64,000 nt of DNA from an uncultured Christensenella sp. GTDB taxonomy: Bacteria; Bacillota; Clostridia; Christensenellales; DTU072. Under the pieces are notes generated by a model, which did not search any database, had not been told where the DNA came from, and was given only the letters and a program-made list of their open reading frames with translations. A program made the translations under genes and the position numbers. Shown piece after piece: positions 1-64,000 of this stretch. Within the stretch, counting starts at the first letter, position 1, and every line of letters starts with the position of its first letter. The DNA lies in the NCBI GenBank assembly GCA_949285605.1, contig CASDZI010000003.1, positions 42,586-106,585 of the forward strand, in the 5' to 3' direction.

Positions 1-116
1 TGTTTATCTTTGACGTTCCGAGCAAATTCTATCTGATAACCCAAAGCGTCCCCTGCCGCTCCGGCTAAAAGCGAACCCGTTATCCTTTCTTTAGTCGTGA
101 CGCTTCCCCTGTCCAT
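1..116 (-). CDS. ADP-ribosylglycohydrolase family protein, N-terminal fragment (gene runs off the left edge)
   Basis: Hand translation from the ATG at 116..114 gives MDRGSVTTKERITGSLLAGAAGDALGYQIEFARNVKDK. The G-x-x-GDALG-x-x-x-EF signature is typical of the N-terminus of this fold. A GAGGAG Shine-Dalgarno lies at 121..126 on the minus strand. The ORF is too short to appear in the ORF track. Confidence 0.45.
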   Translation of the reverse strand, partial: MDRGSVTTKERITGSLLAGAAGDALGYQIEFARNVKDK

Positions 117-161
117 AAATCTCCTCGAATTTCTAAAATCGCCCTGCCGAAAACTCAAAAA

Positions 162-1028
162 TTATTCCGCAGAAGACTGGTAAACCGACGGCGCAACCCC
201 GGTAACCTGTTTGAATTTCCGTACGAAATACGCAGGGTCGTCGTAGCCGACTTCTTCCGCTACGGCTTGTATCTTCATCCCCTTATTTTTCAGAAGCTCC
301 TTGGCTTTCAGAATGCGTTTTTCCAGAATAAACTGCGATACCGTGCTGCCTACCGTGGTACTGAAAAGCCTGGAAAAATACGTTTCGTTTATAAAGCACA
401 TAGAGGCAAGGTCGGAAATTTTTATGTTTTCCTTATAGTTGTTTTCGATATACTGTATCGCCGGTTGCAATTTGTTGAGGCCGGTGGCTTTCTTTGCGTC
501 CAGTTTTTTCATAGTAGACATCAGTCCGTTCTGATTGATGTATTCCACGAGGTTTTCTACCAGGTGTACTATCGAAAAATATTTTTCTTCCCCTAAATCG
601 GGCATTGCGTTAAAAATTTCTTTCAGCTCGGGATAATCGTCCATATTCAGCAAAGGCTGACAATAGTCGTAACGGTCTTCGGCTAAACCGCATCTGGCAG
701 AACCGCCGCAGATGGCTCCGATATATTCTCCTTTGTAATATAAAGGTACCGAAAAGTCGGTCAGTCCGAAAAAACATTTGTATATAAGAGTTTTCCTTTC
801 CCGCGCCGACTCGAACGCAGAATGAGCCGCCGCCGTGAGACACTTTTTCCTTAATTCGGGATTAAGCCTCGCCGTTTTGCAAAAATGCGAATCGTTGCAA
901 GGATATACCACCACGTTCCCTACGGTATCGAGTACGCATAAGTTTACTCCGGTCGCTTTTGCCATGGAATCGAGGATAATTTTTAATTTATCCAAAGGAG
1001 CGATTTTAATCAATTTTTTATCGGGCAT
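162..1028 (-). CDS. AraC-family transcriptional regulator with N-terminal PocR-type sensory domain
   Basis: The N-terminal half is Cys/His-rich and PocR-like (LDSMAKATGVNLCVLD...YKCFFGLTDFSVPLYYKGEYIGAICGG). The C-terminal half is an AraC HTH (ISDLASMCFINETYFSRLFS...GYDDPAYFVRKFKQVTG). I prefer the ATG at 1028 (AAGGAGG 4 nt upstream) over the ORF-track start at 1064. Confidence 0.8.
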   Translation of the reverse strand: MPDKKLIKIAPLDKLKIILDSMAKATGVNLCVLDTVGNVVVYPCNDSHFCKTARLNPELRKKCLTAAAHSAFESARERKTLIYKCFFGLTDFSVPLYYKGEYIGAICGGSARCGLAEDRYDYCQPLLNMDDYPELKEIFNAMPDLGEEKYFSIVHLVENLVEYINQNGLMSTMKKLDAKKATGLNKLQPAIQYIENNYKENIKISDLASMCFINETYFSRLFSTTVGSTVSQFILEKRILKAKELLKNKGMKIQAVAEEVGYDDPAYFVRKFKQVTGVAPSVYQSSAE

Positions 1029-1074
1029 AAGACCTCCTTGCGTCTGTATTTCTCCCTTGGACACAAAAAAGTAT

Positions 1075-1097
1075 AAAATTATACAACAAAATTATAC
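1075..1097. repeat. Direct repeat AAAATTATAC x2 with a 13-bp period; candidate operator in the divergent AraC/hydrolase intergenic region
   Basis: AAAATTATAC occurs at 1075..1084 and again at 1088..1097, read directly from the sequence. Both copies lie between the divergently transcribed genes. The operator role is inference only. Confidence 0.4.
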
Positions 1098-1252
1098 TAT
1101 ATCTTGCAGGTTTTGTCAATTGTGACGACTTTTGAATTTTCGTATTATAAAAGTAGAAAAATAAATTCATAAGGCAGGCGGTGCCTTGAGGAGGTGAAAA
1201 TTTACCGCAAAAACATATTTAATCAACTTTTTATACTTAAAGGAGGACGAAA

Positions 1253-3247
1253 ATGGACTATTTCAAAGACGGTTTGAAAAATTATTTCACCAAAAACAAA
1301 GTCGCAGTTATATTTCTTATCGTTTGCCTTGCCGTTATATTTTTGAGCAGTTTTATCGCTTCCGGCATCCAGTCCGACGGCTGGACGGTGGAAGTTACCG
1401 ATCTCCGTGACGAAACCAACGAAGGCACCAAGGACGTGGTGACGGTTGTCGAAGGCACGGAAACGGTTAAAACCGAAACTATAAAAGGTAAAGTGGTAAG
1501 CGGTATACTCTTTAAGCCGAAAGAAGCTTCCGCAGATAACCCTCTGCCCGCCGTAGTGCTTACCCACGGGTATCTCAACAACCGTGAAATGCAACTTCAG
1601 AACGCAATCGAACTTGCAAGAAGAGGTTTCGTCGTGCTGACCGTGGACAGAGAAGGTCACGGTAACTACGAAAACAGCGGTTCTACCGACGCCCTTATGG
1701 CGACGAACGGACTTTACGACTCGGTAAAATACGTTTACAACCTCGACTACGTAGATAAGGATAAAATAGGTATCTCCGGTCACTCTATGGGCGGTATGAC
1801 AACCGCCTCCGTTCTTGCACAAGATATACAGCTCGGCCTTGTCAGCGCGGGACTTATGCAAGCCTGGAGTACGTTCTTTATGGCAGGAGCCGACGTGGAC
1901 GTAGGATTTCTGAAAGCCAAGGACGACGAATTCTTCTTTACCGATCCTAAAGCCGGCATAATTTCCAGAGAATGGCTCACTTCCAACGCCGCAAAAACCT
2001 TCACCGGCGAAACCGGCGACAGCGTAGTCAACAAAGCCATCTACGTCAACGGTCAGATCGTGGAAACCACGGGCGGACAGGAAGTGGACGGAGCGTTCAG
2101 AGTTATCTACGAAATCGACGGCGTTCATCCTCAGAACCACTGCTCGGTGGAAGGCGCAAACGCCGTAGTCAATTTCTTCTACAGCGCATTCGGAACCCCC
2201 AACGGCTTCGAATATATTTCCGAAGGCAACCAGACCTGGTGGGTCAAGGAAATGTTCTCTCTCATCGGTCTTATCGCTTTCTTTGCGTTGATATTCCCGA
2301 TGGTCAGCCTGCTCCTCAGAGTGCCTTTCTTCCGCAGTCTTAAAGGTAAACAGGTCGCTACCGAAGACGGTACCCTCGTTTGGGTGGACAACGCTCTTCC
2401 CGAAGCCAAACCTCTGAAAGGTATTCAGAAAAACCTCACTTACTGGCTGGGCGCAATAGGTATAGCCCTCTTCAGCGGATTTTCCATCAATTCCATCTAC
2501 ACCGAATACGGCGACAAATGGTTCCCCAATACCCAGCTCTATCCGCAGGATACCACCAACTGGGTAGCTATGTGGGCGGTATGCGTGGCGTTGTTCTCGG
2601 TTGCGGTGATCCTCTTCTTCTGGTTCGTCAACGGCGCAATCAACAAGATAAGATACAAAGAACAAGGCTCGTCCTATACCGAAAATCCCTTCGCTTCGGC
2701 TCGTCTGCAATCGGGCTTCGGCGGACTGGTAAAGACCTTTGTCCTCGCTTTGACCGTCGTAGGACTGCTGCTTGCTCTGCTGTTCCTCAACTGGGCTATC
2801 TGGAAAGTGGACTTCCGTATCTGGACGTTCGCCGTTAAGGTATTCGACCTCGGAGTGCTGCTCCCGACTATCGTAAGATACTCCGTCTTCTTCGGAATAT
2901 TCTTCATCGTGAGCGCTATCTTCAACGAAAACTACCGTGCCAAGAACCTCCCCGAATGGGCAAGCATACTGATAAACGTATTCTTCAATATCTTCGGAGT
3001 TCTGCTGGTAGTGGCTATCCAATACGGCACCTTCACCACCACCGGAGAAATGTGGCAGCCTGAAATGGATTTGGGTTATATCGTACTCTTCCCGATGATC
3101 CCCATTCTCGCCATAGCTACCGTTATCTCCAGAAGAATGACCGCAAAAACCGGAAACATCTGGCTGGGCGCATTCATCAACACGATATTGTTCACCCTCA
3201 TTACCTGTTCCAACACTGCGGCAAGCTTCTCTTATATCATGGGATAA
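1253..3247 (+). CDS. Membrane-embedded alpha/beta-fold serine hydrolase (N-terminal TM, hydrolase domain, polytopic C-terminal half)
   Basis: A GISGHSMGG nucleophile elbow and an upstream LTHGYLNN oxyanion-type motif are present. One N-terminal hydrophobic helix and about 8 hydrophobic segments fill the C-terminal 330 aa. An AGGAGG RBS precedes the ATG. Confidence 0.7.
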   Translation: MDYFKDGLKNYFTKNKVAVIFLIVCLAVIFLSSFIASGIQSDGWTVEVTDLRDETNEGTKDVVTVVEGTETVKTETIKGKVVSGILFKPKEASADNPLPAVVLTHGYLNNREMQLQNAIELARRGFVVLTVDREGHGNYENSGSTDALMATNGLYDSVKYVYNLDYVDKDKIGISGHSMGGMTTASVLAQDIQLGLVSAGLMQAWSTFFMAGADVDVGFLKAKDDEFFFTDPKAGIISREWLTSNAAKTFTGETGDSVVNKAIYVNGQIVETTGGQEVDGAFRVIYEIDGVHPQNHCSVEGANAVVNFFYSAFGTPNGFEYISEGNQTWWVKEMFSLIGLIAFFALIFPMVSLLLRVPFFRSLKGKQVATEDGTLVWVDNALPEAKPLKGIQKNLTYWLGAIGIALFSGFSINSIYTEYGDKWFPNTQLYPQDTTNWVAMWAVCVALFSVAVILFFWFVNGAINKIRYKEQGSSYTENPFASARLQSGFGGLVKTFVLALTVVGLLLALLFLNWAIWKVDFRIWTFAVKVFDLGVLLPTIVRYSVFFGIFFIVSAIFNENYRAKNLPEWASILINVFFNIFGVLLVVAIQYGTFTTTGEMWQPEMDLGYIVLFPMIPILAIATVISRRMTAKTGNIWLGAFINTILFTLITCSNTAASFSYIMG

Positions 3248-3263
3248 AGGAATCTCTGCTAAT

Positions 3264-3294
3264 AGAAAAAGCACCCGCCAAGGGTGCTTTTTCC
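3264..3294. terminator. Bidirectional intrinsic terminator between convergent genes
   Basis: The sequence is AAAAAGCACCC-GCCAA-GGGTGCTTTTT. The GC-rich stem (3271..3276 pairs with 3282..3287) is flanked by an A-run and a T-run. Confidence 0.8.
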
Positions 3295-3314
3295 TTTATG
3301 TTTTCCTTTCGAAA

Positions 3315-6300
3315 TCAGATGTCTCTTTTTATCTTACTTCTTTTTCCCAGTCCGACGCTGATTATCGCAATCGCCGCCACGGCTCCCGCACAGGCGAGGG
3401 CTATGCCAACTATCGCCCCCACCGGCAATCCGTCGTTTCCGTCTGCCGGTTCTCCGTCTCCCGAGGGAGGTATTTCGCTCCATTTTGCGTAAAGCACGGT
3501 ATCCTCTCCGAGCTCATTCAACGAATATATCCTCTCTCCGCTGAAATCGGGACTTGCGTACCAACCGTCGAAAAAGTAATTTTCTTTCTGCGGAGAAGGC
3601 AAAGGCGTGCCTGCCACATAGTTTTGCAAAACCTCTTCCCCGTCGCTCAACGAAAGGGTATAAATATTCCATTCCACCGTCACGGGATCCACCGTGTCGT
3701 CCTCCCAGGTATAATTGACGCTGTCTTTCAAACTTACCGTCGCCGTGTACGTTCCCGCATCTTTAGCTTTGTTTCCGCTTATGTCGCACAGCTCGGAAAC
3801 GTGTATTTCCGCAGTCTGTTCGCTGCCGGTATAAATAAGGTTACGAACGTTTTCGGGCTTGAATACTTTTGCGGGTACTATTTCCCAATTCAAAGTCAAA
3901 TCCTCCACCGTGGAGTCCTGCCAGGTGAAATTAGCTTTGTCTTTAAGCGAAGCCGTTGCGGTGTAATTTCCCGCAACAAGGGCAAAATTACCGCTCAAGG
4001 TATAATACTCGCTCTCCGCTATAGCCGCATACTGTCCCGACGGGGTATAAACGCTGTCTCCGAGGACGACGGGTTTATTTACTTTGAAGGGAACGATTGC
4101 CCACGCAACGGTCTTTATCCCGTAGCTTCCGTCTGCCCAGACGTAATTTGCGTCTTTCAAACTTATTTCGGCGATGTATTCCCCTGCGTTTTTAGCCGTG
4201 TTGTCGCTAAGAACGCAACTTCCGTCCACGGTGATGTCGGCTTCAAGCACAGACCCGTCATAGGTAACGCTCCCGTTATAGAACGGAAGAGCAAGCGTCT
4301 TTTTCTCCACAGTCCAGTCTAAGTTTTTATCCTCGGTCGTTCCGTCCGCCCAGACGTAATTGTTTTTACTTGTCAACGTCGCAGTGACCCTGTAACTGCC
4401 GGCGTTTACGGCGCTATTTCCGCTTAAAGTATAATGATCCGCTTTATTTACGGGAGCGTAAACCGTTTCGCCGCAATATACGGGCATCTCCGTCCCCATA
4501 ACGGGTATCGCCACTTCCAAAGGAAGAATTTTCCAGTCTATCGTTACGTCCGCAGTCTCTCCGCCCGTCCAACGGTAATTGGCGTTGACTAAACGTATCA
4601 CGGCGATATATTCCCCTGCGTCGGTAGCCTTGTTCCCCGTTACCGTGTATTCCGCTCTGGAGGCGACAGCTAACTGCTGTTCGGTCTGCGGAATGTAAAC
4701 GAATACCGTTTCTCCCACCGTGGGTACGGCAATTTCCTTGGGCAAAATACGCCAGGTCACGGTTTTTTCACCGTCGCCACCCGTCGCCCAGACGTAGTTT
4801 TCTTTGATTAAATTGAATTTTACTTCGTAAACTCCCGCATCCAGCTGTTTTTCTCCGGAAATTAAAATGCCGTCTCCGCCTTTCCATTCGAAAGTCTGCA
4901 TTTCGCCGCTGTAATAATATGTTTTTTCGACTATAAGCGTTTCGGGCAAAGGCACTTTTTTCTTTGCTATAGTCCATTCCAGAACGCGATCCTCCGTGGT
5001 TTCGTCCGCCCAACAGGTATTTGCTTTATCTTTAAGAGCAACCGTTAATTCATACGTTCCCGCTTCGACGGCGGTAAGTATACCCGAAGCTGTATAGTAT
5101 AACCCGGACGAAACTCCGCTTTCTTTTGCCTTTCCGTCGTAAACATTGTCTGTCTCAACGGTCGGGGCGGAAACTTTATATTTTGCGACTACCCAGACTA
5201 TATCAAAATAATTGCCTTCGGTATTCCGCCAACGGTAATTGTCGGGGTCGTTAAGGGTGACCGTAACCGTATAAGTGCCTGCCGCAACCGCCGTAAGAAC
5301 TCCGCCGAGAGTGAATTTGTCGTTGCTCGTCAAGGCAAAGTGCAAGGCGTTACCGTTATCGTAAACGTATTCCGTTTCGTCGGAAGGCTCGGGCAGAACT
5401 ATTTTTTCCACCGAAAACCCGTCTATCCGCAAAGATACCTCTCCGTAACGTAAAACGATATGCTCGTCTCCCGCTCTGAACGAATCCGCCGTCGGATACT
5501 CCACCGTGTAAGCGGATAAACTTTCTTCCGAGCCGTCGTTGTAAACTACGTTCACCGCCATATCCGTGGCATCAATTTTTTCGAAAGCAAAATATTCCGT
5601 CTTGGATGGCATATTTACCAAGACAAGTGCGACGACGTATTTTTTTACGGCGGTTATGGTCATCGTTCCGTTTACCGTCAGGTAATTTTCGTCGTCGGGA
5701 GTGAAAGTCCAGGCGTACTCCTTTTCTCCTATGACCAGTCCGTCGTAGTCTCCCCAAACGTATGTGCCTGCGGTGTCTCCCGAAGCGGAAATAATTTCGG
5801 GCAGGACGTTCCCCTCGTAATAGGTCACGTTCGCTACCGCAGGCCGTAAGGTAGGATAGGCTTTCGCTACGGAAACCGTTATCTCCAGAGAATAATTTAT
5901 ATAATTCGTCGGGTCGGAATTGAAATACGCTTCGTATGAAGACTTACTCACTACGGGTTTTTCGGTATCGTCGTTCCAGTAAATGTTATCGGGTAAGGTA
6001 ATGTCGGCTAAAGTCGTTTCGGGGTCGTACGTCACCGAAAAAGACGGGAGGATATAAGGGAGCATTTCTCCCGTAAAAGTGCCTTTTTCCAAGTTTACCG
6101 TCACGCTTAATTCGTAGTCTTTATAATTCGTCGGGTCGGCGTTATAGTAAGCTATGTACGAGGTTATTTTCCTCGTGGGTACCGTCGAAGCATCTTTCCA
6201 ACGGAAAGCGGGGAAACCGGATTTTTCGAAATCAAATGCGCTTAAGGACTGCGTTTTCGAATAAGTACCGCTGAAAGACGGAACTTCTCCGATATCTTCC

Positions 6301-8336
6301 TCGGTATAAGTTGCCTTTTCCAAAACAAGCGAGATGTACAGGGAATAATCGTTATAGTTTACGGGATCTGCGTTGAAAAAGGCCTCGTAAGTTTTCACGT
6401 CGACGGTCGGCGTTACGGACGAGTCTTTCCAACGGAAAGGGGAAGAATTTCCGAAATCGTAACTTTCCAATGTGGTTATTTTGGAATAAGTTCCCTCAAA
6501 GGACGGAACGGTTCCCACTTGTTCCTCCGTATAATCGGCTTTGGAAATTACTACCGTAAAGTTTCCGCTTTGTTTTTTAACGGTAAGTCCGTCGGCGTTG
6601 ACCGTCGCCACGCAGTAATACGTCCCCGACGAAGAAACGTCCGTTAAACTAATAGAAGAAGCGTTCGCCCCGTCGATTTTTTCGAATGGACCTTCTTCCG
6701 ACAAACTGTAAAACCACTCGTAGGTTATCGCTAAGTCGTGGGTAAATTCCGCCGTTATCGTACTTTCCTGTCCGTCGTAAACTTTACTTACGTCTCCGCT
6801 TTGGGATACGAAAACGATTTCGTCAAGTACCCATTTGGCGGTAAAAGTCGTGTTCTGACTAATATCGACCTTGGTTAACGGAGCGTAAGAAGTATCTCCA
6901 TCTCCCGTCTTCCAGCCGTCGAAAGAAAAGCCGGTTTTTTCTCTTGCGGGTAAAACCAGATACCAACCGTTATAGAGATCAAAGGTTTCGTCGGTAACGT
7001 CGTGGAGAGTAACGCTCTTTGCATCTCTTAACGCAACTCCCTGTATATCCGCCGTATTCCCTGCCAGAACCTCGGGTACAGGCAACCGACCTTCCGCCGC
7101 GCTCCAGCCATCCAACTTAGGATCTTTCATTTCGTCGGCGGAGATACCGCCTTGTTCGGGCGTGAGATATTTTACGAAATTCGAGTCCGAGTCCGAAGCG
7201 ATGTTCGGCGCCGTTGCGTAAACCGTTCCCGCAACAAACTCGTTTTCCACGGTTTCGCCCGTGGCTTTCACGTTGGCGGCGACAAGGGAATTTAATACGG
7301 TACCGTTATTTGTATAAGCTATGCCTGCCGCTCCGACTACTCCCTCGGCTTTACCGTAGAAAGCGCAGGTCGTTATACTTCCCGTGTTCTGTGCGGCGAT
7401 CCCTCCGACTTGTCTTGCTTTCAAGACTCCCGTAGCAAGGCAGTTTTCCACCGTGCCGCCGCCTTCGTTCGTTCCTACTATTCCGCCTGCATTTTCGATA
7501 CCTTCGGAAGTTATCGAGGCTGACGATAGACAAGCCGTAACGGTGCGGGCGTTAATTCCGACTATTCCGCCTGCATTTTCGATACCTTCGGAAGTTATCG
7601 ACGCTGACGATAAACAAGCCGTTACGGTCCCGTCGTTGGTTCCTGCTATTCCCCCCACCGTATCGGCTTTCGCCTCGGTAACGCTCGTAAGAGTACAGGA
7701 AGATACCGTGCCTGCATTATATCCGACGACGCCGCCTGCGAAGTAGTCGGGAGCGTTTATGTTTATATCGAGGTCTTCGACGGTAACGCTTGTGACGGCG
7801 CCTTCGTTGTAAGCGATCGCCCCTGCGTATCCTAAGTCGTCCGCTGTCGTCCCGAACGTTACGTCCAGTCCCGAAACCGTAAGGTTTTCTACCGAACCGC
7901 CCGTGCCGACGTAACCGAACAGCCCCGCCGCAACGGTTTTTACGCTTACGGTGACGTTACTTACCGTAAAACCGCCTCCGTTGAAAATGCCTTTGAAAAC
8001 TTTAGTCGTAGTCTGCGTTTCCCCGATTTCGATTTTTCCTATCGGAGTCCATTCCGAACCGTTCAGATCTATGTCTTTCGTAAGGGTGAAATATTCTCCG
8101 GCATAATTCGTACCGCCGTTGACTTGTGCGGCAAGGTAAGCGAGATCGTTTCCCGAAGAAATTTCGTAAGGATCGTCTTGCTTTCCGCTTCCCGAAAGCG
8201 TATCGGAAACGGCTCCCGTCCAAGGATCTATGGCGTAAGAGGTGTCGGAAACTCCTGCGGCTAAAACCGCTACGAATATCGCTAAAACAATCGTTACCGC
8301 CAACATAATTGCTAACGACGGAATTCTTTTTGCCAT
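3315..8336 (-). CDS. Giant repeat-rich cell-surface protein (GLUG-like repeats, Listeria-Bacteroides-type repeats, ~10 tandem Ig/MBG-like modules, C-terminal membrane anchor)
   Basis: The product is 1673 aa.
- N-terminal signal/TM: LAIMLAVTIVLAIFVAVLAAG.
- The first ~350 aa are rich in G-G-I-[AV]-G-x-N units.
- Two FxGW...AKW modules are present (FDGWKTGDGD..., FFDGWYASPDF...).
- A series of ~75-aa modules of the type YT(L/V)SGN-x-A-x-x-AG-x-Y-x-x-T-x-x-L-x-D-x-x-NY-x-W...W-x-I follows.
- The C-terminus has a Pro/Gly/Asp linker, then a hydrophobic helix and a KRSKIKRDI tail. There is no LPXTG motif.
AGGAGG sits 4 nt before the ATG at 8336, and the ORF-track start at 8351 lies upstream of that RBS. 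Confidence 0.75.
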   Translation of the reverse strand: MAKRIPSLAIMLAVTIVLAIFVAVLAAGVSDTSYAIDPWTGAVSDTLSGSGKQDDPYEISSGNDLAYLAAQVNGGTNYAGEYFTLTKDIDLNGSEWTPIGKIEIGETQTTTKVFKGIFNGGGFTVSNVTVSVKTVAAGLFGYVGTGGSVENLTVSGLDVTFGTTADDLGYAGAIAYNEGAVTSVTVEDLDININAPDYFAGGVVGYNAGTVSSCTLTSVTEAKADTVGGIAGTNDGTVTACLSSASITSEGIENAGGIVGINARTVTACLSSASITSEGIENAGGIVGTNEGGGTVENCLATGVLKARQVGGIAAQNTGSITTCAFYGKAEGVVGAAGIAYTNNGTVLNSLVAANVKATGETVENEFVAGTVYATAPNIASDSDSNFVKYLTPEQGGISADEMKDPKLDGWSAAEGRLPVPEVLAGNTADIQGVALRDAKSVTLHDVTDETFDLYNGWYLVLPAREKTGFSFDGWKTGDGDTSYAPLTKVDISQNTTFTAKWVLDEIVFVSQSGDVSKVYDGQESTITAEFTHDLAITYEWFYSLSEEGPFEKIDGANASSISLTDVSSSGTYYCVATVNADGLTVKKQSGNFTVVISKADYTEEQVGTVPSFEGTYSKITTLESYDFGNSSPFRWKDSSVTPTVDVKTYEAFFNADPVNYNDYSLYISLVLEKATYTEEDIGEVPSFSGTYSKTQSLSAFDFEKSGFPAFRWKDASTVPTRKITSYIAYYNADPTNYKDYELSVTVNLEKGTFTGEMLPYILPSFSVTYDPETTLADITLPDNIYWNDDTEKPVVSKSSYEAYFNSDPTNYINYSLEITVSVAKAYPTLRPAVANVTYYEGNVLPEIISASGDTAGTYVWGDYDGLVIGEKEYAWTFTPDDENYLTVNGTMTITAVKKYVVALVLVNMPSKTEYFAFEKIDATDMAVNVVYNDGSEESLSAYTVEYPTADSFRAGDEHIVLRYGEVSLRIDGFSVEKIVLPEPSDETEYVYDNGNALHFALTSNDKFTLGGVLTAVAAGTYTVTVTLNDPDNYRWRNTEGNYFDIVWVVAKYKVSAPTVETDNVYDGKAKESGVSSGLYYTASGILTAVEAGTYELTVALKDKANTCWADETTEDRVLEWTIAKKKVPLPETLIVEKTYYYSGEMQTFEWKGGDGILISGEKQLDAGVYEVKFNLIKENYVWATGGDGEKTVTWRILPKEIAVPTVGETVFVYIPQTEQQLAVASRAEYTVTGNKATDAGEYIAVIRLVNANYRWTGGETADVTIDWKILPLEVAIPVMGTEMPVYCGETVYAPVNKADHYTLSGNSAVNAGSYRVTATLTSKNNYVWADGTTEDKNLDWTVEKKTLALPFYNGSVTYDGSVLEADITVDGSCVLSDNTAKNAGEYIAEISLKDANYVWADGSYGIKTVAWAIVPFKVNKPVVLGDSVYTPSGQYAAIAESEYYTLSGNFALVAGNYTATASLKDKANFTWQDSTVEDLTLNWEIVPAKVFKPENVRNLIYTGSEQTAEIHVSELCDISGNKAKDAGTYTATVSLKDSVNYTWEDDTVDPVTVEWNIYTLSLSDGEEVLQNYVAGTPLPSPQKENYFFDGWYASPDFSGERIYSLNELGEDTVLYAKWSEIPPSGDGEPADGNDGLPVGAIVGIALACAGAVAAIAIISVGLGKRSKIKRDI
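7477..7644. repeat. Near-perfect 84-bp tandem duplication inside the surface-protein gene
   Basis: ACTATTCCGCCTGCATTTTCGATACCTTCGGAAGTTATCGA... begins at 7477 and again at 7561. Only a few mismatches occur over the first ~70 nt. The duplication encodes TVTACLSSASITSEGIENAGGIVG twice, as 28-aa units. Confidence 0.9.
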
Positions 8337-8445
8337 AATGCCTCCTTGCATTATACTATAGAAATATTACTTTTATATTATACTGATTATTCCGCTACAC
8401 CGTCAAGCCCCGTGCCTTCGGGAGAAAACCGACTTTATATCGGTA

Positions 8446-8475
8446 TTGACATCGGAACGCATTTTGATTTAGAAT
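8446..8475 (+). promoter_or_regulatory. Sigma-70-type promoter of the Gx-transporter/rnf operon
   Basis: TTGACA (8446..8451), an 18-nt spacer, then TAGAAT (8470..8475). It lies about 30 nt upstream of the TTG start at 8504, which has a GAGGA RBS. Confidence 0.6.
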
Positions 8476-8503
8476 GAAAATATAAATATTTGAGGAAATA
8501 AAT

Positions 8504-9079
8504 TTGCATAGTTCCGTAAAAAACACAGGTATCAAAAGACTCGCCCTGCTCGGTATATTTACCGCAGGAGCTCTTTTATCCTTTCTTTTGGAAAGCCTGA
8601 TTCCGCCCCTTTTTATCCCGGGCGCAAAATTCGGAATAAGTAACGTATTTACTCTGTTTTGTATGGTGGTACTTTCACCGGCAGAGGCGGCTGTTCTGCT
8701 TATTGCCAGAATTTTCCTCGGAAACCTTATCGTAGGCAATCTTTTTGCCACGGTATTTTCTCTGCCTGCGGGACTGGTTGCCCTTCTTGTCGGCGCTTTG
8801 CTTCTCGCTTTAATCCCGAAAATCAGCCTTACTGCCGTAAGCGTGGCTATGGCGGTTATGCACAACGCAGTGCAAAATGTCGTTTTCTGCTTAATTAGCG
8901 GAAGTTTCGCTGCGGCAATCTACCTCCCCTATCTGTTGCTTTTAGGCGTGATAAGCGGTTTTTTCGTAGGTTGCCTGGTTTATTTACTCGTTCACAAGAT
9001 CCCGTTAAACGTTTATTCAACGTTTCTAAATGAAAAAAAAGCGGTTAATGGAGGTAATTTTGAAAATTCGGAAAGGTAA
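8504..9079 (+). CDS. Gx transporter family protein (heptaprenyl diphosphate synthase component-I-like membrane protein)
   Basis: This is a small polytopic membrane protein (LLGIFTAGALLSFLLESLIPPLFIPGAKFGISNVFTLF...). It sits immediately upstream of rnfC, in the same neighbourhood as NusG-II and ApbE, as is commonly seen. It has a TTG start. Confidence 0.6.
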   Translation: MHSSVKNTGIKRLALLGIFTAGALLSFLLESLIPPLFIPGAKFGISNVFTLFCMVVLSPAEAAVLLIARIFLGNLIVGNLFATVFSLPAGLVALLVGALLLALIPKISLTAVSVAMAVMHNAVQNVVFCLISGSFAAAIYLPYLLLLGVISGFFVGCLVYLLVHKIPLNVYSTFLNEKKAVNGGNFENSER

Positions 9080-10355
9080 ATTTCTGTCCAGAGGCATCAG
9101 ACTTCACGATATGAAATATCTGGCTAAGGATATTCCCATAGAAGTTATGCCTGCTCCCGAAATAGTATCGATAAGTATGGGGCAGCATATAGGAAAACCT
9201 GCCGTCCCCGTGATAAAAGAAGGCGACTTCGTCTATCAGGGACAGCTCATTGCACAAGCCGACGGACCGATCAGCGCCAACGTATATTCCTCTGTAAGCG
9301 GTACGGTGGAAGGTTTCGAGAAACGTCCCGTCGCAAACGGCGCCATAAAAGATTATATCCTCATCCGCAACGACGGCAATTATATGTATCGTCCCCTTTC
9401 CCCTCTGCCCGACAGAAACAAAGAAACCATTATAACCCGTATCAGAGAAGCGGGTATCGTAGGTATGGGCGGAGCGGGATTCCCCACCGCCGTGAAACTT
9501 GCTCCGAAACAAACTCCCGACACCTTGGTCATAAACGGAGCCGAATGCGAACCTTATCTTACCTGCGACTACCGTCTTATGGTGGAAAAAACCGACGAGG
9601 TGGCGCAAGGGATACGCTTGATAGCGAAAGCTCTCGGCGTTACGAAAATCGTCGTCGGTATCGAAAAAAACAAGCCCGACTGTATCGAAAAATTTGCTTC
9701 CTACGAGGATTTCGAAATAGTGGTTTTGCGGAAAGCCTACCCCATGGGCTCGGAAAAACATTTGATATACAGTTGCACGGGCAGGAAGGTCCCCGTAGGG
9801 AAACTCCCGTCGGACGTCGGGTGCGTAGTCAACAACATAGCCACTGCTTACGCCGTTTACGAAGCGGTGGAACTCGATAAACCGCTCTTTGAAAGAGTTA
9901 TGACGGTATCGGGTAAAGGGATAGTCCACCCGGCTAATCTGTTGGTAAAAAACGGCACTCGTTTCGACGACATAATCACTCATTGCGGCGGATTACGAGA
10001 CACCGTAGCGATGCTCGTTTCGGGCGGTCCGATGATGGGTCCGTGTATGATAAGTACCGATTTGTACTCCGGAAAGACCGATTCCGGGATCCTTGCTCTC
10101 GATAATTCCGAAACCGACTCCCGCAACCCTTCGCCTTGCATAAACTGCGGCGCCTGCGCCGAAGTCTGCCCTATGCATCTGCTTCCGATGATGATAGACT
10201 TCTACACCCAGGCAAGAGATTATCAAAAAGCCCGAGAGGTCGGCGGAGTGGATAACTGCATCAGCTGCGGCTGTTGTTCCTATGTGTGTCCTGCCCGCAG
10301 AGCCATAGTCCAGAGTATCACTCTCTGCAAACAAAAATTAGCTTCGAAGGGGTAA
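9030..10355 (+). CDS. rnfC: Rnf electron transport complex subunit C
   Basis: SISMGQHIGKPAVPVIKEGDFVYQGQLIA (barrel-sandwich hybrid), GMGGAGFPT (NADH/FMN site) and two CxxCxxCxxxCP ferredoxin motifs near the C-terminus are present. The start is uncertain. In-frame candidates are ATG 9030, ATG 9048 and TTG 9060, and the last has GGAGG 5 nt upstream. Confidence 0.9.
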   Translation: MKKKRLMEVILKIRKGKFLSRGIRLHDMKYLAKDIPIEVMPAPEIVSISMGQHIGKPAVPVIKEGDFVYQGQLIAQADGPISANVYSSVSGTVEGFEKRPVANGAIKDYILIRNDGNYMYRPLSPLPDRNKETIITRIREAGIVGMGGAGFPTAVKLAPKQTPDTLVINGAECEPYLTCDYRLMVEKTDEVAQGIRLIAKALGVTKIVVGIEKNKPDCIEKFASYEDFEIVVLRKAYPMGSEKHLIYSCTGRKVPVGKLPSDVGCVVNNIATAYAVYEAVELDKPLFERVMTVSGKGIVHPANLLVKNGTRFDDIITHCGGLRDTVAMLVSGGPMMGPCMISTDLYSGKTDSGILALDNSETDSRNPSPCINCGACAEVCPMHLLPMMIDFYTQARDYQKAREVGGVDNCISCGCCSYVCPARRAIVQSITLCKQKLASKG

Positions 10356-10357
10356 AT

Positions 10358-11365
10358 ATGAACGTAATTATTTCCGATACTCCCCACGTACGCAAAAGGC
10401 GTACCACCAAAAACATTATGCTGGACGTAATTATCGCCCTTATTCCTGCGGTAATTGCCGGGATAGTCTTTTTCGGTTACAAAGCGGCGGTGGTGCTTTT
10501 AATTAGCGTGGCAAGCGCAGTCGCCACCGAATTTGTCTATTCCCTCTGCCTGAAGAAAAAACCTGCCGATATTTTTAAGAACTTCGATTTTACCTCGGTG
10601 ATAACCGGACTTCTTTTAGGGCTTTCGCTTTCATCGACGGTACCGTGGTACGTTCCGCTTCTGTCGGCGGTATTTGCCGTAGCCGTAGTAAAAATGCTGT
10701 TCGGCGGAACGGGTAAAAATATCGTCAATCCCGCCGTCTGCGGCAGAGTGTTCGCTTTTATCGCCTTTCAGGCGGTGATGATCTCGGGGTGGGCGGACGC
10801 CGTGTTCGGACCCGTGGAAGGTTCGTTAAAAGCCGGAGCCACCGTTTTAACCTCGATTCTTAGCGAAGGGACGTCGACTATAGGACTTACAAATCTCGAC
10901 CTTTTCCTCGGTACGGGACTTCAGGGTTGTATAGGCGAAACCTGTAAGCTCGCCCTTCTCATAGGTTGGATCTATCTCGGAATACGGAAAGTCATCCGCT
11001 GGGAATATCCTCTTATAATCCTGCTTTGCACGGCGTTTACCACGGTTTTTCTAAACAAAGCCGATTTTTCTTATTTCCTGCCCTCTGTCCTGTCGGGCGG
11101 AATTTTCCTCGGGGCGGTGTTCATGGCGACCGACTACGTCACGAGTCCTTCTTCGAGAGTGGCAAAATACGTCTATTACGCCTGCCTCGGCATACTGGTG
11201 GCGGTCTTGCGTCAAGCTACGAAAATAGAGGTGGTGAGTTTCGTTATCCTGCTTATGAACCTGACCGTTCCCATCTTCAACCGTATCTTCCGCCCCGTAA
11301 TATTCGGAGCGCCTTCTCTTAAAGAAAAGCTGAAAGCCCGTGCGGCTGAAAAGGAGGCAAAATGA
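10358..11365 (+). CDS. rnfD: Rnf complex subunit D (NqrB-like, flavinylated membrane subunit)
   Basis: This is a polytopic membrane protein with the MNVIISDTPHVR N-terminus and an FMATDYVTSP region (flavinylation-site context) typical of RnfD. The ATG at 10358 follows the rnfC stop, so the 10274 ORF-track start is an upstream extension overlapping rnfC. Confidence 0.9.
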   Translation: MNVIISDTPHVRKRRTTKNIMLDVIIALIPAVIAGIVFFGYKAAVVLLISVASAVATEFVYSLCLKKKPADIFKNFDFTSVITGLLLGLSLSSTVPWYVPLLSAVFAVAVVKMLFGGTGKNIVNPAVCGRVFAFIAFQAVMISGWADAVFGPVEGSLKAGATVLTSILSEGTSTIGLTNLDLFLGTGLQGCIGETCKLALLIGWIYLGIRKVIRWEYPLIILLCTAFTTVFLNKADFSYFLPSVLSGGIFLGAVFMATDYVTSPSSRVAKYVYYACLGILVAVLRQATKIEVVSFVILLMNLTVPIFNRIFRPVIFGAPSLKEKLKARAAEKEAK

Positions 11366-11946
11366 CGGTCAAACAATTTCTCAAAAGCAAAACTTTCGCC
11401 GCTTTGATCGTTCTGGTCTGCATAGCTTTGGTTTCGGGAGGACTCCTTGCCATCCTCAACGACCTCCTCGCAATCAGCGAAGAGGATCGTATCCTCGCAG
11501 CCATAGAGGGTATCTACGGGCAGGAAACTTCCTATACCGAAATTTTTCTTCCCGACGACCTCAAGGAAAACAAATACGGCTCGGTACAGAACGTTTATTT
11601 ACTGGAAGACGGGAATTATCTCATAAAAAGTACGGGAATAAACGGTTACAAGAACGGTACGGTGACGCTTTGGCTGGTAGCCGAATACGCCGACGGAGAT
11701 TTTCTCGGACTCGGGAAAATAGCCGTCGCAGAAAATACGAAACAGACTTTAATGGGCGATTTCAAGGCGTCGTTTTTTGAAATTTACGCGTCCAGCAACG
11801 TCCTCAACGACAACTACTTTTCGGTGGAAAGTTCCTCCGATACGATAACTAATGTAAAAAGCGGAGCGACGAAAACTTCCGTCGCCGTCAACAACGCCGT
11901 GAATGCGGCTCTCTATATGATAAGAAATAACGGAGGGGTGCTGTGA
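11362..11946 (+). CDS. rnfG: Rnf complex subunit G (FMN-binding)
   Basis: It has an N-terminal TM followed by an FMN_bind-type domain ending in SGATKTSVAVNNAV (S/T flavinylation motif). An ATGA overlap joins it to rnfD. Confidence 0.85.
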   Translation: MTVKQFLKSKTFAALIVLVCIALVSGGLLAILNDLLAISEEDRILAAIEGIYGQETSYTEIFLPDDLKENKYGSVQNVYLLEDGNYLIKSTGINGYKNGTVTLWLVAEYADGDFLGLGKIAVAENTKQTLMGDFKASFFEIYASSNVLNDNYFSVESSSDTITNVKSGATKTSVAVNNAVNAALYMIRNNGGVL

Positions 11947-12608
11947 ACACGCAAAAATTTCGCAAAATAGCTTCCGACGGACTTTTGACCAACAACCCGA
12001 CTTTCCGTCTGGTACTCGGGACCTGCCCCACTCTCGCTCTCACCACCTCGGCTTTCAACGGAGTGGGTATGGGACTTGCGGTAACCTTTATCCTCATTTG
12101 TTCCAACGTCCTCATCTCCCTTCTTCGGAAGGTTATCCCCAACTCGGTGCGTATCCCCGCTTTCGTGCTTATTATCGCAACTTTCGTGACAATAGTCCGT
12201 ATGGTAATGGAAAAATTCATACCGTCGCTTTACGACTCCCTGGGCGTGTTCCTGCCGCTCATAGTGGTAAATTGTATAATATTAGGCAGAGCGGAAAGTT
12301 TCGCTTCCAAAAACGACGTTTTAAGTTCCGCCCTCGACGGATTGTTCACGGGACTCGGGTTTACCGTCGCCCTGACTTTGATGGGTACCGTCCGAGAAAT
12401 ACTCGGTTCGGGAAGTTTCTTCGGGCTTGCCCTCTGGGACTTTAGGATAGCTTTCTTCACTTCGCAGGCGGGAGCGTTTTTCGTTTACGGCATATTCATA
12501 GCTTTGTTCAACGCCGTTTATTCCTATTTCGAAAGAAAACAACACCGCAAAACGTTCCTTGCGGAATTCGACGTTCTTCCCGCGTCCGAAAAGGTAAAGG
12601 AGGGTTGA
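11943..12608 (+). CDS. rnfE: Rnf complex subunit E
   Basis: This is an NqrD/RnfE-type membrane protein (NNPTFRLVLGTCPTLALTTSA...). It has a GTG start in a GTGA overlap with rnfG. Confidence 0.9.
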   Translation: MNTQKFRKIASDGLLTNNPTFRLVLGTCPTLALTTSAFNGVGMGLAVTFILICSNVLISLLRKVIPNSVRIPAFVLIIATFVTIVRMVMEKFIPSLYDSLGVFLPLIVVNCIILGRAESFASKNDVLSSALDGLFTGLGFTVALTLMGTVREILGSGSFFGLALWDFRIAFFTSQAGAFFVYGIFIALFNAVYSYFERKQHRKTFLAEFDVLPASEKVKEG

Positions 12609-12609
12609 T

Positions 12610-13215
12610 ATGGGCACCTTTATGATGATAGTCATTTCCGCAGTATTCGTAAGCAATTTCGTCGTGGTGCAATTTTTGGGTATCTGTCCTTTCCTCGGCG
12701 TTTCCAAAACCGCTTCGGGCGCCCTCGGTATGGGCGTTGCCGTCACCCTCGTAATGACCGTCACCTGTCTGATAACCTACCCTATCTACGTCTATATCCT
12801 GACTCCGCTGGAACTGGAGTATATGGAAATTATCGTATTTATTTTCGTGATCGCCGCATTGGTGCAGATGATAGAAAAAGTTATCAAGAAGTTTTCTCCC
12901 CCTCTCTACAACGCTATGGGGATTTATCTTCCGCTCATTACCACCAACTGCGCGGTCTTGGGCGTTGCCGAAACCGTCATCGACACCTCCCTTATGATGG
13001 ATCAGCTCGGTGTAACTTCGGTCAATCTCGGTACGGCGGTTTTATACGGATTTTTCGCAGGAGTGGGCTTTACGGTAGCGATAGTTTTACTCAGCGGACT
13101 ACGGGAAAAAGTGGATTTTCTGGACACGCCGAAATCTCTTAAGGGTTTCCCGGTAACGATGGTCACCGCCTGTTTTATGGCGATGGGATTCTATGTATTC
13201 AATCTTATAGGATAG
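12610..13215 (+). CDS. rnfA: Rnf complex subunit A
   Basis: This is an NqrE/RnfA-type membrane protein (NFVVVQFLGICPFLGVS...LPLITTNCAVLG). Confidence 0.9.
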   Translation: MGTFMMIVISAVFVSNFVVVQFLGICPFLGVSKTASGALGMGVAVTLVMTVTCLITYPIYVYILTPLELEYMEIIVFIFVIAALVQMIEKVIKKFSPPLYNAMGIYLPLITTNCAVLGVAETVIDTSLMMDQLGVTSVNLGTAVLYGFFAGVGFTVAIVLLSGLREKVDFLDTPKSLKGFPVTMVTACFMAMGFYVFNLIG

Positions 13216-13224
13216 GAGGACGGA

Positions 13225-14130
13225 ATGCTTACTCTGATAAACGCCGTACAATGGAATAAAGTCGGACTGGTCCTCGGAATAATAGCAGGTATAGCGATTT
13301 TGCTCGGTATAGCCATACTTATTGTCACGAAACTTTGTCACATAAACGAAGACGAAAAGGTGCTTAATATCCTTTCCAATCTCGCAGGAGCCAACTGCGG
13401 CGGTTGCGGACACAGCGGTTGCGAAGGTTTCGCCAAAGCCCTCGCCGAAGGGAAAGCCAAGCTCTCCGACTGCAAAGTCACTTCCGACGACGCTAAGAAA
13501 ATAATTTGCCAAATCAACGGAACGCCCTTCGAAGCGGAGGAAAAAACCGTCGCCGTGGTGCGTTGCAACGGCGGAAACCGTGCCCTCGACAAATACTCTT
13601 ACGTCGGGAACGAAGGGTGTCTTAACCGTATGGTCTATCACGGCGGACAGAAAATTTGTCAGACAAGCTGTATAGGCGGCGGAACCTGCGAAAAACGCCC
13701 CCGGACCAATGAGTACAACGGCGCCAAATCGTGCGCCGTGGTCGCGTCGCTCTACGCCGGTGAGACCGGTTGCGCGTTCGGATGCCTCGGGCTGGGGGAT
13801 TGCGTCGCAGCCTGCGCTTTCGACGCCATCCGCATGAATCCCGAAACGGGCCTCCCGGAGGTCGATCCATTCGTGGCGTGCTCCTCTCATTGTCGGGGAA
13901 AACAAGTGACTTCGTTCTGTTCGGCAGGGTGCATAGGGTGCGGTCTTTGCTCCAGAGTCTGTCCCGAAAAAGCCATAACCATGGATAACTTCCTGCCCAA
14001 AATCGATTACAAAAAATGCTCGGGTTGCTTCACCTGCGTATCCCGTTGTCCTCAGAAAGTCATAAGAGTTCACACGGTAAAAAAATCCGTTTCGGAAAAG
14101 GAACCGACTTCCGAAAAAGCCGCCGTCTGA
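13225..14130 (+). CDS. rnfB: Rnf complex subunit B (Fe-S)
   Basis: It has an N-terminal TM, a CGGCGHSGCEGFA Fe-S motif and several further Cys clusters, including CIGCGLCSRVCP and CSGCFTCVSRCP. Confidence 0.85.
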   Translation: MLTLINAVQWNKVGLVLGIIAGIAILLGIAILIVTKLCHINEDEKVLNILSNLAGANCGGCGHSGCEGFAKALAEGKAKLSDCKVTSDDAKKIICQINGTPFEAEEKTVAVVRCNGGNRALDKYSYVGNEGCLNRMVYHGGQKICQTSCIGGGTCEKRPRTNEYNGAKSCAVVASLYAGETGCAFGCLGLGDCVAACAFDAIRMNPETGLPEVDPFVACSSHCRGKQVTSFCSAGCIGCGLCSRVCPEKAITMDNFLPKIDYKKCSGCFTCVSRCPQKVIRVHTVKKSVSEKEPTSEKAAV

Positions 14131-14162
14131 AAAATTTTTATCAAAAAAAGTTAATAAAAATT

Positions 14163-14196
14163 AAAGTCCGACGAAAAACCGTCGGATTTATTTTTA
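14163..14196 (+). terminator. Intrinsic terminator after rnfB
   Basis: TCCGACG-AAAAAC-CGTCGGA (14167..14186) is followed by TTTATTTTT. Confidence 0.75.
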
Positions 14197-14646
14197 CCCG
14201 CTCACGGGTCTGTTTACTCCGTCGGTACACTCCACCCTCAGCAAATGCGGCAAACAGATTATTGAATCGGACTTCTTCGAGATTTTCATATACCTACAGT
14301 CTCCTCCCTCGCAATCGGAGCTCTCCACCGTAACGGTCCTTTCCCCGACGTTCACTTCGAAGATGTTTGTTCCCTTTTCCGTGGTAACCGTAACCCGATA
14401 ACCGTAATTCGTTTTTTCCGAAGTGACGACCTCGGAATAAATTATCCCTTCCTCGCCTATAGTCATCGTGAATATCACTTCGTCGGCATATATTATTCTT
14501 ATGTTTTCGGGCGCGTCTTTGTCCTCGGAAAGAAACACCGCTAAAAAAACCGCCGCGATCGCAACCGCCACGAGGATATAAATTATTAAATCTTTTTTTC
14601 GGAAAAACTTATTCTGTTTTTCTTCGCTGATTTTTTTAAGGCTCAT
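14194..14646 (-). CDS. NusG domain II-containing membrane-anchored protein
   Basis: This 150-aa protein has one N-terminal TM and a beta-rich domain with Cys pairs (ESSDCEGGDC...IICLPH). It has an ATGA overlap with apbE, in the neighbourhood typical for this family. Confidence 0.55.
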   Translation of the reverse strand: MSLKKISEEKQNKFFRKKDLIIYILVAVAIAAVFLAVFLSEDKDAPENIRIIYADEVIFTMTIGEEGIIYSEVVTSEKTNYGYRVTVTTEKGTNIFEVNVGERTVTVESSDCEGGDCRYMKISKKSDSIICLPHLLRVECTDGVNRPVSG

Positions 14647-15752
14647 TTTTCCGTTATATCGGAAGCCGTAATGACCGCCCCGACTCCGTTGTAAACTTGT
14701 AAAACATCCTTACCCGTTACGAAAATCGCTTGCAGTTCGGGGTGATTTTTCAAAAATTCCGAAGTTTTTTCCTCACCCATTACGCAGAACGCCGTAGAAT
14801 AAGCGTCGCCTGAAGCCGGGGCTTCGCACACCACAGTCACGCAACGCATATCGTTGTCGAAGGGTTTTCCGCTTTTACCGTCTATTATATGGGAATAGGT
14901 TTTGCCTTCGTAAAGGAAATTGTTTTCGTAATCGCCGCTTGTGGAAACCGAAACGGAATTTTTTTCCAGACGAGCGTAAATATCCTGTCTTGTCGGATGA
15001 ACGAGATCGACGTACCAGTTGTCCCCGTTTCCGTAGTCGTCGGAAAAATTCTTTAACAAAACCAGACTGCTGCTGCCTGCCGAAACGTAGCCGTAAACGT
15101 AACCGGCTTCCTTCATAACCTCGGCGGCGAGCCCTGCCGCATATCCCTTTCCTATCCCCGAAAAATCCAGTTCGGCGGTATAAGTTTTGCCTTCTATCGT
15201 AACCGACGCAAGCGGTTTGGTCACATAGTATTTCCCTTCCGCTTCGGTAAATTTTACCTCGGAAAAATCGGTTAGAAGTAACAGTTTATCGATATATTCC
15301 TGCGAAGGAAGTTCGCCGTCTTTTCTTGCAAACGGCATATCCGAGGGCAAAAATCCCCAAAGTTTTACCAAAGGCGCAACGGCGGGATTGAACGCTCCGT
15401 CGGTTTGGTCGTAAATTTTTGCAGACAGTTTCAAAAGATTATAGAAATGAACGTCTGTTTCCATAGTCTCGCCCGCTTCGAGTGCGTTGAAGTCGGCTAA
15501 AAGGGAATTTTCTCTTCCCACCGAGGCTTCCACTTCGGCAAATACCGCTTTGACCTCCTGCCAGGTCTTATCCGCTTTTTCCTCGTCTTCCTTGCGGACC
15601 GAACCGTCGTATATCACCATAACCGTCTGCGTGCCGAAATAAGCGGTGGTGGTATATTGTTTTCCCTTTTTTCCGCTGCAGGAAACCAACGCTCCCAAAC
15701 AAAGCGTGGCGGAAAGCAATATCGTCGCCAAAATAACGAGGAATTTTTTCAT
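14643..15752 (-). CDS. apbE: FAD:protein FMN transferase (ApbE family lipoprotein)
   Basis: MKKFLVILATILLSATLCLGALVSCSG is a lipoprotein signal with a lipobox. ApbE-type motifs GAFNPAV, DFSGIGKGYA and VSTSGDYE are present. The start is set at ATG 15752, so the ORF-track start at 15971 is an upstream extension that overlaps the ATPase gene. Confidence 0.85.
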   Translation of the reverse strand: MKKFLVILATILLSATLCLGALVSCSGKKGKQYTTTAYFGTQTVMVIYDGSVRKEDEEKADKTWQEVKAVFAEVEASVGRENSLLADFNALEAGETMETDVHFYNLLKLSAKIYDQTDGAFNPAVAPLVKLWGFLPSDMPFARKDGELPSQEYIDKLLLLTDFSEVKFTEAEGKYYVTKPLASVTIEGKTYTAELDFSGIGKGYAAGLAAEVMKEAGYVYGYVSAGSSSLVLLKNFSDDYGNGDNWYVDLVHPTRQDIYARLEKNSVSVSTSGDYENNFLYEGKTYSHIIDGKSGKPFDNDMRCVTVVCEAPASGDAYSTAFCVMGEEKTSEFLKNHPELQAIFVTGKDVLQVYNGVGAVITASDITEK

Positions 15753-15821
15753 AATATTAACTATACCACTTCGAAAAAGCTTTTTCAATAACGAAATTTC
15801 GGATTTTGAATAAAAGCGGCA

Positions 15822-15850
15822 TAAAAAAACCGCCCCGAAAAGGGACGGTT
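15822..15850 (-). terminator. Intrinsic terminator after the P-type ATPase gene
   Basis: The minus strand reads CCGTCCC-TTTTC-GGGGCGG followed by TTTTTTTAT. Confidence 0.7.
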
Positions 15851-15874
15851 CGGTACAGATTAAGCAAGTTGCCG

Positions 15875-18526
15875 TCAAGCCGATCTCTTGGCGTAGAATT
15901 TCCTCACGAAAACTTTGGCTAATTCCACCAAAGGAATGATGGCGAACGCCGCAAGTACGGAAACCAACCACTGTTGCCAGTTGAGGTGTACCACGCTGAA
16001 CACGTCGTTTACGCCCGGCACCAAAGCTACCAGTAACGTCAGCAACAGTCCTATCCCGAAAGCTATCAACATAAAGCGGTTCTTGAACAGATCCTTATGG
16101 AATACCGTCCCGTTGAGGCTCTTTGCGTTGAAGCAATGGAAAAGCTGAATAAGACAAAGGGTTATGAACGCCATCGAGGACGCCACTTCGTGTCCCCACG
16201 GACCGTAATGGGCTCCGAAGAACACGGAAAGGATTATTACCGTCTGCAAAACGCCCTGATAAACTATATTGAGTCCCAGATGTCCGGCAAACAGGTTATC
16301 GCCGGATTTTCTCGGGGGATTGTTCATAATGTCGTCGCTGCCCTCTTCCATTCCCAACGCTAAAGCGGGCAGACTGTCGGTAACCAGGTTGACCCACAAT
16401 ATCTGTATCGGTAACAGGAACGCCACGCTCTCTCCCGTTATCGAGAAAACTATGGTTGCTATAAACAGGCTCAACACTTCGCAGATGTTCGCACTCAACA
16501 AAAATTGAATGGTTTTCTGCATATTGTCGAATATTTTTCTGCCTTCCCTGACTGCGGAAACGATGGTGGCGAAGTTGTCGTCGGCAAGCACCATATCCGC
16601 CGCCCCCTTGGTAACGTCCGTTCCCGTTATACCCATACCGACTCCGATGTCGGCTGCCTTTATGCTCGGAGCGTCGTTGACTCCGTCGCCCGTCATAGCC
16701 ACGGTCTTTCCTTTGGACTTCCACGCCTTGACTATACGGACTTTGTGTTCGGGGCTTACCCTTGCGTAAACGTGATACCTTTCCACTTCGGAGGCAAGAC
16801 GTTCGTCGTCCATTTTGGAAAGTTCGGCTCCCGTTATGACTTCCTCGTCGGACTTGCAGATATCGAGCTCCCTGGCTATGGCGTAAGCGGTGTCCCTGTG
16901 GTCGCCCGTTATCATAATAGGCACTATACCCGCCTTGCGGCAAACCGCCACCGCGTCTTTAACTTCCTCTCTCGGCGGATCTATCATTCCGCTCAACCCG
17001 AGGAAAGTAAGTCCCTGTTCGTATTCCGTCCCGTCGTCTGCTTTGAATGCGTAAGCCAGCACTCTCAATGCGTCGGACGCAAAAACGGAATTTTGCTTCG
17101 CTATATTTTCTTTATCTTCCGCATTCAACGCCCGTACCTTGCCGTTTTCGTAAACGGACGTGCATTTTTCGATGAGCATATCGGGCGCTCCCTTGGTATA
17201 AACCACCCGTCCTGAAGACGTTTCGTTGACGGTGGTCATAAGTTTGCGGTCGCTGTCGAAGGGTACTTCGTCCACACGGGGATTTTCTTTAACAAGGAGT
17301 TTTGCGTCGCCTTGCAGATTGTAATACGCCACGAGAGCGGTTTCCGTCGGATCTCCCATAAGGACGGTTTCCCCTTTTTCGTCGGTCTTTACCACCGTAT
17401 CGTTACAAAGAGTCATACATTTGAGAAGTTCGCTTTCCCCTTCCTTCCCGTAAGAAAATATCTTTTTGACCGTCATACGGTTAAGAGTGAGAGTCCCCGT
17501 CTTGTCCGAACAGATTATTTCCGTGGACCCCAACGTCTCCACCGCCGGTAACTTCTTGATGATGGCGTTGCGTTTACTCATTCTCTGTACGCCGATTGCC
17601 ATAATAATGGTAATGACCGCCGTCAACCCTTCGGGAATCGCCGCCACCGCTATGGCTACCGCCGTCATGAATGCGTCGATAACGGTATCCACCGTGACCC
17701 CTATGTGGATCGTGCTCAACACGCTTACCACGAAAATAACGGCGGCTATGGCTATGACGGCTATGGAAATGAATTTACCGGTCTTGTTGAGTTTTTTCTG
17801 AATGGGCGTCAGTTCGTCTCCGCTTTCGGCAAGCATATCGGCTATTTTACCCATTTCGGTATTCATACCCGTGCCTACCACTATGCCTTCGCCTCTGCCG
17901 TAGGTAACCACCGACGTGGAAAAAGCCATATTGTGACGGTCGCCTATCCCTGCGTCGGGAGCGCAAACGAATGTCGCTTCCTTTTCGCTCGGGACCGACT
18001 CGCCCGTCAAAGCCGATTCCTCTATCTTCAGCGAACGGCTTTCGGTAAGTCTTAAGTCTGCAGGCACCACGTCGCCGGCTTCCAATATAACTATGTCCCC
18101 CGGAACGAGTTTCGCGCTTTCGACTTTGAGTATCTCTCCCCCTCTGCGGACTTTCGCAAAGGGCTTGGACATATTCTTCAACGCTTCCAGCGCCTGTTCG
18201 GCTTTACTTTCCTGAACCACGCCGATTACCGCGTTTATTATGACGATGGCAAGGATAATCCCTACGTCTATGAATTCGTCGTAACTTTTCTCCACTATGG
18301 CGATAATCGCCGTAACCGCCGCCGCACAGAGAAGCACTATTACCATAACGTCCTTGAACTGTTCGAAAAATCTCACGAACAGGCTCTTTTTCTTTTCGCC
18401 TTTAAGTTCGTTGGGTCCGTATTCGGCCAGCCTTTTTTCGGCTTCGTCGGCGTTCAACCCCGCAGAAGACGTGGCGGATGCGGAATAAGCCTCGTCCACA
18501 GTGGACGCAAACCAGTTCTTTTCCAT
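15875..18526 (-). CDS. Cation-transporting P-type ATPase (P2-type, Ca2+/Mn2+ family)
   Basis: CSDKTGTLT phosphorylation motif, TGES actuator motif, MITGDH, TGDGVNDAP hinge and 10 predicted TM segments with PEGL in TM4. The product is 883 aa. Confidence 0.9.
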   Translation of the reverse strand: MEKNWFASTVDEAYSASATSSAGLNADEAEKRLAEYGPNELKGEKKKSLFVRFFEQFKDVMVIVLLCAAAVTAIIAIVEKSYDEFIDVGIILAIVIINAVIGVVQESKAEQALEALKNMSKPFAKVRRGGEILKVESAKLVPGDIVILEAGDVVPADLRLTESRSLKIEESALTGESVPSEKEATFVCAPDAGIGDRHNMAFSTSVVTYGRGEGIVVGTGMNTEMGKIADMLAESGDELTPIQKKLNKTGKFISIAVIAIAAVIFVVSVLSTIHIGVTVDTVIDAFMTAVAIAVAAIPEGLTAVITIIMAIGVQRMSKRNAIIKKLPAVETLGSTEIICSDKTGTLTLNRMTVKKIFSYGKEGESELLKCMTLCNDTVVKTDEKGETVLMGDPTETALVAYYNLQGDAKLLVKENPRVDEVPFDSDRKLMTTVNETSSGRVVYTKGAPDMLIEKCTSVYENGKVRALNAEDKENIAKQNSVFASDALRVLAYAFKADDGTEYEQGLTFLGLSGMIDPPREEVKDAVAVCRKAGIVPIMITGDHRDTAYAIARELDICKSDEEVITGAELSKMDDERLASEVERYHVYARVSPEHKVRIVKAWKSKGKTVAMTGDGVNDAPSIKAADIGVGMGITGTDVTKGAADMVLADDNFATIVSAVREGRKIFDNMQKTIQFLLSANICEVLSLFIATIVFSITGESVAFLLPIQILWVNLVTDSLPALALGMEEGSDDIMNNPPRKSGDNLFAGHLGLNIVYQGVLQTVIILSVFFGAHYGPWGHEVASSMAFITLCLIQLFHCFNAKSLNGTVFHKDLFKNRFMLIAFGIGLLLTLLVALVPGVNDVFSVVHLNWQQWLVSVLAAFAIIPLVELAKVFVRKFYAKRSA

Positions 18527-18559
18527 TTGCAGAACCTCCGATAAAATTGTTCTTTATAT

Positions 18560-18692
18560 AATAAAGACCCAATGCACCGAAAAAATGCATTGAGTCTTGT
18601 TAATTACGATAAGCCAGATTACTATGCGGTAACCAGTGATGTTGACTTATCACATTTCCTTATACCAAGGAAACGGAAACTACTCCCTCAAT
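18560..18692 (-). promoter_or_regulatory. Candidate yybP-ykoY (Mn2+) riboswitch in the ATPase 5' leader
   Basis: The minus strand reads UUGAG-GGAGUAG-...-UUUCCUU/GGUAU/AAGGAAA hairpin-...-GAUAAG UCAACAUCA...CUUAUC helix-...-AACAAGAC-UCAA. The 5' GGAGUAG and 3' CAAGAC elements flank a closing P1 helix (UUGAG pairs with CUCAA). The internal xCAACAU loop matches my recollection of the family consensus. A hairpin CAAUGCA-N9-UGCAUUG shares the P1 3' strand, as in an antiterminator-type ON switch. Confidence 0.6.
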
Positions 18693-18699
18693 ATCAAAG

Positions 18700-18728
18700 A
18701 TATTAACATAATTATATTCCGTTGTCAA
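18700..18728 (-). promoter_or_regulatory. Promoter of the riboswitch/ATPase transcript
   Basis: The minus strand has TTGACA (18728..18723), a 17-nt spacer, then TAATAT (18705..18700), with TG at the extended -10 position. The predicted start falls just upstream of riboswitch P1. Confidence 0.6.
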
Positions 18729-18777
18729 TCGGGATAGTCGTTTTAGGAAAACGACCTGCCGTTTTTTCTTTTGTCGC

Positions 18778-18807
18778 TTGACTTAAATGCGGTTTCGCAC
18801 TTATAAT
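18778..18807 (+). promoter_or_regulatory. Promoter of the lysA-like gene
   Basis: TTGACT (18778..18783), an 18-nt spacer, then TATAAT (18802..18807). It lies about 50 nt upstream of the ATG at 18860. Confidence 0.6.
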
Positions 18808-18859
18808 ATCCATAGTCGCTAAACGCGACGAAAAAAATATTTTTTAAGGAAAAATTCAT

Positions 18860-20122
18860 ATGAAACAACCCTTCTTAACCAAAGAAAAAGCCGAAGAAAT
18901 CATCGCAAAAATCCCTACTCCTTTTCATATTTACGACGAAAAAGGAATAGTCGACAACGCTCGGGAGCTTTTCAAAGCATTCTCCTGGAACAAAGGTTTC
19001 AAGGAATACTTCGCCGTGAAAGCCACCCCCAACCCCGCCATTCTGAAACTTCTGAAAAAGGAAGGCTGCGGAGTGGACTGCTCCAGCTACACGGAATTGC
19101 TTATGGCGGAAGCCTGCGGATTTAGCGGAGATGAAATTATGTTCTCCAGTAACGAAACCGCCGCCGAAGAATACGCCCTCGCCCGCCGTCTGAATGCGAT
19201 AATCAACCTCGACGACATCACGCATATAGATTTTCTGAAAAAGCACGCAGGTATCCCCGAAAAAATCTGTCTGCGTTACAACCCCGGCGGAGACTTCAAG
19301 ATAGGCACCCGTATAATGGGCAATCCCGCCGATGCAAAATACGGTCTGACCCGTCCGCAGATGTCCGAAGCGGTAAAAAGACTTCTGGACGAAGGCGTCA
19401 AGGAATTCGGGATCCACTCCTTCCTTGCCAGCAACACCCTCGGAAACGAGTATTATCCCGAACTTGCCAAAATCCTTTTCCGAACCGTTGCCGAGCTTAC
19501 CGAAGAAACGGGAGCGAAATTCGTATTCGTCAATCTGAGCGGCGGTATAGGAGTGCCTTACCGTCCCGACCAGCCGAAAAACGACATTTTCGTCATCGCC
19601 GACGGCGTGGAAAAAGCCTACAAGGAAACCTTGCTCGACAAGGGTATCGAAGGGATAAAAATATTCACCGAACTGGGAAGATATATGCTTGCGCCCTACG
19701 GACTGCTCGTCACCACCGCTATCCACGCAAAACACACCCATAAGGAATACATCGGGGTGGACGCCTGCGCCGCCAACCTCATGCGTCCGGCTATTTACGG
19801 AGCCTACCACCACATCACCGTCCTCGGCAAGGAAAACGCTCCCTGCGACCACGTTTACGACGTAGTGGGGTCTCTTTGCGAAAACAGCGACAAGTTCGCC
19901 GTGGACAGACCGTTGCCGAAAATCGACGACGGCGACATCTTAGTCATTCACGACGCCGGAGCTCACGGATTTTCAATGGGCTACAATTATAACGGAAAAC
20001 TCAGAAGCGCCGAAGTCTTGCTTCACCCCGACGGCAGTTTCGACCTTATACGCCGTGCCGAAACCGTCAAGGACTACTTCGCCACCTTTAACTTTATGGA
20101 TGAATTCCGTGCCTACAGATAA
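18860..20122 (+). CDS. lysA: Fold-type III PLP-dependent decarboxylase, diaminopimelate decarboxylase-like
   Basis: TPFHIYDE...YFAVKATPNP (PLP lysine), SGGIGVPY and GSLCENSD motifs are present in a 420-aa protein. The family assignment is confident. The substrate (DAP versus a carboxy-polyamine) cannot be settled by eye. Confidence 0.7.
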   Translation: MKQPFLTKEKAEEIIAKIPTPFHIYDEKGIVDNARELFKAFSWNKGFKEYFAVKATPNPAILKLLKKEGCGVDCSSYTELLMAEACGFSGDEIMFSSNETAAEEYALARRLNAIINLDDITHIDFLKKHAGIPEKICLRYNPGGDFKIGTRIMGNPADAKYGLTRPQMSEAVKRLLDEGVKEFGIHSFLASNTLGNEYYPELAKILFRTVAELTEETGAKFVFVNLSGGIGVPYRPDQPKNDIFVIADGVEKAYKETLLDKGIEGIKIFTELGRYMLAPYGLLVTTAIHAKHTHKEYIGVDACAANLMRPAIYGAYHHITVLGKENAPCDHVYDVVGSLCENSDKFAVDRPLPKIDDGDILVIHDAGAHGFSMGYNYNGKLRSAEVLLHPDGSFDLIRRAETVKDYFATFNFMDEFRAYR

Positions 20123-20149
20123 AGGAATAATTGCTTTTAAGCGATAAAG

Positions 20150-20184
20150 AAAAAAAGCCCCGACTTCGGTCGGGTCTTTTCTTT
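20150..20184. terminator. Bidirectional intrinsic terminator between lysA and minE
   Basis: AAAAAAAGCCCCGAC-TTCG-GTCGGGTCTTTTCTTT. Confidence 0.8.
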
Positions 20185-20426
20185 CAGTCCAGAAATTTGA
20201 GCTCCTTAAAACGTATGACGTCGGCTTTTATCGCCACCGTCATAAATCCTTCGTCGTTTTCGCAAACAGCCATTTCCACCTTGCCGTCTTTAAGTTCGAG
20301 GTATGACGCTAAGATTTTCGTAACGTCCTCTTTGAGTAACTGAAACGCTCCTTCCGGGATATTCAAACAGTCGTTAAAGAGCATTTTCTTCAATCTTCCC
20401 ATTTCGGAGAGGTTCTTTTTTTTCAT
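20184..20426 (-). CDS. minE: Cell division topological specificity factor MinE-like
   Basis: This 80-aa protein is ATGA-overlapped with minD. RLKKMLFND...LLKEDVTKILASYLELKDGKVEMAV resembles the MinE anti-MinCD and topological specificity regions. Confidence 0.6.
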   Translation of the reverse strand: MKKKNLSEMGRLKKMLFNDCLNIPEGAFQLLKEDVTKILASYLELKDGKVEMAVCENDEGFMTVAIKADVIRFKELKFLD

Positions 20427-21205
20427 TTCAGTTTCCGCTTCAGAAATCCCACTACTCCCTTATACGGGTGGAGGTAGTCGTAAAGTTTTCTGTCTCCGCC
20501 GCCGAGATAATCCGCAATAAGTCCGTAACTGTACGTTACCGGAGACTTCTTGTCGGTAACGTCTATGAGTCCGTTAAGATTGACCGAGTCGTCCTCGGGG
20601 ATAACTCCGTAAAGCGGAAGCTTTACCGCTCCGGCAATCTCTTTTGCGTCCAGCATAGTCTTATCCATTACGAAATCCCCTCTTATGCGGTTTATGATGA
20701 GCCCTTGTCGGGTAAATCCAAGTGAAGACAATATCTTGCCTGTCTTGTATCCGTCTCTTACGCTTGCCAGATGCGGCGTAGCCACTATTATGCTTTCTTC
20801 CGCTCCGCTCGCCGCACGCAAAAAACTGTCCTCCACCCCTGCCGGACTGTCGATAAGGACGTAGTCGAAAATTTCCGCGGCTTTCAGGCATATTTCCCGA
20901 AATATCTCCGTCGTCACGAACGCTGAACAAGCCGTCATTGAGGGCAGCAACCTGAGTTTGTCCCCTAAATCCACCATACACCGGCTTAAAGTCGCTTTCC
21001 CTCTGGCGAGGTCTCCTATATCGTAAAGGATTTTTTCCTCCGCGCGCATCACCACGTCCAGATTGTTCAAGCCTATATCCCCGTCCACCAAAAGCACCGA
21101 TGAGCCTTTGGCGTTCAACGTAAGTCCTAAATTTGCCGTTACCGTGGTTTTGCCCACGCCGCCTTTGCCGCCGGTTATAAGTATTCTTCTTCCCATACCC
21201 GACAT
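20423..21205 (-). CDS. minD: Septum site-determining ATPase MinD
   Basis: It has a deviant Walker A (GGKGGVGKTT), VLLVDGDIGLNNLD, and a C-terminal amphipathic membrane-targeting helix (GFLKRKLK). Confidence 0.85.
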   Translation of the reverse strand: MSGMGRRILITGGKGGVGKTTVTANLGLTLNAKGSSVLLVDGDIGLNNLDVVMRAEEKILYDIGDLARGKATLSRCMVDLGDKLRLLPSMTACSAFVTTEIFREICLKAAEIFDYVLIDSPAGVEDSFLRAASGAEESIIVATPHLASVRDGYKTGKILSSLGFTRQGLIINRIRGDFVMDKTMLDAKEIAGAVKLPLYGVIPEDDSVNLNGLIDVTDKKSPVTYSYGLIADYLGGGDRKLYDYLHPYKGVVGFLKRKLK

Positions 21206-21283
21206 TTTACCGCCGTTTCCGTTGCGAATTATTTGTTATTATCGCTTTTAGCGACAAATAAAAGCGAAATATTTTTTATTCGT

Positions 21284-21313
21284 TTGACACGTCTCGTCTT
21301 AAGAAGGTATAAT
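21284..21313 (+). promoter_or_regulatory. Promoter of guaB
   Basis: TTGACA (21284..21289), an 18-nt spacer, then TATAAT (21308..21313). Confidence 0.6.
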
Positions 21314-21355
21314 TCTAATAATATACTCATTTACGGTTTTGTAATTTTACGTTAA

Positions 21356-22822
<1,467 letters not shown>

Positions 22823-22837
22823 AAAACGTCATTCTGC

Positions 22838-22872
22838 AAAAAGAGTTCCGTCATTTCGGAACTCTTTTTTTG
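22838..22872. terminator. Bidirectional intrinsic terminator after guaB, also downstream of the GNAT gene
   Basis: AAAAAGAGTTCCG-TCATTT-CGGAACTCTTTTTTT. Confidence 0.85.
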
Positions 22873-22896
22873 TTATCTTAAATTCGAATATCTTTA

Positions 22897-23391
22897 TTAC
22901 AAGGCAATAGTATAAATATTTCTTTCATAAATCTCATTTTTGATCGTTGTTGCCTTTAATTTCGCACCAATATGAGCAAAAGAATGTAAACTTGCTTGAT
23001 TATTAGGATGAATTGTAGCAATAATATTCTTAATTCCTTTCTTTTTTGCTATTTTTAGAAGCCTTTTGTTGAGTTTATATAAATAATTATGCCCACGATA
23101 TTTCGGCGCAATCATGCACCGTCCTATTTCAGCAACAGGTCTCTCTGTATGAGAACATAATTCTAACGAAGCACCATATTCGTGTTCGTTGAAGAATAAA
23201 CAAGAGGCCCCTATAAGTTTTCTCCTATCGAATAACCCCAAAAAATAACACCATTCATCGTTCAGAAAATTTTTTCTGGAAACTTCGTTTATCGGCAACC
23301 ACCATCGTTTGTCAACCAGATTCTTTTCTATCTCCTCAATCAAGGCATCCAAAATTTCGGAGTGTTTTTTCTTTAATTTCTTGATTTTCAT
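22897..23391 (-). CDS. GNAT-family N-acetyltransferase (distal gene of the TIR operon)
   Basis: It has a GNAT motif A-like core (IGRCMIAPKYRGHNYLYKLNKRLLKIAKKKGIKNIIATIHPNNQASLHSF). The ATG at 23391..23389 overlaps the TIR gene stop as TAATG. An alternative in-frame ATG at 23412 would give a 22-nt overlap. The gene is AT-rich. Confidence 0.7.
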   Translation of the reverse strand: MKIKKLKKKHSEILDALIEEIEKNLVDKRWWLPINEVSRKNFLNDEWCYFLGLFDRRKLIGASCLFFNEHEYGASLELCSHTERPVAEIGRCMIAPKYRGHNYLYKLNKRLLKIAKKKGIKNIIATIHPNNQASLHSFAHIGAKLKATTIKNEIYERNIYTIAL

Positions 23392-24728
23392 TATTTTCTT
23401 ATTATAATACATGGACGGAGGCTTGCCGCAGTATCGTCTACATAATTACAAAAAGGCACGGCTTCGACACAACCCCTACGATCTATATTTTCTACCGAGT
23501 CGTTGGTAACTCCCGGAGATCTCGTCCACCAGTCTCCTTTGCCGTAATGACTGGCGCTTGTGCTGGAATATGCTCCTCTGGCTTTAGCATAATCGGTAGT
23601 CAATGCACCGTCACAACTCGTTTTGTATATTTCCTTATGACTTATCAGAAAGACTTTATCGTTGGTATCCGCCGATGTAGAAGGATAATAACCGCTATTA
23701 GTATTGTCGATTTTGGTATATACAATTTTTTCCCGCTCAAACTCATTAAAAGCGTCATAAAAGAATTCATTGTTTAACCAACGCCTTATGTAGGAAGTCT
23801 CCCAGTTATTTGCGGCGTAAAAAGTGCTATTATCAATTCTTTGGGCAAAACGGTTAAGACTAAATTGTACCGCATCGATAATTCTTTCCGAAATAGCAAA
23901 ATAGTGTTGTTCGTCCTCAAACAGAATATTCCAAACAATAGGGCTTATTTCATAATAATTCCTCGCACCTGCATTAATAACCTTCCCGTTATCGAATTTG
24001 GTTTTATTAAAAGGATTTTCCGCTATAGTGGCGTAGGATTTTCCTCTATAGTTCAAAGTATATGTGTTAGGATTAAGGGTCGTCTCTCCATTAAACATTC
24101 CCGTCGCTATTTTGTCAATAAGATCTATGTCCGATACTACGGACTGCGGATAACTACCGAAGGATATTTTTTTATCGTTAACTATTTTAAACTCGTCAAT
24201 ATTCAATTCAAAAACAGATGTCGTTTCCGTTTTCCGCGGATTAGAATCTAACGAAGCCAAAATAACGGGAATTAAATCGATTTCAGCCTTAAAATTATAT
24301 ACACCTAAATAATTAACCGGATTTATATGCCTTATTCTGTTAATTTCCGTATTTTCAAAAACACGAAACATTTCAGGCTGATCGTCATAGGAGAAATCAG
24401 ACAAAGCAACCGGTATGAATGAGATATTAGGATTTTGCAAGGCAGTTTTTATTTCAAAATACACCATATCGTCATCATTTACACATTTTCGAAAATAATC
24501 CTTATCCAATAATAATATAAAGCATTTGACGTCTTGCAGTACGTTCTTGATGACTTCCTTAAAATCCTCTCCTTTCGGTATACACAACGGTGCAAAAAAA
24601 GGAACAAACTCGTTGATCATATTTGCATTACGATAATGCAATAAATCTTTATAAATAGAGGAACCTAATTCACCCGTCCGATCTCCTCTATAAGAAATAA
24701 ATACGTTGTACTCTTGTCCTTTGTACAT
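23391..24728 (-). CDS. TIR domain protein fused to a DUF6273-like C-terminal domain
   Basis: The N-terminal ~150 aa read YNVFISYRGDRTGELGSSIYKDL...CIPKGEDF...CFILLLDKDYF...MVYFEIKTAL...ISFIPVAL. This is the TIR beta-A FISYR motif, a BB-loop-like segment and the conserved Glu position. The C-terminal ~270 aa read ISFGSYPQSVV, IVWNIL, NNWETSYIRRWLNNEFFYDAF, DKVFLISHKEI, GDWWTRSPG, SLRPCIII. From memory, this pattern matches the family catalogued as DUF6273. No signal peptide or TM is present. Confidence 0.75.
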   Translation of the reverse strand: MYKGQEYNVFISYRGDRTGELGSSIYKDLLHYRNANMINEFVPFFAPLCIPKGEDFKEVIKNVLQDVKCFILLLDKDYFRKCVNDDDMVYFEIKTALQNPNISFIPVALSDFSYDDQPEMFRVFENTEINRIRHINPVNYLGVYNFKAEIDLIPVILASLDSNPRKTETTSVFELNIDEFKIVNDKKISFGSYPQSVVSDIDLIDKIATGMFNGETTLNPNTYTLNYRGKSYATIAENPFNKTKFDNGKVINAGARNYYEISPIVWNILFEDEQHYFAISERIIDAVQFSLNRFAQRIDNSTFYAANNWETSYIRRWLNNEFFYDAFNEFEREKIVYTKIDNTNSGYYPSTSADTNDKVFLISHKEIYKTSCDGALTTDYAKARGAYSSTSASHYGKGDWWTRSPGVTNDSVENIDRRGCVEAVPFCNYVDDTAASLRPCIIIRK

Positions 24729-24748
24729 AATTCCCCCCTTTTTTAATA

Positions 24749-24777
24749 ATTATACTATAAAACCTTACTATTTTCAA
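24749..24777 (-). promoter_or_regulatory. Promoter of the TIR-GNAT operon
   Basis: The minus strand has TTGAAA (24777..24772), a 17-nt spacer, then TATAAT (24754..24749). A short leader with an AAGGGGGG RBS precedes the ATG at 24728. Confidence 0.6.
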
Positions 24778-24830
24778 TAAAAAATAAAGAAAATTTTGAC
24801 TAAGTTAAAAGATTTACATAAGTTTCGGTA

Positions 24831-24859
24831 TTGACAAAGGAACGGTTAAATTGTAAAAT
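24831..24859 (+). promoter_or_regulatory. Promoter of the small Lys/Glu-rich protein gene
   Basis: TTGACA (24831..24836), a 17-nt spacer, then TAAAAT (24854..24859). An AAGGAG RBS precedes the ATG at 24882. Confidence 0.5.
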
Positions 24860-24881
24860 ATTACGGTAAGGAGATTATAAT

Positions 24882-25160
24882 ATGTCTAAGAAAACCGATA
24901 AACTTACCCCCGAAGAAAAGAAAATAAGATATGACGCCGCTATGGCTAAACTTCAGGAAAAACACGATAAAAAAATAGTCAAGCTCGCCGAAAAAAAGGC
25001 TCGTCTTACTGCTAAGCTCAAAGAAAAATATGCCGAAGATCCCGAAAAACTGGAACTCGAACTCGGTATCCTTACCATAGACAACGACGTTTGGATCGCT
25101 ATGGCGGACGCCGAACTTGCCGAAAAAGCCAAAACTCTGGAACTTTTGTATTTGAAATAA
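24882..25160 (+). CDS. Hypothetical small Lys/Glu-rich, predicted all-helical protein
   Basis: This 92-aa ORF has its own promoter, RBS and terminator. KKIVKLAEKKARLTAKLKEKYAEDPEKLELEL suggests a coiled coil. I recognise no family. Confidence 0.5.
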   Translation: MSKKTDKLTPEEKKIRYDAAMAKLQEKHDKKIVKLAEKKARLTAKLKEKYAEDPEKLELELGILTIDNDVWIAMADAELAEKAKTLELLYLK

Positions 25161-25182
25161 AAATTTTGAGTTAATATAACGA

Positions 25183-25220
25183 CCCCTTTTTGTCGTATAA
25201 AAAGGGGTTTTTATTTTTTA
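25183..25220 (+). terminator. Intrinsic terminator after the small protein gene
   Basis: CCCCTTTTT-GTCGTAT-AAAAAGGGG is followed by TTTTTATTTTTT. Confidence 0.8.
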
Positions 25221-25745
25221 CATGATCTTTTCGAAACGGAAAAAAGTTTCGAGGCGATTCCCCTCGCTCCCTTCCGCCTTTTCCTGGCTATTATCGGGAT
25301 GACTTGCGCAGAAAAATTCCACTATACGAAAACCGCATTTGTTCACATAAAAATGAATATTCCTTTCTTCGAAATATGGCGTTACCGTCTCCCATATTTT
25401 CGTATCGGGATATTTCCTTTCGATAGCTTTCCATGCTTTATAACCTAAACCTTTGGTATGCTCGGTAACTTTTATGAAAAAAAGATCCAACGAATTACGG
25501 TGCGTTTCTTTGTTTATCGAAACAACTACCCCTCCGACCGTTTTCCCGTCGTAAACGATATGATAACTTTCCGCCGAGGGCTCTTCGATATTTGCCAGAA
25601 TATCCTTCTCCGAAGGTATAGGTTCGTCTTTTCCGAATTTTTCTCTGACCGTTACCGCAAAAGCCTCCCGCAGCGTTTGCGAAAAAACCGGGATTTCTTC
25701 CTTTTTTAACGGCAAAAAAGATATTTCGCTTTCTTCCATGCTCAC
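25218..25745 (-). CDS. GNAT-family N-acetyltransferase
   Basis: This 175-aa protein reads VGGVVVSINKETHRNSLDLFFIKVTEHTKGLGYKAWKAIE, a GNAT beta4-alpha3 motif A context. Confidence 0.7.
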   Translation of the reverse strand: MSMEESEISFLPLKKEEIPVFSQTLREAFAVTVREKFGKDEPIPSEKDILANIEEPSAESYHIVYDGKTVGGVVVSINKETHRNSLDLFFIKVTEHTKGLGYKAWKAIERKYPDTKIWETVTPYFEERNIHFYVNKCGFRIVEFFCASHPDNSQEKAEGSEGNRLETFFRFEKIM

Positions 25746-25812
25746 TACCCTCTAAAAGTATTACGGCGCAACGAAAAGTCGCGCCGTAACAAATTCTTTT
25801 ACTTCAAAATAT

Positions 25813-26913
25813 TTATAAAGTTCTTACTTTGAGAATACCGTTGATACCGCTTAAGTCTGCGACGGCGTCTCCGTCGATTATGGCGTAACCGTAATTCCCT
25901 TTCGTAGCTACTGCTTTGTCTCCGGGAACGTATTTTACCGCTTCTTCGGCAGAGGACAGGAAGCATACGCAGGTACGCACCTTCCCGGTACGGGCTTTGG
26001 TGAGGGCGGGATAATTTACGCTGTTGACGATCTCTCCCTCTTCAAGATAATTCTTGAGTTCCTTCGCAGCCATTTCCGCACAGTTGTCTTCGGCTTCCTC
26101 GGTGGAAGCTCCCAGGTGCGGCAATACGATTATGTTTTCGGTATTGATGACGTTTTCGTCGGGGAAATCCACTACGTATTTGGCTATCTTCCCTCCCAGA
26201 GCCGCTTTCAGGTCGGCTACGTTGACGAGAGAACCTCTGCTCATATTCAAAATTATAACCCCGTCTTTCATTGCGGCAATAGCCTCGGCGTTTATCATAC
26301 CTTTGGTGGAATCGAGAAGCGGAACGTGTAAAGTAATTATATCGCTGTTTGCGTAAATTCCGTCCAGATCGGTTATTTCCACCGCTTCGTCCAAAAGCGA
26401 TTTGGATTTTTCGGACAGATACGGGTCGTACCCCACGACTTTCATTCCCAACGCTATGGCGGCGTTAGCTACCAAGACCCCTATCGCGCCCAGTCCGATA
26501 ACGCCTAAAGTTTTTCCGAAAATTTCGTGTCCGCCGAAAGCGGCTTTTCCTTTTTCGGTGGCTTTCGCTACGTCGCTAGTCAAGGTGTTGACCCACTTGT
26601 TGCCGCCGATTATGTCTCGGCTCGCTATCAACATTCCGCAGAGGACGAGTTCCTTGACGGCGTTGGCGTTGGCTCCGGGGGTGTTGAATACCACTATTCC
26701 CTTTTCTGCCATTTTCTCGACGGGAATGTTGTTGACGCCGGCGCCGGCACGGCCTATCGCCGCCAGACTTGCGCCGGTTTCGTAATCCGCCATATTGAAA
26801 CTGCGTAAAATTATTCCGTCGGGATCGACGCAGTCGTCGCTAACTTCGTATTTTGCGTCGAATACGTTATTGATGACCGGACTTATTTTGTTAAGTTTAA
26901 GTATTTTTACCAT
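25813..26913 (-). CDS. serA: D-3-phosphoglycerate dehydrogenase (D-isomer 2-hydroxyacid dehydrogenase family)
   Basis: GVIGLGAIGVLVA is a Rossmann motif, and the HVPL...NMSRG...HLGAST catalytic Arg/Glu/His context is present. The gene lies directly downstream of serC. Confidence 0.85.
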   Translation of the reverse strand: MVKILKLNKISPVINNVFDAKYEVSDDCVDPDGIILRSFNMADYETGASLAAIGRAGAGVNNIPVEKMAEKGIVVFNTPGANANAVKELVLCGMLIASRDIIGGNKWVNTLTSDVAKATEKGKAAFGGHEIFGKTLGVIGLGAIGVLVANAAIALGMKVVGYDPYLSEKSKSLLDEAVEITDLDGIYANSDIITLHVPLLDSTKGMINAEAIAAMKDGVIILNMSRGSLVNVADLKAALGGKIAKYVVDFPDENVINTENIIVLPHLGASTEEAEDNCAEMAAKELKNYLEEGEIVNSVNYPALTKARTGKVRTCVCFLSSAEEAVKYVPGDKAVATKGNYGYAIIDGDAVADLSGINGILKVRTL

Positions 26914-26915
26914 AA

Positions 26916-27986
26916 TTATTTATTCTCCGCTTCGAATTTTTTCATAAAGGCTATGAGTTTTTCCACGCCTTCCACCGGCATTGCGTTGTAAATGGAAGCT
27001 CTCATACCGCCTACCAGTTTGTGCCCTTTCAGCGTGACAAGCCCGTTCGCTTCGGCTTCTTTTATGAATTTTGCGTCCATTTCCTTGCTCGGAGTGACGA
27101 ACGGCACGTTCATTATGGAACGGTCGGCGGGATTGACCGAGTTGGTGAACAAAGAGGAATTGTCGATAAAATCGTAAAGTAATTTCGCTTTGTACTCGTT
27201 GATCTCCTGTATGGCTTTCACGCCGCCCAGTTTCTTCAACCAACGGAAAGTGAGCATAGCCATGTAAGTGGCGAAAGTGCAGGGCGTGTTGTAAAGGCTG
27301 TTGGCTTCGGCCTGAGTGCTGTATTTGAGCATGGTCGGGCAGAACGGAAGCGGAGAACCTATTACGTCCTTCTTGACGATGACCAGAGTAAGTCCGCTGG
27401 GTCCGATGTTCTTCTGCGCTCCGGCATAGATAAGATCGAACTTATTGACGTCCATGACTTCGCTCATTATGTTACTGCTCATATCGGCTACAAGGTGCGG
27501 CACGTTCGGAAGTTTGGTGTATCTCGTTCCGAAAATGGTATTGTTGGTGGTGATATGCACATAGTCGGTGCCTTCGCGGAATTCTATCTTGTCCACGTCG
27601 GGGATATAGGTGTAATTGGCTTCCTTGCTGCTGGCGACGCAGGCGATATCGCCGTATTTGCAGGCTTCTTTGAAAGCTTTGTTTGCAAAATTACCCGTTA
27701 CGATATAGTCGGCCTTTCCTTTCACGAGGAGGTTCAACGGCACCGCTTCGAACTGGGTGGACGCACCGCCCTGGAGGAACAATACATAATAATCGTCGCT
27801 TATCCCCATGAGTTCTCGGATAAGGCTCTGGGCTTCCTCGTGGATCTCGTCGTACCACTTGGAACGGTGACTCATTTCCACCACGCTCATTCCGCTCCCG
27901 TTATAATCGAGAAAATCTCTCTGAACCGCTAATTTTGCTTCTTCCGGCAACATGGAAGGCCCGGCGCTGAAATTGTAAACTTTCAT
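26916..27986 (-). CDS. serC: Phosphoserine aminotransferase
   Basis: MKVYNFSAGPSMLPEE N-terminus, GGASTQF and YAGAQKNIGPSGLT (PLP lysine) are present in a 356-aa protein. Confidence 0.92.
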   Translation of the reverse strand: MKVYNFSAGPSMLPEEAKLAVQRDFLDYNGSGMSVVEMSHRSKWYDEIHEEAQSLIRELMGISDDYYVLFLQGGASTQFEAVPLNLLVKGKADYIVTGNFANKAFKEACKYGDIACVASSKEANYTYIPDVDKIEFREGTDYVHITTNNTIFGTRYTKLPNVPHLVADMSSNIMSEVMDVNKFDLIYAGAQKNIGPSGLTLVIVKKDVIGSPLPFCPTMLKYSTQAEANSLYNTPCTFATYMAMLTFRWLKKLGGVKAIQEINEYKAKLLYDFIDNSSLFTNSVNPADRSIMNVPFVTPSKEMDAKFIKEAEANGLVTLKGHKLVGGMRASIYNAMPVEGVEKLIAFMKKFEAENK

Positions 27987-28033
27987 ATTTATGCTCCTTT
28001 TTTATTTTTATAAATATTTAATATATTTTAACA

Positions 28034-28954
28034 TTAAAAATCTATCAAGTCAATTACGGAAATCAATTCCGTCATATCGGAAGCACGGAAGACCGCTTCT
28101 TTTATCTCCTTATGTCCCCTGCGTCCTTTTATGTAAAAAGCGATTTGCTTTTTCATACAATTCGCCACCGTCCTTTCGGGCAGAAAAGACAACAGGGAAA
28201 TATGTTCCAAAATGGTTTCTTTTACGTTAAAATCATACTCTTCGCCCCGAATTGCGGCAAAAACATAAGGACGCCCGAAAGCTCCCCTCGCTATGCTGAC
28301 GTAATCGACGCCCGTCGTTTCCTTCATTTTAAGGTAACTTTCTCTGTCGGTGACGTCGCCGTTGCCGCAGACGGGAATTTTTACGGCTTGTTTCACTTTT
28401 CCGATAATGCCGTAATCGACTTTCCCGGAGTAATACTTATCCCTCGTCCTGCCGTGCACGGTGACCATATCGGCGCCGGCTTCCTCGCTTGCAGCGGCGC
28501 ACTCGGGAGCGTTTTCGTATCCCGAATAAAAGCCCGCCCGCATTTTCACCGTAAGGAGCCTGTCTCCCGCCGCTTTTTTCGCTTCCTTTACTATGCGGAA
28601 GATCCTGTCGGGGTCTTTCATCAATGCGCTTCCTTCGCCGTTATTGACTATCTTAGGCACGGGACACCCCATATTTATATCGATGACGGGAAACTTTTGC
28701 AACCGCTCGTCTTTTATCGCCTCGGCTAAAATCTCGGGTTCGCTTCCGAAAAGCTGTACGCCGGTATTTTTTTCTTCGGGGGAAAGCGTCAACAACGCCT
28801 CGGTGTTGGCGTTGTTGTATAAAAGTCCCTTTGCGCTGACCATTTCGGTAAAACAAAGTCCCGCCCCGTAACGGGTGCAAAGGGTCCGCATGCCTGCGTC
28901 GGTATATCCTGCGCAGGGAGCTAAAATAAGGTCGGTGCCGTTATACGTTATCAT
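28034..28954 (-). CDS. dusB: tRNA-dihydrouridine synthase
   Basis: LAPCAGYTDAGMR, DINMGCPVPKI (catalytic Cys) and TVHGRTR motifs are present. Confidence 0.8.
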   Translation of the reverse strand: MITYNGTDLILAPCAGYTDAGMRTLCTRYGAGLCFTEMVSAKGLLYNNANTEALLTLSPEEKNTGVQLFGSEPEILAEAIKDERLQKFPVIDINMGCPVPKIVNNGEGSALMKDPDRIFRIVKEAKKAAGDRLLTVKMRAGFYSGYENAPECAAASEEAGADMVTVHGRTRDKYYSGKVDYGIIGKVKQAVKIPVCGNGDVTDRESYLKMKETTGVDYVSIARGAFGRPYVFAAIRGEEYDFNVKETILEHISLLSFLPERTVANCMKKQIAFYIKGRRGHKEIKEAVFRASDMTELISVIDLIDF

Positions 28955-29949
28955 TCCTGCGTTTTGGCTTCGTTATAGTACTTTTCCATCTCTTCGAGGG
29001 TAAGCTCTTCCACCTTTCTTCCCTCTTTTTCCGCTCCTTCGATGACGTACTTAAAACGCTTGATAAACTTATTTACGGTACCCGTAAGAGCGACTTCGGG
29101 GTCTATATCTGTCATTCTAAGAACATTAACTACGGAAAAAAGCAGGTCTCCGGCTTCCTTTTCCTTGTCCTCTCCGTCGGCACGGACAAACTCTTCCGCT
29201 TCCTCGTAAAGCTTCTTCACGGCCTCGTTTACGTCGGGGAAATCGAACCCGGTCTTTTTGATTATCTTCTGCACCTTGTTGGCTCTCATAAGGGCGTTGA
29301 AGGACTCGGGGACGGAATTTATCTTGTCCTCGACGGAGGTGTAATGCTTTTCTTTCGCTTTGGCTTTTTCCCAGTAATAAAGCGCTTCGTCGGGATCGAC
29401 GGCTTTATCCGAACCGAAGATATGGGTGTGCCGCCCGATGAGCTTAGCGCAGAGGTCGCTTACCGAATCGTTTATATTAAATCTTCCGTCGCCGTCGGCG
29501 ATGACTGCGGTAAGTATCCCCTGCAAAATGACGTCGCCGGTTTCCTCACGCATCTGGGCGGTATTCATATTGTCCACGGCTTCGACGAGTTCGTAGGCTT
29601 CTTCTATAATGTTTTTCCTTATCGACTTATTGGTCTGAGCCCTGTCCCACGGGCACCCGTCGGGGTCTCGGAGGCGGTATATGACTTCCACCAGATCCCC
29701 AAAGGAATATCTGTCCTTTTCAAAAAGAGGCTTCGGTCTGACCACTATGTAATCCTTCCCTTCGGTGAGAAGGGCGTTCCCGAAATATTCCTTTATTTTT
29801 GCCTTCACTTCGGGGAAAGAGGTTATGCCGTAAATTACCGTTTCTATCCCGGTGTCGAAATTGTTGCTCGCCCGTTTCAGAAAGGTTTCCGCCGTATAAA
29901 ACGCAGCGTCTCCGCTCAAAGAAAGTTCGTCGAAAGGTAATGTTTTCAT
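28951..29949 (-). CDS. mazG: Nucleoside triphosphate pyrophosphohydrolase MazG (YabN-like, tandem MazG domains, short N-terminal remnant)
   Basis: CPWDRAQT...EEAYELVEA...REETGDVIL and a second EEAEEF...EKEAGDLLFSVVN EExxE/D motif are present. The gene sits next to the MOP flippase and spoVT, as in the Bacillus spoVT-yabM-yabN arrangement. Confidence 0.85.
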   Translation of the reverse strand: MKTLPFDELSLSGDAAFYTAETFLKRASNNFDTGIETVIYGITSFPEVKAKIKEYFGNALLTEGKDYIVVRPKPLFEKDRYSFGDLVEVIYRLRDPDGCPWDRAQTNKSIRKNIIEEAYELVEAVDNMNTAQMREETGDVILQGILTAVIADGDGRFNINDSVSDLCAKLIGRHTHIFGSDKAVDPDEALYYWEKAKAKEKHYTSVEDKINSVPESFNALMRANKVQKIIKKTGFDFPDVNEAVKKLYEEAEEFVRADGEDKEKEAGDLLFSVVNVLRMTDIDPEVALTGTVNKFIKRFKYVIEGAEKEGRKVEELTLEEMEKYYNEAKTQE

Positions 29950-31520
29950 TGTTTTACTCCGTTTCCGTTTATTTTTTCATCGATTTTTACCAGATATTTC
30001 CCGAGCGGCATACTTTCCAGTTCCGACGGCGTGAAAACTTTAAGCACCAAAAGCCCTATAACGTAGACAGCCATACTCGCCGCCCCTACCGCAATTACGC
30101 CTGCGGTGGTGGATTGCAATTTGTCGCTCATAAAAATTATCATACCCATTATAACACCGCACAAAGTTATTAAGCTACTGTTTTTAGCAAGGAGAGGAGT
30201 TTTTCTGACGTAGCGGAAAAAATACGCCATAATCGTCACTCCCGCCGCAAGATACCCGACCGAAGCGCTTATCGCTGCCCCGACTATACCGGTCAACGGC
30301 ACCATAATTGCCGAGAGGACGGTTTTCACTATCATACAGAAACTCATTATTTTTACGGGAATTACGGTTTTGCCCAGTCCCTGAAGCATAGCCGAATAGA
30401 TCTGAAACAGACTCAGTCCCAACACGCTCAAAGCGGTGATCTGCAGAAGTTTTCCCGCAAGAGCGAGTTTTTCCGCCCCCAATGACGGAAAAAACAATCC
30501 CACTATCCCCTCCGCCATAAAAACGAACAAAAATACGAAAGGTACCCCCAATACGAAGGTAAGCTTGGTCGCCGTGGCGCACTTGTCCATTATGAAATCC
30601 ACGTCCCTTTTTTCCCTGCCTTCCACCATCTGAGGGGTTATCGCTATCCCTAAACTGATACAGACCATTACGGGAAGATTGATGAGCGGACTGACCGCAC
30701 CGCTGAAAACGCCGTAGCTTGCCGTTGCCGATTCCAGGTTCTGACCGCCCAGTTTGAGCAGGTTGACTAAAATTATGCTGTCGATAAACTGACTCAACGG
30801 AAGTATCATTCCGCAGACCACGAGCGGAGCGGCGAGGTGTGCCAGTTCCCTGACCGATTTACCGTTTTCTTTTAGCGAAACCTTTACGAAACCTTCCTTG
30901 TCTTTTTTGATGAAAGTAAACAAAAGTATGATAAGAGTAACCAGTTCGCTTGCCACCACTCCCGCCAAAGCTCCCGCCACCGCATAAGATATGCCGTAGG
31001 GTAAAAGAAGTTTTGCCAAAGTAATCCCCACCCCGAGTTTGACTATGCCTTCGGTTATCTGGCTTATCGACCCCGGCACCATATCCTTGTGCCCCATAAA
31101 CCAACCTCGGAAAACCGAAATGAGCGTTACTATCAATACTGCCGGAGCGATGGTAATATACCCTGCGAGAGCTTCTCTCGATTGAAGCAGAGAAAGCGGA
31201 TAAGCCGCCGCAGCCAAAACAAGCGTACCCGAAAGTCCTACGAGGAAACAGACCTTTAACGCCACCGAAAAGAACTTTTTGGCTTCGGTCTCTTCCCCTC
31301 TCGCCAGATATTTGCTTACGGTTATGGATATAGCCGTAGGCACCGCTCCGCTGGACAAAGTCAAAAGCAACGCAAAGACGGGGTAAACGAACTGATACAG
31401 CCCCATTCCCTCGGCGCCGACTATGTTGGCGAGCGGAATACGGTACGCCGCCCCCAGCACTTTGGCAAAAATAACGCTCAGGGCGAGTATCCCCGCCCCT
31501 GCAAGAAAGGTTTTTTTCAT
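29946..31520 (-). CDS. MOP-superfamily flippase (polysaccharide biosynthesis protein, SpoVB/YabM-like)
   Basis: This 524-aa protein has about 14 TM segments. It has the MKKTFLAGAGILALSVIFAKVLGAAYRIPLANIVGAEGMGLYQ N-terminus typical of this family, and the gene sits between spoVT and mazG. Confidence 0.8.
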   Translation of the reverse strand: MKKTFLAGAGILALSVIFAKVLGAAYRIPLANIVGAEGMGLYQFVYPVFALLLTLSSGAVPTAISITVSKYLARGEETEAKKFFSVALKVCFLVGLSGTLVLAAAAYPLSLLQSREALAGYITIAPAVLIVTLISVFRGWFMGHKDMVPGSISQITEGIVKLGVGITLAKLLLPYGISYAVAGALAGVVASELVTLIILLFTFIKKDKEGFVKVSLKENGKSVRELAHLAAPLVVCGMILPLSQFIDSIILVNLLKLGGQNLESATASYGVFSGAVSPLINLPVMVCISLGIAITPQMVEGREKRDVDFIMDKCATATKLTFVLGVPFVFLFVFMAEGIVGLFFPSLGAEKLALAGKLLQITALSVLGLSLFQIYSAMLQGLGKTVIPVKIMSFCMIVKTVLSAIMVPLTGIVGAAISASVGYLAAGVTIMAYFFRYVRKTPLLAKNSSLITLCGVIMGMIIFMSDKLQSTTAGVIAVGAASMAVYVIGLLVLKVFTPSELESMPLGKYLVKIDEKINGNGVKQ

Positions 31521-31523
31521 TTA

Positions 31524-32048
31524 TTACCCTATCTGTTTTGCCAAAAAGCCTGCCGCCACTTCCACGAGTTTGAGAGATGATTCTCCTACGGGCGTTTTTC
31601 CGAGCAACATTATCCCGCCCATCACGTCGCCGTTTACTATGAGAGGCGCTATCGCCATATCTTTATAATTTATCCCTTCGTTAGCCACGCTGAAAACTTC
31701 GTCGGAACGGAGATAGGAAGCTTTTCTTGCGTTGAGGAAGTTCTCCAACGCTTTGCTTATTCTTTTCCCTTCGTAAACGCTTTTGTCGGTGGCGCAGGAA
31801 ATGAATATATCGTTGTCACATACCAGGCAGTTATGACCGGTATGTTTGTACAAAATTTCGGCGTATTCGGCGCTGAACTCGCCGAGAGCCTTTAATGCCG
31901 AATATTTTTTCAAAACGAGCGTGTCGTCCGGGGCGACGAAAACTTCCATTTCCTCCCCTTCCTTGATGTGCATGGTACGTCGTAATTCCTTGGGAATGAC
32001 CACTCTGCCCAGTTCGTCTATTCTTCTAACAATTCCTGTCGTTTTCAT
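31524..32048 (-). CDS. spoVT: Stage V sporulation protein T (AbrB-family regulator with GAF-like C-domain)
   Basis: MKTTGIVRRIDELGRVVIPKELRRTMHIKEGEEMEVF is the SpoVT/AbrB swapped-hairpin N-terminus. The start is set at ATG 32048, so the ORF-track start at 32465 is an upstream extension overlapping the comEC-like gene. Confidence 0.9.
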   Translation of the reverse strand: MKTTGIVRRIDELGRVVIPKELRRTMHIKEGEEMEVFVAPDDTLVLKKYSALKALGEFSAEYAEILYKHTGHNCLVCDNDIFISCATDKSVYEGKRISKALENFLNARKASYLRSDEVFSVANEGINYKDMAIAPLIVNGDVMGGIMLLGKTPVGESSLKLVEVAAGFLAKQIG

Positions 32049-32101
32049 ATTTTCCCTCCGAAAATAAGGTGTGAAAAGAGAGGAAAAATATTCCTTGAGC
32101 T

Positions 32102-33583
32102 TCAGATGAGCAAAACGGTAACCAAAGAAATAAGGGAAGATGCCGAAACGATACCGCTTTTTACATAATTCGGATATTTTACCAAACGGCACGAAACCAC
32201 CGCCGCAAAGATATAAAACGCCGTCAGCACCCCTAAGCTCTGCACGTTCAGGACGGCGTACGGCAAGGAATAGAGTGCCTTGCTCAAGACCCTTACCGTC
32301 ATTAAAGGAAATTGCGACGGATAATACAAAAATCCCGCAAAGGGAAATATTACGGTGACGAGAGCGGCTGCGGTGAGCATGGTGTAAGCTACTGTCACGA
32401 GGGGCAATATCAGAAGATTGCTGACGATCATATAAACGGCGAAGGTATTGAATACGTTGACGCAAACGGGCAGCAGGAACACGTTTGCACTCACCGTCAA
32501 AGCCGACGCTTGCGAAAGTTTTCTCCGAACGGGAGACGTCGTCTTCCCTGCGAGAAAAGAATAAATCGGTTTATAGTAAAGTATTATCCCCGCCACCGCC
32601 GAAACGCTCATTATAAACCCTATATCGAACAGTTCGACAGGATTGGTGACGAGAATAACGAAACAAGCCGCCGCAAGGGTGGTTACATTATCGCTTTTTC
32701 TTCGAAATAACGGCGCCGCCATATAAAGAAGGCTCATTATAGCGGCTCTTTTTATCCCTGCGGGAAAACCCGTCGCAAAACCGTAAAACAATAAAAACAC
32801 CGCACTGAACACAAGGGTGGGAAAGGGGCGGAGTTTCAATAATTTCGCAATGAACAGGACTATTCCCATCAGAAAACCGACATGCAGACCGCTTACCGCA
32901 AAAACGTGGCTCATCCCGATACCTCTCACCGTTTCGCTGTCTTCCGCGGTAAGACCTCCCTTGTCGCCGAGCACCAGAGCGGCGCCTATCCCGGCGTCCT
33001 CCGCCGACATATATTTATACATCGGGTCGGTAATTCTCTTTTTTACTTTTTCCAAAAAGGTGAATTTCCTTTCCCCGAAAACCATTTCACTTTCGGGAGC
33101 GATTTCGTAAAATATCCCGTCGTTGAAAGCCGACGCCGAATAAGTGTCGAAAAAATCGATTTCGAGGGTGGATACCCTCCCTGTAAATTTAAGCTTTCTG
33201 CCTTCTTCGGCTTCGCCGTAATAGTAGACTCGGGCTTTTCCTTTATACTCTTTCCCGTCCAGAACCAGACTGTCCGCCAGGAAATATCCCTCCCGTACCG
33301 AAAGCACCCTCGCTTCCACCTCGTACTCCCCTTCCGCTTCGCCTCCGAAAGAAAGCGCAAAGTCAAGGTTAAAAATCGCCGTGCCGAAGGCAAAAGCTAT
33401 ACAGATTGCCGCAAGGAGAGACCTTTTGAACCCGAAAAGCAAAATTAAACCGACTGCGGCGATCGCAGTCGGCAAAATAACGGTGAGTAAAAGATTGCCC
33501 CAAGCCAGTCCGCCTGCAAAAATCCCCGTCATCAACGCTAAAGTGACGAAGAGCAAGGGACGACGGTTGACGGGCGGTTTCAT
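32102..33583 (-). CDS. ComEC/Rec2-family membrane protein (no C-terminal metallo-beta-lactamase domain)
   Basis: It has a DUF4131-like N-terminal TM plus OB region, then the competence-domain signature GIGMSHVFAVSGLHVGFL. The product is 493 aa and ends within the membrane domain. Confidence 0.75.
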   Translation of the reverse strand: MKPPVNRRPLLFVTLALMTGIFAGGLAWGNLLLTVILPTAIAAVGLILLFGFKRSLLAAICIAFAFGTAIFNLDFALSFGGEAEGEYEVEARVLSVREGYFLADSLVLDGKEYKGKARVYYYGEAEEGRKLKFTGRVSTLEIDFFDTYSASAFNDGIFYEIAPESEMVFGERKFTFLEKVKKRITDPMYKYMSAEDAGIGAALVLGDKGGLTAEDSETVRGIGMSHVFAVSGLHVGFLMGIVLFIAKLLKLRPFPTLVFSAVFLLFYGFATGFPAGIKRAAIMSLLYMAAPLFRRKSDNVTTLAAACFVILVTNPVELFDIGFIMSVSAVAGIILYYKPIYSFLAGKTTSPVRRKLSQASALTVSANVFLLPVCVNVFNTFAVYMIVSNLLILPLVTVAYTMLTAAALVTVIFPFAGFLYYPSQFPLMTVRVLSKALYSLPYAVLNVQSLGVLTAFYIFAAVVSCRLVKYPNYVKSGIVSASSLISLVTVLLI

Positions 33584-33586
33584 TTC

Positions 33587-34123
33587 TTATCTGCCGGGCA
33601 GGAATTTATTGTTGTACGCCTTTATAGAACGGACAATGGTATCTATAGCCGCCTGTTTACTGGAAATTTCTATTCCTGCGGTACGTTTGTCTTCAAGTTC
33701 TTTATATACGGTAAAGAAATGGCAGATTTCTTCCATAACGTGGGAAGGCAACTGTTCTATATCGGTATAACTGTTGTAACTGGGATCCTTAAAGGGAATT
33801 GCAATTATTTTTTCATCAGCGTAGCCGTCGTCAACCATTTTTATCATACCGATGGGATAGCAGCGGCAGATAGCCATAGGTTTGATTTCTTCTGCGCAGA
33901 GAACCAATACGTCCAACGGGTCGTTGTCCTCGCTGTAAGTACGGGGAATAAATCCGTAGTTTGCCGGATAGTGCGTGGAAGTGTAAAGTACTCTGTCGAG
34001 TATCAGAAGTCCGCTCTGTTTGTCGAGTTCGTACTTATTCTTGCTGCCCTTTGAAATTTCGATAACGGTCAAAAAATCTTCGGGTTGAATTCTTTCGGGG
34101 TTGATATCGTGCCAGACGTTCAT
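33587..34123 (-). CDS. ppa: Inorganic pyrophosphatase (family I)
   Basis: IEISKGSKNKYELD, YPANYGFIP and DNDPLDVLVL motifs are present. Confidence 0.92.
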   Translation of the reverse strand: MNVWHDINPERIQPEDFLTVIEISKGSKNKYELDKQSGLLILDRVLYTSTHYPANYGFIPRTYSEDNDPLDVLVLCAEEIKPMAICRCYPIGMIKMVDDGYADEKIIAIPFKDPSYNSYTDIEQLPSHVMEEICHFFTVYKELEDKRTAGIEISSKQAAIDTIVRSIKAYNNKFLPGR

Positions 34124-34135
34124 TATGTATCCTCC

Positions 34136-34852
34136 TTACATCGTTGCGATAAAACTTGCTATACAGATTTGCGCGGCGTAGTACAGCGCATGATTGATTA
34201 TACAAAGGGTCTTGTCCTTCGCCCTGCCGCCGAAATACATACTCGTAAGCACCACGTCGGATAACAGGAACAAAATCATTCCTATGGTAAAAGTCAACAT
34301 TCTCGTGGACTTCATGGTTATGCACAGCCCCGCCGAAAGAGCCGTCATGAATATCAGGCAGAAAGCATAAACGACGGAATGAATGACGAATTTCCCGAAC
34401 TTAAAGCCCATAAATTTTTCTCCGCCGAACACCATTGCGCAGGCTACGACGGCGGCTACGGCTACGCAGATACCCACCAGCGGGAGACTGACCGTCTTGC
34501 CGAGCAACAGACAAACCGCCACGAGGTACATAACGTGCCCCAGTCCGAAGGAAACCATACCTCCCGTAAGATAAACGCCTTCTTCGGGCTGTTTGAGATA
34601 GACCACTTTAAGGTCGAGCACCATGTCCCCTATCAGTCCGAAAACAAGTCCGCAAATAACGAACATCGCCGCTTTGATATTCTCCACGCCGAGACAGATT
34701 GCGGTGACGCCCACGGCGATAAACCCTACGCTTGCCAAAGTCTTGACAAACATAGCGATAACGCCTCCCGTCGTGCTTTTTTCGGCAAGGGTTACCCTCA
34801 CTCCCATAAACACTACGGCAAGCACGCATGAAACGATAATCGCTATTACCAT
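34136..34852 (-). CDS. YhhN-family membrane protein (lysoplasmalogenase-like)
   Basis: This 238-aa protein has about 8 TM segments, with GLIGDMVL and LLSDVVL Asp-containing motifs reminiscent of YhhN/TMEM86. The assignment is by pattern only. Confidence 0.5.
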   Translation of the reverse strand: MVIAIIVSCVLAVVFMGVRVTLAEKSTTGGVIAMFVKTLASVGFIAVGVTAICLGVENIKAAMFVICGLVFGLIGDMVLDLKVVYLKQPEEGVYLTGGMVSFGLGHVMYLVAVCLLLGKTVSLPLVGICVAVAAVVACAMVFGGEKFMGFKFGKFVIHSVVYAFCLIFMTALSAGLCITMKSTRMLTFTIGMILFLLSDVVLTSMYFGGRAKDKTLCIINHALYYAAQICIASFIATM

Positions 34853-34936
34853 AATATATTTTTCTCCTGAAAAATTAAAATTCCGTTCTGATAAATTATT
34901 TTACCATTATTTGACGATGATGTAAATAGCTTTTGT

Positions 34937-36523
34937 TTACGATTTATCCCGTCCTTCCTCGTAATAACGGTAATCCGCCTTTCCCATGGCGTTGGTACGG
35001 AGCTTATCCGTTCTTTCTATGACCCTCGGGACGGCGTAAGGCATGAGCTTTTTGCCGATATAATTTTTCAACCCCTCTTCGAAACCGACGTCCGGTCTGC
35101 CTTCGGTCTCCACGACGAGCTTTACGGCGGGCTTGCCGGCGTAAACTATTCTGACGGCGCAAGCGTTCCTGACGTCGGGATATTTTACCGCGGCTTCCTC
35201 TATTTCCTGCGGAAATACGTTGACTCCGCCTATTTTTATTATTCTTTTTATCCTTTCCCTGTAATACAGACAGCCGTCGGCGTCGAGATGACCTATATCC
35301 CCCGACGCAAGCCAGGTTTCCCCGTCCGAATAAACGAATCCGCTCTCCACGCCGTCCAGATACCCTTTCATGACCGAAGGACTGGAAACGTAAATTTCTC
35401 CGTTTTCGCCCGGCGGACATTCTTTCCCGTCAGAACTCATTATGCGGAAACGCACTTTGCTTATCGGTCTGCCGAGGGAGCCGTTAGACGGGTCGAAAGT
35501 GTTGATGCTCGCCACGCTCGCCACTTCGCTCAAACCGTAACCCTCCATAACAGGCGTTAAACAACCGCTTTCCCTCAGTCTGTTTTCGAAATTTCTCTTC
35601 ACCTCGGGATCGAGTCGGTCGCCGCCGCAGAAGACCATTTTGACGTTTTTCAAAAACTCCCCTCGGAAACTTTTTTCCAAAACGAGTTTCCGAAACATTC
35701 CCGGTACTCCCGGAATGACGTTCACCGGTTCTTTTTTCATCAGGCGGACGGTGTTTTTTGCGTTAAACAAAGGCAGAGCCAGCATCCGCCCCTTCCACAA
35801 CGCAAGATGAACGCATATCCCCAGCCCGAAACCGTGAAAAAGAGGCAGTATCATCAGTACGCTTATCCTGTCGTCTATCTCGCAGACGTCCTTTACCGTG
35901 TCGAATACGTTGACGGCGAGTTCGTTGAACGCAAAAGAGGACAAAACCACCGTTTTCGGCGCCCCCGTGGTGCCGCTGGAATGAAGATAGACCGCCGCCT
36001 CCGACCCGTCGGAAGGAACTTCGGCCGCCGAAAGATTTTTCCTCAAAACCGTTTCATACGAAAAAATATTCTTCTTGCAGATGACAGGCTCGGTAATGCG
36101 GAATAACTTTTTATACGACGGTAAATAATCGCTCAGACGGCAATACACTATCGGAATCTTGCTTTCGCCTTTGCCGATATTTTTCTTCAGGAACCTGTCG
36201 AAAAGAAACAACGCCTTAGTGTCGGTACGGATGACGGTATCCCTTAACGACCCGGCGCCCGTTTTCGGATGCATGACGTTGGCTATCGCCCCTATCTTGT
36301 TGACGGCGTAAAACACTATCGCCGCCTGCGGAATATTGGGCAGACAAATACCTACGCTGTCGCCTTTTTTTATTCCGACGGACGTCAGAAACCCCGCCGT
36401 CTTATCGACGTGCTCGAGAAAAACTTGTGCGTTCAGACGCTTGCCGTAATAATAGATCTTTTCCGCTTTCCCGTCGGCAAAAGCCTCCTTCAGGAATGCG
36501 AACATCGACTTTCGGGTATCCAT
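34937..36523 (-). CDS. AMP-dependent synthetase/ligase (acyl-CoA synthetase family)
   Basis: LHSSGTTGAPKTV (A3 P-loop), EGYGLSE, GDIGHLDADG and IKIGGVNVFPQEIE motifs are present. Confidence 0.85.
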   Translation of the reverse strand: MDTRKSMFAFLKEAFADGKAEKIYYYGKRLNAQVFLEHVDKTAGFLTSVGIKKGDSVGICLPNIPQAAIVFYAVNKIGAIANVMHPKTGAGSLRDTVIRTDTKALFLFDRFLKKNIGKGESKIPIVYCRLSDYLPSYKKLFRITEPVICKKNIFSYETVLRKNLSAAEVPSDGSEAAVYLHSSGTTGAPKTVVLSSFAFNELAVNVFDTVKDVCEIDDRISVLMILPLFHGFGLGICVHLALWKGRMLALPLFNAKNTVRLMKKEPVNVIPGVPGMFRKLVLEKSFRGEFLKNVKMVFCGGDRLDPEVKRNFENRLRESGCLTPVMEGYGLSEVASVASINTFDPSNGSLGRPISKVRFRIMSSDGKECPPGENGEIYVSSPSVMKGYLDGVESGFVYSDGETWLASGDIGHLDADGCLYYRERIKRIIKIGGVNVFPQEIEEAAVKYPDVRNACAVRIVYAGKPAVKLVVETEGRPDVGFEEGLKNYIGKKLMPYAVPRVIERTDKLRTNAMGKADYRYYEEGRDKS

Positions 36524-36561
36524 ATCTTAACCTATTGTAACCTTTAATCGGTAAAATATTC

Positions 36562-37563
36562 TTAAAGCCTTTCCTCTTTTTCCGCAGCTTTTTCTTCCGG
36601 ATCCGACGATTGCGGACACAGGGCGTCTCTTATCTCGTCGGCGCCGCGCCAGTTGTATTTCAGCCACATTTTCTTAAGGATAAAGGAAACGAGGAAAACG
36701 CTCCCCACGCCTATCAGTCCGCCGAAAAGTACGTCGCTTAAATAATGAGCTCTGTTGACTATCCTCGACAAGGCGACGAGGACGGTATAGACTGAAGGAA
36801 GCACATAGAACCATACTTTATATTTGCGGAGAGAAGCGAACAATTCCGGCAGGATAATGACCGCAAAACTTATTCCCGCAGCCGCCGTGTGTCCGCTCGG
36901 GAAAGACTTATACGCTCCGCTGTCGTCCTTTCCTCCGAGTACGTCGGAGTAGAGTGCGTCGGGATCGTGTTTTCCCAGTTGCGGCAGATACCAGGGACTG
37001 AACCCTACCGTATCTCCCCCGAAAGTGTTGCCTGCCTGAAGATTGCGGAAACGCTGTCTCGACCAGATATATTTCAGGACCGTCACAAGAAACTGGCTTA
37101 TTGCAAGACAGGCTAAAATCAGTACGGCAAAAACCACCAGTTTTTCCATAGTTTCCTTTTTGGCGTTGCGTGTGGCAGCCAAAGCAAGTCCTGCACCTAC
37201 CACGCCGAAAACCGCCATATAGAGGTAGCTCCATTTCAGTTCCACGAACATTTCGTCCATAATGAACGCCGCAAACCACGAAAACGCCACGAGTACGCAG
37301 ATAAATAAAGCGGGTTTCAGAAATTTATAGAATTTATTCTGCTTGCCTACCGCACGGTAAAGTATGACGCAGGCTATGCACATTCCCGCATAGGCGGGCG
37401 TTTCGCCCAGGTAATTGAAAAATTGCCCGAACACGCTGTCGGCGTTGCCTATCGCAAGGCTGATTTCCAGATCGTAAAAGGTCGCCACTATCAGAAGCGC
37501 AACGAAACATACGGCTACGCTTATTACGGCGATGAGATTTTTTCTTGTCATCGTTTCCTCCAC
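36562..37563 (-). CDS. PAP2-family phosphatase (membrane)
   Basis: SFPSGHTAAA and SRIVNRAHYLSDV acid-phosphatase motifs are present in a polytopic protein. Confidence 0.85.
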   Translation of the reverse strand: MEETMTRKNLIAVISVAVCFVALLIVATFYDLEISLAIGNADSVFGQFFNYLGETPAYAGMCIACVILYRAVGKQNKFYKFLKPALFICVLVAFSWFAAFIMDEMFVELKWSYLYMAVFGVVGAGLALAATRNAKKETMEKLVVFAVLILACLAISQFLVTVLKYIWSRQRFRNLQAGNTFGGDTVGFSPWYLPQLGKHDPDALYSDVLGGKDDSGAYKSFPSGHTAAAGISFAVIILPELFASLRKYKVWFYVLPSVYTVLVALSRIVNRAHYLSDVLFGGLIGVGSVFLVSFILKKMWLKYNWRGADEIRDALCPQSSDPEEKAAEKEERL

Positions 37564-37657
37564 AGATTTATAGTAGATATTTTACCATATCCGAAACTAA
37601 CTTGCAATAATCGGCAAAAACTCCGTTTTCGGAAAGTTAAGTCGGAATAATTCGGTA

Positions 37658-37686
37658 TTGAAATAAAGCCTTGACCGTGGTATAAT
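37658..37686 (+). promoter_or_regulatory. Promoter of the eda-VOC gene
   Basis: TTGAAA (37658..37663), a 17-nt spacer, then TATAAT (37681..37686), with an extended -10 TG (cgTGgTATAAT). Confidence 0.65.
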
Positions 37687-37744
37687 TTTTACGGAAGCAT
37701 AGCCGCCGGTAAAGCGGATAAATATCTTATTCTGAAGGAAAAAA

Positions 37745-38731
37745 ATGACCATAAAAAGCAATCCTTTATTCAACGAAGCCTACAACGAGGTGATAAAAAG
37801 GCTGGAGCTTGCCGGCATAACTCCTCTCATAAAAATCGATGACGCAAAAGACGCCCTTCCCTTGATGGGAGCCTTGACCGCCGCAGGAATAAACACCGTG
37901 GAAATTACCTTCCGCACCTCTGCGGCTAAAGAGGTACTACGTCTTATCGGAAGCAAAAACAACACTATGATGGTGGGCGCAGGGACGGTCATTTCCGTCG
38001 AACAGGTCAACGACGCCGTCATGGCAGGCGCAAAATACATAGTCACCCCCGCTTTCAACCCAAAAGTCGTGGATCGCTGTATCGAACTGGGGATACCCGT
38101 TTTCCCGGGGTGCAGTAACGCCTCCGACATCGAACAGGCGGCGGAAAGAGGTCTGCGGGTAGTCAAGTTTTTCCCTGCCGAGCTTTTAGGCGGCGTGGCG
38201 ATGCTGAAAGCACTGAGCGGACCGTATCCTTTTATGCGGTTTATCCCCACCGGCGGGATACGGGCGGACAACCTCAATTCTTACCTCAAATTCAATAAGG
38301 TCCTCTGTTGCGGCGGCACCTATATGGTGGACGAAAATCTGCTAAAGCAAAAGCAATTCCAGGAAATAACCCGTATAGCCCGCGAAAGCGTCAACAAAAT
38401 GCTGGACATTAAACTCGATCACATAGCCATCAACGCCGATTACCGTACGGGCACGGAGCTTTTGAAGACTTTTTCCAAACTTTCGGGAGAAGTCTATAAG
38501 GAAGAAGAGGACAAAGTCTGCGGCATAGAGGTGGTCCGTGAAAACCACATCGGAAAAATCGGACACATAGCTTTCAGCTCCCCCAACCTCGAAAGATGCG
38601 TTTACTACCTCGGGCAAAGAGGTTTCACCGTGGACGCTTCCACTATAGTAAAGGAAAACGGCAAGATAGCCAAACTCCACCTTGCCGGAGACAACGCAGG
38701 TTTCACCATTCAGCTCATCAGAAAAGTCTGA
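37745..38731 (+). CDS. eda: KDPG/KHG aldolase fused to a C-terminal VOC (glyoxalase-like) domain
   Basis: Residues 1 to ~210 read VEITFRT, GAGTV, VTPAFN, FPGCSN, VKFFPA (Schiff-base Lys context) and IPTGGI. Residues ~215 to 328 read LDHIAINA...GHIAFSSPNLERCVYYLGQRGF...LHLAG, a VOC-fold pattern. Confidence 0.8.
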   Translation: MTIKSNPLFNEAYNEVIKRLELAGITPLIKIDDAKDALPLMGALTAAGINTVEITFRTSAAKEVLRLIGSKNNTMMVGAGTVISVEQVNDAVMAGAKYIVTPAFNPKVVDRCIELGIPVFPGCSNASDIEQAAERGLRVVKFFPAELLGGVAMLKALSGPYPFMRFIPTGGIRADNLNSYLKFNKVLCCGGTYMVDENLLKQKQFQEITRIARESVNKMLDIKLDHIAINADYRTGTELLKTFSKLSGEVYKEEEDKVCGIEVVRENHIGKIGHIAFSSPNLERCVYYLGQRGFTVDASTIVKENGKIAKLHLAGDNAGFTIQLIRKV

Positions 38732-38770
38732 CGCATAATTCGATTCCGACGGCAGTTTTTGAAAATAAAA

Positions 38771-38804
38771 AATATCCGACCGCTTAAGGTCGGATATTCT
38801 TTTT
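38771..38804. terminator. Bidirectional intrinsic terminator between eda and tRNA-Gln
   Basis: An 11-bp stem AATATCCGACC/GGTCGGATATT with a 6-nt loop has T-runs on both strands. Confidence 0.85.
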
Positions 38805-38877
38805 GGCAGGAGTAGTAAGAATCGAACTTACGCCAGAGGAGTCAGAGGCCTCTGTGCTGCCATTACACCATACTCCA
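38804..38877 (-). tRNA. tRNA-Gln (anticodon CUG), CCA encoded
   Basis: I folded this 74-nt cloverleaf by hand.
- Acceptor: UGGAGUA/UACUCCU.
- D stem: GUGU/GCAC.
- Anticodon arm: GAGGC-CUCUGAC-UCCUC, with U33 and CUG at positions 34-36.
- Variable loop: 4 nt.
- T arm: GUAAG-UUCGAUU-CUUAC.
- Discriminator G, then CCA. Confidence 0.8.
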
Positions 38878-38892
38878 ACGTTGACGGTTATG

Positions 38893-38921
38893 ATTATACT
38901 ACACTCCTTTTATTTTGGCAA
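38893..38921 (-). promoter_or_regulatory. Promoter of tRNA-Gln
   Basis: The minus strand has TTGCCA (38921..38916), a 17-nt spacer, then TATAAT (38898..38893). It lies about 15 nt upstream of the mature 5' end. Confidence 0.55.
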
Positions 38922-38929
38922 GGATTTTT

Positions 38930-40141
38930 TCACACTAATCCGTTGTTCAAGGCAAAGTTCTGTTCCACGATAAGCCCGTATTTTACCGACCACTTGTGTT
39001 CCTTGAACAGAAATCTGTAAATGGTTTCGTTGCTGGTAAGATCCACGCCTTCGCTGTTCTTGGTCACGATGGTGCTCATCTGAGCCAGATTTTGCCGCAT
39101 TTCGAAAGGTTCGCCGTCCTTGGTGCCGATATAGAAAATTTCCCCGTCCTTTACGGTGAGCGTGCCTTCTCCGGCTTCTTTGAAGGAAGCGTCGGATACG
39201 TCTTCGTAAAGCAAAGTCACTTCCTTGCTTATTTCGAAATTTCCTTTTTTCAGTTCTTCGGTCACGGCGTCCTTCTGAAAATCGTACCACAGGTCTATCC
39301 TGTCGAAAACCACGCTGTCCCCGACGGGTTTGATCTCGCCGTACTCGGTATATTCCGCCTTGTTTCCGCAGGATAGGCAGGTCAGAACTCTCCCGTCGGA
39401 CTCGTTCTCGTATTCCGCTCCGCATTTAGGACATTTGTAGAGTAAATAATTGAGGTTGGCGGCGGGAGCCTCGCTTTCGAAACGGATATTGTTTTCCCGT
39501 TGATAGATGTGGTCGTTATATTCCATAGCCTTGCATACGCCTTCGTAAAGCTCCTTATTGGAAAGCGTCCGCACCTGTTCCCGTGTGAACAAAACGTAGG
39601 CCTTGGTTTCCACTCTTCCTTTACGAAAACCTTTGGTGTATCTCGGACGGGTAAGGTACGCTCCCAACGTATGTATCATAACCACGGTGCAATCCATAAA
39701 TTTAAGGAATTTCGCTATGGCGGGAGCAAGATACGCCTGTCTGCCGTCCAGACTGGTCTTTCCTTCGGGATAAATAAGGATATTCCGTCCGTCTTCGGCA
39801 GCGGATTTCATAGTCCTCATCGCCGCAAGATCTATGGAAAACTGGCTTTTCGGGATCGCTCCGAACCTCTTTATGAAAGGTTTCAACGCAGGCCAGGTGA
39901 ACAGATCCCTCCCGGCAACGATATTGTACCGCTTCGGGAACAAAGTCAATATGGACAAGACCACGTCGATGGTGCTGCAATGGTTGGCTATAGCCAGAAC
40001 GGGAGATTTTATCCCCCTTATTCCCTTTTTATCGGCCTTGTAATTCCATTTCAACTTGAAATAAGGTCTCAACAGAAACGCAGGCAGCGTATAAAGCCAG
40101 AACGACGGTCTCTTTACTTTGTTTTCCTTATTTTTTCCCAT
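38930..40141 (-). CDS. Lysophospholipid (1-acyl-sn-glycerol-3-phosphate-type) acyltransferase with internal zinc-ribbon and C-terminal extension
   Basis: HCSTID (the HX4D motif), IYPEGKTS and a CPKCG...CLSCG four-Cys ribbon are present in a 403-aa protein. Confidence 0.75.
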   Translation of the reverse strand: MGKNKENKVKRPSFWLYTLPAFLLRPYFKLKWNYKADKKGIRGIKSPVLAIANHCSTIDVVLSILTLFPKRYNIVAGRDLFTWPALKPFIKRFGAIPKSQFSIDLAAMRTMKSAAEDGRNILIYPEGKTSLDGRQAYLAPAIAKFLKFMDCTVVMIHTLGAYLTRPRYTKGFRKGRVETKAYVLFTREQVRTLSNKELYEGVCKAMEYNDHIYQRENNIRFESEAPAANLNYLLYKCPKCGAEYENESDGRVLTCLSCGNKAEYTEYGEIKPVGDSVVFDRIDLWYDFQKDAVTEELKKGNFEISKEVTLLYEDVSDASFKEAGEGTLTVKDGEIFYIGTKDGEPFEMRQNLAQMSTIVTKNSEGVDLTSNETIYRFLFKEHKWSVKYGLIVEQNFALNNGLV

Positions 40142-40157
40142 AATAGCTTCTCCGCAG

Positions 40158-41273
40158 TCAAATCAGATTCTCGGGATTGAGACAGAAAAGTTCGGGCAGA
40201 ACGAATCTGCCGTCTTTTCTTATCAGCACGTCGTCGAAATAGATCTCTCCTCCGCCGTATTCCGGAGTCTGGATCAACACCAGATCCCAGTGGATAGCCG
40301 ATACGTTGCCGTTGTCGCAGTCTTCGTAACAGGACCCCGGCGTAAAGTGAATGGAGCCGGAAATTTTCTCGTCGAAAAGTATATCCCCCATCGGTTTCGT
40401 GATGAAAGGATTTACGCCGAGAGCGAATTCTCCCACATATCTCGCCCCCTCGTCGGTATCGAATATCTTATTGCAGGCGGCGGTATCGTTTGCGGTGGCT
40501 TCCACTATTTTCCCGTCCTTGAAAGTCAGCCTCACGTCCTTGAACTCTATCCCGTTTTCGATGGACGGGGCGTTGTAATGAATGTAGCCGTTCACGCTGT
40601 TTTTTACGGGAGCGGAATAAATTTCTCCGTCGGGAATGTTCCTTTCCCCGCTGCATTTCTGCGCGCCTATACCTTTTATACTGAAAGTAAGGTCGGTATC
40701 GGGTGCGGTAATGCGGACCTTGTCCGTCCTTTTGAGCAAAGCTTCCAAGGCGTCCATAGCCTTGTCCATCTTGCGATAGTCCAGCGTGCATACGTCGAAA
40801 TAGAATTTTTCGAAAGCTTCGGTGCTGGTTTTGGCAAGCTGCGCCATCCCCTCCGTCGGCCAACGCAGAACCACCCATTTGGTCTTGTTCACCCTCAGTT
40901 CGTGATGAACGGGATGGGAATATAGTCTGCTGTAAAGAGCGGTCTTTTCGTCGGGGACGTCGGACAGTTCCAGGCTGTTGCCGCCGCCTCTTATCCCGAT
41001 GTAAGCGTCCATCTCCGCCATTCTTCTTGCGTCGAATTCCGCCATTTTACGAACGAGAGGTTCGGTCATTCCGTTGAGAAGAGCCCTCTTCACCTTGTTG
41101 TCGTAAATTTCCACGAACGGATATCCGCCCGCACGGTAAGTCTCTTCTATCAGAGCGTTCACCATTTCGTAAGGCACTCCGCTGGCTTCGATGAGAATTT
41201 TTTCGCCTTGTTTCAGCGAACAGGAATAATTGATCAATATGTCCGCAAGTTTAGCTATTCTGTCGTCTTTCAT
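40158..41273 (-). CDS. Aminopeptidase, M29 (AmpS/PepS) family
   Basis: It has the LADILINYSCSLKQGEKILIE N-terminus. NIPDGEIYSAP, GARYVGEFALGVN and IHFTPGS metal-site contexts are typical of M29. Confidence 0.8.
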   Translation of the reverse strand: MKDDRIAKLADILINYSCSLKQGEKILIEASGVPYEMVNALIEETYRAGGYPFVEIYDNKVKRALLNGMTEPLVRKMAEFDARRMAEMDAYIGIRGGGNSLELSDVPDEKTALYSRLYSHPVHHELRVNKTKWVVLRWPTEGMAQLAKTSTEAFEKFYFDVCTLDYRKMDKAMDALEALLKRTDKVRITAPDTDLTFSIKGIGAQKCSGERNIPDGEIYSAPVKNSVNGYIHYNAPSIENGIEFKDVRLTFKDGKIVEATANDTAACNKIFDTDEGARYVGEFALGVNPFITKPMGDILFDEKISGSIHFTPGSCYEDCDNGNVSAIHWDLVLIQTPEYGGGEIYFDDVLIRKDGRFVLPELFCLNPENLI

Positions 41274-41275
41274 AA

Positions 41276-41668
41276 TTATCCTTCTATGATTTTAACGTAA
41301 AAATTTCGGGTCCTGGGCGGATCGAACTCGGCAAAATAAATATCCTGCCATCGTCCCAGTACTATCTGTCCGTCCTCGATGATCAGCGTTTCGCTGGCTC
41401 CGAAAACGCTGCTTTTGACGTGCCCGTCGCTGTTCCCTTCGTCGTGACGGAATTCGGGAAAACGGGGAAAAACCTTTTTTGCCGCAAAAATAACGTCTTT
41501 TGCCACATATTCGTCGGCGTTTTCGTTAATGGTTATCGCCGCCGTGGTGTGCGGACAGTAGACTACGCAGATACCTTCCTTGACGCCGCTTTGCGAAACC
41601 GCCTCCTTGACGTAAGGCGTAATGTTGTAGAACGCCTCTTTGTCGGTAGTAATAGTTTTTTTATACAA
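41276..41668 (-). CDS. yjbQ: YjbQ/UPF0047 family protein (secondary thiamine-phosphate synthase)
   Basis: This 130-aa protein reads GICVVYCPHTTAAITINENAD...EGNSDGHVKSSVFG, the family signature. Confidence 0.8.
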   Translation of the reverse strand: MYKKTITTDKEAFYNITPYVKEAVSQSGVKEGICVVYCPHTTAAITINENADEYVAKDVIFAAKKVFPRFPEFRHDEGNSDGHVKSSVFGASETLIIEDGQIVLGRWQDIYFAEFDPPRTRNFYVKIIEG

Positions 41669-41827
41669 GTAAACCTCCGCTTTTTTCGGAGCATACGAAA
41701 ATATTATTTCACCTTTCCGAAAAATATAAGCTAAAAATATCGTAATTATTATATAATAATTTTTTCTTAAAAAACAAGCGTTTTCCCCCTATCCGTTTTT
41801 CTTGCGGGAAAATATGACCGATCCGCA

Positions 41828-41862
41828 TAAAATAAAAATCGGGCGGAGACAACCGCCCGACT
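41828..41862 (-). terminator. Intrinsic terminator after the vWA gene
   Basis: The minus strand reads TCGGGCGG-TTGTCT-CCGCCCGA followed by TTTTTATTTT. Confidence 0.8.
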
Positions 41863-41900
41863 GTATTGTTTCCGATAACGGGCAATAAAGCGGAAATATT

Positions 41901-43388
41901 TTACTCTGCATAAAGTTCCGACGCTTTTCCTACCAAAGTGACGAACTCGCTTTTGTAAGCGTCGTCGCCTATATAATTTTCAAGCATCGCAAGGCGTGCC
42001 GCCACCGCTTCGAAGGATGCGTCGCCCTTATAGTCCGACTGCCTTAAAAGAAGTCCGAATTCCGCCACGCAGGAAATAAAGGAAAGATCGTCTGACGACG
42101 GCGTATCGACGGTTACTTCGATTTTTACGCTTTCGTCGGTTTCTCCTGCCGAAACGTCTTTGTATTTTATCTCCACGTCGGCAAGACGGGTTTCCTCGCT
42201 TTCGGCAAGTTTAATTTCGTACAAAGCCGCCACGCAAAGGTTGCTGCCTATTTCTCCTGCGTCGGTGTTATCGTTTTCGAAATCTTCCTGGCTTATAATT
42301 TTGGTGTCGTAACCGATAAGACGGTATTTTTCCACCGCCGAAGTGAACGTCACCCCTGCTTTTGCGTCTTTTGCAACGGTCTTAAGCGTGCCGTCGAGTT
42401 CCTCGCAAAGCACCTTTTCCGCTTCGAGTTCGCTGTCGAGATAGGCGTAATTTCCGTTGCCGTTAGTTGCAAGCGTTTCCAAAAGGTCGTCTCGGGTATT
42501 GCCCATGCCCACGCCGAGTACGGTAAGATAAATATTTTGCTTGGCTTTGTCCTGTATAAACTCTTTCAGTTCGTCGAGGTCGCTCATTCCCACGTTGAAA
42601 TCCCCGTCGGAAATTATAATCACTCTGTTGTTGCCGTTTTCGATAAAATGTTCTTTCGCCGTTGCGTACGCCAACTGCAACCCTTCCCATCCGGAGGTAC
42701 TGCCGCTTGCGGTGAGATCGCCGAGAGCGTGTTTTATGACGGTTTTCCCTTCGTCGGAGCACTCCGTCCCGTCCAGCACCTTCCTTACTCCGCTCGCATA
42801 GGTGACCACGGACACCACGTCTTTATCTCCCAAGGAATCGGCGAGCTTTTCCATTCCCTTCACGGCAAGCCCCAATCTGTCTTTACCCGCCATGGAACCC
42901 GACACGTCGATCAAAAAAACGTAATTCGCATTCTCCGTTTCCAACTCCGAAAGCGAGGTTTTCACGCCCACCAGCATAAGCTTGTTTTCGGCGTTCCAGG
43001 GACAGTCTCCCAAATAAGCGCTTATTCCTATGGCTTTATCGACAGGGGCGGGAAAGTCGTAATCGAAATAATTTATCAGTTCCTCCACCCGTACCGAATC
43101 GGGAGCGATATCCAGCCCGTCGTTGAGCTGTCTGCGGACGTAGGAATATGAAGCCGTGTTCCTGTCCAAGGAAAAATACGAGGACGGATTTTCGGAAACC
43201 AAAGCGAAATCCTGCTCTTCTATGCCGTCGTAAACGTAATTTCCGTCAGCAGGCTCTATGTACGGATAACCGCCCGAATCTTGAAAAAAACTACCGCCGA
43301 GGTCATCGCTCCCGCCGCAGGCGGCAAAAAGAAAACTGAGACAAACGACCGTAATCGCGGTCAATAACGCCAAAGCTTTTCTCTTCAT
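41901..43388 (-). CDS. von Willebrand factor type A domain lipoprotein (YfbK-like)
   Basis: MKRKALALLTAITVVCLSFLFAACGG is a lipobox signal. SYFSLDRNTASYSYVRR...VRVEELINYF is the N-terminal module. NYVFLIDVSGSM is the MIDAS motif. The start is set at ATG 43388. Confidence 0.8.
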   Translation of the reverse strand: MKRKALALLTAITVVCLSFLFAACGGSDDLGGSFFQDSGGYPYIEPADGNYVYDGIEEQDFALVSENPSSYFSLDRNTASYSYVRRQLNDGLDIAPDSVRVEELINYFDYDFPAPVDKAIGISAYLGDCPWNAENKLMLVGVKTSLSELETENANYVFLIDVSGSMAGKDRLGLAVKGMEKLADSLGDKDVVSVVTYASGVRKVLDGTECSDEGKTVIKHALGDLTASGSTSGWEGLQLAYATAKEHFIENGNNRVIIISDGDFNVGMSDLDELKEFIQDKAKQNIYLTVLGVGMGNTRDDLLETLATNGNGNYAYLDSELEAEKVLCEELDGTLKTVAKDAKAGVTFTSAVEKYRLIGYDTKIISQEDFENDNTDAGEIGSNLCVAALYEIKLAESEETRLADVEIKYKDVSAGETDESVKIEVTVDTPSSDDLSFISCVAEFGLLLRQSDYKGDASFEAVAARLAMLENYIGDDAYKSEFVTLVGKASELYAE

Positions 43389-43485
43389 AACGACTCCCTC
43401 CCCGTATTGTATTTCTATTTTCAATATAACATTATTTAAGAAAGAGAGTCAATAGCAAGTATAAAAATCGCAGTTTTTAGCGATT

Positions 43486-46296
43486 TTAACGGTTTTTCGG
43501 GATATATTTCGAAGTATAACCTTTCCCCGACGCCGCAACGAATTCGGGGGTGCCGATGACCACCACCTGTCCGCCGGCGTCTCCGCCTTCGGGTCCCAGG
43601 TCCACTATATGATCGGCTATCCTTATCACGTCGAGATTGTGTTCGATGACGATTATCGTATTGCCGCCTTCGGCGAGACGGTTCAAGATATTGACCAGTT
43701 TCTCCACGTCCGCCGAGTGAAGTCCGGTAGTCGGTTCGTCGAGGATATAGAGAGTTTTTCCCGTGCTTCTTTTAGACAGCTCGGTGGCGAGTTTTATCCT
43801 CTGCGCTTCCCCGCCGCTGAAAGTGGTGGCAGGCTGACCTAATTTGATATATCCGAGTCCCACGTCCTTGAGGGTTTTCAGTTTGGTATAGATCCTCGGT
43901 ATGTTCTCGAAAAAGTCGCACGCTTCGTCCACCGTCATATCCAGCACGTCGTAAATGGACTTCCCTTTGAATTTGACTTCCAGCGTTTCCCTGTTGTAAC
44001 GCTTGCCGTGGCACACCTCGCACGGAACGTAAACGTCGGGCAAAAAGTGCATTTCTATTTTGATGATGCCGTCGCCGGTGCAGTTCTCGCACCGTCCGCC
44101 CTTTACGTTGAAGGAAAACCTCCCCGCCTCGTACCCTCTCGCCTGTGCGTCGGGGGTCTTGGCAAACAGCTCCCTTATATAGGTGAACACTCCCGTGTAG
44201 GTAGCGGGATTGCTCCTCGGCGTTCTGCCTATTGGGCTCTGGTCTATGGCGATAACCTTGTCTAAATATTCGCTTCCCAGTATTTCGTCGAATTCTCCGA
44301 CGGGTTCGTGCCCCTTGTTCAGTACCCTGTCCAGATACGGATAAACTATCCCGTTGACAAGACTGCTCTTGCCGCTGCCGCTTACTCCCGTCACCACGTT
44401 GATGACCCCTAAACGGAAATCCACGTTGATGTTCTTCAGGTTGTTGAGACGGGCTCCGTGCACGCTTAAGACCTTCCCGTTGCCTTGTCGTCTTACCGAG
44501 GGTACGGCTATCTCTCTTCTGCCGCTGAGAAAATCGCCTGTTATGGACTTTGGGCATCTCATTATGTCTTCAGGAGTACCGCAAGCCACGAGTTCGCCGC
44601 CGTTTATCCCCGCTTCGGGTCCGATATCCACGACGTAGTCGGCTTCCCTTATGGTATCTTCGTCGTGCTCTACCACGATAAGGGTGTTGCCTAAATCCCT
44701 CAACCGTTTCAAGGTCGCGATGAGTTTTTCGTTATCCCTTTGATGAAGTCCGATACTCGGTTCGTCCAGAATATACAACACTCCGGTAAGTCCGCTTCCT
44801 ATCTGGGTGGCAAGACGTATCCTCTGCGCTTCTCCGCCGCTGAGCGTGGCGCTCGCCCTGCTCAACGTAAGATACCCCAAACCTACGTCGATAAGGAATT
44901 TCACCCTTTCGGAAATCTCTTTCAGAACGGGTGCTGCTATGGTGGCGTTCTTTTCCGAAAGACGCAGTCCGTTGAAAAACTCGGGAAGCCTCTCCACGGG
45001 AATATCGGTAACTTCGCTTATGTTCCTGCCGCCCACCGTCACGGCAAGCACCTCTTTTTTCAGCCTTTTTCCGTGACAGACCGGACAAGGAGACGCCGTC
45101 ATCAGTCTTTCGATGTCCGCTCTCACGCCGTCGCTCTGCGTTTCCTTGTAACGACGGGTAAGGTTGTTGACGACGCCTTCGTAATAGGCGTTGAATTCCA
45201 TAGTGTAGTTGGCGCTCTGCGCACTCATCTTTATCTTTTCGCCCTGCGTACCGTAAAGAATTATATCCTTTATCCTCTGCGGCAGATCCTTATAAGGGGT
45301 GTCGAGAGAAAAATTGTAACGCTTGGAAAGCGCCCGAAACTGCATCATACTCATTTTGCCCATATCGAGATTCCAGCCTGTGCATTTTATGGCGCCGTCT
45401 CTGATGGACACGTTCGGATCGGGTATGAGTTTATGAACGTCGATCTCGTTTCGGAACCCCAACCCCGAACAGCTTTCGCACGCCCCGTAAGGCGAGTTGA
45501 AGGAAAACATTCTCGGAGTTATCTCCCCTATGCTTATACCGCATACGGGACAGGAATAATCGGTACTGAAGAGTTCTTCCTCCCCGTCTTTTTCTATGAC
45601 CACCAACCCGTCGGCGAGTTTAAGGGCGGTTTCTATACTGTCGGAAAGACGGCGGTTTATCCCCTCTTTCATGACCAGTCTGTCCACCACCACGCTGATG
45701 TTGTGTTTCAGATTCTTGTCGAGGCTGATTTCTTCGTTCAGTCCGTAGACGTTGCCATCCACCTTGACCCTGACGTAACCGCTCCTCTTCAGACTTTCCA
45801 GCTGCTTGACGTACTCGCCTTTTCTGCCCCTGACTATGGGGGCGAGCACTATGAATTTCGTTCCGTCGGGATAGGCGCAGATCTTGTCCACGATCTGGTC
45901 CACGCTTACCGAAGTTATTTCCCTGCCGCAGACCGGACAATGAGGTGTCCCTATGCGTGCAAACAGCAAACGCAGATAGTCGTATATCTCCGTAACGGTC
46001 CCCACCGTGGAACGGGGGTTTTGGGAAGTGGTCTTCTGATCTATGCTGATAGCCGGGCTCAACCCTTCGATGCTCTCCACGTCGGGTTTGTCCATCTGCC
46101 CCAAAAACTGCCTGGCGTAACTGGACAGACTTTCCACATACCGCCGCTGTCCTTCGGCAAAAATGGTATCGAAAGCCAGACTGGACTTTCCGCTGCCGCT
46201 GAGCCCGGTGAAAACCACCAGCTTGTCCCTCGGTATGTCCACGTCGATATTTTTCAGATTGTGTTCCTTTGCTCCGCGAATACGTATTTCGCTCAT
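43486..46296 (-). CDS. uvrA: Excinuclease ABC subunit A
   Basis: [39 protein letters not shown], two ABC modules (LSGGEAQRI twice) and zinc modules are present in a 936-aa protein. Confidence 0.97.
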
Positions 46297-46323
46297 TTTT
46301 CCTCCGTTTCCTGTTTCGGAAAA

Positions 46324-48282
46324 CTATTTTCTGAGTAACTGTTTCAGTTCGGCTATTTCGTCTCTCAATTTGATACAGCTTTCAAAATCCAGCTGTGCGC
46401 TCGCCGTTTTCATAAGTCCGGTAAGCCTTTCTATTTCTTTGGAAACTTCCTTCGAAGTCATTTTTTCCCTGCCTTTGTCGGCTTTCTTGGTGATTATGAT
46501 ACTGTTTTTTATTTCCTTCTTAATCGTCCTCGGCGTAATGCCGTGGGCTTTGTTGTAAGAAATCTGATAATTTCTTCTACGTTCGGTCTCCTCCATTGCG
46601 CTCTTCATACTGTCGGTGACGGTATCGGCGTAAAATATTACTTTGGCTTCGGCGTTTCTCGCCGCTCTCCCCACCGTCTGAATGAGCGAACTCCTGCTCC
46701 GCAGGAAACCTTCCTTGTCGGCGTCCAGTATGGCCACCAGCATAACCTCGGGGATATCCAACCCTTCCCTCAAAAGGTTTATACCCACGATGACGTCGGT
46801 TTCGCCCTTACGCAGAGCGTTGATAATTTCGATACGTTCGAGGGTGTCTATATCGCTGTGCATATAGGTGGCTTTAATATTATGTTCCGCAAAATAAAGG
46901 GTTAAACTCTCCGCCATTTTTTTGGTAAGGGTGGTGACCAGCACCCTGCCGCCCTTTTCCACGGTGGCGTAAATTTTTCCCATAAGGTCGTCTATCTGTC
47001 CTTCGGTCTTGCGTATCTCTATCGGTGGATCGACAAGTCCCGTCGGACGCAAAAGCTGCTCGGCTACCTGGCTTTGTTCCTTCATTTCGTAGTCGCCCGG
47101 GGTGGCGCTGACGCAGATAAGCTGAGAGTAACGGGAGGAAAATTCCTCGAAATTCAAAGGACGGTTGTCGTAAGCGGCTTTCAAGCGGAACCCGTAACCG
47201 ACGAGGTTGTCTTTTCTCGAACGGTCGCCTGCGTACATTCCCCTTATCTGCGGAATGGTGATGTGCGACTCGTCTATGAACATCAGAAAGTCGTCGGGAA
47301 AATAATCCAGCAAAGTGAAGGGCGGCGTACCCGGTTCCCGTCCGTCGAAGTATCGGGAATAATTTTCTATCCCCGAACAATACCCTATCTCCCGTATCAT
47401 CTCTATGTCGTAACAGACCCTTTCCCTTAAGCGCTGTTCCTCGATGAGTTTGTTCCGTTCCTTAAAGGCGGCGCACTCTTCGACCATATCCTTTTTTATC
47501 CTGTCGAGGGTGACTTCCAGATCTTCCTCTCCCACCACATAGTGACTTGCCGGGAAAATAGCGGCGTGCGCAAGCGTTGCGGTGACGTGTCCCGTGGTTG
47601 CGTCTATTTCGTAAAGTCCGTCCACGGTGTCTCCGAAAAACTCCGCTCTCACCGCAAAAGACGAGGCGTTCGACGGAAAAATTTCCAACACGTCCCCTCT
47701 CACCCTGAAGGTGGAACGCACGAAGTCCATATCGCTTCGTTTGTATTGCAGACTGACGAGTTTGTCTATGAGCTTATCCCTGTCTATCTCCATATTCGGA
47801 CGGAGAGAGATCATCTGCTTGAAATATTCCTCGGGAGCGCCCAGGCCGTATATACAGGAAACCGAAGCCACCACGATGACGTCCCGCCTTTCCCCGAGAG
47901 ACGCCGTGGCGGAATGACGCAATTTGTCTATCTCGTCGTTTAAGCTCATATCCTTTTCGATATAGGTGTCGGTGGAAGGGATATACGCTTCGGGACGGTA
48001 ATAGTCGTAATACGACACGAAATACTCCACTCTGTTGTGCGGGAAAAGCTCCCGGAATTCGTTACAGAGCTGGGCGGCGAGAGTTTTGTTGTGGGCGATG
48101 ACGAGAGTGGGGCGGTTCAGTTTCGCTATGACGTTTGCCATGGTAAAAGTCTTGCCCGAACCGGTGACCCCGAGCAAGACCTGCGTCCGTAATCCGTCCT
48201 CCACCCCTTGGCAGAGCTTCTCGATAGCCTGCGACTGATCGCCGCAGGGAGCGTATTCGCTCACAAGTTCGAATTTATCCAT
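46324..48282 (-). CDS. uvrB: Excinuclease ABC subunit B
   Basis: [19 protein letters not shown], helicase motifs and a C-terminal UVR domain (LRDEIAELK) are present in a 652-aa protein. Confidence 0.97.
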
Positions 48283-48294
48283 TTGAAAAAAATA

Positions 48295-48666
48295 TTAACC
48301 GAAAATGGCGTCCAGTATGGCTTTGAAGGAAAAACTGAGAGCCGCTATGGCAATGGCGGTAATTATTCTTATCGCAAGTTTCCGCTGGCTGACTTTTTTG
48401 TCCCGAAGATAACTGATGCCGTTTTCTTTGAGCGTAATGATATACTTGACCTCTCCGTTAGGCGTTTTTGCGTGCTTATAATCGAAATAATTATCCAGTA
48501 CCAGCTGATTGAGAACTTCCTCTAAGTCCGACTCCTTGAACTCCACCCTGTAAGGTATCTGCGAAAGTATGTCCATGGGCGACAAAAGGCACTGACCGTT
48601 GGGAGAACGGCTGGCGTGACGGTAAATTATGTTCATAAGCACCTTTTCTTTTTTGCCCAAAACCAT
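48295..48666 (-). CDS. Hypothetical tail-anchored membrane protein (soluble ~95-aa N-domain, single C-terminal TM)
   Basis: This 123-aa protein ends in the hydrophobic C-terminus LAIRIITAIAIAALSFSFKAILDAIFG. It has the same architecture as the upstream neighbour. I recognise no family. Confidence 0.5.
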   Translation of the reverse strand: MVLGKKEKVLMNIIYRHASRSPNGQCLLSPMDILSQIPYRVEFKESDLEEVLNQLVLDNYFDYKHAKTPNGEVKYIITLKENGISYLRDKKVSQRKLAIRIITAIAIAALSFSFKAILDAIFG

Positions 48667-48668
48667 GA

Positions 48669-49091
48669 TTAAGCAAACCTCGCAAGTAAAAACGCTATTA
48701 TTGCGGCTATAAATCCCCCGCCGAAGGAGCTGCCCGCACAGATTAATGCCAGTTTTTTATAATCGAAAACGGGCTTGACGGGTTTATCCGCAACAAAGTC
48801 CGCTTCGGGCGATTCGTCGGGCAAAACCACCGGAACGGAGGCGTCCCGCTTGTTTTTTTCCGAAACGAGTTTTCCTTTGGGTAAAAGGGTAACGCAATAC
48901 AACCCTGCGTCGGAATAGAGAATGCTTATCATATCGTTGACTTCCAACGCTTCCATATTGCTGTCCAGTTCCTCCGAGGTAATGTCACCCGTGCGTTCGA
49001 GGAGCTCGCTTTTTTCCACGACGAGGTTTTCGCCCTCCACCGTCATGGAAGCGATGATTCCCAGTATCTTGAAAGCGTTTTTATCCAGCAT
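48669..49091 (-). CDS. Hypothetical tail-anchored membrane protein (paralogous in architecture to 48295..48666)
   Basis: This 140-aa protein has an N-terminal alpha/beta region that is possibly winged-helix-like, then a Pro/Asp linker, then LALICAGSSFGGGFIAAIIAFLLARFA. Confidence 0.5.
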   Translation of the reverse strand: MLDKNAFKILGIIASMTVEGENLVVEKSELLERTGDITSEELDSNMEALEVNDMISILYSDAGLYCVTLLPKGKLVSEKNKRDASVPVVLPDESPEADFVADKPVKPVFDYKKLALICAGSSFGGGFIAAIIAFLLARFA

Positions 49092-49114
49092 AATACTTCT
49101 CCTGCCGCAAATTC

Positions 49115-50839
49115 TTAAAGTTTCACTCGGGCGTTGATATCTTTAATGAGTTCCATATCGATCTTGACGACTTTGCGGTCGTAACTCAAAAGCCCGTTGC
49201 ACTCGTCTTCCACGTCGCTGACTTCTGTATAGACCGACGCCGCAAGCCCCTTGGGAATGTTGGCGATTATGCGTTTTTCGAAGAGCTTTTTATAGGCTTT
49301 CTCGAACTTTTCCTGTTCGTAAAATCTGCGGTACCCGAAGAATTTTTCCTTGTTATACATATGTCCTTTGGCTTGCAGACTGAGCCCGCCGAATTCGCTG
49401 AGCACCACGGGACGGGTGTCCTTAGGCACTTTTATGGGCGTGAAATAAATATGCAGACTCCGTAGATCGCCGCAACCCTGATCGTGCCAGCCGCTGGCAT
49501 GATCGATGATACGGGTGGAATCGAGTTTTTTGTAAAAATCGTAGGCATAGGCTGCGTCGAATTGTCCCCAGCCTTCGTTGAACGGCACCCATACCGACAG
49601 ACTTACCACGTTGTAAAGAGCTTTTACCATTCTCTCGGAATCAACGTAATACTCTCTCCTGCCGGCTTCGTCCTCTCTGGAAAACGCCTTATAATTGCTG
49701 TCGTCCATCATATTGCCGAGGAAAGGACGGATGCCTATGGTGCCGAACTTGTAAAGTCCGCCGCCGTTTATCATATCCTGCCATACCAGCATTCCCAGAC
49801 GGTCACAGTGGTAATACCAACGCATGGGTTCGATTTTTATGTGCTTTCTGAGCATATTGAAGCCCATATCCTTCATCGTCTGAATATCGTAAATCATGGC
49901 TTCGTCGGTGGGCGGAGTGTACATACCGTCGCTCCAGTAACCCTGGTCGAGAAGTCCGTTATGGAAATAAGGCTTATTGTTGAGCATCAGACGGGCAATG
50001 CCGTTCTCGTCCTTGCCTATCCCGAATTTCCTCATTCCGAAATAAGATCCGACTTTGTCGCAGGAAGTAGTGATCTCGAGGTCGTAAAGGTGGGGCGTCT
50101 CGGGACTCCAGAGCTTGAAATCGCCCATTTTTATCTCGGCTTTGCCGTTGACGGTATTCACGCTCGCCACCGCTTCGCCTCCGTCGTAAACGTCCAGTCT
50201 CGCATTCTCGACTTCTTCGGCAAAATCCAGCGTCACGTTCAGCACGCCTGCGTCTATATCGGGGGTAAGAGAAGCGGATTTAAGATAGTTTTTGCCGACT
50301 TGCTCTATCCACACCGTCTGCCATATCCCCGACTGCGGGGTGTACCAGATGCCCCCTCTCTTGGAAGACTGCTTGCCCCTCGCCTGGCTTCCCGTGTCGC
50401 TCGGGTCGGTCACCGTTACGGTTATCTCGTTTTCGCCGTCGTGAACGACGGAAGTAATTTCAAAGGTAAAGGGATAATAGCCGCCCTTGTTTTCTCCCAC
50501 CTTTTTACCGTTTACGCACACTTGGCAGAAATAATCCACCGCTCCGAAATGAAGCAGAACCCTGTCGGAAGTCTTTTTGAAATCGAATTTCCTGCAGTAA
50601 TACAGTACGTCGGTGGGTTTTACCACTCTTTCCACTCCCGAAAGAATGGTCTCCGGAGAGAAAGGCACCAGTATTTTGCCCTGATAACCGGCAAATTCCT
50701 GTTTGCGGTCGTAAATAGCGTAATCCCATTCCCCGTTGAGGTTCTGAAAACTGTCCCTCGCAAACTGAGGACGGGGATAATCGTTAAGAGGTAAAGTCTT
50801 GTCCATTTTTTCGCCGAAAACCGTCAATAATCTCTCCAT
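49115..50839 (-). CDS. Glycoside hydrolase family 2 protein (beta-galactosidase/beta-glucuronidase-like)
   Basis: It has the PLNDYPRPQFARDSFQNLNGEWDYA N-terminus, a sugar-binding, Ig-like and TIM-barrel order, and WVPFNEGWGQ (acid/base NE). An AGGAG RBS precedes the ATG at 50839. Confidence 0.8.
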   Translation of the reverse strand: MERLLTVFGEKMDKTLPLNDYPRPQFARDSFQNLNGEWDYAIYDRKQEFAGYQGKILVPFSPETILSGVERVVKPTDVLYYCRKFDFKKTSDRVLLHFGAVDYFCQVCVNGKKVGENKGGYYPFTFEITSVVHDGENEITVTVTDPSDTGSQARGKQSSKRGGIWYTPQSGIWQTVWIEQVGKNYLKSASLTPDIDAGVLNVTLDFAEEVENARLDVYDGGEAVASVNTVNGKAEIKMGDFKLWSPETPHLYDLEITTSCDKVGSYFGMRKFGIGKDENGIARLMLNNKPYFHNGLLDQGYWSDGMYTPPTDEAMIYDIQTMKDMGFNMLRKHIKIEPMRWYYHCDRLGMLVWQDMINGGGLYKFGTIGIRPFLGNMMDDSNYKAFSREDEAGRREYYVDSERMVKALYNVVSLSVWVPFNEGWGQFDAAYAYDFYKKLDSTRIIDHASGWHDQGCGDLRSLHIYFTPIKVPKDTRPVVLSEFGGLSLQAKGHMYNKEKFFGYRRFYEQEKFEKAYKKLFEKRIIANIPKGLAASVYTEVSDVEDECNGLLSYDRKVVKIDMELIKDINARVKL

Positions 50840-51017
50840 AATTTGCTCCTGTAAAAATATAATTCGACCACGGAAACCCGTAAACGTAGTAATATTATAT
50901 CATATATAAAAGTCTATTTCCAGTATTTTTAACAAACAAGTGAGCCTAAGCGAAATAAGACGTAAAATCCGCAAAAAGCACCTAAAACCGCCTTCGGACG
51001 GGATAAAAATCACACAT

Positions 51018-52244
51018 TCAGTTGGATTGACGGAAAAGCACCACGAATTCGGTAAACTCCCCTTCCTTGCTGTCCACGCCTATGGTTCCGCCGTGGGAAT
51101 CCACTATGGACTTGGCTATGGCAAGCCCCAGCCCGAAGCTGTTGGAAGCGGTATGCGCTTCGTCGGTACGGTAAAACCGATCGAAAAGTTTAGGAAGATT
51201 TTCCCTCGCTATGCCTGCTCCGGTGTTTTTTACTTTCAGGACCGCTTTCTTTCGGTCGCCCGATACGCTTACGGTGACCTTACCGCCTTCGTCGGTGTAT
51301 TTCAGAGCGTTCTCGGTAAGGATATAAATCAGCTTCTCTATCTGCGCTTCCACGCCGTTTATCATCACCGAACTCTTTATGTCGGTTTCAAAAGTGATAT
51401 TGTGCTCGAAAGCCAGCACCTCCGCCCCCAAAACCACACTTTCGGCTACCTCACTTAAGTTTACGGGAACCTTAATATCGTTATTTTTGCCGGACTCCAT
51501 TTTGGCGAGTTCCAGCATTTCGGTGACGAGATTGCTCATACGGCTGATTTGACCGTTGATGCTGTCCAGCCATTTCCGCTGCTCGGCGGTCAGACTTTCC
51601 CGTGAGGAATTGAGTATGCTTATGTCGGTGTTGATTATGGTAAGCGGCGTCTTAAGCTCGTGGGAGGCGTTAGCGACGAGTTCCTGCTGTTTGACGAAAG
51701 CTTTCTCTATAGGCGCCACGCTCTTTCTGGCGGAATTGAAAGAAAACAGCGTTATCGCAATCATTCCCAGCGAGCCGGCGATACACATTATTATCAGCAT
51801 GCTGCGCATATTCTCGAAGTCGACGGTGTAGTCGTAAATATATATAAACCGACCCAGAGCGTTTGTGCGATAAGCGTAAGCGGCGTAATTGCCGTTGATA
51901 CGCAAATTTCCGCTGTCGGACTCGTTCTCCAACACTTTTTCGATGATGGCTTTTATCGTGGATGCGTCGTAAAATCCTATATCGCTGAGAAAAACGGTAT
52001 TTTCGTTGTCGATGAAAATCGCAAGTGTATCCCTGCCCACGTCTTTTTTTATACCGTCCTCGTCGAGACTGCCGTTTATGAAATTGAAATAACTCGCCCC
52101 AACCATGGCGTTGAGTTTACTGTCGATGTCGTTGGAAAGCTTGGAAAGATTGTAAGAAAAAATAAGGGCAAGCACTATGACCAACATAACCCCCAAAGAA
52201 AGGCTTTGCTTAATGGCAAATCTTACCCTCAGTTGTTCGAACAT
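51018..52244 (-). CDS. Sensor histidine kinase (two TM, periplasmic-type loop, HisKA plus HATPase_c)
   Basis: The H-box is ANASHELKTPLT. The N/G boxes are ENALKYT and GLGLAIAKSIV. A TAATG overlap joins it to the response regulator gene. Confidence 0.9.
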   Translation of the reverse strand: MFEQLRVRFAIKQSLSLGVMLVIVLALIFSYNLSKLSNDIDSKLNAMVGASYFNFINGSLDEDGIKKDVGRDTLAIFIDNENTVFLSDIGFYDASTIKAIIEKVLENESDSGNLRINGNYAAYAYRTNALGRFIYIYDYTVDFENMRSMLIIMCIAGSLGMIAITLFSFNSARKSVAPIEKAFVKQQELVANASHELKTPLTIINTDISILNSSRESLTAEQRKWLDSINGQISRMSNLVTEMLELAKMESGKNNDIKVPVNLSEVAESVVLGAEVLAFEHNITFETDIKSSVMINGVEAQIEKLIYILTENALKYTDEGGKVTVSVSGDRKKAVLKVKNTGAGIARENLPKLFDRFYRTDEAHTASNSFGLGLAIAKSIVDSHGGTIGVDSKEGEFTEFVVLFRQSN

Positions 52245-52915
52245 TATTCCTCCAGCCGATACCCTACCCCTCTGACCGTGGAAATGGTAACTTTGGAGCC
52301 TAAGAAACTCAGTTTTTTTCTGATGAAAGAAATGTAAACTTCTATATTGTTGTATTCCGCTTCGGTGTCGTACCCCCAGAGTTTGACTATGAGCTCGTCT
52401 TTAGTGACCACGAAACTCGGTCTTTCCAGAAAGTATTGCAATATTTCGCTTTCTTTGAGGGCGACCCTCACCTTCTTGTCTCCGCAGATAAGTTCGAAAC
52501 TGGATACGTTGTATTCCAGATCTCCGAAGCGAAGAACGTTTTCGCTTATCAAGTTGGCTTTTCTGCGGCTCAACGCCCTGATACGGGCGAGAAGTTCGGG
52601 CGTGGAAAAAGGTTTGGCGAGGTAATCGTCTGCGCCGAGATCCAACCCTTTCACCTTTTCCGCCACCTGTCCCCTTGCCGTCAAAACCAGCACCGGGGTG
52701 GTTATCTTCTCCTTGCGTAAGTTCGCAAGAACGTCGTATCCGTTCATTTTTGGCAACATTATGTCCAGCAGAATGATGTCGTACCGACCCGTCAATGCGT
52801 AATTGAGTCCGCTTTCGCCGTCGTAAACGGCGTCCACTATATATTTTTCCTTTTTCAGGATATGCACCAACGCTTCCGATAAACTGACTTCGTCTTCCAC
52901 CAAAAGTATGTTCAT
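52244..52915 (-). CDS. OmpR/PhoB-family response regulator
   Basis: It has a receiver domain (ILLVEDE...DIILLDIMLP) and a winged-helix domain (LELICGDKKVRVALKESEILQYF...TVRGVGYRLE). Confidence 0.92.
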   Translation of the reverse strand: MNILLVEDEVSLSEALVHILKKEKYIVDAVYDGESGLNYALTGRYDIILLDIMLPKMNGYDVLANLRKEKITTPVLVLTARGQVAEKVKGLDLGADDYLAKPFSTPELLARIRALSRRKANLISENVLRFGDLEYNVSSFELICGDKKVRVALKESEILQYFLERPSFVVTKDELIVKLWGYDTEAEYNNIEVYISFIRKKLSFLGSKVTISTVRGVGYRLEE

Positions 52916-52966
52916 TCCGTTTGCCTCCGTTTTCCGATTTCCTTTTTCAGTATATAAGCCGTAACT

Positions 52967-52984
52967 TAAATTAAATTTAATTTA
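52967..52984. repeat. Perfect 18-bp AT palindrome upstream of the two-component operon
   Basis: TAAATTAAATTTAATTTA is its own reverse complement. It lies 50-70 nt upstream of the response regulator start codon. A related TTAAGATTAATTTAAG occurs at 53043..53058. Confidence 0.5.
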
Positions 52985-53103
52985 CCCCTTTTACCGAAAA
53001 GAAATTCTTCCTCATAACCTCACGAAAAAAAATTTTATCCCGTTAAGATTAATTTAAGTATGTTTTTTTAAGATAAAGGTAGCCTAATTAATAATATTTA
53101 CTC

Positions 53104-53145
53104 GGAAAAAGTCCTGTGCTTCTCCCTTGGCACAGGGCTTTTTCC
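53104..53145. terminator. Bidirectional intrinsic terminator after the metallophosphoesterase gene
   Basis: AAAAAGTCCTGTGC-N10-GCACAGGGCTTTTT. Confidence 0.75.
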
Positions 53146-53151
53146 GTTCGG

Positions 53152-54936
53152 TCATAATCTGTTGTTTATTTTGACGTAAAAGAAGTTATCGGACGGGTAA
53201 GGGTCTTTCTTCATTTCGTAAGCGTAGCGGTCGAACACAGCGTTCAGCAAGCCCCGGACGTCTATGTCGTACAGCCCGAAATAATCGGTCACGCCCGTCA
53301 GATAACCAAAAGTCAGTCCTTCTATGAGGCCGGAGTAAGTCTTAACTAAAGAAAAATCATTTTTTATAATTCCGAGAGCGCTTCCCAACGTGCCTGAAGA
53401 TCCGAAAGCTTCCAGTACGAAAGGCACGAGATTGCTTTCGTAACACTCCAGCTTCCCTTCGGAAAAGAGTTTTTCCACGTCGAGATCTATGACGGGGGCG
53501 TCGGGGAAGGCTGCCGCCAGTTCCGCCGAACAGGCGTCGAGGTTATAAATTATTCCGTAAAAAATGTAGGTAAGAAGCTCCGTCTCTCCCGTTTCGCCCA
53601 TATTCTCGTCCCCTGCGAGAATATTTTTGAGCACGGCTTTTATAACGTCCGAGCCGTATTTATATTTACCGGAAGGCAGCTCCTTGTCAAATCCGTTCAC
53701 TATCCTCTCCAACGAAACCTCTCCGTCCTTTTCGTCCTCAGTATATAACGGAGCCGAAAGCGTTTTCAAAACCGCCCCGGGAATAATGATTTTCAGAATA
53801 TTTGCCGACGCATCGTCCCCTCTCAGGTATTTGCCGAGGTAGCCGTTCTCGCTGCCGAGATCGGCTAATATGCGTCCTATATAGCCGTCGAAATGCTCTT
53901 CCACATAGGCGTGATAACCGTTTTCCGACAGAAACGCTCTCTCTTCTTCGGTGGCGTACGAGGGCAGATATGAGGGATCGACGTAGTCTATGTACGACGT
54001 ATCGATCTTCAGATCGTTGGCGGTTATCGTAACTTTACGGTATGCCGCCGGGAAACAGACGGTGGAGGAAATACCCACGTCGAAAAATTCGTTCCCCTTT
54101 GCCGTGGTTATCATTTTGATGTCCTGCGTGTGCATATGCCCGGTAAAGACGAAATTCGCCCCGAGGTCCGCATACAGTTCGGCAAGCTCCGCATATTTTT
54201 TTACCATACTCTGATCTTCCAACAACCCCGCTGCGTGAGGGAGATGGTTCATAAAGGGCTTATGGCACATTATTACGGGTTGCTTCCCTGCCGAAACTGC
54301 GGCCTTGACCTGTTCCGTCACCCATTCGGTATGCAAAGGACTGAGTTCCTCTTTCAGTACTTCCACCCCTGCGGAGTCGTATGAGGATACGTAGGAAATA
54401 TTGTCTATGGCTATCAGGCGGTAATATTTGCCCAAATCGGCGGTATAACTCAACGTCCCGGGAAAAGTACTCAACGCTCCGTCGTACCCGAAGGGAGCGT
54501 ATATTTCTTTGAAAAGGGCGGCGGTGGCGTATTTACCGCTGTCGTCGTAAGCGTAAGGTATGTCGTGGTTCCCGTTTATAACGTAAACTTCCGTCCCCGA
54601 ATCGGCTATTCTGTGCAAAATTTCGGCATAGCGGCGATGACTTGTAAGATCCCCCTGCTCGGTAAGGTCGCCGGTTATCAAAAGATATTTTACGCCCGAC
54701 TCGATCACTTCGTCGGCAAAACTCTCCATTACCGCTTCGCTGAAATGCACCGCTTTGCTCTGCGCCGACATCACGGGATAATTATCTTCGTTCAAAAGCG
54801 CTTCGGCGTAGAGATGAGTATCGGAAACGAATGCGAATTCTATCCTTTCTTCGATAAATTCCCCCGTACAGACTGCCGCAACGGCGACTACCCCTATTAA
54901 AGCGAAAACTGCGAGAAAAATAAATAATTTCTTCAT
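53152..54936 (-). CDS. Calcineurin-like metallophosphoesterase with N-terminal signal/anchor and large C-terminal extension
   Basis: FVSDTHL, ITGDLTEQGD, INGNHD and FTGHMH motifs are present. The N-terminal hydrophobic segment is LFIFLAVFALIGVVAVAAV. The product is 594 aa. Confidence 0.8.
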   Translation of the reverse strand: MKKLFIFLAVFALIGVVAVAAVCTGEFIEERIEFAFVSDTHLYAEALLNEDNYPVMSAQSKAVHFSEAVMESFADEVIESGVKYLLITGDLTEQGDLTSHRRYAEILHRIADSGTEVYVINGNHDIPYAYDDSGKYATAALFKEIYAPFGYDGALSTFPGTLSYTADLGKYYRLIAIDNISYVSSYDSAGVEVLKEELSPLHTEWVTEQVKAAVSAGKQPVIMCHKPFMNHLPHAAGLLEDQSMVKKYAELAELYADLGANFVFTGHMHTQDIKMITTAKGNEFFDVGISSTVCFPAAYRKVTITANDLKIDTSYIDYVDPSYLPSYATEEERAFLSENGYHAYVEEHFDGYIGRILADLGSENGYLGKYLRGDDASANILKIIIPGAVLKTLSAPLYTEDEKDGEVSLERIVNGFDKELPSGKYKYGSDVIKAVLKNILAGDENMGETGETELLTYIFYGIIYNLDACSAELAAAFPDAPVIDLDVEKLFSEGKLECYESNLVPFVLEAFGSSGTLGSALGIIKNDFSLVKTYSGLIEGLTFGYLTGVTDYFGLYDIDVRGLLNAVFDRYAYEMKKDPYPSDNFFYVKINNRL

Positions 54937-55050
54937 TGGAGCCCCTGATAATATTTATATATAAATTATACTATTAAGGATAAAAAAAGTCCATACCGAA
55001 TTTTACGGACAAAAAATAACCTTTCCCATTACGAAAATCCCCTTATATCG

Positions 55051-55079
55051 TTGACAAAAGCACGGAAATTGACTAAAAT
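55051..55079 (+). promoter_or_regulatory. Promoter of the amidohydrolase gene
   Basis: TTGACA (55051..55056), a 17-nt spacer, then TAAAAT (55074..55079). A GGAGG RBS precedes the ATG at 55109. Confidence 0.6.
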
Positions 55080-55108
55080 TTCCTATGAAAACGGAGGCAG
55101 AATAACCT

Positions 55109-55915
55109 ATGTACAAAGGCGATATAATCGATATGCACGCTCATATTTATCCGCAGAAAATAGCGGACAAAGCGGTGCACAGCATAGAAAACTTTTACGA
55201 CATCTACGCAGAAGGCAACGGGACTCCGGCTATGCTCGTGGAAAACGGCAGCCGTTACAACGTCAAGACCTTCCTCGTCCACTCCACCGCCACCAAGGTG
55301 GAACAGGTAACTCACATAAACGATTTTATTCTTGCCCAGTTGCAGATCTACCCGTGTTTCGTGGGATACGGGACGCTTCATTACGGAATGAGCGGAGAAG
55401 AGATCCTCAAGGAGACCGAACGTATAGCCGCTGCCGGCATCTCGGGCGTAAAACTCCACCCCGACTGTCAGCATTTCGTCATCGACGATCCGATAATGGA
55501 CAATATATATTCTGCTTGCAGAGACCACGGACTGCCCATACTTATCCATACCGGCGACCGCCGTTACACCAATTCCCGTCCCGAGCGTCTCGCCGCCACC
55601 GCAAGACGTTTCCCCAACCTGAAATTCATCGCCGCCCACTTCGGCGGATACAGCTGCTGGGACAGCGTGAAATGTTACGAGGGTTGCGATAACGTCTGGT
55701 TCGACACCTCCAGTTCGCTTTTCAAACTGCCCGTCGAGCAGGCCATGGAACTCATCGAGTTCTTCGGACCGGAAAGATATTTCTTCGGGACCGATTATCC
55801 TCTGTTCGGTTACGAAAAAGAAATAGCGAGGTTCTTCTCCCTTCCCCTCGACGACGAAAGACAGCAACTTATCCTGCACGACAACGCCACCGCTTTTCTC
55901 GGGCTCGGGCAATGA
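55109..55915 (+). CDS. Amidohydrolase-2 family metal-dependent hydrolase (TIM barrel)
   Basis: The IIDMHAHIYP HxH motif, VKLHP, ILIHTGD and FGTDYP are present in a 268-aa protein. Confidence 0.8.
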   Translation: MYKGDIIDMHAHIYPQKIADKAVHSIENFYDIYAEGNGTPAMLVENGSRYNVKTFLVHSTATKVEQVTHINDFILAQLQIYPCFVGYGTLHYGMSGEEILKETERIAAAGISGVKLHPDCQHFVIDDPIMDNIYSACRDHGLPILIHTGDRRYTNSRPERLAATARRFPNLKFIAAHFGGYSCWDSVKCYEGCDNVWFDTSSSLFKLPVEQAMELIEFFGPERYFFGTDYPLFGYEKEIARFFSLPLDDERQQLILHDNATAFLGLGQ

Positions 55916-55931
55916 ATAACCTTTCGGAAAT

Positions 55932-55966
55932 AAAAAAACGGCGGTCGCAGCAATGCGACCGCTTTT
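55932..55966. terminator. Bidirectional intrinsic terminator between the amidohydrolase and hydrogenase genes
   Basis: AAAAAAACG-GCGGTCGCA-GCAA-TGCGACCGC-TTTT. Confidence 0.85.
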
Positions 55967-55992
55967 AATTACGTCCTTTACCCCGTCCGAAA

Positions 55993-57414
55993 CTATTTCA
56001 ACAGACTTATGGCGTCTTTGATGGTCTTTTCCATCGCCTCTTTCCCGTATTTATCCACTTCGGCTTTATTCTTTTCGCCGTGGGTGAGACAACCCGCTCC
56101 GCCGATACAGCCGTTCACGCACGCCATACCCTCGATAAAGTTGGCTCCCAAAACGTTTTTGGAGGCTTTCAGCAATGCGAATTTGCACTGCTCTATCCCG
56201 TCGCAGGAAACGGGCTTGACCTCGAAGTCGCTCCCGTGTTCTTTCATCGCCTGTTTGACCGCGTCGGTAAGCCCTCCGCTGCGGGCGAATATTCTGCCGA
56301 AATAAGAGGCGTTGTCGAGGACGTCCTCTTCGAGAGTGGTAATATCCAGATCCCTGCTGTCGAACAACGCCTGCAATTCCTCGAAGGTGAGCACGCTGTC
56401 TATCCAGGGATGCACTTCGGGTTTCTTGAATTCCATTTTCTTGGCGGTACAAGGCCCGATAAAGACGATTTTTGCGTCGGGCGTGGTTTCCTTTATATAT
56501 TTTGCGATGGTCGCCATAGGCGAAAGATTGTGCGAGATATGCTTGACCATATCGGGGAACTTCTTGTGAATGTAATCAACGAACGCAGGACAACAGGAAC
56601 TGGTCAGGAAGCCCTTTTCCTCCAGCTCTCTCGCCTCGTTGTCCGCCACCATGTCCGCCCCGAGCGCCGCTTCCACCACGCTGAAAAATCCGAGTTTCTT
56701 TATGCCCGTGATGACCTGTCCGAGTTTTGCGTAAGTGAACTGGCTGGAAATGGACGGAGCCACCACCGCATAAAGACGGAACTTGGTGTTGTTTTCACTC
56801 TTCTTAATCATATCTATGACGTTCAGGATATAGCTCTTGTCCATGATCGCCCCGAAAGGACATTGATAGACGCAAGCTCCGCAGGCAATACATTTTTCGT
56901 TGGAGATTTTCGCAGACTTGTCGTCGTTCATACTTATGGCTCCCACTTTGCAGGCGTTTTCGCAAGGACGCTTGTAATTGGCTATTGCGCTGTAAGGACA
57001 GACTTTTGCGCACATTCCGCATTCCACGCACTTGGTCTTGTCGATGTGGGCTTTCTGGTTGCGGTCGAAAGTTATCGCCCCTTTGCGGCAGACTTCTTCG
57101 CACCTGTGGGCGATACAGCCTCGACAGGCATTGGTCACTTCGTATCCGCCCATAGGACACTCGTCGCAGGCTATGTCGATGACTTCTATCACGTTGGGAT
57201 TGGAACTGTCTCCGCCCATGGCGAGCTTCACCCTCTCCGAAAGAATAGCCCTTTCCTTGTAGACGCAACAACGCATGGTAGGCTCTTTCCCCGAAACGAT
57301 CTTTTTGGGAATATCGTTTACGTTTTCCAAAAGTTTGTCGTCGAAAGCCGCACGAGCCACCTCTCGCAAAACTTTATATTTGAGATACTGGACTTTGGTA
57401 TCGAATTTTCTCAT
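55993..57414 (-). CDS. Monomeric [FeFe] hydrogenase (catalytic type)
   Basis: Several ferredoxin-type Cys clusters are present (CVECGMCAKVCP, CIACGACVYQCP). The H-cluster motifs appear canonical: TSSCCPAF, GPCTAKKME and EGMACVNGCIGGAGC. Confidence 0.85.
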   Translation of the reverse strand: MRKFDTKVQYLKYKVLREVARAAFDDKLLENVNDIPKKIVSGKEPTMRCCVYKERAILSERVKLAMGGDSSNPNVIEVIDIACDECPMGGYEVTNACRGCIAHRCEEVCRKGAITFDRNQKAHIDKTKCVECGMCAKVCPYSAIANYKRPCENACKVGAISMNDDKSAKISNEKCIACGACVYQCPFGAIMDKSYILNVIDMIKKSENNTKFRLYAVVAPSISSQFTYAKLGQVITGIKKLGFFSVVEAALGADMVADNEARELEEKGFLTSSCCPAFVDYIHKKFPDMVKHISHNLSPMATIAKYIKETTPDAKIVFIGPCTAKKMEFKKPEVHPWIDSVLTFEELQALFDSRDLDITTLEEDVLDNASYFGRIFARSGGLTDAVKQAMKEHGSDFEVKPVSCDGIEQCKFALLKASKNVLGANFIEGMACVNGCIGGAGCLTHGEKNKAEVDKYGKEAMEKTIKDAISLLK

Positions 57415-57941
57415 TATAGACCTCTTTTTTCAAGTATTTTTCCTTCAAGATTTTTAAGATAAAGAGTTGTTCCGTCCAACAGAAGATAACTCTTTTCCGA
57501 ATTGTTTTTAGGTAGCGACACGCTCCCGGGATTTGCTACCACGACGCCGTCTTTTTCGGATATGAATCCGTAATGGAAGTGTCCGTAAAATACTGCGTCG
57601 CACCCCGAGGGCAGGTTGTCGAGATTATAAACGTGTCCGTGCGTGAGAAAAATCTTTTTTCCCGTGAACAGATATGCGTCCTCTGCGAAACGGAACGTGC
57701 TTATCATTTCGTCCACCTCGCTGTCGCAGTTACCTTTGACGACGATGAGGTCCTTTCTCCCGTTCAGCAAAGCCGCCACGCCCTTGGGGTCGTAACGGTC
57801 GGGAAGCGGATTCCTCGGGCCGTGATAATATATATCCCCGAGCAGAACCATCTGTTCCGCACCTTCCCTTTCCGCCGCTTTCAGCAACGCTTCCGCAGCG
57901 GTCAAAGATCCGTGTATATCGCTTGCAATTATTATTTTCAT
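57414..57941 (-). CDS. yfcE: YfcE/MJ0936-family phosphodiesterase
   Basis: MKIIIASDIHGS, LGDIYYHGPRN, VKGNCD, LTHGH and GHFH motifs are present in a 175-aa protein. Confidence 0.8.
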   Translation of the reverse strand: MKIIIASDIHGSLTAAEALLKAAEREGAEQMVLLGDIYYHGPRNPLPDRYDPKGVAALLNGRKDLIVVKGNCDSEVDEMISTFRFAEDAYLFTGKKIFLTHGHVYNLDNLPSGCDAVFYGHFHYGFISEKDGVVVANPGSVSLPKNNSEKSYLLLDGTTLYLKNLEGKILEKRGL

Positions 57942-57942
57942 A

Positions 57943-59103
57943 TCAGTCGTAATTAACCGTTACCCTCTTCCCCATGGCTTTCAGGTTGGAGGTAAGACTC
58001 TCCACCAGTTTGAGTTTCATGGTTATGTCTATGGGCAATCCCTGGTGGGCGGCGTTTATGCTCTGTCCCACGAAAAAGTTTATGTCCGTCCCTTCCTCGA
58101 ACAATACCTTGGCAAGCAGGCTCGCTCCGTCCTGTTTTTTGAAGGTCTTGGGGGTAAGGTCGCAATTTGAAAGGTATTTTTCCGAAAGGAGCAGAAGTTT
58201 ACGGAGCGTGATGACTCCCTCGGTGGTGAGGTCTATCCCGTCGATGTGCCCTATAGGCGGCACGTCCTTGTCGGGAAAATCGAAACTCGTCTCCACCTTT
58301 TTCCCGAGATGACGAGCGACTATAAGGGAACTGGTCCCTCCGCAAACCACCTTTTTCCCTTCTCCCGCCAGAAATCTTTCCACATAAAAATCGTCTTTGG
58401 TCTTGTCCACGGGCGGTCCCACCATGACGTTGACCTGAAGTTTTTCCCTGACTCTCACCGCCGCCACAGTGGTATCGTCGCCGGGTTTGTCGAGATAGAG
58501 GTCGTTGCAGGCTCCGGCCAACAGACACGCCACGCAACTTGCCGTCATACCCGGGCGGACGTTCTTGTCGAAGTATTCCATCACCTCTTTCCGCTGCCAG
58601 CCGAAATTCATCAACATTCCTATCCCGGCGTGAATGACTCCGTCGCTCATCACCACTATGTAGTCGCCTGCCGAAAGTTTCAGTTCGGATTTATAGACCG
58701 TTTTGTCTAAAATAACCATCTTTTCACGGGGAAGTTCGGTGCATTTGCCGTCGTGAATGTAAATTGCGGGAGGGTTATCGAATTCGAACAGATACCCTTC
58801 TCCTTGCTCGTTAATGTGCACCACCGAAAAAGTGGCGTAAGCTACCTGCCGTACCTTACATACGGGTAAGGACTGAATTATGGTTTCTATACAGTCCTCC
58901 ATAGGTATATCGTTGGATACCATAGTGCAAAGAATTTTACTGGTAAGCGTGGCGAGAATATTCGCCTTTACTCCGCTGCCCAGTCCGTCGGCAAGCACCA
59001 AAGTGGTGTACTCGCCGTTTTTAGCGTATTCCACCCTGTCTCCGCAGAGTTCTTCCCCCTTCTTGTTGAGAGAAGTATAACCGTATTCCAGACAAAGCGA
59101 CAT
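57943..59103 (-). CDS. PP2C/SpoIIE-family serine phosphatase with C-terminal extension
   Basis: The pattern is CGDRVEY...LADGLGSGVKANILA...VMSDGVIHAG. A TAATG overlap joins it to the upstream HydS gene. Confidence 0.8.
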   Translation of the reverse strand: MSLCLEYGYTSLNKKGEELCGDRVEYAKNGEYTTLVLADGLGSGVKANILATLTSKILCTMVSNDIPMEDCIETIIQSLPVCKVRQVAYATFSVVHINEQGEGYLFEFDNPPAIYIHDGKCTELPREKMVILDKTVYKSELKLSAGDYIVVMSDGVIHAGIGMLMNFGWQRKEVMEYFDKNVRPGMTASCVACLLAGACNDLYLDKPGDDTTVAAVRVREKLQVNVMVGPPVDKTKDDFYVERFLAGEGKKVVCGGTSSLIVARHLGKKVETSFDFPDKDVPPIGHIDGIDLTTEGVITLRKLLLLSEKYLSNCDLTPKTFKKQDGASLLAKVLFEEGTDINFFVGQSINAAHQGLPIDITMKLKLVESLTSNLKAMGKRVTVNYD

Positions 59104-60800
59104 TATTCCTCCGTCGTCTCCCCGTTCTGCAGGGTCTTTTTAAGCTGTAATAACGCAACCTTAGTCTCAGCCGTGGTTTCGCCGAGAAGGGACGCTATCT
59201 CCTGCGCCACTCTCATTTGCTTTTTGATGACTTCGTCGGTGGTGGCGAGCGTGTCGAGTTTGACCTTGTTGAGCTTTTCGCTGTATTCCACGTTGTCGGT
59301 GATGTCCTTCATGACCGCAAATACGGTCTTGTGTTCGCTGAGCACCACTAAGTTGAGTTCTATATATTTCTTGGTCTTGTTGATAAAGACCTTCTTTTTC
59401 GATAAATTCTTGTTTTCCACCAAAGCCGAAATCAGATCGGCGGAATCGAATGCGTCGAAAGCGCTTATCCCTTTGGCGTCGGTGTTGTCTATGCCGAGAA
59501 GGGTCTTGGCTCTGGCGTTTATTTCGGCGATGCGGTAATCGCTGTCCAGCACCACTATTCCGTTAGGACTGTTCTGGATTATCTCGAAACTCATGCTTTC
59601 CGCCTTTTCTCTCATATAAGGCAGACACATATCCAGTTCGGCATAGCCGTTGATGACGGCTATCGCCTTTTCCCGACAGGTGGAATATCCGCACGCCCCG
59701 CAATTATACTGCTTTTCGGGAGTGCTCTTCCCAGTGCGAGCCATAACCTCGTTTATCTCCCTTTCGGTGGGGATTATCCTGTGCTTTCTTATCCTCGGGA
59801 ATTCGCAACGCAATTCCTGCCCGTCCACGGCGGGCATAACGAAATCGCTCCTGCCTTCGGCGACGTAACGGCGTATCTTCGCCCCCGCCTTGACGGCTCC
59901 TCCCTCCAACAGACTGCACGGACCGTTGACGCAGGCGAAATCGCAGCAGTTGAGTTCCAGAAAAGTCTTGTCCAGCTGTTCGATGTTCTCCAAAACGTCC
60001 ATTACCCTTTCCACTCCGTCCACGGCGACGTACTCGTACCCTTCCGGACAAGCGGGGAAACTCTTGATGATACCGTGACTTATGGGGTAATATTTGGCTA
60101 TGTTCTTTACGCCGCCCTCCGTTCCCGGCAAAACGGCTATTTCGTCGAGCTTTACGTTAGACGCCTCGAACAGATCTTTCAGTTCCTCGAAAGTGAGCAC
60201 TCCGTCCAACAATCCGCTCTCGTGCGCCTCCCTCTTTTTGGCGATACAGGGACCTATAAATACGAGTTTGGCATTCGGATATTTCTTTTTCAGTATTTTG
60301 GCGTGGGCGAGCATCGGGCTGTCCACGGGGGCGAGGTAAGGTAAAGCCTGCGGATAGAAAAGCTGTATCAAACGGTTTATCGCAGGGCAGGCGCTGGTAA
60401 TGAAGTTTTTATACTTGCCGCTCTCGAGAAGTTTGGCATACTCTGCGGTAACCGCCGCCGCCCCTACGGCGGTTTCTTCGGCTTCGGCAAATCCGAGTTT
60501 TCCCAAAGCTATGCGGAACACTGCGAAATTGTCTATCCCGAAAGAAGATATGAAACTCGGCGCCACGCTTGCGACGACCGGCGTTCCTCCTTTCAGCAAC
60601 GCCTTGACTTCGTCGGTCTCGGTATGCACCGTTTTGGCGTCCTGCGGACATACCGTGGTGCACTTCCCGCAAAGAATACATTGTTCCTCAATGATTTTCG
60701 CCTGGTGGTTTTCGAATTTTATCGCCTTGACAGGACAAACTCTCAGACATTTGTAGCAATCCTTGCAACGGGCGTTCTTGAAATCCAGATATACCGTCAT
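59103..60800 (-). CDS. hydS: Sensory-type [FeFe] hydrogenase homolog (HydS/HfsB-like: ferredoxin domain, H-domain, extra 4-Cys motif, PAS domain)
   Basis: It has N-terminal CKDCYKCLRVCP and CILCGKCTTVCP motifs. The H-domain motifs are ITSACPAI, GPCIAKKRE and ELNCCDFACVNGPC. These are followed by CGACGYSTC, a PAS-like region (FEIIQNSPNGIVVLDSDYRIAEINARAKTLLG) and a helical tail. Confidence 0.8.
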   Translation of the reverse strand: MTVYLDFKNARCKDCYKCLRVCPVKAIKFENHQAKIIEEQCILCGKCTTVCPQDAKTVHTETDEVKALLKGGTPVVASVAPSFISSFGIDNFAVFRIALGKLGFAEAEETAVGAAAVTAEYAKLLESGKYKNFITSACPAINRLIQLFYPQALPYLAPVDSPMLAHAKILKKKYPNAKLVFIGPCIAKKREAHESGLLDGVLTFEELKDLFEASNVKLDEIAVLPGTEGGVKNIAKYYPISHGIIKSFPACPEGYEYVAVDGVERVMDVLENIEQLDKTFLELNCCDFACVNGPCSLLEGGAVKAGAKIRRYVAEGRSDFVMPAVDGQELRCEFPRIRKHRIIPTEREINEVMARTGKSTPEKQYNCGACGYSTCREKAIAVINGYAELDMCLPYMREKAESMSFEIIQNSPNGIVVLDSDYRIAEINARAKTLLGIDNTDAKGISAFDAFDSADLISALVENKNLSKKKVFINKTKKYIELNLVVLSEHKTVFAVMKDITDNVEYSEKLNKVKLDTLATTDEVIKKQMRVAQEIASLLGETTAETKVALLQLKKTLQNGETTEE

Positions 60801-60812
60801 TTTTACCTCGTT

Positions 60813-61061
60813 CTAAAATGTAACAAAAGGATAAATCTCGGTCAGAAATTTATCCTCTGCGTTTTCGGGAGTAAACCCGGTAATGAGTTTGTCGTCACTT
60901 TTTACCGTGACGCCCTGGGCGCAACGCCCGAGGCAAAAACTTGCCTTGAGCGTTACGACGTCTTCCACTTCGTATTTTTTAAGTATTCTCTGCAATTCGG
61001 CGATAACGTCCTGCGATCCTTTCAGATGGCAGGAACTGCCTACGCATACTTCCAGTTCCAT
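60813..61061 (-). CDS. Thioredoxin-like [2Fe-2S] ferredoxin domain protein
   Basis: This 82-aa protein has CVGSSCH...CLGRC, a Cys-x4-Cys...Cys-x3-Cys pattern. Confidence 0.75.
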   Translation of the reverse strand: MELEVCVGSSCHLKGSQDVIAELQRILKKYEVEDVVTLKASFCLGRCAQGVTVKSDDKLITGFTPENAEDKFLTEIYPFVTF

Positions 61062-61067
61062 ACTTAA

Positions 61068-61310
61068 CTATTTAACTTTGGGCAGAATTTCTTTTTCGAA
61101 AAATTCCTTGGTAGTGGCAGGAGTCAGACTGTAATCTACGCCGTCCACCGTCACGGACACTCCGTCGTGGCATCTGCCGAGACAGAAAGTGCCTCCGAGA
61201 TCCACCACGTCTTTAAGGTCGTGTTTAGCGATGAGATACTGAAGTTCTTCGACAACCTGTCTGGAACCTTTAATATGACAAGAGCTTCCTATACAAACGG
61301 TAATTTTCAC
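61068..61310 (-). CDS. Thioredoxin-like [2Fe-2S] ferredoxin domain protein (tandem paralog)
   Basis: This 80-aa protein has CIGSSCH...CLGRC, and is clearly paralogous to the next gene. Confidence 0.75.
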   Translation of the reverse strand: MKITVCIGSSCHIKGSRQVVEELQYLIAKHDLKDVVDLGGTFCLGRCHDGVSVTVDGVDYSLTPATTKEFFEKEILPKVK

Positions 61311-61331
61311 AATCCACCTCCTGAAATGATT

Positions 61332-62087
61332 TTATTCGTAATCCACAACGTCTACCCAGTGGAGCAGGAATTCTCTCTCCTCTTTCTTGCCCTTTACGAG
61401 CTGACTTGCCGCAACGATAGGTATCCATTTCTGGACGTATTGTTTGGCGGTGTCGCTCTTCTTGCAGAACAGATCGAGGTATTTCTTTGCGCCTTCGATG
61501 TTGCCGTCCAGCCAGAAAAGAAGGTACGTTCTCGCAACGTCGGCGGAAGCGTTCCCCTGGGTAGCGTGCGACCAGTCGATAATAAACGGCGTGCCGTCCT
61601 TTGCGATTATGATATTGCTGGGGTTGAAGTCGCCGTGGCAGACTTTGTTGTGCTTGGGCATGGATTCCAACCTGGTATGCAGATCGTAACGGGTAGTGGC
61701 GTCGAGATCGGCTTCGCTGATCTTACGGTTCATTTTATCTTTGAGTTTATTCAGAAGAGGAGCGCGCTGCTCGTGAACTTTCATCTGTAAATCCACGAAA
61801 AGTTCCAGATATTCGTCGAATTTGTCGGGATTTTCACTCATAAGTTGCGCAAGAGTCTTACCTTCGACGTAGTCTAAGATAATCGCCCATTTGCCGTCGA
61901 TTTTGCAGACTTCTTCGAGTTTGGGAATGTTCAAAGCCGTCTCTTCCACCCTCGCCTGATTGAGGGCTTCGTTCAAGATGTTGGCTTTGGAAAAACTTTC
62001 GTCGAACAGCTTTATCGCCAGTTTCCCGTCGCGATAAATGGTTTTGTTGTTTCTTACTGCAATTATTCTGTCGAGTTTTACTTCCAT
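61332..62087 (-). CDS. APH/choline-kinase-fold phosphotransferase (putative protein or small-molecule kinase)
   Basis: VCHGDFNPSNIIIAKDG (the HxDxxxxN catalytic loop) and FIIDWSHA (a DFG-equivalent IDW) are present in a 251-aa protein. Confidence 0.7.
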   Translation of the reverse strand: MEVKLDRIIAVRNNKTIYRDGKLAIKLFDESFSKANILNEALNQARVEETALNIPKLEEVCKIDGKWAIILDYVEGKTLAQLMSENPDKFDEYLELFVDLQMKVHEQRAPLLNKLKDKMNRKISEADLDATTRYDLHTRLESMPKHNKVCHGDFNPSNIIIAKDGTPFIIDWSHATQGNASADVARTYLLFWLDGNIEGAKKYLDLFCKKSDTAKQYVQKWIPIVAASQLVKGKKEEREFLLHWVDVVDYE

Positions 62088-62105
62088 TTTTCACGTCCTC
62101 CTTGC

Positions 62106-64000
62106 TTATTTTCCGTAATATGCGTTCAGATACATTTGTTTGATTTCGCTCATAAGCGGATACCTCGGGTTAGCTCCGGTGCACTGGTCGTCGAAGGCCT
62201 GTTCCACCATTTCGTCGAGCGTGTCGAGGAAGTATTTCTCATCCACGTTATAATCCTTGATGGTCTTCTTAATACCGACTTTGGCTTTGAGTTCGTCGAT
62301 GGCTTTGATGAGATTTTCGAGTTTTTCGGAATCGTTCTTGCCCTTGATCCCGAGATAATCGGCTACTTCGGCGTAACGGGCGAGAGTGTGCGGATAAGCG
62401 TACTGCGGGAAAGTACCCATCTTCGGCGGAACTTCTTCGGCGTTGAAACGCAGCACTTCGTCTATCATAAGAGCGTTGGCTACGCCGTGCGGCAGATGAT
62501 GGAAAGCTCCGAGTTTGTGAGCCATGGAGTGGCATACGCCGAGGAATGCGTTCGCAAAAGCCATACCTGCCATAGTGGCGGCGTTAGCCATCTTTTCACG
62601 AGCAACGGGATCGTTCGGTCCGTTGTCATAAGCTCTGGGGAGATATTCGAAGATCATCTTCAGGCTTCTTAAAGCAAGTCCGTCGGTATAGTCGGTGGCG
62701 AGCATAGCGGCATAGGCTTCCATAGCGTGGGTCACGGCGTCGATACCGCTGGCAGCGGTCAGACCCTTAGGAGCGTTCATCATCATATCGGCGTCGACGA
62801 TTGCCATATTGGGCATGAGTTCGTAGTCGGCGAGAGGATATTTTACTCCGCTTCTTTCGTCGGTGATAACGGCAAACGGCGTAACTTCGCTACCGGTACC
62901 TGCCGAGGTCGGCACTGCGATGAAGTAAGCTTTTTCACCCATCTTCGGGAAGGTGTAAACACGTTTACGGATATCCATAAAGCGCATTGCAAGATCCATA
63001 AAGTCCACTTCGGGATGTTCGTACATAACCCACATAATCTTACCTGCGTCCATAGCCGAACCGCCGCCTATCGCTATAATGCAATCGGGCTGGAAGGCGT
63101 TCATGGCGGCAGTACCCTCTTTTGCGCAAGCAAGAGTAGGATCGGGCGCTACGTCGAAGAACGTGGTATGAACGATACCCATTTCGTCGAGTTTGTCGGT
63201 GATGGGTTTGGTGTATCCGTTATTATAGAGGAAAGAGTCGGTTACGATAAACACTTTCTTCTTTCCGAGGACGTGTTTCAATTCGTCCAAAGCTACCGGC
63301 AGGCAGCCTTTCTTCAAATAAACTTTCTGGGGCGCTCTGAACCAAAGCATATTTTCTCTCCTTTCCGCAACTGTTTTAATATTGATAAGATGTTTTACTC
63401 CGACGTTTTCGCTTACGGAGTTGCCGCCCCAGGAGCCGCATCCCAAAGTGAGCGACGGAGCGAGGTTAAAGTTATAGATATCTCCGATACCGCCCTGAGA
63501 ACTGGGGGTGTTTACCAGAATACGGCAGGTCTTCATACGTGCTTCGAATTCGGCAAGCTTGGCTTTCTGCGTGATGGGATCGAGATAAATAGAAGAAGTA
63601 TGTCCGTAACCGCCGTCGGCAATGAGGTGTTCGGCTTTGTCGAGAGCGTCGGCAAAATCCTTAGCCTTGTACATGGCGAGCACGGGAGAAAGTTTTTCGT
63701 GAGCGAACTCTTCGCTTAAGTCCACGCTTTCCACTTCGCCGATAAGAATTTTGGTCTTTTCGGGTACGGTAACGCCGGCTAAAGCCGCGATCTTATAAGC
63801 CGCCTGTCCGACTATCTTGGCGTTGAGAGCGCCGTTTATTATAATGGTCTTACGCACTTTTTCGGTCTCTTCGGGATTGAGGAAATAGCAACCTCTGTCG
63901 GCAAATTCTTTTTTGACTTTGTTGTAAACTTTATCGAGTACGATAACGGACTGTTCGGAAGCGCAAATCATACCGTTATCGAAGGTCTTGGAATGAATAA
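62106..64000 (-). CDS. adhE: Bifunctional acetaldehyde-CoA/alcohol dehydrogenase (C-terminal ~630 aa; N-terminus beyond the right edge)
   Basis: The tail of the ALDH domain (ICASEQS catalytic Cys context) is followed by a linker and an Fe-ADH domain (GGGSAMDAGK, histidine-rich HSMAHKLGAFHHLPHG). The reading frame stays open to position 64000. Confidence 0.93.
   Translation of the reverse strand, partial: IHSKTFDNGMICASEQSVIVLDKVYNKVKKEFADRGCYFLNPEETEKVRKTIIINGALNAKIVGQAAYKIAALAGVTVPEKTKILIGEVESVDLSEEFAHEKLSPVLAMYKAKDFADALDKAEHLIADGGYGHTSSIYLDPITQKAKLAEFEARMKTCRILVNTPSSQGGIGDIYNFNLAPSLTLGCGSWGGNSVSENVGVKHLINIKTVAERRENMLWFRAPQKVYLKKGCLPVALDELKHVLGKKKVFIVTDSFLYNNGYTKPITDKLDEMGIVHTTFFDVAPDPTLACAKEGTAAMNAFQPDCIIAIGGGSAMDAGKIMWVMYEHPEVDFMDLAMRFMDIRKRVYTFPKMGEKAYFIAVPTSAGTGSEVTPFAVITDERSGVKYPLADYELMPNMAIVDADMMMNAPKGLTAASGIDAVTHAMEAYAAMLATDYTDGLALRSLKMIFEYLPRAYDNGPNDPVAREKMANAATMAGMAFANAFLGVCHSMAHKLGAFHHLPHGVANALMIDEVLRFNAEEVPPKMGTFPQYAYPHTLARYAEVADYLGIKGKNDSEKLENLIKAIDELKAKVGIKKTIKDYNVDEKYFLDTLDEMVEQAFDDQCTGANPRYPLMSEIKQMYLNAYYGK

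Follow-up and report, generated by a model that had tools for sequence, protein, structure and literature searches.

TIR domains form the catalytic core that is common to animal, plant and bacterial innate immunity. To our knowledge every new type of TIR partner has so far brought new signalling chemistry with it, for example cADPR isomers or His-ADPR. A described bacterial arrangement is Thoeris (types I-XI), in which a ThsB TIR protein is encoded next to an effector. A 2025 survey of TIR signalling systems lists 29 effector types; the accessible parts of its text and supplements name no acetyltransferase effector (bioRxiv 10.64898/2025.12.03.692087). The literature yielded nothing relevant on an operon that combines a TIR gene with a GNAT or other acetyltransferase. 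The locus analyzed here has this combination.

Layout of the operon and search for named systems

The operon lies on the minus strand of the window, i.e. the whole stretch of 64,000 nucleotides that was analyzed. It consists of a gene for a TIR–DUF6273 fusion protein followed by a gene for a GNAT, with its own promoter and a common terminator (Table 1). The ATG of the GNAT overlaps the TAA stop of the first gene as TAATG. The promoter, the 445-aa reading frame, the GNAT and this overlap are all found exactly where the original prediction had placed them; the three other TAATG junctions that it had counted in the window are also real (52244, 57414 and 59103). The GNAT start at 23391 is favoured by the alignment of homologues; a longer ORF from an ATG at 23412 is also present. 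With 11 of 12 consensus matches the promoter is the joint best, together with one plus-strand site, of 14 promoter-like matches in the 2.6-kb region, where shuffles of the region gave a mean score of 8.3. The terminator scan called the hairpin on the plus strand only; its palindromic structure suggests that it serves both strands. The operon had been described as lying between the guaB terminator and the serA-serC block. The genes around it are guaB (IMPDH), serA and serC, and in this sense the description stands; it needs the correction that a 92-aa ORF and a second GNAT intervene before serA. A search around the cassette revealed neither direct nor inverted repeats at its flanks. An Rfam scan of positions 20000-28500 returned no family and only one far sub-threshold match to an sRNA.

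Table 1. Positions of the operon, its parts and its surroundings in the window
Feature	Position	Strand	Basis or remark
Promoter, sigma-70-type, TTGAAA-17-TATAAT	24749..24777	-	11/12 consensus matches
Strong Shine-Dalgarno AAGGGGGG	24734..24741	-	5 nt ahead of gene 1 ATG; read from sequence
Gene 1, 445-aa TIR–DUF6273 fusion	23391..24728	-	ORF, Pfam, homologues
TIR domain and clade-specific extension, residues 1-160	24249..24728	-	Foldseek, phmmer/hmmsearch
Glu92 codon, predicted catalytic glutamate	24453..24455	-	aligned with SARM1 E642, invariant
DUF6273-type domain, residues 176-445, predicted ligand sensor	23394..24203	-	Pfam; blastp span
Loop ENIDRRGC..PFCNYVDDTAA, about residues 406-437	23418..23513	-	alignments
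Gene 2, 164-aa GNAT acetyltransferase	22897..23391	-	ORF, Pfam Acetyltransf_1
Palindromic terminator hairpin	22838..22869		13-bp stem, A and T runs either side; between convergent guaB and GNAT stops
92-aa ORF	24882..25160	+	between operon and serA
Second GNAT, unrelated to operon GNAT	25218..25745	-	between operon and serA
Low-GC hyper-divergent islet with cassette and 92-aa ORF	22801..25212		GC, nucleotide identity, dS

Neither protein matched a PADLOC model, even at E<=1. The NCBIfam matches were all far below threshold (ThcB4 with 15.3 bits against a cut-off of 220), and PHROGs returned only generic acetyltransferase families plus one family of unknown function. A PADLOC search over 47 ORFs of the window detected no CD-NTase, cyclase, Argonaute or STAND NTPase; in line with the original prediction, no partner of a known TIR system was found in the window. 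The only matches, to mad3 and mad8 of the MADS system, fell on proteins of 936 aa and 652 aa (43486..48282). These were rejected as cross-matches and not counted as defence genes; from their size, their adjacency and the ABC-ATPase/helicase match profile we read the two proteins as UvrA and UvrB. Together, these searches and the accessible parts of the survey support the earlier view that the pair maps to no named system.

Domains of the two proteins

The AF2 model of the gene 1 protein has a mean pLDDT of 79.8, with values mostly between 80 and 92 across residues 1-130. In Foldseek this model matched the TIR domains of SARM1, TIR-1 and AbTir with a probability of 1.00 and a target-normalised TM of 0.6-0.69; the SPARTA TIR was also among the matches of this region. 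According to the model the N-terminus has the predicted TIR (flavodoxin-like) fold, with SARM1 as its closest match. SARM1 and TIR-1 are also the only TIR structures that were reached by sequence in phmmer/hmmsearch comparisons with the PDB. The Pfam profile TIR_2 gave an E of 1.7e-5 and 25.7 bits, just below the gathering score of 28 bits; the same profile is matched by 22 of 29 clade members at E<=0.001, with a best E of 1.1e-18. The clade is rare, with 34 representatives at E<=1e-10 among 1.84 billion. The glutamate in VYFEIKTAL had been proposed as the catalytic residue. This Glu92 aligns with E642 of SARM1 (DMVYFEIKTAL with DWVHKEIVTAL, and with DWVHKELKCAF) and is invariant in the alignments of 45/45 family sequences and 29/29 members of the wider clade, which supports its predicted role. 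G53 aligns with the BB-loop Gly of SARM1.

The remainder of the protein was correctly recognized as DUF6273-like: the Pfam DUF6273 match has an E of 9.4e-20 and 71.6 bits, well above the cut-off of 23.5. A blastp alignment with other DUF6273 proteins covers residues 176-445, and an alignment with ten others shows the shared framework motifs ANNYE.S.IR.WLN, DKVFLLS, TDYAKA.G, WWTRSP and VRP. DUF6273 is reported to resemble the C-type-lectin fold, and some phage proteins carry the variable region of a DGR at the C-terminus of this domain (PMC10743442; bioRxiv 10.1101/2024.10.15.618418). The lectin fold is tentatively assigned to residues 176-445 on the basis of the Pfam match and these two studies; the PDB matches of the full-length model were dominated by the TIR domain, and BFVD gave only weak matches to a phage DUF6273 protein (rank 8).

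The loop at about residues 406-437 is invariant across the 45 TIR-fused sequences and hypervariable in other DUF6273 proteins; by alignment it is probably the equivalent of the DGR variable region. The idea that the gene is a DGR target was rejected because this equivalent of the variable loop is invariant. Within positions 22600-25900 no repeat of the loop region was found that could be a DGR template, and the operon contains no reverse-transcriptase gene. An invariant ligand loop is not usual for a sensor locked in an arms race, and this speaks against the defence role considered below. Inspection by eye revealed no signal peptide or membrane segment in the gene 1 protein; hence it is presumably cytoplasmic.

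The second protein matched Pfam Acetyltransf_1 with an E of 1.6e-10 and 41.7 bits (cut-off 20.7). Its AF2 model has a mean pLDDT of 95.4, and a search of the PDB returned 839 GNAT-type matches at E<=0.001. In motif A, R99 is invariant and G100 invariant or nearly so; the motif is kept in all three types of GNAT that occur behind these TIR genes. Sequence and model hence portray gene 2 as a GNAT fold with an acetyl-CoA motif A that is predicted to be catalytically intact. The protein is a single domain with no added signal-binding domain. Among known structures, small-molecule self-resistance enzymes and N-alpha acetyltransferases come nearest to it; no tRNA-acetylating toxin was among the best 60 profile matches or the best 50 structural matches.

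Conservation, context and mobility of the gene pair

The gene pair recurs in many other genomes. Gene 1 has 44 full-length homologues with 40-94% identity, and over this range a GNAT lies directly downstream of the fusion gene in about 19 of 20 lineages, usually with an overlap of stop and start. Apart from the window's own -1, 12 junctions were measured, and in 11 of them the gap between stop and start is between -11 and +1 nt. Two or three of the lineages with a GNAT have an unrelated one, as in L053 and L057, where it takes the same position. The partnership is not obligate, since each gene was found once on its own: L014 has an intact TIR–DUF6273 gene without any GNAT, and L067 has a 50% identical GNAT with its own promoter and no TIR gene. 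Frameshifts occur at two homologous loci, in the GNAT of L016 and in the TIR gene of L019.

Within the TIR clade the C-terminus is exchanged; it can be LRR_5, TPR, a methyltransferase, IF-2B or DUF6273. Such swapped C-termini match the architecture of sensor–effector receptors. No GNAT accompanies the TIR-LRR_5 members, which indicates that it is the type of C-terminal domain, and not membership in the TIR clade, that the GNAT follows. The view that a GNAT is always bound to this clade was rejected on this ground, and also because one member pairs with a HAD hydrolase. The other tightly coupled partners in the clade are CitMHS (L005-L009) and the HAD hydrolase (L064/L065). The TIR-LRR_5 proteins without GNAT, the solo genes of L014 and L067 and the TIR_2 score just below the gathering score are observations that count against the conflict module favoured below.

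The clade also includes a sister module, in which the same type of TIR is fused to a class I SAM methyltransferase and a related GNAT follows directly downstream. The TIR domains of the two modules are 36-43% identical over residues 5-156, including the RxKHI..Y..Y.F extension, and the GNATs are alignable end to end with 20-36% identity; the methyltransferase, with an intact SAM motif VLDVGCGNG, takes the place of DUF6273. The sister module is several-fold commoner and accounts for most of 227 GNAT clusters, compared with about 25 of the window type. We found no description of it in the literature. The fact that an unrelated GNAT can occupy the same place (L053, L057), and that a related one stands behind the TIR–methyltransferase, indicates that acetyltransferase activity itself is under selection.

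Six of about 20 contexts are islands packed with genes for TIR-STING, TIR-HD, TIR-LRR, Macro, NUDIX and ADP-ribosylglycohydrolase proteins; TIR-rich islands occur in L004-L006, L007-L009, L011 and L066, and L010 has a DUF4062 neighbour. In about half of the cases the surroundings are ordinary housekeeping or metabolic genes: the cassette adjoins guaB in the window and guaA in L017. This occurrence in unrelated housekeeping contexts indicates that the cassette is mobile. A tblastn search of phage and plasmid records gave only weak matches to DUF6273 and no cassette, and a scan of the IMG/VR viral contigs gave no copy; in the data searched the cassette is thus not phage- or plasmid-borne. The failure of PADLOC to provide a model, the housekeeping half of the contexts and the lack of phage, plasmid or viral-contig copies are further observations that do not favour a defence function.

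The two genes have a GC content of 0.355, compared with 0.481 for the window. The islet is 80-88% identical at the nucleotide level to the syntenic strain L001, while the flanks are mostly 90-97% identical; dS in the islet is about 1.4 versus 0.24-0.28. The dN/dS ratio is 0.021 for gene 1 (versus L001) and 0.074 for the GNAT, values that reflect purifying selection on both genes. The module occurs only in gut Clostridia, in Christensenellales-like genomes assembled from metagenomes. No conserved biosynthetic cluster surrounds the cassette.

Possible functions and comparison with described systems

Of the refuting conditions that came with the original prediction, none that could be checked computationally was found to hold. 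With a probability of about 45% we regard this small, horizontally mobile cassette as a conflict module centred on NAD, probably of the anti-phage or abortive-infection type. This explanation builds on the anatomy of the operon, the folds, the conserved catalytic residues, the conserved gene pair, purifying selection and mobility. The gene 1 protein would be a cytoplasmic receptor-like enzyme, in which the lectin-like DUF6273 binds one fixed ligand via its invariant loop. Binding would free or oligomerise the SARM1-type TIR domain, which would cleave NAD+ via Glu92 and in this way deplete NAD+, make a product derived from ADP-ribose, or both. The translationally coupled GNAT would provide a required acetyl-transfer step. 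We speculate that its likeliest target is an amine-bearing small molecule tied to the TIR reaction or to the sensed ligand, and that it serves self-protection or product modification by analogy with the self-resistance acetyltransferases MccE, TTR and PAT/ArsN.

We found no described precedent for three features: the coupling of a SARM1-like TIR to an acetyltransferase of its own, which holds for three GNAT lineages and two C-terminal domains; the intracellular (presumably cytoplasmic) use of a lectin-like domain known from phage receptor-binding and surface proteins; and the confinement of such a module to poorly studied gut Clostridia. If functional, the cassette, with its two genes in about 1.9 kb, would make it possible to study how acetyl-CoA-dependent chemistry meets NAD-based immunity, and it would point to the ligand that a lectin-like sensor of fixed specificity detects. 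A bolder proposal, which we rate as unlikely, is that TIR and GNAT work on the same small molecule one after the other, with the lectin-like domain as a cytoplasmic bacterial pattern-recognition sensor. The TIR would cyclise ADP-ribose or conjugate it, for instance to an acceptor that carries an amine, as is the case in His-ADPR, and the GNAT would N-acetylate the product and so make or quench an acetylated NAD-derived immune metabolite not known before. If this were true, the pair would form a new family of TIR systems with new chemistry, together with the more common methyltransferase sister.

It is also rather unlikely that the pair is Thoeris-like, with TIR–DUF6273 sensing infection and making an ADP-ribose-derived signal that switches on the GNAT as effector; the GNAT would then arrest growth by acetylating an essential target, for instance aminoacyl-tRNA, ribosomal proteins or translation factors. 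The order of a TIR gene and an adjoining variable second gene fits the Thoeris logic in the accessible parts of the survey (bioRxiv 10.64898/2025.12.03.692087). The setting is similar too, with related copies in islands of TIR, Macro and STING genes, and other members of the clade have CitMHS or a HAD hydrolase as tightly coupled partner; that both genes exist solo without harm is expected of a latent sensor and a latent effector. Acetyl-CoA includes a 3'-phospho-ADP moiety, and binding of an ADPR-like ligand by the GNAT is therefore conceivable. However, a Thoeris effector combines a signal-binding with a killing module, whereas the partner in the window consists of a 164-aa catalytic domain alone and lacks a SLOG, Macro or membrane module. 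In addition, the window proteins match neither ThsB, ThsA nor any other Thoeris model in PADLOC or NCBIfam, the TIR is nearest to the NAD-depleting SARM1 and not to ThsB, tRNA-acetylating toxins are missing from the best 50-60 neighbours of the GNAT, and no acetyltransferase is named among the effector types in the accessible parts of the survey.

Quite unlikely is a non-immune accessory pair that processes NAD, nucleotide sugars or small molecules. Here the ligand of the lectin-like domain would be a conserved metabolite or glycan from the cell or the diet; the TIR would work as a glycohydrolase or by base exchange, and its product would be acetylated by the GNAT. The invariant loop, the many housekeeping and metabolic contexts, the position next to guaB here and to guaA in L017, and the small amines on which the nearest relatives of the GNAT work are all consistent with such a role, as are the partners and fusions in the clade (SAM methyltransferase, IF-2B-like domain, HAD hydrolase, CitMHS). 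It does not readily explain the patchy mobile distribution, low GC and hyper-divergent allele at a conserved site, the recurrence of the pair within arrays of TIR, STING, Macro and NUDIX genes, or the sequence similarity specific to the death-executing NADase SARM1, and no biosynthetic cluster is kept around the cassette.

A classical toxin–antitoxin or addiction pair, in which the upstream protein neutralises a translation-blocking GNAT toxin or the GNAT neutralises a TIR NADase, is improbable. The cassette is small and mobile with its own promoter, and a GNAT of about 165 aa downstream, its start overlapping the upstream stop, mirrors the operons of TacAT, AtaRT, KacAT and ItaRT. Their small RHH or DUF1778 antitoxin is absent here, however, and the upstream gene encodes a 445-aa two-domain enzyme. 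The solo genes in L014 and L067 disfavour a strict pair of this kind. Since the catalytic motifs of both proteins are kept and an unrelated GNAT can substitute, shared chemistry fits better than a tight neutralising complex. The toxin/antitoxin version of the original prediction is weakened by these solo genes and by the resemblance of the GNAT to small-molecule and N-alpha acetyltransferases and not to toxins of the TacT/AtaT type. Finally, the sub-threshold TIR_2 score and the frameshifts in L016 and L019 could suggest that the two genes are neighbours by chance, or a decaying remnant, and have no function together, but as judged from the sequences this is already contradicted by adjacency down to 40% identity in unrelated contexts, dN/dS ratios of 0.02 and 0.07, conserved start/stop coupling and the strong promoter and ribosome-binding site.

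The cassette can also be compared with several known systems. The TIR effectors of CBASS, Pycsar, SPARTA and Avs are accompanied by partner genes that were not found here; the operon has only two genes, between its promoter and its terminator. In both the profile and the structure comparison the GNAT comes nearest to MccE, the tabtoxin resistance protein (TTR), PAT/ArsN, YncA and PaiA. These are single-domain proteins of about 165-180 aa, and their substrates are toxins of the amino-acid-like or aminoacyl-nucleotide kind, which they acetylate on the amine. Their likeness to the window GNAT does not go beyond what GNATs have in common generally (E 1e-6, 10-19% identity); motif A of the window GNAT has R-G-x-N in place of R-G-x-G, the usual general-acid Tyr position is Phe, and none of these neighbours is tied to a TIR gene. 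The DUF6273 proteins of gut phages and of Firmicutes surfaces (tentaclins and Mtd-like DGR targets) share the Pfam family and the framework motifs with gene 1. They act outside the cell or as parts of virions, and many have Flg_new or Ig domains and a loop that is hypervariable, whereas the DUF6273 domain of the window is fused to a TIR, has an invariant loop and lies near no DGR.

A close parallel for gene 1 is SARM1/TIR-1, with an identity of only about 20-25%. The domain order is reversed, with the TIR at the N-terminus here; the ARM and SAM domains of SARM1 are replaced by the lectin-like DUF6273 domain as the presumed sensor, W638 of SARM1 is M88 in the window protein, and SARM1 has no counterpart of the dedicated GNAT. 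The two proteins align at the catalytic Glu, at the Gly of the BB loop and at a loop with a Cys that precedes the Glu, and they share the logic of a regulatory or sensor domain joined to a TIR that cleaves NAD in SARM1 and probably does so here.

The cassette and its surroundings in the window

Both ORFs of the original prediction, their TAATG overlap and the promoter are present where it had placed them, and the three further TAATG junctions it had reported are real. The operon does lie between guaB and serA, but it does not directly adjoin the serA block, because a 92-aa ORF and a second GNAT gene intervene. For the 164-aa GNAT an alternative in-frame ATG exists at 23412; the alignment of 20 partner GNATs begins at the 23391 methionine. 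One site on the + strand equals the operon promoter in score and none in the region exceeds it; AAGGGGGG is positioned 5 nt 5' of the TIR–DUF6273 start codon. We infer that the hairpin between guaB and the GNAT gene is used bidirectionally.

Features of the window (W) and TIR-rich arrays at loci of other genomes (L numbers)
Sequence	Feature	Position	Strand	Remarks
W	1678-aa ORF	3315-8351	-	very large; no PADLOC match
W	13-bp palindromic hairpin	22838..22869		between convergent guaB and GNAT stops; + strand only in scan
W	GNAT gene start (ATG)	23391	-	A shared with TAA stop of 445-aa ORF (TAATG)
W	TIR–DUF6273 gene, 445 aa	23391..24728	-	ORF read from sequence
W	promoter TTGAAA-17-TATAAT	24777..24749	-	score 11/12; -10 hexamer at 24749..24754
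W	promoter TTGACA-17-TAAAAT	24831..24859		of 92-aa ORF
W	92-aa ORF	24882..25160	+	between operon and serA
W	palindromic hairpin	25173..25217		adjoins second GNAT gene
W	second GNAT gene, 175 aa	25218..25745	-	unrelated; between operon and serA
W	936-aa and 652-aa proteins	43486-48282	-	taken to be UvrA and UvrB
L004	TIR-rich array	1-13356		TIR-HD (HD_3), TIR-DUF4190, protein kinase, TIR-STING
L007	TIR-rich array	5194-16670		TIR-LRR_5, CitMHS, CAP12-type TIR, Endonuclease_NS nuclease, Macro, ADP-ribosylglycohydrolase
L011	TIR-rich array	348-12315		AAA, FHA, RyR, TIR, CN_hydrolase-TIR-LRR_5, Fic
L066	TIR-rich array	98-14504		RyR, GDPD, CAP12-type TIR, TIR, AAA, NUDIX

The GC content of the cassette is 35.5% versus 48.1% for the window. 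Compared with the syntenic strain (L001), the flanks show mostly 90-97% nucleotide identity, whereas positions 22801-25200 show only 80-88%. The dS value is ~1.4 for both cassette genes versus 0.24-0.28 for guaB and serA, and dN/dS is low (0.021 for the TIR–DUF6273 gene, 0.074 for the GNAT gene). The islet is therefore hyper-divergent yet strongly constrained, and it occupies a fixed position in the chromosome. These values suggest that recombination has replaced the allele or that divergent alleles have been maintained over a long time. No insertion-marking repeats were found flanking the islet.

The second GNAT gene (region 25213-25821) is absent from the otherwise collinear L001, which has ~28 bp in its place; this is a strain-specific single-gene indel. 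The gene lies beside a palindromic hairpin. With this indel, the islet acts as a small variable hotspot. The Lys/Glu-rich 92-aa ORF, which is transcribed divergently to the TIR gene's promoter, is part of the hyper-divergent stretch. It is kept in L001-L003 and is not beside the cassette in L013; it has no PHROGs family, and no Pfam match is recorded for the L001-L003 copies. Elsewhere in the window, the 936-aa and 652-aa proteins match the PADLOC models mad3 (7.7e-102), mad8, LmuB, AriA and PbeA. From their size, adjacency and ABC-ATPase/helicase match profile they are taken to be repair proteins; on that reading the matches would be cross-matches of housekeeping proteins, and a MADS system is rejected.

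Domains of the two proteins

The Pfam TIR_2 score of the window protein (E 1.7e-5, 25.7 bits) is slightly under the 28-bit cut-off. An AlphaFold2 model built from 45 family sequences (mean pLDDT 79.8) retrieved almost exclusively TIR domains from the PDB with Foldseek. Many of the top matches were SARM1 and C. elegans TIR-1 (target TM 0.6-0.69, 20-25% identity), which bears out the predicted TIR fold of the N-terminus; AbTir, the SPARTA TIR-APAZ protein and plant TIRs came next. Sequence searches with the single protein and with the family profile reached no TIR structures in the PDB other than SARM1/TIR-1. The motif DMVYFEIKTAL aligns with SARM1 DWVHKEIVTAL, and Glu92 is therefore the counterpart of the SARM1 catalytic glutamate, which we take to be Glu642; this numbering agrees with the known residues Y568, R569, R570 and G601, which that alignment also contains. 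Glu92, invariant in the 45 full-length homologues and in 29 members of the wider clade, is the residue that had been singled out as catalytic.

Pfam DUF6273 covers residues 297-443 (E 9.4e-20), and residues ~176 to 445 can be aligned with other DUF6273 proteins. This domain has been likened to the C-type lectin domain and occurs in gut-phage receptor-binding proteins and in targets of diversity-generating retroelements (DGRs), some of which have their variable region at the domain C-terminus (PMC10743442; bioRxiv 10.1101/2024.10.15.618418). In a direct alignment the window domain shares the framework motifs ANNYE.S.IR.WLN, DKVFLLS, TDYAKA.G, WWTRSP and VRP with other DUF6273 proteins. The loop from RSP to VRP is different in every other DUF6273 protein aligned, whereas it is invariant (ENVDRRGC..PFCNYVDDTAA) in the TIR-fused family. 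D416, R417, R418, C427, D432 and T433 are among the invariant residues of the domain. We therefore read the ligand as one fixed molecule and not a diversifying one.

The window GNAT matches Pfam Acetyltransf_1 (E 1.6e-10), and its structure is predicted very confidently (mean pLDDT 95.4). Its nearest neighbours by profile and structure are 3g8w, 4mbu, ArsN/PAT, the microcin C7 self-immunity enzyme MccE and the tabtoxin resistance protein, followed by PaiA, SpeG, RimL/RimJ and Naa60. The top 50-60 profile and structure neighbours include no tRNA-acetylating toxins. The similarity is at the general GNAT level and so no more than tilts the balance towards an amine substrate of the small-molecule or N-alpha kind. 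The two proteins of the cassette are true members of the TIR, GNAT and DUF6273 superfamilies.

Conservation of the pair and its relatives

A search of 5.8 billion proteins yielded ~45 full-length TIR–DUF6273 proteins with 40-94% identity; every match in genome collections lay in a metagenome-assembled genome from uncultured Clostridia or Bacillota of the gut. Co-conservation of the two genes is evident, as a GNAT is the next gene downstream in all but one of the loci with enough downstream sequence (GNAT-paired loci L001, L004, L007, L010, L011, L013, L015-L020, L046, L051, L052, L055 and L066). Of the 12 junctions measured, 11 have a gap of -11, -4, -1 or +1 nt between stop and start. In L053 and L057 the downstream gene encodes a different GNAT (183-185 aa; Acetyltransf_1 1e-12), which hhalign relates to the main family with a probability of only 16%; L054, where the contig ends, probably has it too. 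The sole locus without a GNAT is L014, where the TIR–DUF6273 gene ends at a terminator and is neighboured by a DnaB-type helicase gene and a gene that is RadC-like by our reading of its motif. Conversely, L067 carries a solo GNAT of the window family (50% identical) behind its own promoter. Apparent frameshifts split the L016 GNAT (1594-2086) and the L019 TIR–DUF6273 gene (10001-11328); either the assemblies are in error here or the cassette occasionally decays.

The contexts of the cassette are mutually unrelated: guaB/serA in the window and L001, PHP/GDPD-lepA in L046, dapF and an AAA protease in L013, guaA/GH127 in L017, and TetR/acyl-CoA dehydrogenase in L020. The anticipated association with defence-type genes was found at several loci, which lie in TIR-rich arrays (L004, L007, L011, L066). 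Genes in these arrays are co-directional and their TIR proteins differ in the C-termini; in these gut Clostridia the arrays resemble large conflict islands centred on NAD/ADPR. In L010 the second gene upstream of the pair encodes a 1242-aa DUF4062 protein (2269-5997) and the first an LRR_5 protein. A 2026 preprint describes DUF4062 as a NADase of TIR-like type in the Swarozyc defence system. Searches of phage, plasmid and IMG/VR records returned no copy of the cassette. Overall, the pair is both conserved and mobile.

The TIR clade is rare (34 representatives at E<=1e-10 among 1.84 billion proteins). Among 29 members scanned, the C-terminus was a BspA-type LRR_5 in nine, a class I SAM methyltransferase in five, DUF6273 in three, and IF-2B-like or TPR in two each; the remainder had another domain or none matched. 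The TIR–methyltransferase fusions (460-485 aa) have an intact SAM motif, VLDVGCGNG, and are directly followed by a GNAT of 173-177 aa that aligns with the window GNAT end to end. This sister GNAT is several-fold commoner, with most of 227 GNAT clusters versus ~25 of the window type. We found no published description of this module. It occurs in Christensenellaceae, Stercoripulliclostridium and other Clostridia genomes (L023-L029, L032-L034, L036-L039, L041, L049, L050, L058, L059); in L031, L040 and L042 the fusion is present but the GNAT is missing.

No GNAT lies downstream of the TIR-LRR_5 gene in the independent loci L062 and L063, and in L005-L009 a CitMHS gene follows it. The GNAT thus tracks the DUF6273 and methyltransferase types; a tie to the whole clade was rejected, as other members are paired with CitMHS or a HAD hydrolase. 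The TIR-LRR_5 stop and CitMHS start overlap by 1 nt (L005 772-3566, L007 5194-7979, L009 1470-4255; related islands only), possibly a further pairing of a TIR protein with a membrane partner. A 536-aa clade member, its C-terminus without domain assignment, overlaps a 203-aa HAD-family hydrolase by 4 nt (L064 656-2874, L065 358-2576). In an 859-aa protein of L044 (9905-12484), a TIR of the same clade is joined to a domain of the IF-2B family, which takes in ribose-phosphate isomerases.

Proposed mechanism and comparison with known systems

A conserved catalytic TIR at the N-terminus, combined with exchangeable repeat or binding domains at the C-terminus, is a sensor–effector receptor architecture, and DUF6273 is therefore proposed as the ligand-binding sensor. 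It would bind one conserved ligand and thereby activate the SARM1-type TIR, which, by homology, would cleave NAD+ via Glu92. The GNAT would acetylate a small molecule that carries an amine and is connected with either the TIR reaction or the ligand sensed, for self-protection or product modification as in MccE, TTR or PAT. We tentatively prefer this reading for the module as a whole (probability about 0.45) and are much less sure of the GNAT detail. The GNAT must presumably supply acetyl-transfer chemistry and not serve solely as a binding partner. Three observations point this way: each of the three GNAT lineages retains motif A, the position can be filled by an unrelated GNAT, and the solo occurrence of both genes speaks against an obligate neutralising complex.

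A Thoeris-like pair with the GNAT as effector is unlikely; the window TIR protein does not match the ThsB model and its partner has no signal-binding effector module. It is also rather doubtful that the pair processes small molecules or NAD outside immunity. A classical toxin–antitoxin pair is improbable, as each gene can stand alone; known GNAT toxin–antitoxin pairs have a small antitoxin that is missing here. The cassette is real, conserved and under selection, and chance adjacency or decay is very improbable.

The pair fails the tested membership criteria of each known system considered, and no published account of an operon that joins TIR and GNAT genes was found, in line with the original view that it maps to no named system. 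No partner genes of CBASS, Pycsar, SPARTA or Avs are present; the original prediction had likewise seen none for CBASS, Pycsar and SPARTA. The presumed equivalent of the loop that varies in DGR targets is invariant in the TIR-fused DUF6273. The cassette is best classed as a candidate TIR-based conflict system with an unprecedented acetyltransferase partner and a putative lectin-like sensor. In kind it appears most similar to SARM1, as a predicted sensor-coupled NADase.

Follow-up and report, generated by a model that had tools for sequence, protein, structure and literature searches.

A TIR-DUF6273 fusion and its GNAT partner form a candidate two-gene conflict cassette in uncultured gut Clostridia

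We analyzed a 64,000-nt stretch of the genome of an uncultured Christensenella species (hereafter, the window) and found that a gene encoding a TIR domain fused to a DUF6273 domain is followed by an overlapping gene for a GNAT acetyltransferase. These two genes quite probably constitute a conflict or defense system, for which we propose a candidate anti-phage role. The explanation that we favor, and which has in our judgment an even chance of being correct, is that the two genes form a conflict cassette acquired by horizontal transfer, whose most likely role is that of an anti-phage system of the abortive-infection type. Under this explanation, the first gene would encode a cytoplasmic sensor-effector, with a SARM1-like TIR serving as the NAD+-cleaving effector. 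The DUF6273 domain, lectin-like according to the literature, would use the face diversified by DGRs in its phage homologues to bind an invariant ligand, which could be a glycan or some other polar small molecule, or else an epitope that is conserved. Ligand binding would then drive the self-association of the TIR, which would complete its composite active site and trigger NAD+ hydrolysis. The second gene, the co-translated GNAT, would be a dedicated partner acting on a small molecule: it may tailor or neutralize the NAD-derived product of the TIR, or its activating ligand, and would not be the killing effector.

The TIR-DUF6273 gene (positions 23391-24728; 445 aa plus stop, ATG start) lies on the minus strand and reads from 24728 to 23391. 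A preliminary description of this DNA had given its coordinates without a strand; the plus-strand frame is full of stops. All the motifs quoted in that description are found in the translation of the minus-strand ORF: FISYRG (aa 10-15), CIPKGEDF (aa 49-56) and VYFEIKTAL (aa 89-97) in the TIR part, then FGSYPQ (aa 190-195), IVWNIL (aa 264-269), NNWETSYIRRWLN (aa 307-319), DKVFLISHKEI (aa 357-367), WWTRSPG (aa 400-406) and SLRPCIII (aa 436-443). The fusion itself proved to be real, with a Pfam match for DUF6273 and profile and fold matches for the TIR. About 45 full-length homologues (441-470 aa, 40-94% identity) share this architecture, which indicates that the fusion is due neither to chance nor to an assembly artifact. 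The family comprises about 45 clusters in uncultured Clostridia of the gut; in a set of 1.84 billion proteins, it has only three representatives at the 50% identity level. Our word-indexed search with the TIR profile missed the known family members and does not constitute a complete census. The protein had been predicted to be cytoplasmic, and we observed neither a signal peptide nor a transmembrane segment: the first strand of the TIR starts from residue 8 and the highest Kyte-Doolittle average over 19 residues is 1.1. We rejected a membrane or secreted protein on the basis of this hydropathy and of the N-terminus.

The TIR domain and its C-terminal helices (aa 8-162; 24243-24707, minus strand) are SARM1/AbTir-like according to profile, model and Foldseek. 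The TIR_2 profile (PF13676) matched the window protein with an E-value of 1.7e-5, but its 25.7 bits are below the gathering score of 28; a precomputed TIR_2 match is present in about half of the homologues. The family profile matched the TIR of SARM1 in the PDB (E=5e-4), and a Foldseek search with the model (pLDDT of about 87-92 in the TIR part) retrieved SARM1, TIR-1 and AbTir (probability 1.0; target-normalised TM 0.6-0.69) as well as the SPARTA TIRs (probability 1.0). Despite the sub-threshold Pfam score, the SARM1 match, the Foldseek results and the TIR_2 matches of the homologues therefore establish the TIR fold. The catalytic residues are also conserved. The glutamate of VYFEIKTAL that had been singled out in the preliminary description is E92 (codon 24453-24455, minus strand), the putative catalytic glutamate. 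It is invariant across 45 family members and 16 TIR-X paralogues and is aligned in the family profile with the catalytic Glu of SARM1 (WVHKEIVTAL), while G53 is aligned with the BB-loop Gly of SARM1; we take these two SARM1 residues to be E642 and G601. D86 and D87 are likewise invariant in the family and in the paralogues, and the positions F10, I11, Y13, R14, G15, F44, F45, A46, P47 and G53 are invariant in the family. Speaking against the favored explanation, the SARM1 tryptophan (W638) is replaced by Met or Ile. Based on these alignments and on the model, the TIR is probably an active NAD+ glycohydrolase. It is followed by a variable linker (aa 163-185; 24174-24242, minus strand), which is the junction where other C-terminal modules are joined in this TIR clade: the entropy of the family is highest at aa 166-185 and the pLDDT of the model is below 50 at aa 164-169.

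The DUF6273 domain occupies aa 186-445 (23394-24173, minus strand). Pfam DUF6273 (PF19789) matched aa 297-443 (E=9.4e-20; 71.6 bits for a gathering score of 23.5), in agreement with the family named in the preliminary description. AlphaFold predicted aa 177-445 as a single compact domain (pLDDT 94.7, pTM 0.91), whose extent of about aa 177-445 goes beyond the 150 residues covered by Pfam. Because TIR matches swamped the Foldseek search with the full-length protein, this C-terminal domain was modeled separately for the fold search. The search identified the N-terminal DUF6273 domain of the secreted IgA peptidase of Thomasclavelia ramosa (9qa6; E=1.2e-5 over 280 columns), the sole solved relative, together with phage DUF6273 proteins (probability 1.0; 14 phage proteins at E<1e-3). 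The TM scores of these matches were modest (0.4-0.48) and all were DUF6273 proteins. The domain thus has a discrete fold matching DUF6273 proteins, but the lectin and FGE-sulfatase folds evoked in the preliminary description were not among the PDB matches: for the C-type lectin fold of Mtd, TvpA or FGE, the Foldseek search against the PDB gave the IgA peptidase only. Similarly, hhalign to an FGE-sulfatase protein aligned the TIR part alone, and sequence searches of the PDB with the A4 profile and with the single C-domain sequence returned nothing relevant.

DUF6273 had been called uncharacterized; a solved representative exists, and the domain has been published as a C-type-lectin-like binding domain that DGRs repeatedly target in the receptor-binding proteins of gut phages. 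No catalytic member is known in this literature. The phage receptor-binding proteins (tentaclins, Mtd-like) share the Pfam family of the cassette protein, and DUF6273 proteins share with it the framework FGxYPQ, NxWxxSxxRxWLN, DxvFLxS, WWTRS and RP. A second set of invariant residues of the fusion (N241, K242, H364, E366, D399, E413, N414, D416, R417, R418, C427, N428 and D432) is absent from the wider DUF6273 family. Our domain census indicates that DUF6273 is elsewhere nearly always found in extracellular, surface and phage proteins (Flg_new, dockerin, choline-binding), whereas the TIR-DUF6273 protein is predicted to be cytoplasmic and carries a single copy without Ig-like, Flg_new or dockerin modules.

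The last 51 residues (aa 395-445, GDWWTRSPG...ENxDRRG...PFCNYVxDT...RP; 23394-23546, minus strand) are equivalent to the DGR variable region, whose position in phage DUF6273 proteins was taken from the literature. This is the most conserved stretch of the protein: 23 of the 51 positions are invariant and the entropy is the lowest in the family. Between strains, we counted 26 amino-acid changes against 162 codons with synonymous changes only. Judging from these alignments, strong purifying selection acts on the putative sensor face, and this conservation favors an invariant ligand over a fast-evolving phage protein. The preliminary description had proposed that the non-TIR part senses a ligand or a phage component. 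A sensor role is reasonable considering the binding literature on DUF6273 and the precedents of lectin-fold sensors, and we regard it as reasonably likely; the conserved face, however, disfavors a fast-evolving phage protein as the sensed component. Such a conserved sensor face is unlike many arms-race sensors, and a metabolic ligand would fit as well. No copy of the 3' end of the gene that could represent a template repeat was found in the 64-kb window, and no reverse transcriptase was found among the larger ORFs scanned. We rejected the TIR-DUF6273 gene as a DGR target, since the window has no template repeat and the variable-region equivalent is the most conserved part. If the favored explanation is confirmed, a binding face that changes so little implies one conserved ligand, and finding out what the sensor perceives should be unusually tractable.

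The GNAT gene (22897-23391, minus strand; 164 aa plus stop) is located immediately downstream; the preliminary description did not mention it. The two genes are organized as an operon, with the ATG of the GNAT overlapping the TAA of the TIR gene by one base (TAATG). They are also inherited together: the GNAT lies directly downstream of the TIR-DUF6273 gene in 16 of 17 distinct contexts, and two of the three GNAT relatives that we looked up also adjoin a TIR gene. One full-length homologue (L005) is without GNAT, which counts against the favored explanation. A promoter-like site (TTGAAA-17 nt-TATAAT, 11/12 matches; 24749-24777, minus strand) precedes the start of the TIR gene by 21 nt; we retained it for its position, since such sites are not above shuffle expectation in this region. 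A bidirectional terminator-like hairpin (22838-22869) is common to the cassette and to the convergent guaB. A 92-aa ORF (24882-25160) and a second GNAT (25218-25745) were discarded as parts of the system because both are missing from all other cassette loci. Literature searches found no relevant paper on the TIR and GNAT pair.

The GNAT matched Acetyltransf_1 (PF00583) with 41.5 bits for a gathering threshold of 20.7. Its loop, R-G-x-N/G-x-L, is a variant of the usual acetyl-CoA motif R/Q-x-x-G-x-G/A, and cofactor binding is predicted as likely. Profile searches of the PDB identified amino-acid-analogue N-acetyltransferases as the nearest solved relatives (EctA, YncA and PA4866-type); TacT/AtaT-type or tRNA-acetylating toxins were absent from these matches, which were EctA, YncA and PAT-like only. 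A toxin-antitoxin pair of the TacT/AtaT type was therefore rejected: it has no profile support in the PDB, and the adjacent gene encodes a 445-aa TIR protein, not an antitoxin. We tentatively regard the GNAT as an enzyme that modulates or tailors, and not as the effector.

The GNAT might instead be the effector of a Thoeris-like pair, where TIR-DUF6273 would sense infection and make an NAD-derived signal, and the GNAT, switched on by it, would arrest growth by acetylating an essential target such as an aminoacyl-tRNA. Thoeris also combines a TIR protein with a second gene, and its TIR variants differ in their accessory regions; the co-inherited TIR and partner, with a sensor-like module that is DUF6273 in some cases and a methyltransferase-like domain in others, recall the ThsB variants that share one ThsA. 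The translational coupling of the two genes is consistent with such a pair, as is the faster divergence of the GNAT protein between strains (19% against 6% for the TIR protein). GNATs bind CoA, an ADP-containing ligand, which also fits. However, the 164-aa GNAT is a bare catalytic domain without SLOG, Macro, SAVED or a similar signal-binding domain, we detected no TacT/AtaT similarity in it, and its nearest solved relatives act on small molecules. Moreover, one member lacks the GNAT and a sister clade has a HAD hydrolase. In Thoeris, the second gene is ThsA (SIR2/SLOG or Macro/TM), whereas the neighbor here is a GNAT, without any PADLOC match to Thoeris. The NCBIfam ThcB4 model gave 15 bits for TIR-DUF6273, with a cut-off of 220, and ThsB (9b7d) gave a target-normalised TM of 0.33, the TIR being closer to SARM1/AbTir. 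We consider this explanation unlikely.

The base composition of the cassette is foreign, with a GC-content of 35.5% compared to 48.6% in the rest of the window, and its genomic position varies between taxa. Within one species, the cassette alleles appear from sequence comparison to be much older than their flanks (84.7% and 79.6% nucleotide identity relative to 93-95% in the flanks). At one locus (L039), the cassette adjoins an IS110 element. The search of sequenced plasmids and phages with tblastn gave distant DUF6273-only matches. These features also bear on a toxin-antidote module, in which the TIR would be a constitutively dangerous NADase and the GNAT its immunity factor, by acetylation or binding, the pair stabilizing itself in genomes without any sensing of phages. 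The compact and translationally coupled unit, the foreign GC-content and patchy distribution, the adjacent IS element and the co-divergence of the two genes would all be consistent with it. But this module would leave a highly conserved binding domain of 270 residues without purpose, the cassette was not found on the sequenced plasmids and phages searched, one homologue persists without GNAT, and the cassette is repeatedly embedded among TIR defense genes. A toxin-antidote module is accordingly improbable.

The cassette is embedded in TIR-rich defense islands in four contexts. The neighbors across these loci include TIR-LRR, TIR-HD, ThsB-like TIR, TIR-STING and CAP12-PCTIR TIR genes, as well as Macro, ADP-ribosylglycohydrolase, nuclease and Fic genes; at locus L037, the cassette is located beside the TIR-STING gene. 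The defense role implied by the preliminary description is thus supported by genomic context in these four loci. Against this, some 50% of the contexts whose neighbors are annotated, the window among them, are housekeeping regions without another defense gene. We also observed that modules are swapped on the TIR: the same TIR clade is fused to Methyltransf_23, to IF-2B/MTR-1-P-isomerase-like and to other modules, and a TIR fused to an FGE-sulfatase domain exists in parallel (P0114). The preliminary description had raised fusions of DUF6273 to other effectors. Our census did not show DUF6273 on a variety of effectors; the promiscuous module is the TIR. One sister TIR-X gene is overlapped by a HAD hydrolase gene in place of the GNAT, and in one variant the TIR belongs to a membrane protein whose Ig-like tail is extracellular.

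These swaps allow two further readings. In the first, the TIR and its co-translated enzyme (the GNAT, or the HAD phosphatase of the sister clade) would together make or edit a new NAD-derived immune molecule, with the swappable module as a metabolite or glycan sensor. We hold this for a long shot. The product could, for example, be a derivative of ADP-ribose that carries an acetyl group, or ADPR conjugated to an amino acid, and the C-terminal module would read an infection-induced change in a small molecule and not a phage protein. If true, this would define a new "TIR-X plus tailoring enzyme" family, with a domain of phage tail-fiber type working intracellularly. In the second, slightly less probable still, the pair belongs to a non-immune small-molecule pathway: the TIR would act on a nucleotide as an N-glycosidase or base-exchange enzyme, its substrate would be bound or modified by the C-terminal module (lectin-like, methyltransferase or IF-2B-like), and the product would be tailored by the GNAT or HAD. 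Every module and partner involved in these swaps indeed binds small molecules or cofactors (Methyltransf_23, IF-2B/MTR-1-P-isomerase-like, GNAT and HAD), the binding face is under strong purifying selection and several neighborhoods are of housekeeping type. Nevertheless, no biosynthetic genes are consistently linked to the cassette and the neighborhoods are wholly different between taxa. The enrichment in defense islands at four loci, the lack of a known catalytic DUF6273 member and the receptor-like, rather than enzyme-like, membrane TIR variant with its Ig-like tail also argue against such a pathway. Finally, DUF6273 is known elsewhere as an extracellular domain, in surface proteins, in a secreted IgA protease and in the receptor-binding proteins of phages, and the organisms are gut commensals, but a host-directed or surface factor, released like the Tcp-type bacterial TIR proteins and binding host or neighboring cells through its lectin-like domain, is highly improbable given the absence of signal peptide, transmembrane segment, sortase motif and anchor repeats, the absence of linked secretion genes, the tight coupling to a cytoplasmic-type GNAT and the intracellular immune genes found as neighbors.

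We compared the favored conflict cassette to known systems. PADLOC-DB v2.0 yielded no match for TIR-DUF6273 (E<=0.1) and none for 13 GNAT partners, and NCBIfam gave nothing above cut-offs. The bacterial single-chain sensor-effectors TIR-STING and TIR-SAVED carry their TIR at the N-terminus, followed by a module that binds a ligand, an order that TIR-DUF6273 shares. Their module is a cyclic-nucleotide receptor, as opposed to the putative DUF6273 sensor, and the cassette has a GNAT partner but no cyclase partner. Conflict systems of Cyanobacteria and Gammaproteobacteria contain DGR-diversified FGS/CLec sensors fused to TIR, caspase-like and STAND modules (PMC7159879, PMC10907252). Their order is that of TIR-DUF6273, with the effector first and the lectin-like binder at the C-terminal end, and common to both is the idea of turning a domain of phage receptor-binding proteins into an intracellular antigen sensor. 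In contrast, their sensor is an FGE-sulfatase domain (PF03781) whereas the Clostridia cassette uses DUF6273 (PF19789), and the cassette is without reverse transcriptase, template repeat, vWA-MoxR or STAND partner. The region equivalent to their variable region is, in TIR-DUF6273, the most conserved.

If confirmed, the cassette would extend the immune repertoire of TIR domains by a new two-gene system from gut Clostridia, a poorly sampled group, and would reveal DUF6273 as an intracellular trigger of an NAD+-cleaving effector that operates without DGR diversification. With a size of only 1.9 kb and a putative promoter and terminator of its own, the cassette should be easy to synthesize and test. 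A homologous GNAT also follows most of the TIR-methyltransferase paralogue genes that we fetched. These TIR-Methyltransf_23 and GNAT cassettes of Christensenellaceae and relatives, apparently undescribed, have a homologous TIR (36-43% identity over aa 5-156) and a homologous GNAT directly downstream, with the same gene order and size, but their C-terminal module adopts the class I SAM-methyltransferase fold and not DUF6273. The recurrence of the GNAT, beside these methyltransferase-fused paralogues as well, points to an unexplored role of acetylation in TIR immunity.

The TIR-DUF6273 gene spans 23391-24728 on the minus strand and encodes 445 aa from an ATG start. The preliminary description placed the ORF at exactly these coordinates and all the motifs that it quoted are found in the translation, but the strand is minus: the plus-strand frame contains stops throughout. 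The Pfam match to TIR_2 (E=1.7e-5; 25.7 bits) falls below the 28-bit cut-off and the TIR assignment therefore rests on profile, alignment and model evidence. Searched against the PDB, the profile of the 45-member family matched the TIR domain of SARM1 (E about 5e-4). In the profile alignment, the family-invariant residues E92 and G53 align with the Glu of SARM1 WVHKEIVTAL and with the SARM1 BB-loop Gly (which we take to be E642 and G601, respectively). The full-length AlphaFold model (pLDDT 79.8; pTM 0.70) matches the TIRs of SARM1, TIR-1, AbTir and SPARTA with a probability of 1.0 and target-normalised TM of 0.6-0.69. The proposed TIR domain is thus borne out despite the sub-threshold Pfam score. 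As initially proposed, the protein shows no sign of a signal peptide or TM segment (maximum Kyte-Doolittle 19-residue average of 1.1).

Pfam confirms the DUF6273 assignment, which had been made from sequence motifs (aa 297-443; E=9.4e-20; 71.6 bits relative to a cut-off of 23.5). When aa 177-445 were modelled separately from an alignment of 55 sequences, they folded into a single compact domain (pLDDT 94.7; pTM 0.91), which exceeds the Pfam model (172 positions) in size. In the PDB, the domain has a single significant neighbour, the IgA peptidase of Thomasclavelia ramosa (9qa6; E=1.2e-5; 280 columns), whose N-terminal domain is placed in DUF6273 by the authors of that structure. We also found 14 matches in the viral library (E<1e-3), mostly to phage "DUF6273 domain-containing" proteins. 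Three papers describe DUF6273 as C-type-lectin-like and report that DGRs repeatedly target it in the receptor-binding proteins of gut phages, the variable region lying at the C-terminus of the domain. The structure comparison recovered a discrete compact fold matching 9qa6 but did not reproduce the lectin-fold link: the FGE paralogue 1y4j was a weak match (E=5.4) and the hhalign alignment with an FGE-sulfatase protein was confined to the TIR. No template repeat for a DGR was found within the 64-kb window, and conservation within the family peaks in the last 51 residues, where 23 positions are invariant. A DGR-diversified copy is therefore ruled out and the presumed binding face is fixed. The conservation of this putative face favours a ligand that does not vary.

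The single-gene view of the preliminary description overlooked a partner. The TAA of the TIR-DUF6273 gene shares one base with the ATG of a gene for a GNAT of 164 aa (TAATG at 23391). In 16 of the 17 distinct contexts of the full-length family, the next gene downstream encodes a homologous GNAT and overlaps or abuts the TIR gene (locus L005 being the sole exception). A near-consensus promoter-like site is located 21 nt upstream of the TIR-DUF6273 start. The GNAT is followed by a bidirectional hairpin (22838-22869; perfect 13 bp, between an A-run and a T-run), which could terminate both the cassette and the convergent guaB. Relatives of the GNAT constitute a tight family (74 clusters; about 164-170 aa); starting from the GNAT, two of three look-ups fell behind a 446/453-aa DUF6273 gene and the most divergent one did not. 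Among solved structures, the GNAT is closest to N-acetyltransferases that act on small molecules (EctA, YncA and phosphinothricin-acetyltransferase types) rather than to toxins that acetylate tRNA. At one relative's locus (L010:7995-9328), the TIR-DUF6273 frame breaks after 256 aa, so that the gene is a pseudogene or its assembly contains a frameshift; tblastn still matches aa 5-445 and the downstream GNAT is intact.

In a word-indexed search, the full-length homologues (441-470 aa; 40-94% identity) fell into about 45 clusters, all with DUF6273, and an exhaustive HMMER search found only three representatives covering both halves among 1.84 billion at 50% identity. Every named source is an uncultured Clostridia or Bacillota MAG from the gut of animals or humans, and the fusion was not found in the sequenced phages and plasmids searched. 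There are thousands of other DUF6273 matches, and the ones scanned are large surface proteins that have multiple repeats and contain Flg_new, dockerin, choline-binding or cadherin-like modules. DUF6273 thus usually occurs outside the cell, the cytoplasmic TIR fusion being the exception. The window also encodes a putative surface protein of this usual carrier type (3315-8351, minus strand; 1678 aa), with Flg_new and Big_3 repeats, internal DNA repeats and no DUF6273 match at E<=1e-5.

The same TIR clade (36-43% identity, same invariant residues) is joined to other modules at the same variable linker. In Christensenellaceae and relatives, it is fused to Methyltransf_23, a class I methyltransferase fold (about 463 aa), with a homologous GNAT next in most fetched loci. 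This sister cassette (L012-L032, e.g., L014:8001-9920; Christensenellaceae, Stercoripulliclostridium and relatives) also appears to be undescribed. An 831-aa protein (L035:7989-10484) carries an IF-2B/MTR-1-P-isomerase-like (methylthioribose-1-phosphate-isomerase) region and has no GNAT downstream. Other members present a TM helix with an extracellular Ser/Thr-rich, Ig-like tail (P0165), helical repeats (P0239) or a 350-residue region without Pfam match (P0247, a protein of 536 aa; L046:656-2874). The P0247 gene has a 4-nt overlap with that of a HAD-family hydrolase, a different small-molecule enzyme in the place of the GNAT. A more distant TIR_2 protein with an FGE-sulfatase (lectin-fold) domain (P0114; 295 aa; JGI metagenome) is an independent fusion of TIR to a lectin fold of a different domain family.

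In the window, the cassette forms a low-GC islet (35.5% vs 48.6%) flanked by guaB and a serA-like gene, in an otherwise ordinary chromosome (uvrA, uvrB, hydrogenase and similar genes). Contigs of the same species (L001-L003) keep this synteny, but the cassette alleles are far more diverged than their flanks: relative to L001, nucleotide identity is 84.7% for TIR-DUF6273 and 79.6% for the GNAT, against 93-95% for flanking genes. The TIR gene is under strong purifying selection (26 amino-acid changes vs 162 synonymous-only codons). In other taxa, the pair is located elsewhere in the genome. One context adjoins an IS110 transposase and four are TIR-rich conflict islands with TIR-LRR, TIR-HD, ThsB-like TIR, kinase, TIR-STING, CAP12-PCTIR TIR, Endonuclease_NS, Macro, ADP-ribosylglycohydrolase, CN_hydrolase-TIR-LRR, Fic and RyR genes; others are housekeeping neighbourhoods. 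Two dense TIR-centred islands of uncultured Clostridia (L037:1-17356 and L040:5194-16670) combine TIR-LRR beside a CitMHS transporter, TIR-HD, TIR-DUF4190, Ser/Thr kinase, TIR-STING, Metallophos, TerB, CAP12-PCTIR TIR, Endonuclease_NS, Macro and ADP-ribosylglycohydrolase genes with several large ORFs without family.

The fusion is real, conserved and more structured than first described, and the reading that the data support best is a mobile conflict cassette of two genes. We infer both a role for the GNAT and a ligand for DUF6273: the SARM1-like TIR would act as an NADase effector controlled by the C-terminal DUF6273 binding domain, and the dedicated GNAT would be its small-molecule-type partner. 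A Thoeris-like arrangement, in which the GNAT would be the effector, is unlikely. A toxin-antidote pair is more doubtful, a non-immune small-molecule pathway slightly more so, and a released host-directed factor is the least likely. The pair belongs with TIR sensor-effector systems and its mechanism is not categorically new. The precedent for its architecture is provided by lectin-fold sensors that are diversified by DGRs and joined to TIR or caspase-like modules (PMC7159879, PMC10907252), from which the cassette differs by its domain family, DUF6273, its lack of diversification, its lineage and its GNAT partner. PADLOC models matched neither protein and we found no paper on a TIR and GNAT pairing. 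The cassette represents a compact, testable candidate.

Two other genes lie beside the cassette. A 92-aa Lys/Glu-rich ORF (24882-25160, plus strand), divergent from the TIR gene and without family match, is served by a promoter-like site (24831-24859) and a terminator (25181-25209) of its own; it is found beside no other cassette and is 98% identical in L001-L003. A second, unrelated GNAT (25218-25745, minus strand; 175 aa; Acetyltransf_1 E=6e-7) is missing from these otherwise syntenic contigs and is therefore a strain-variable gene, which hints that the spot is a small hotspot of gene gain and loss.
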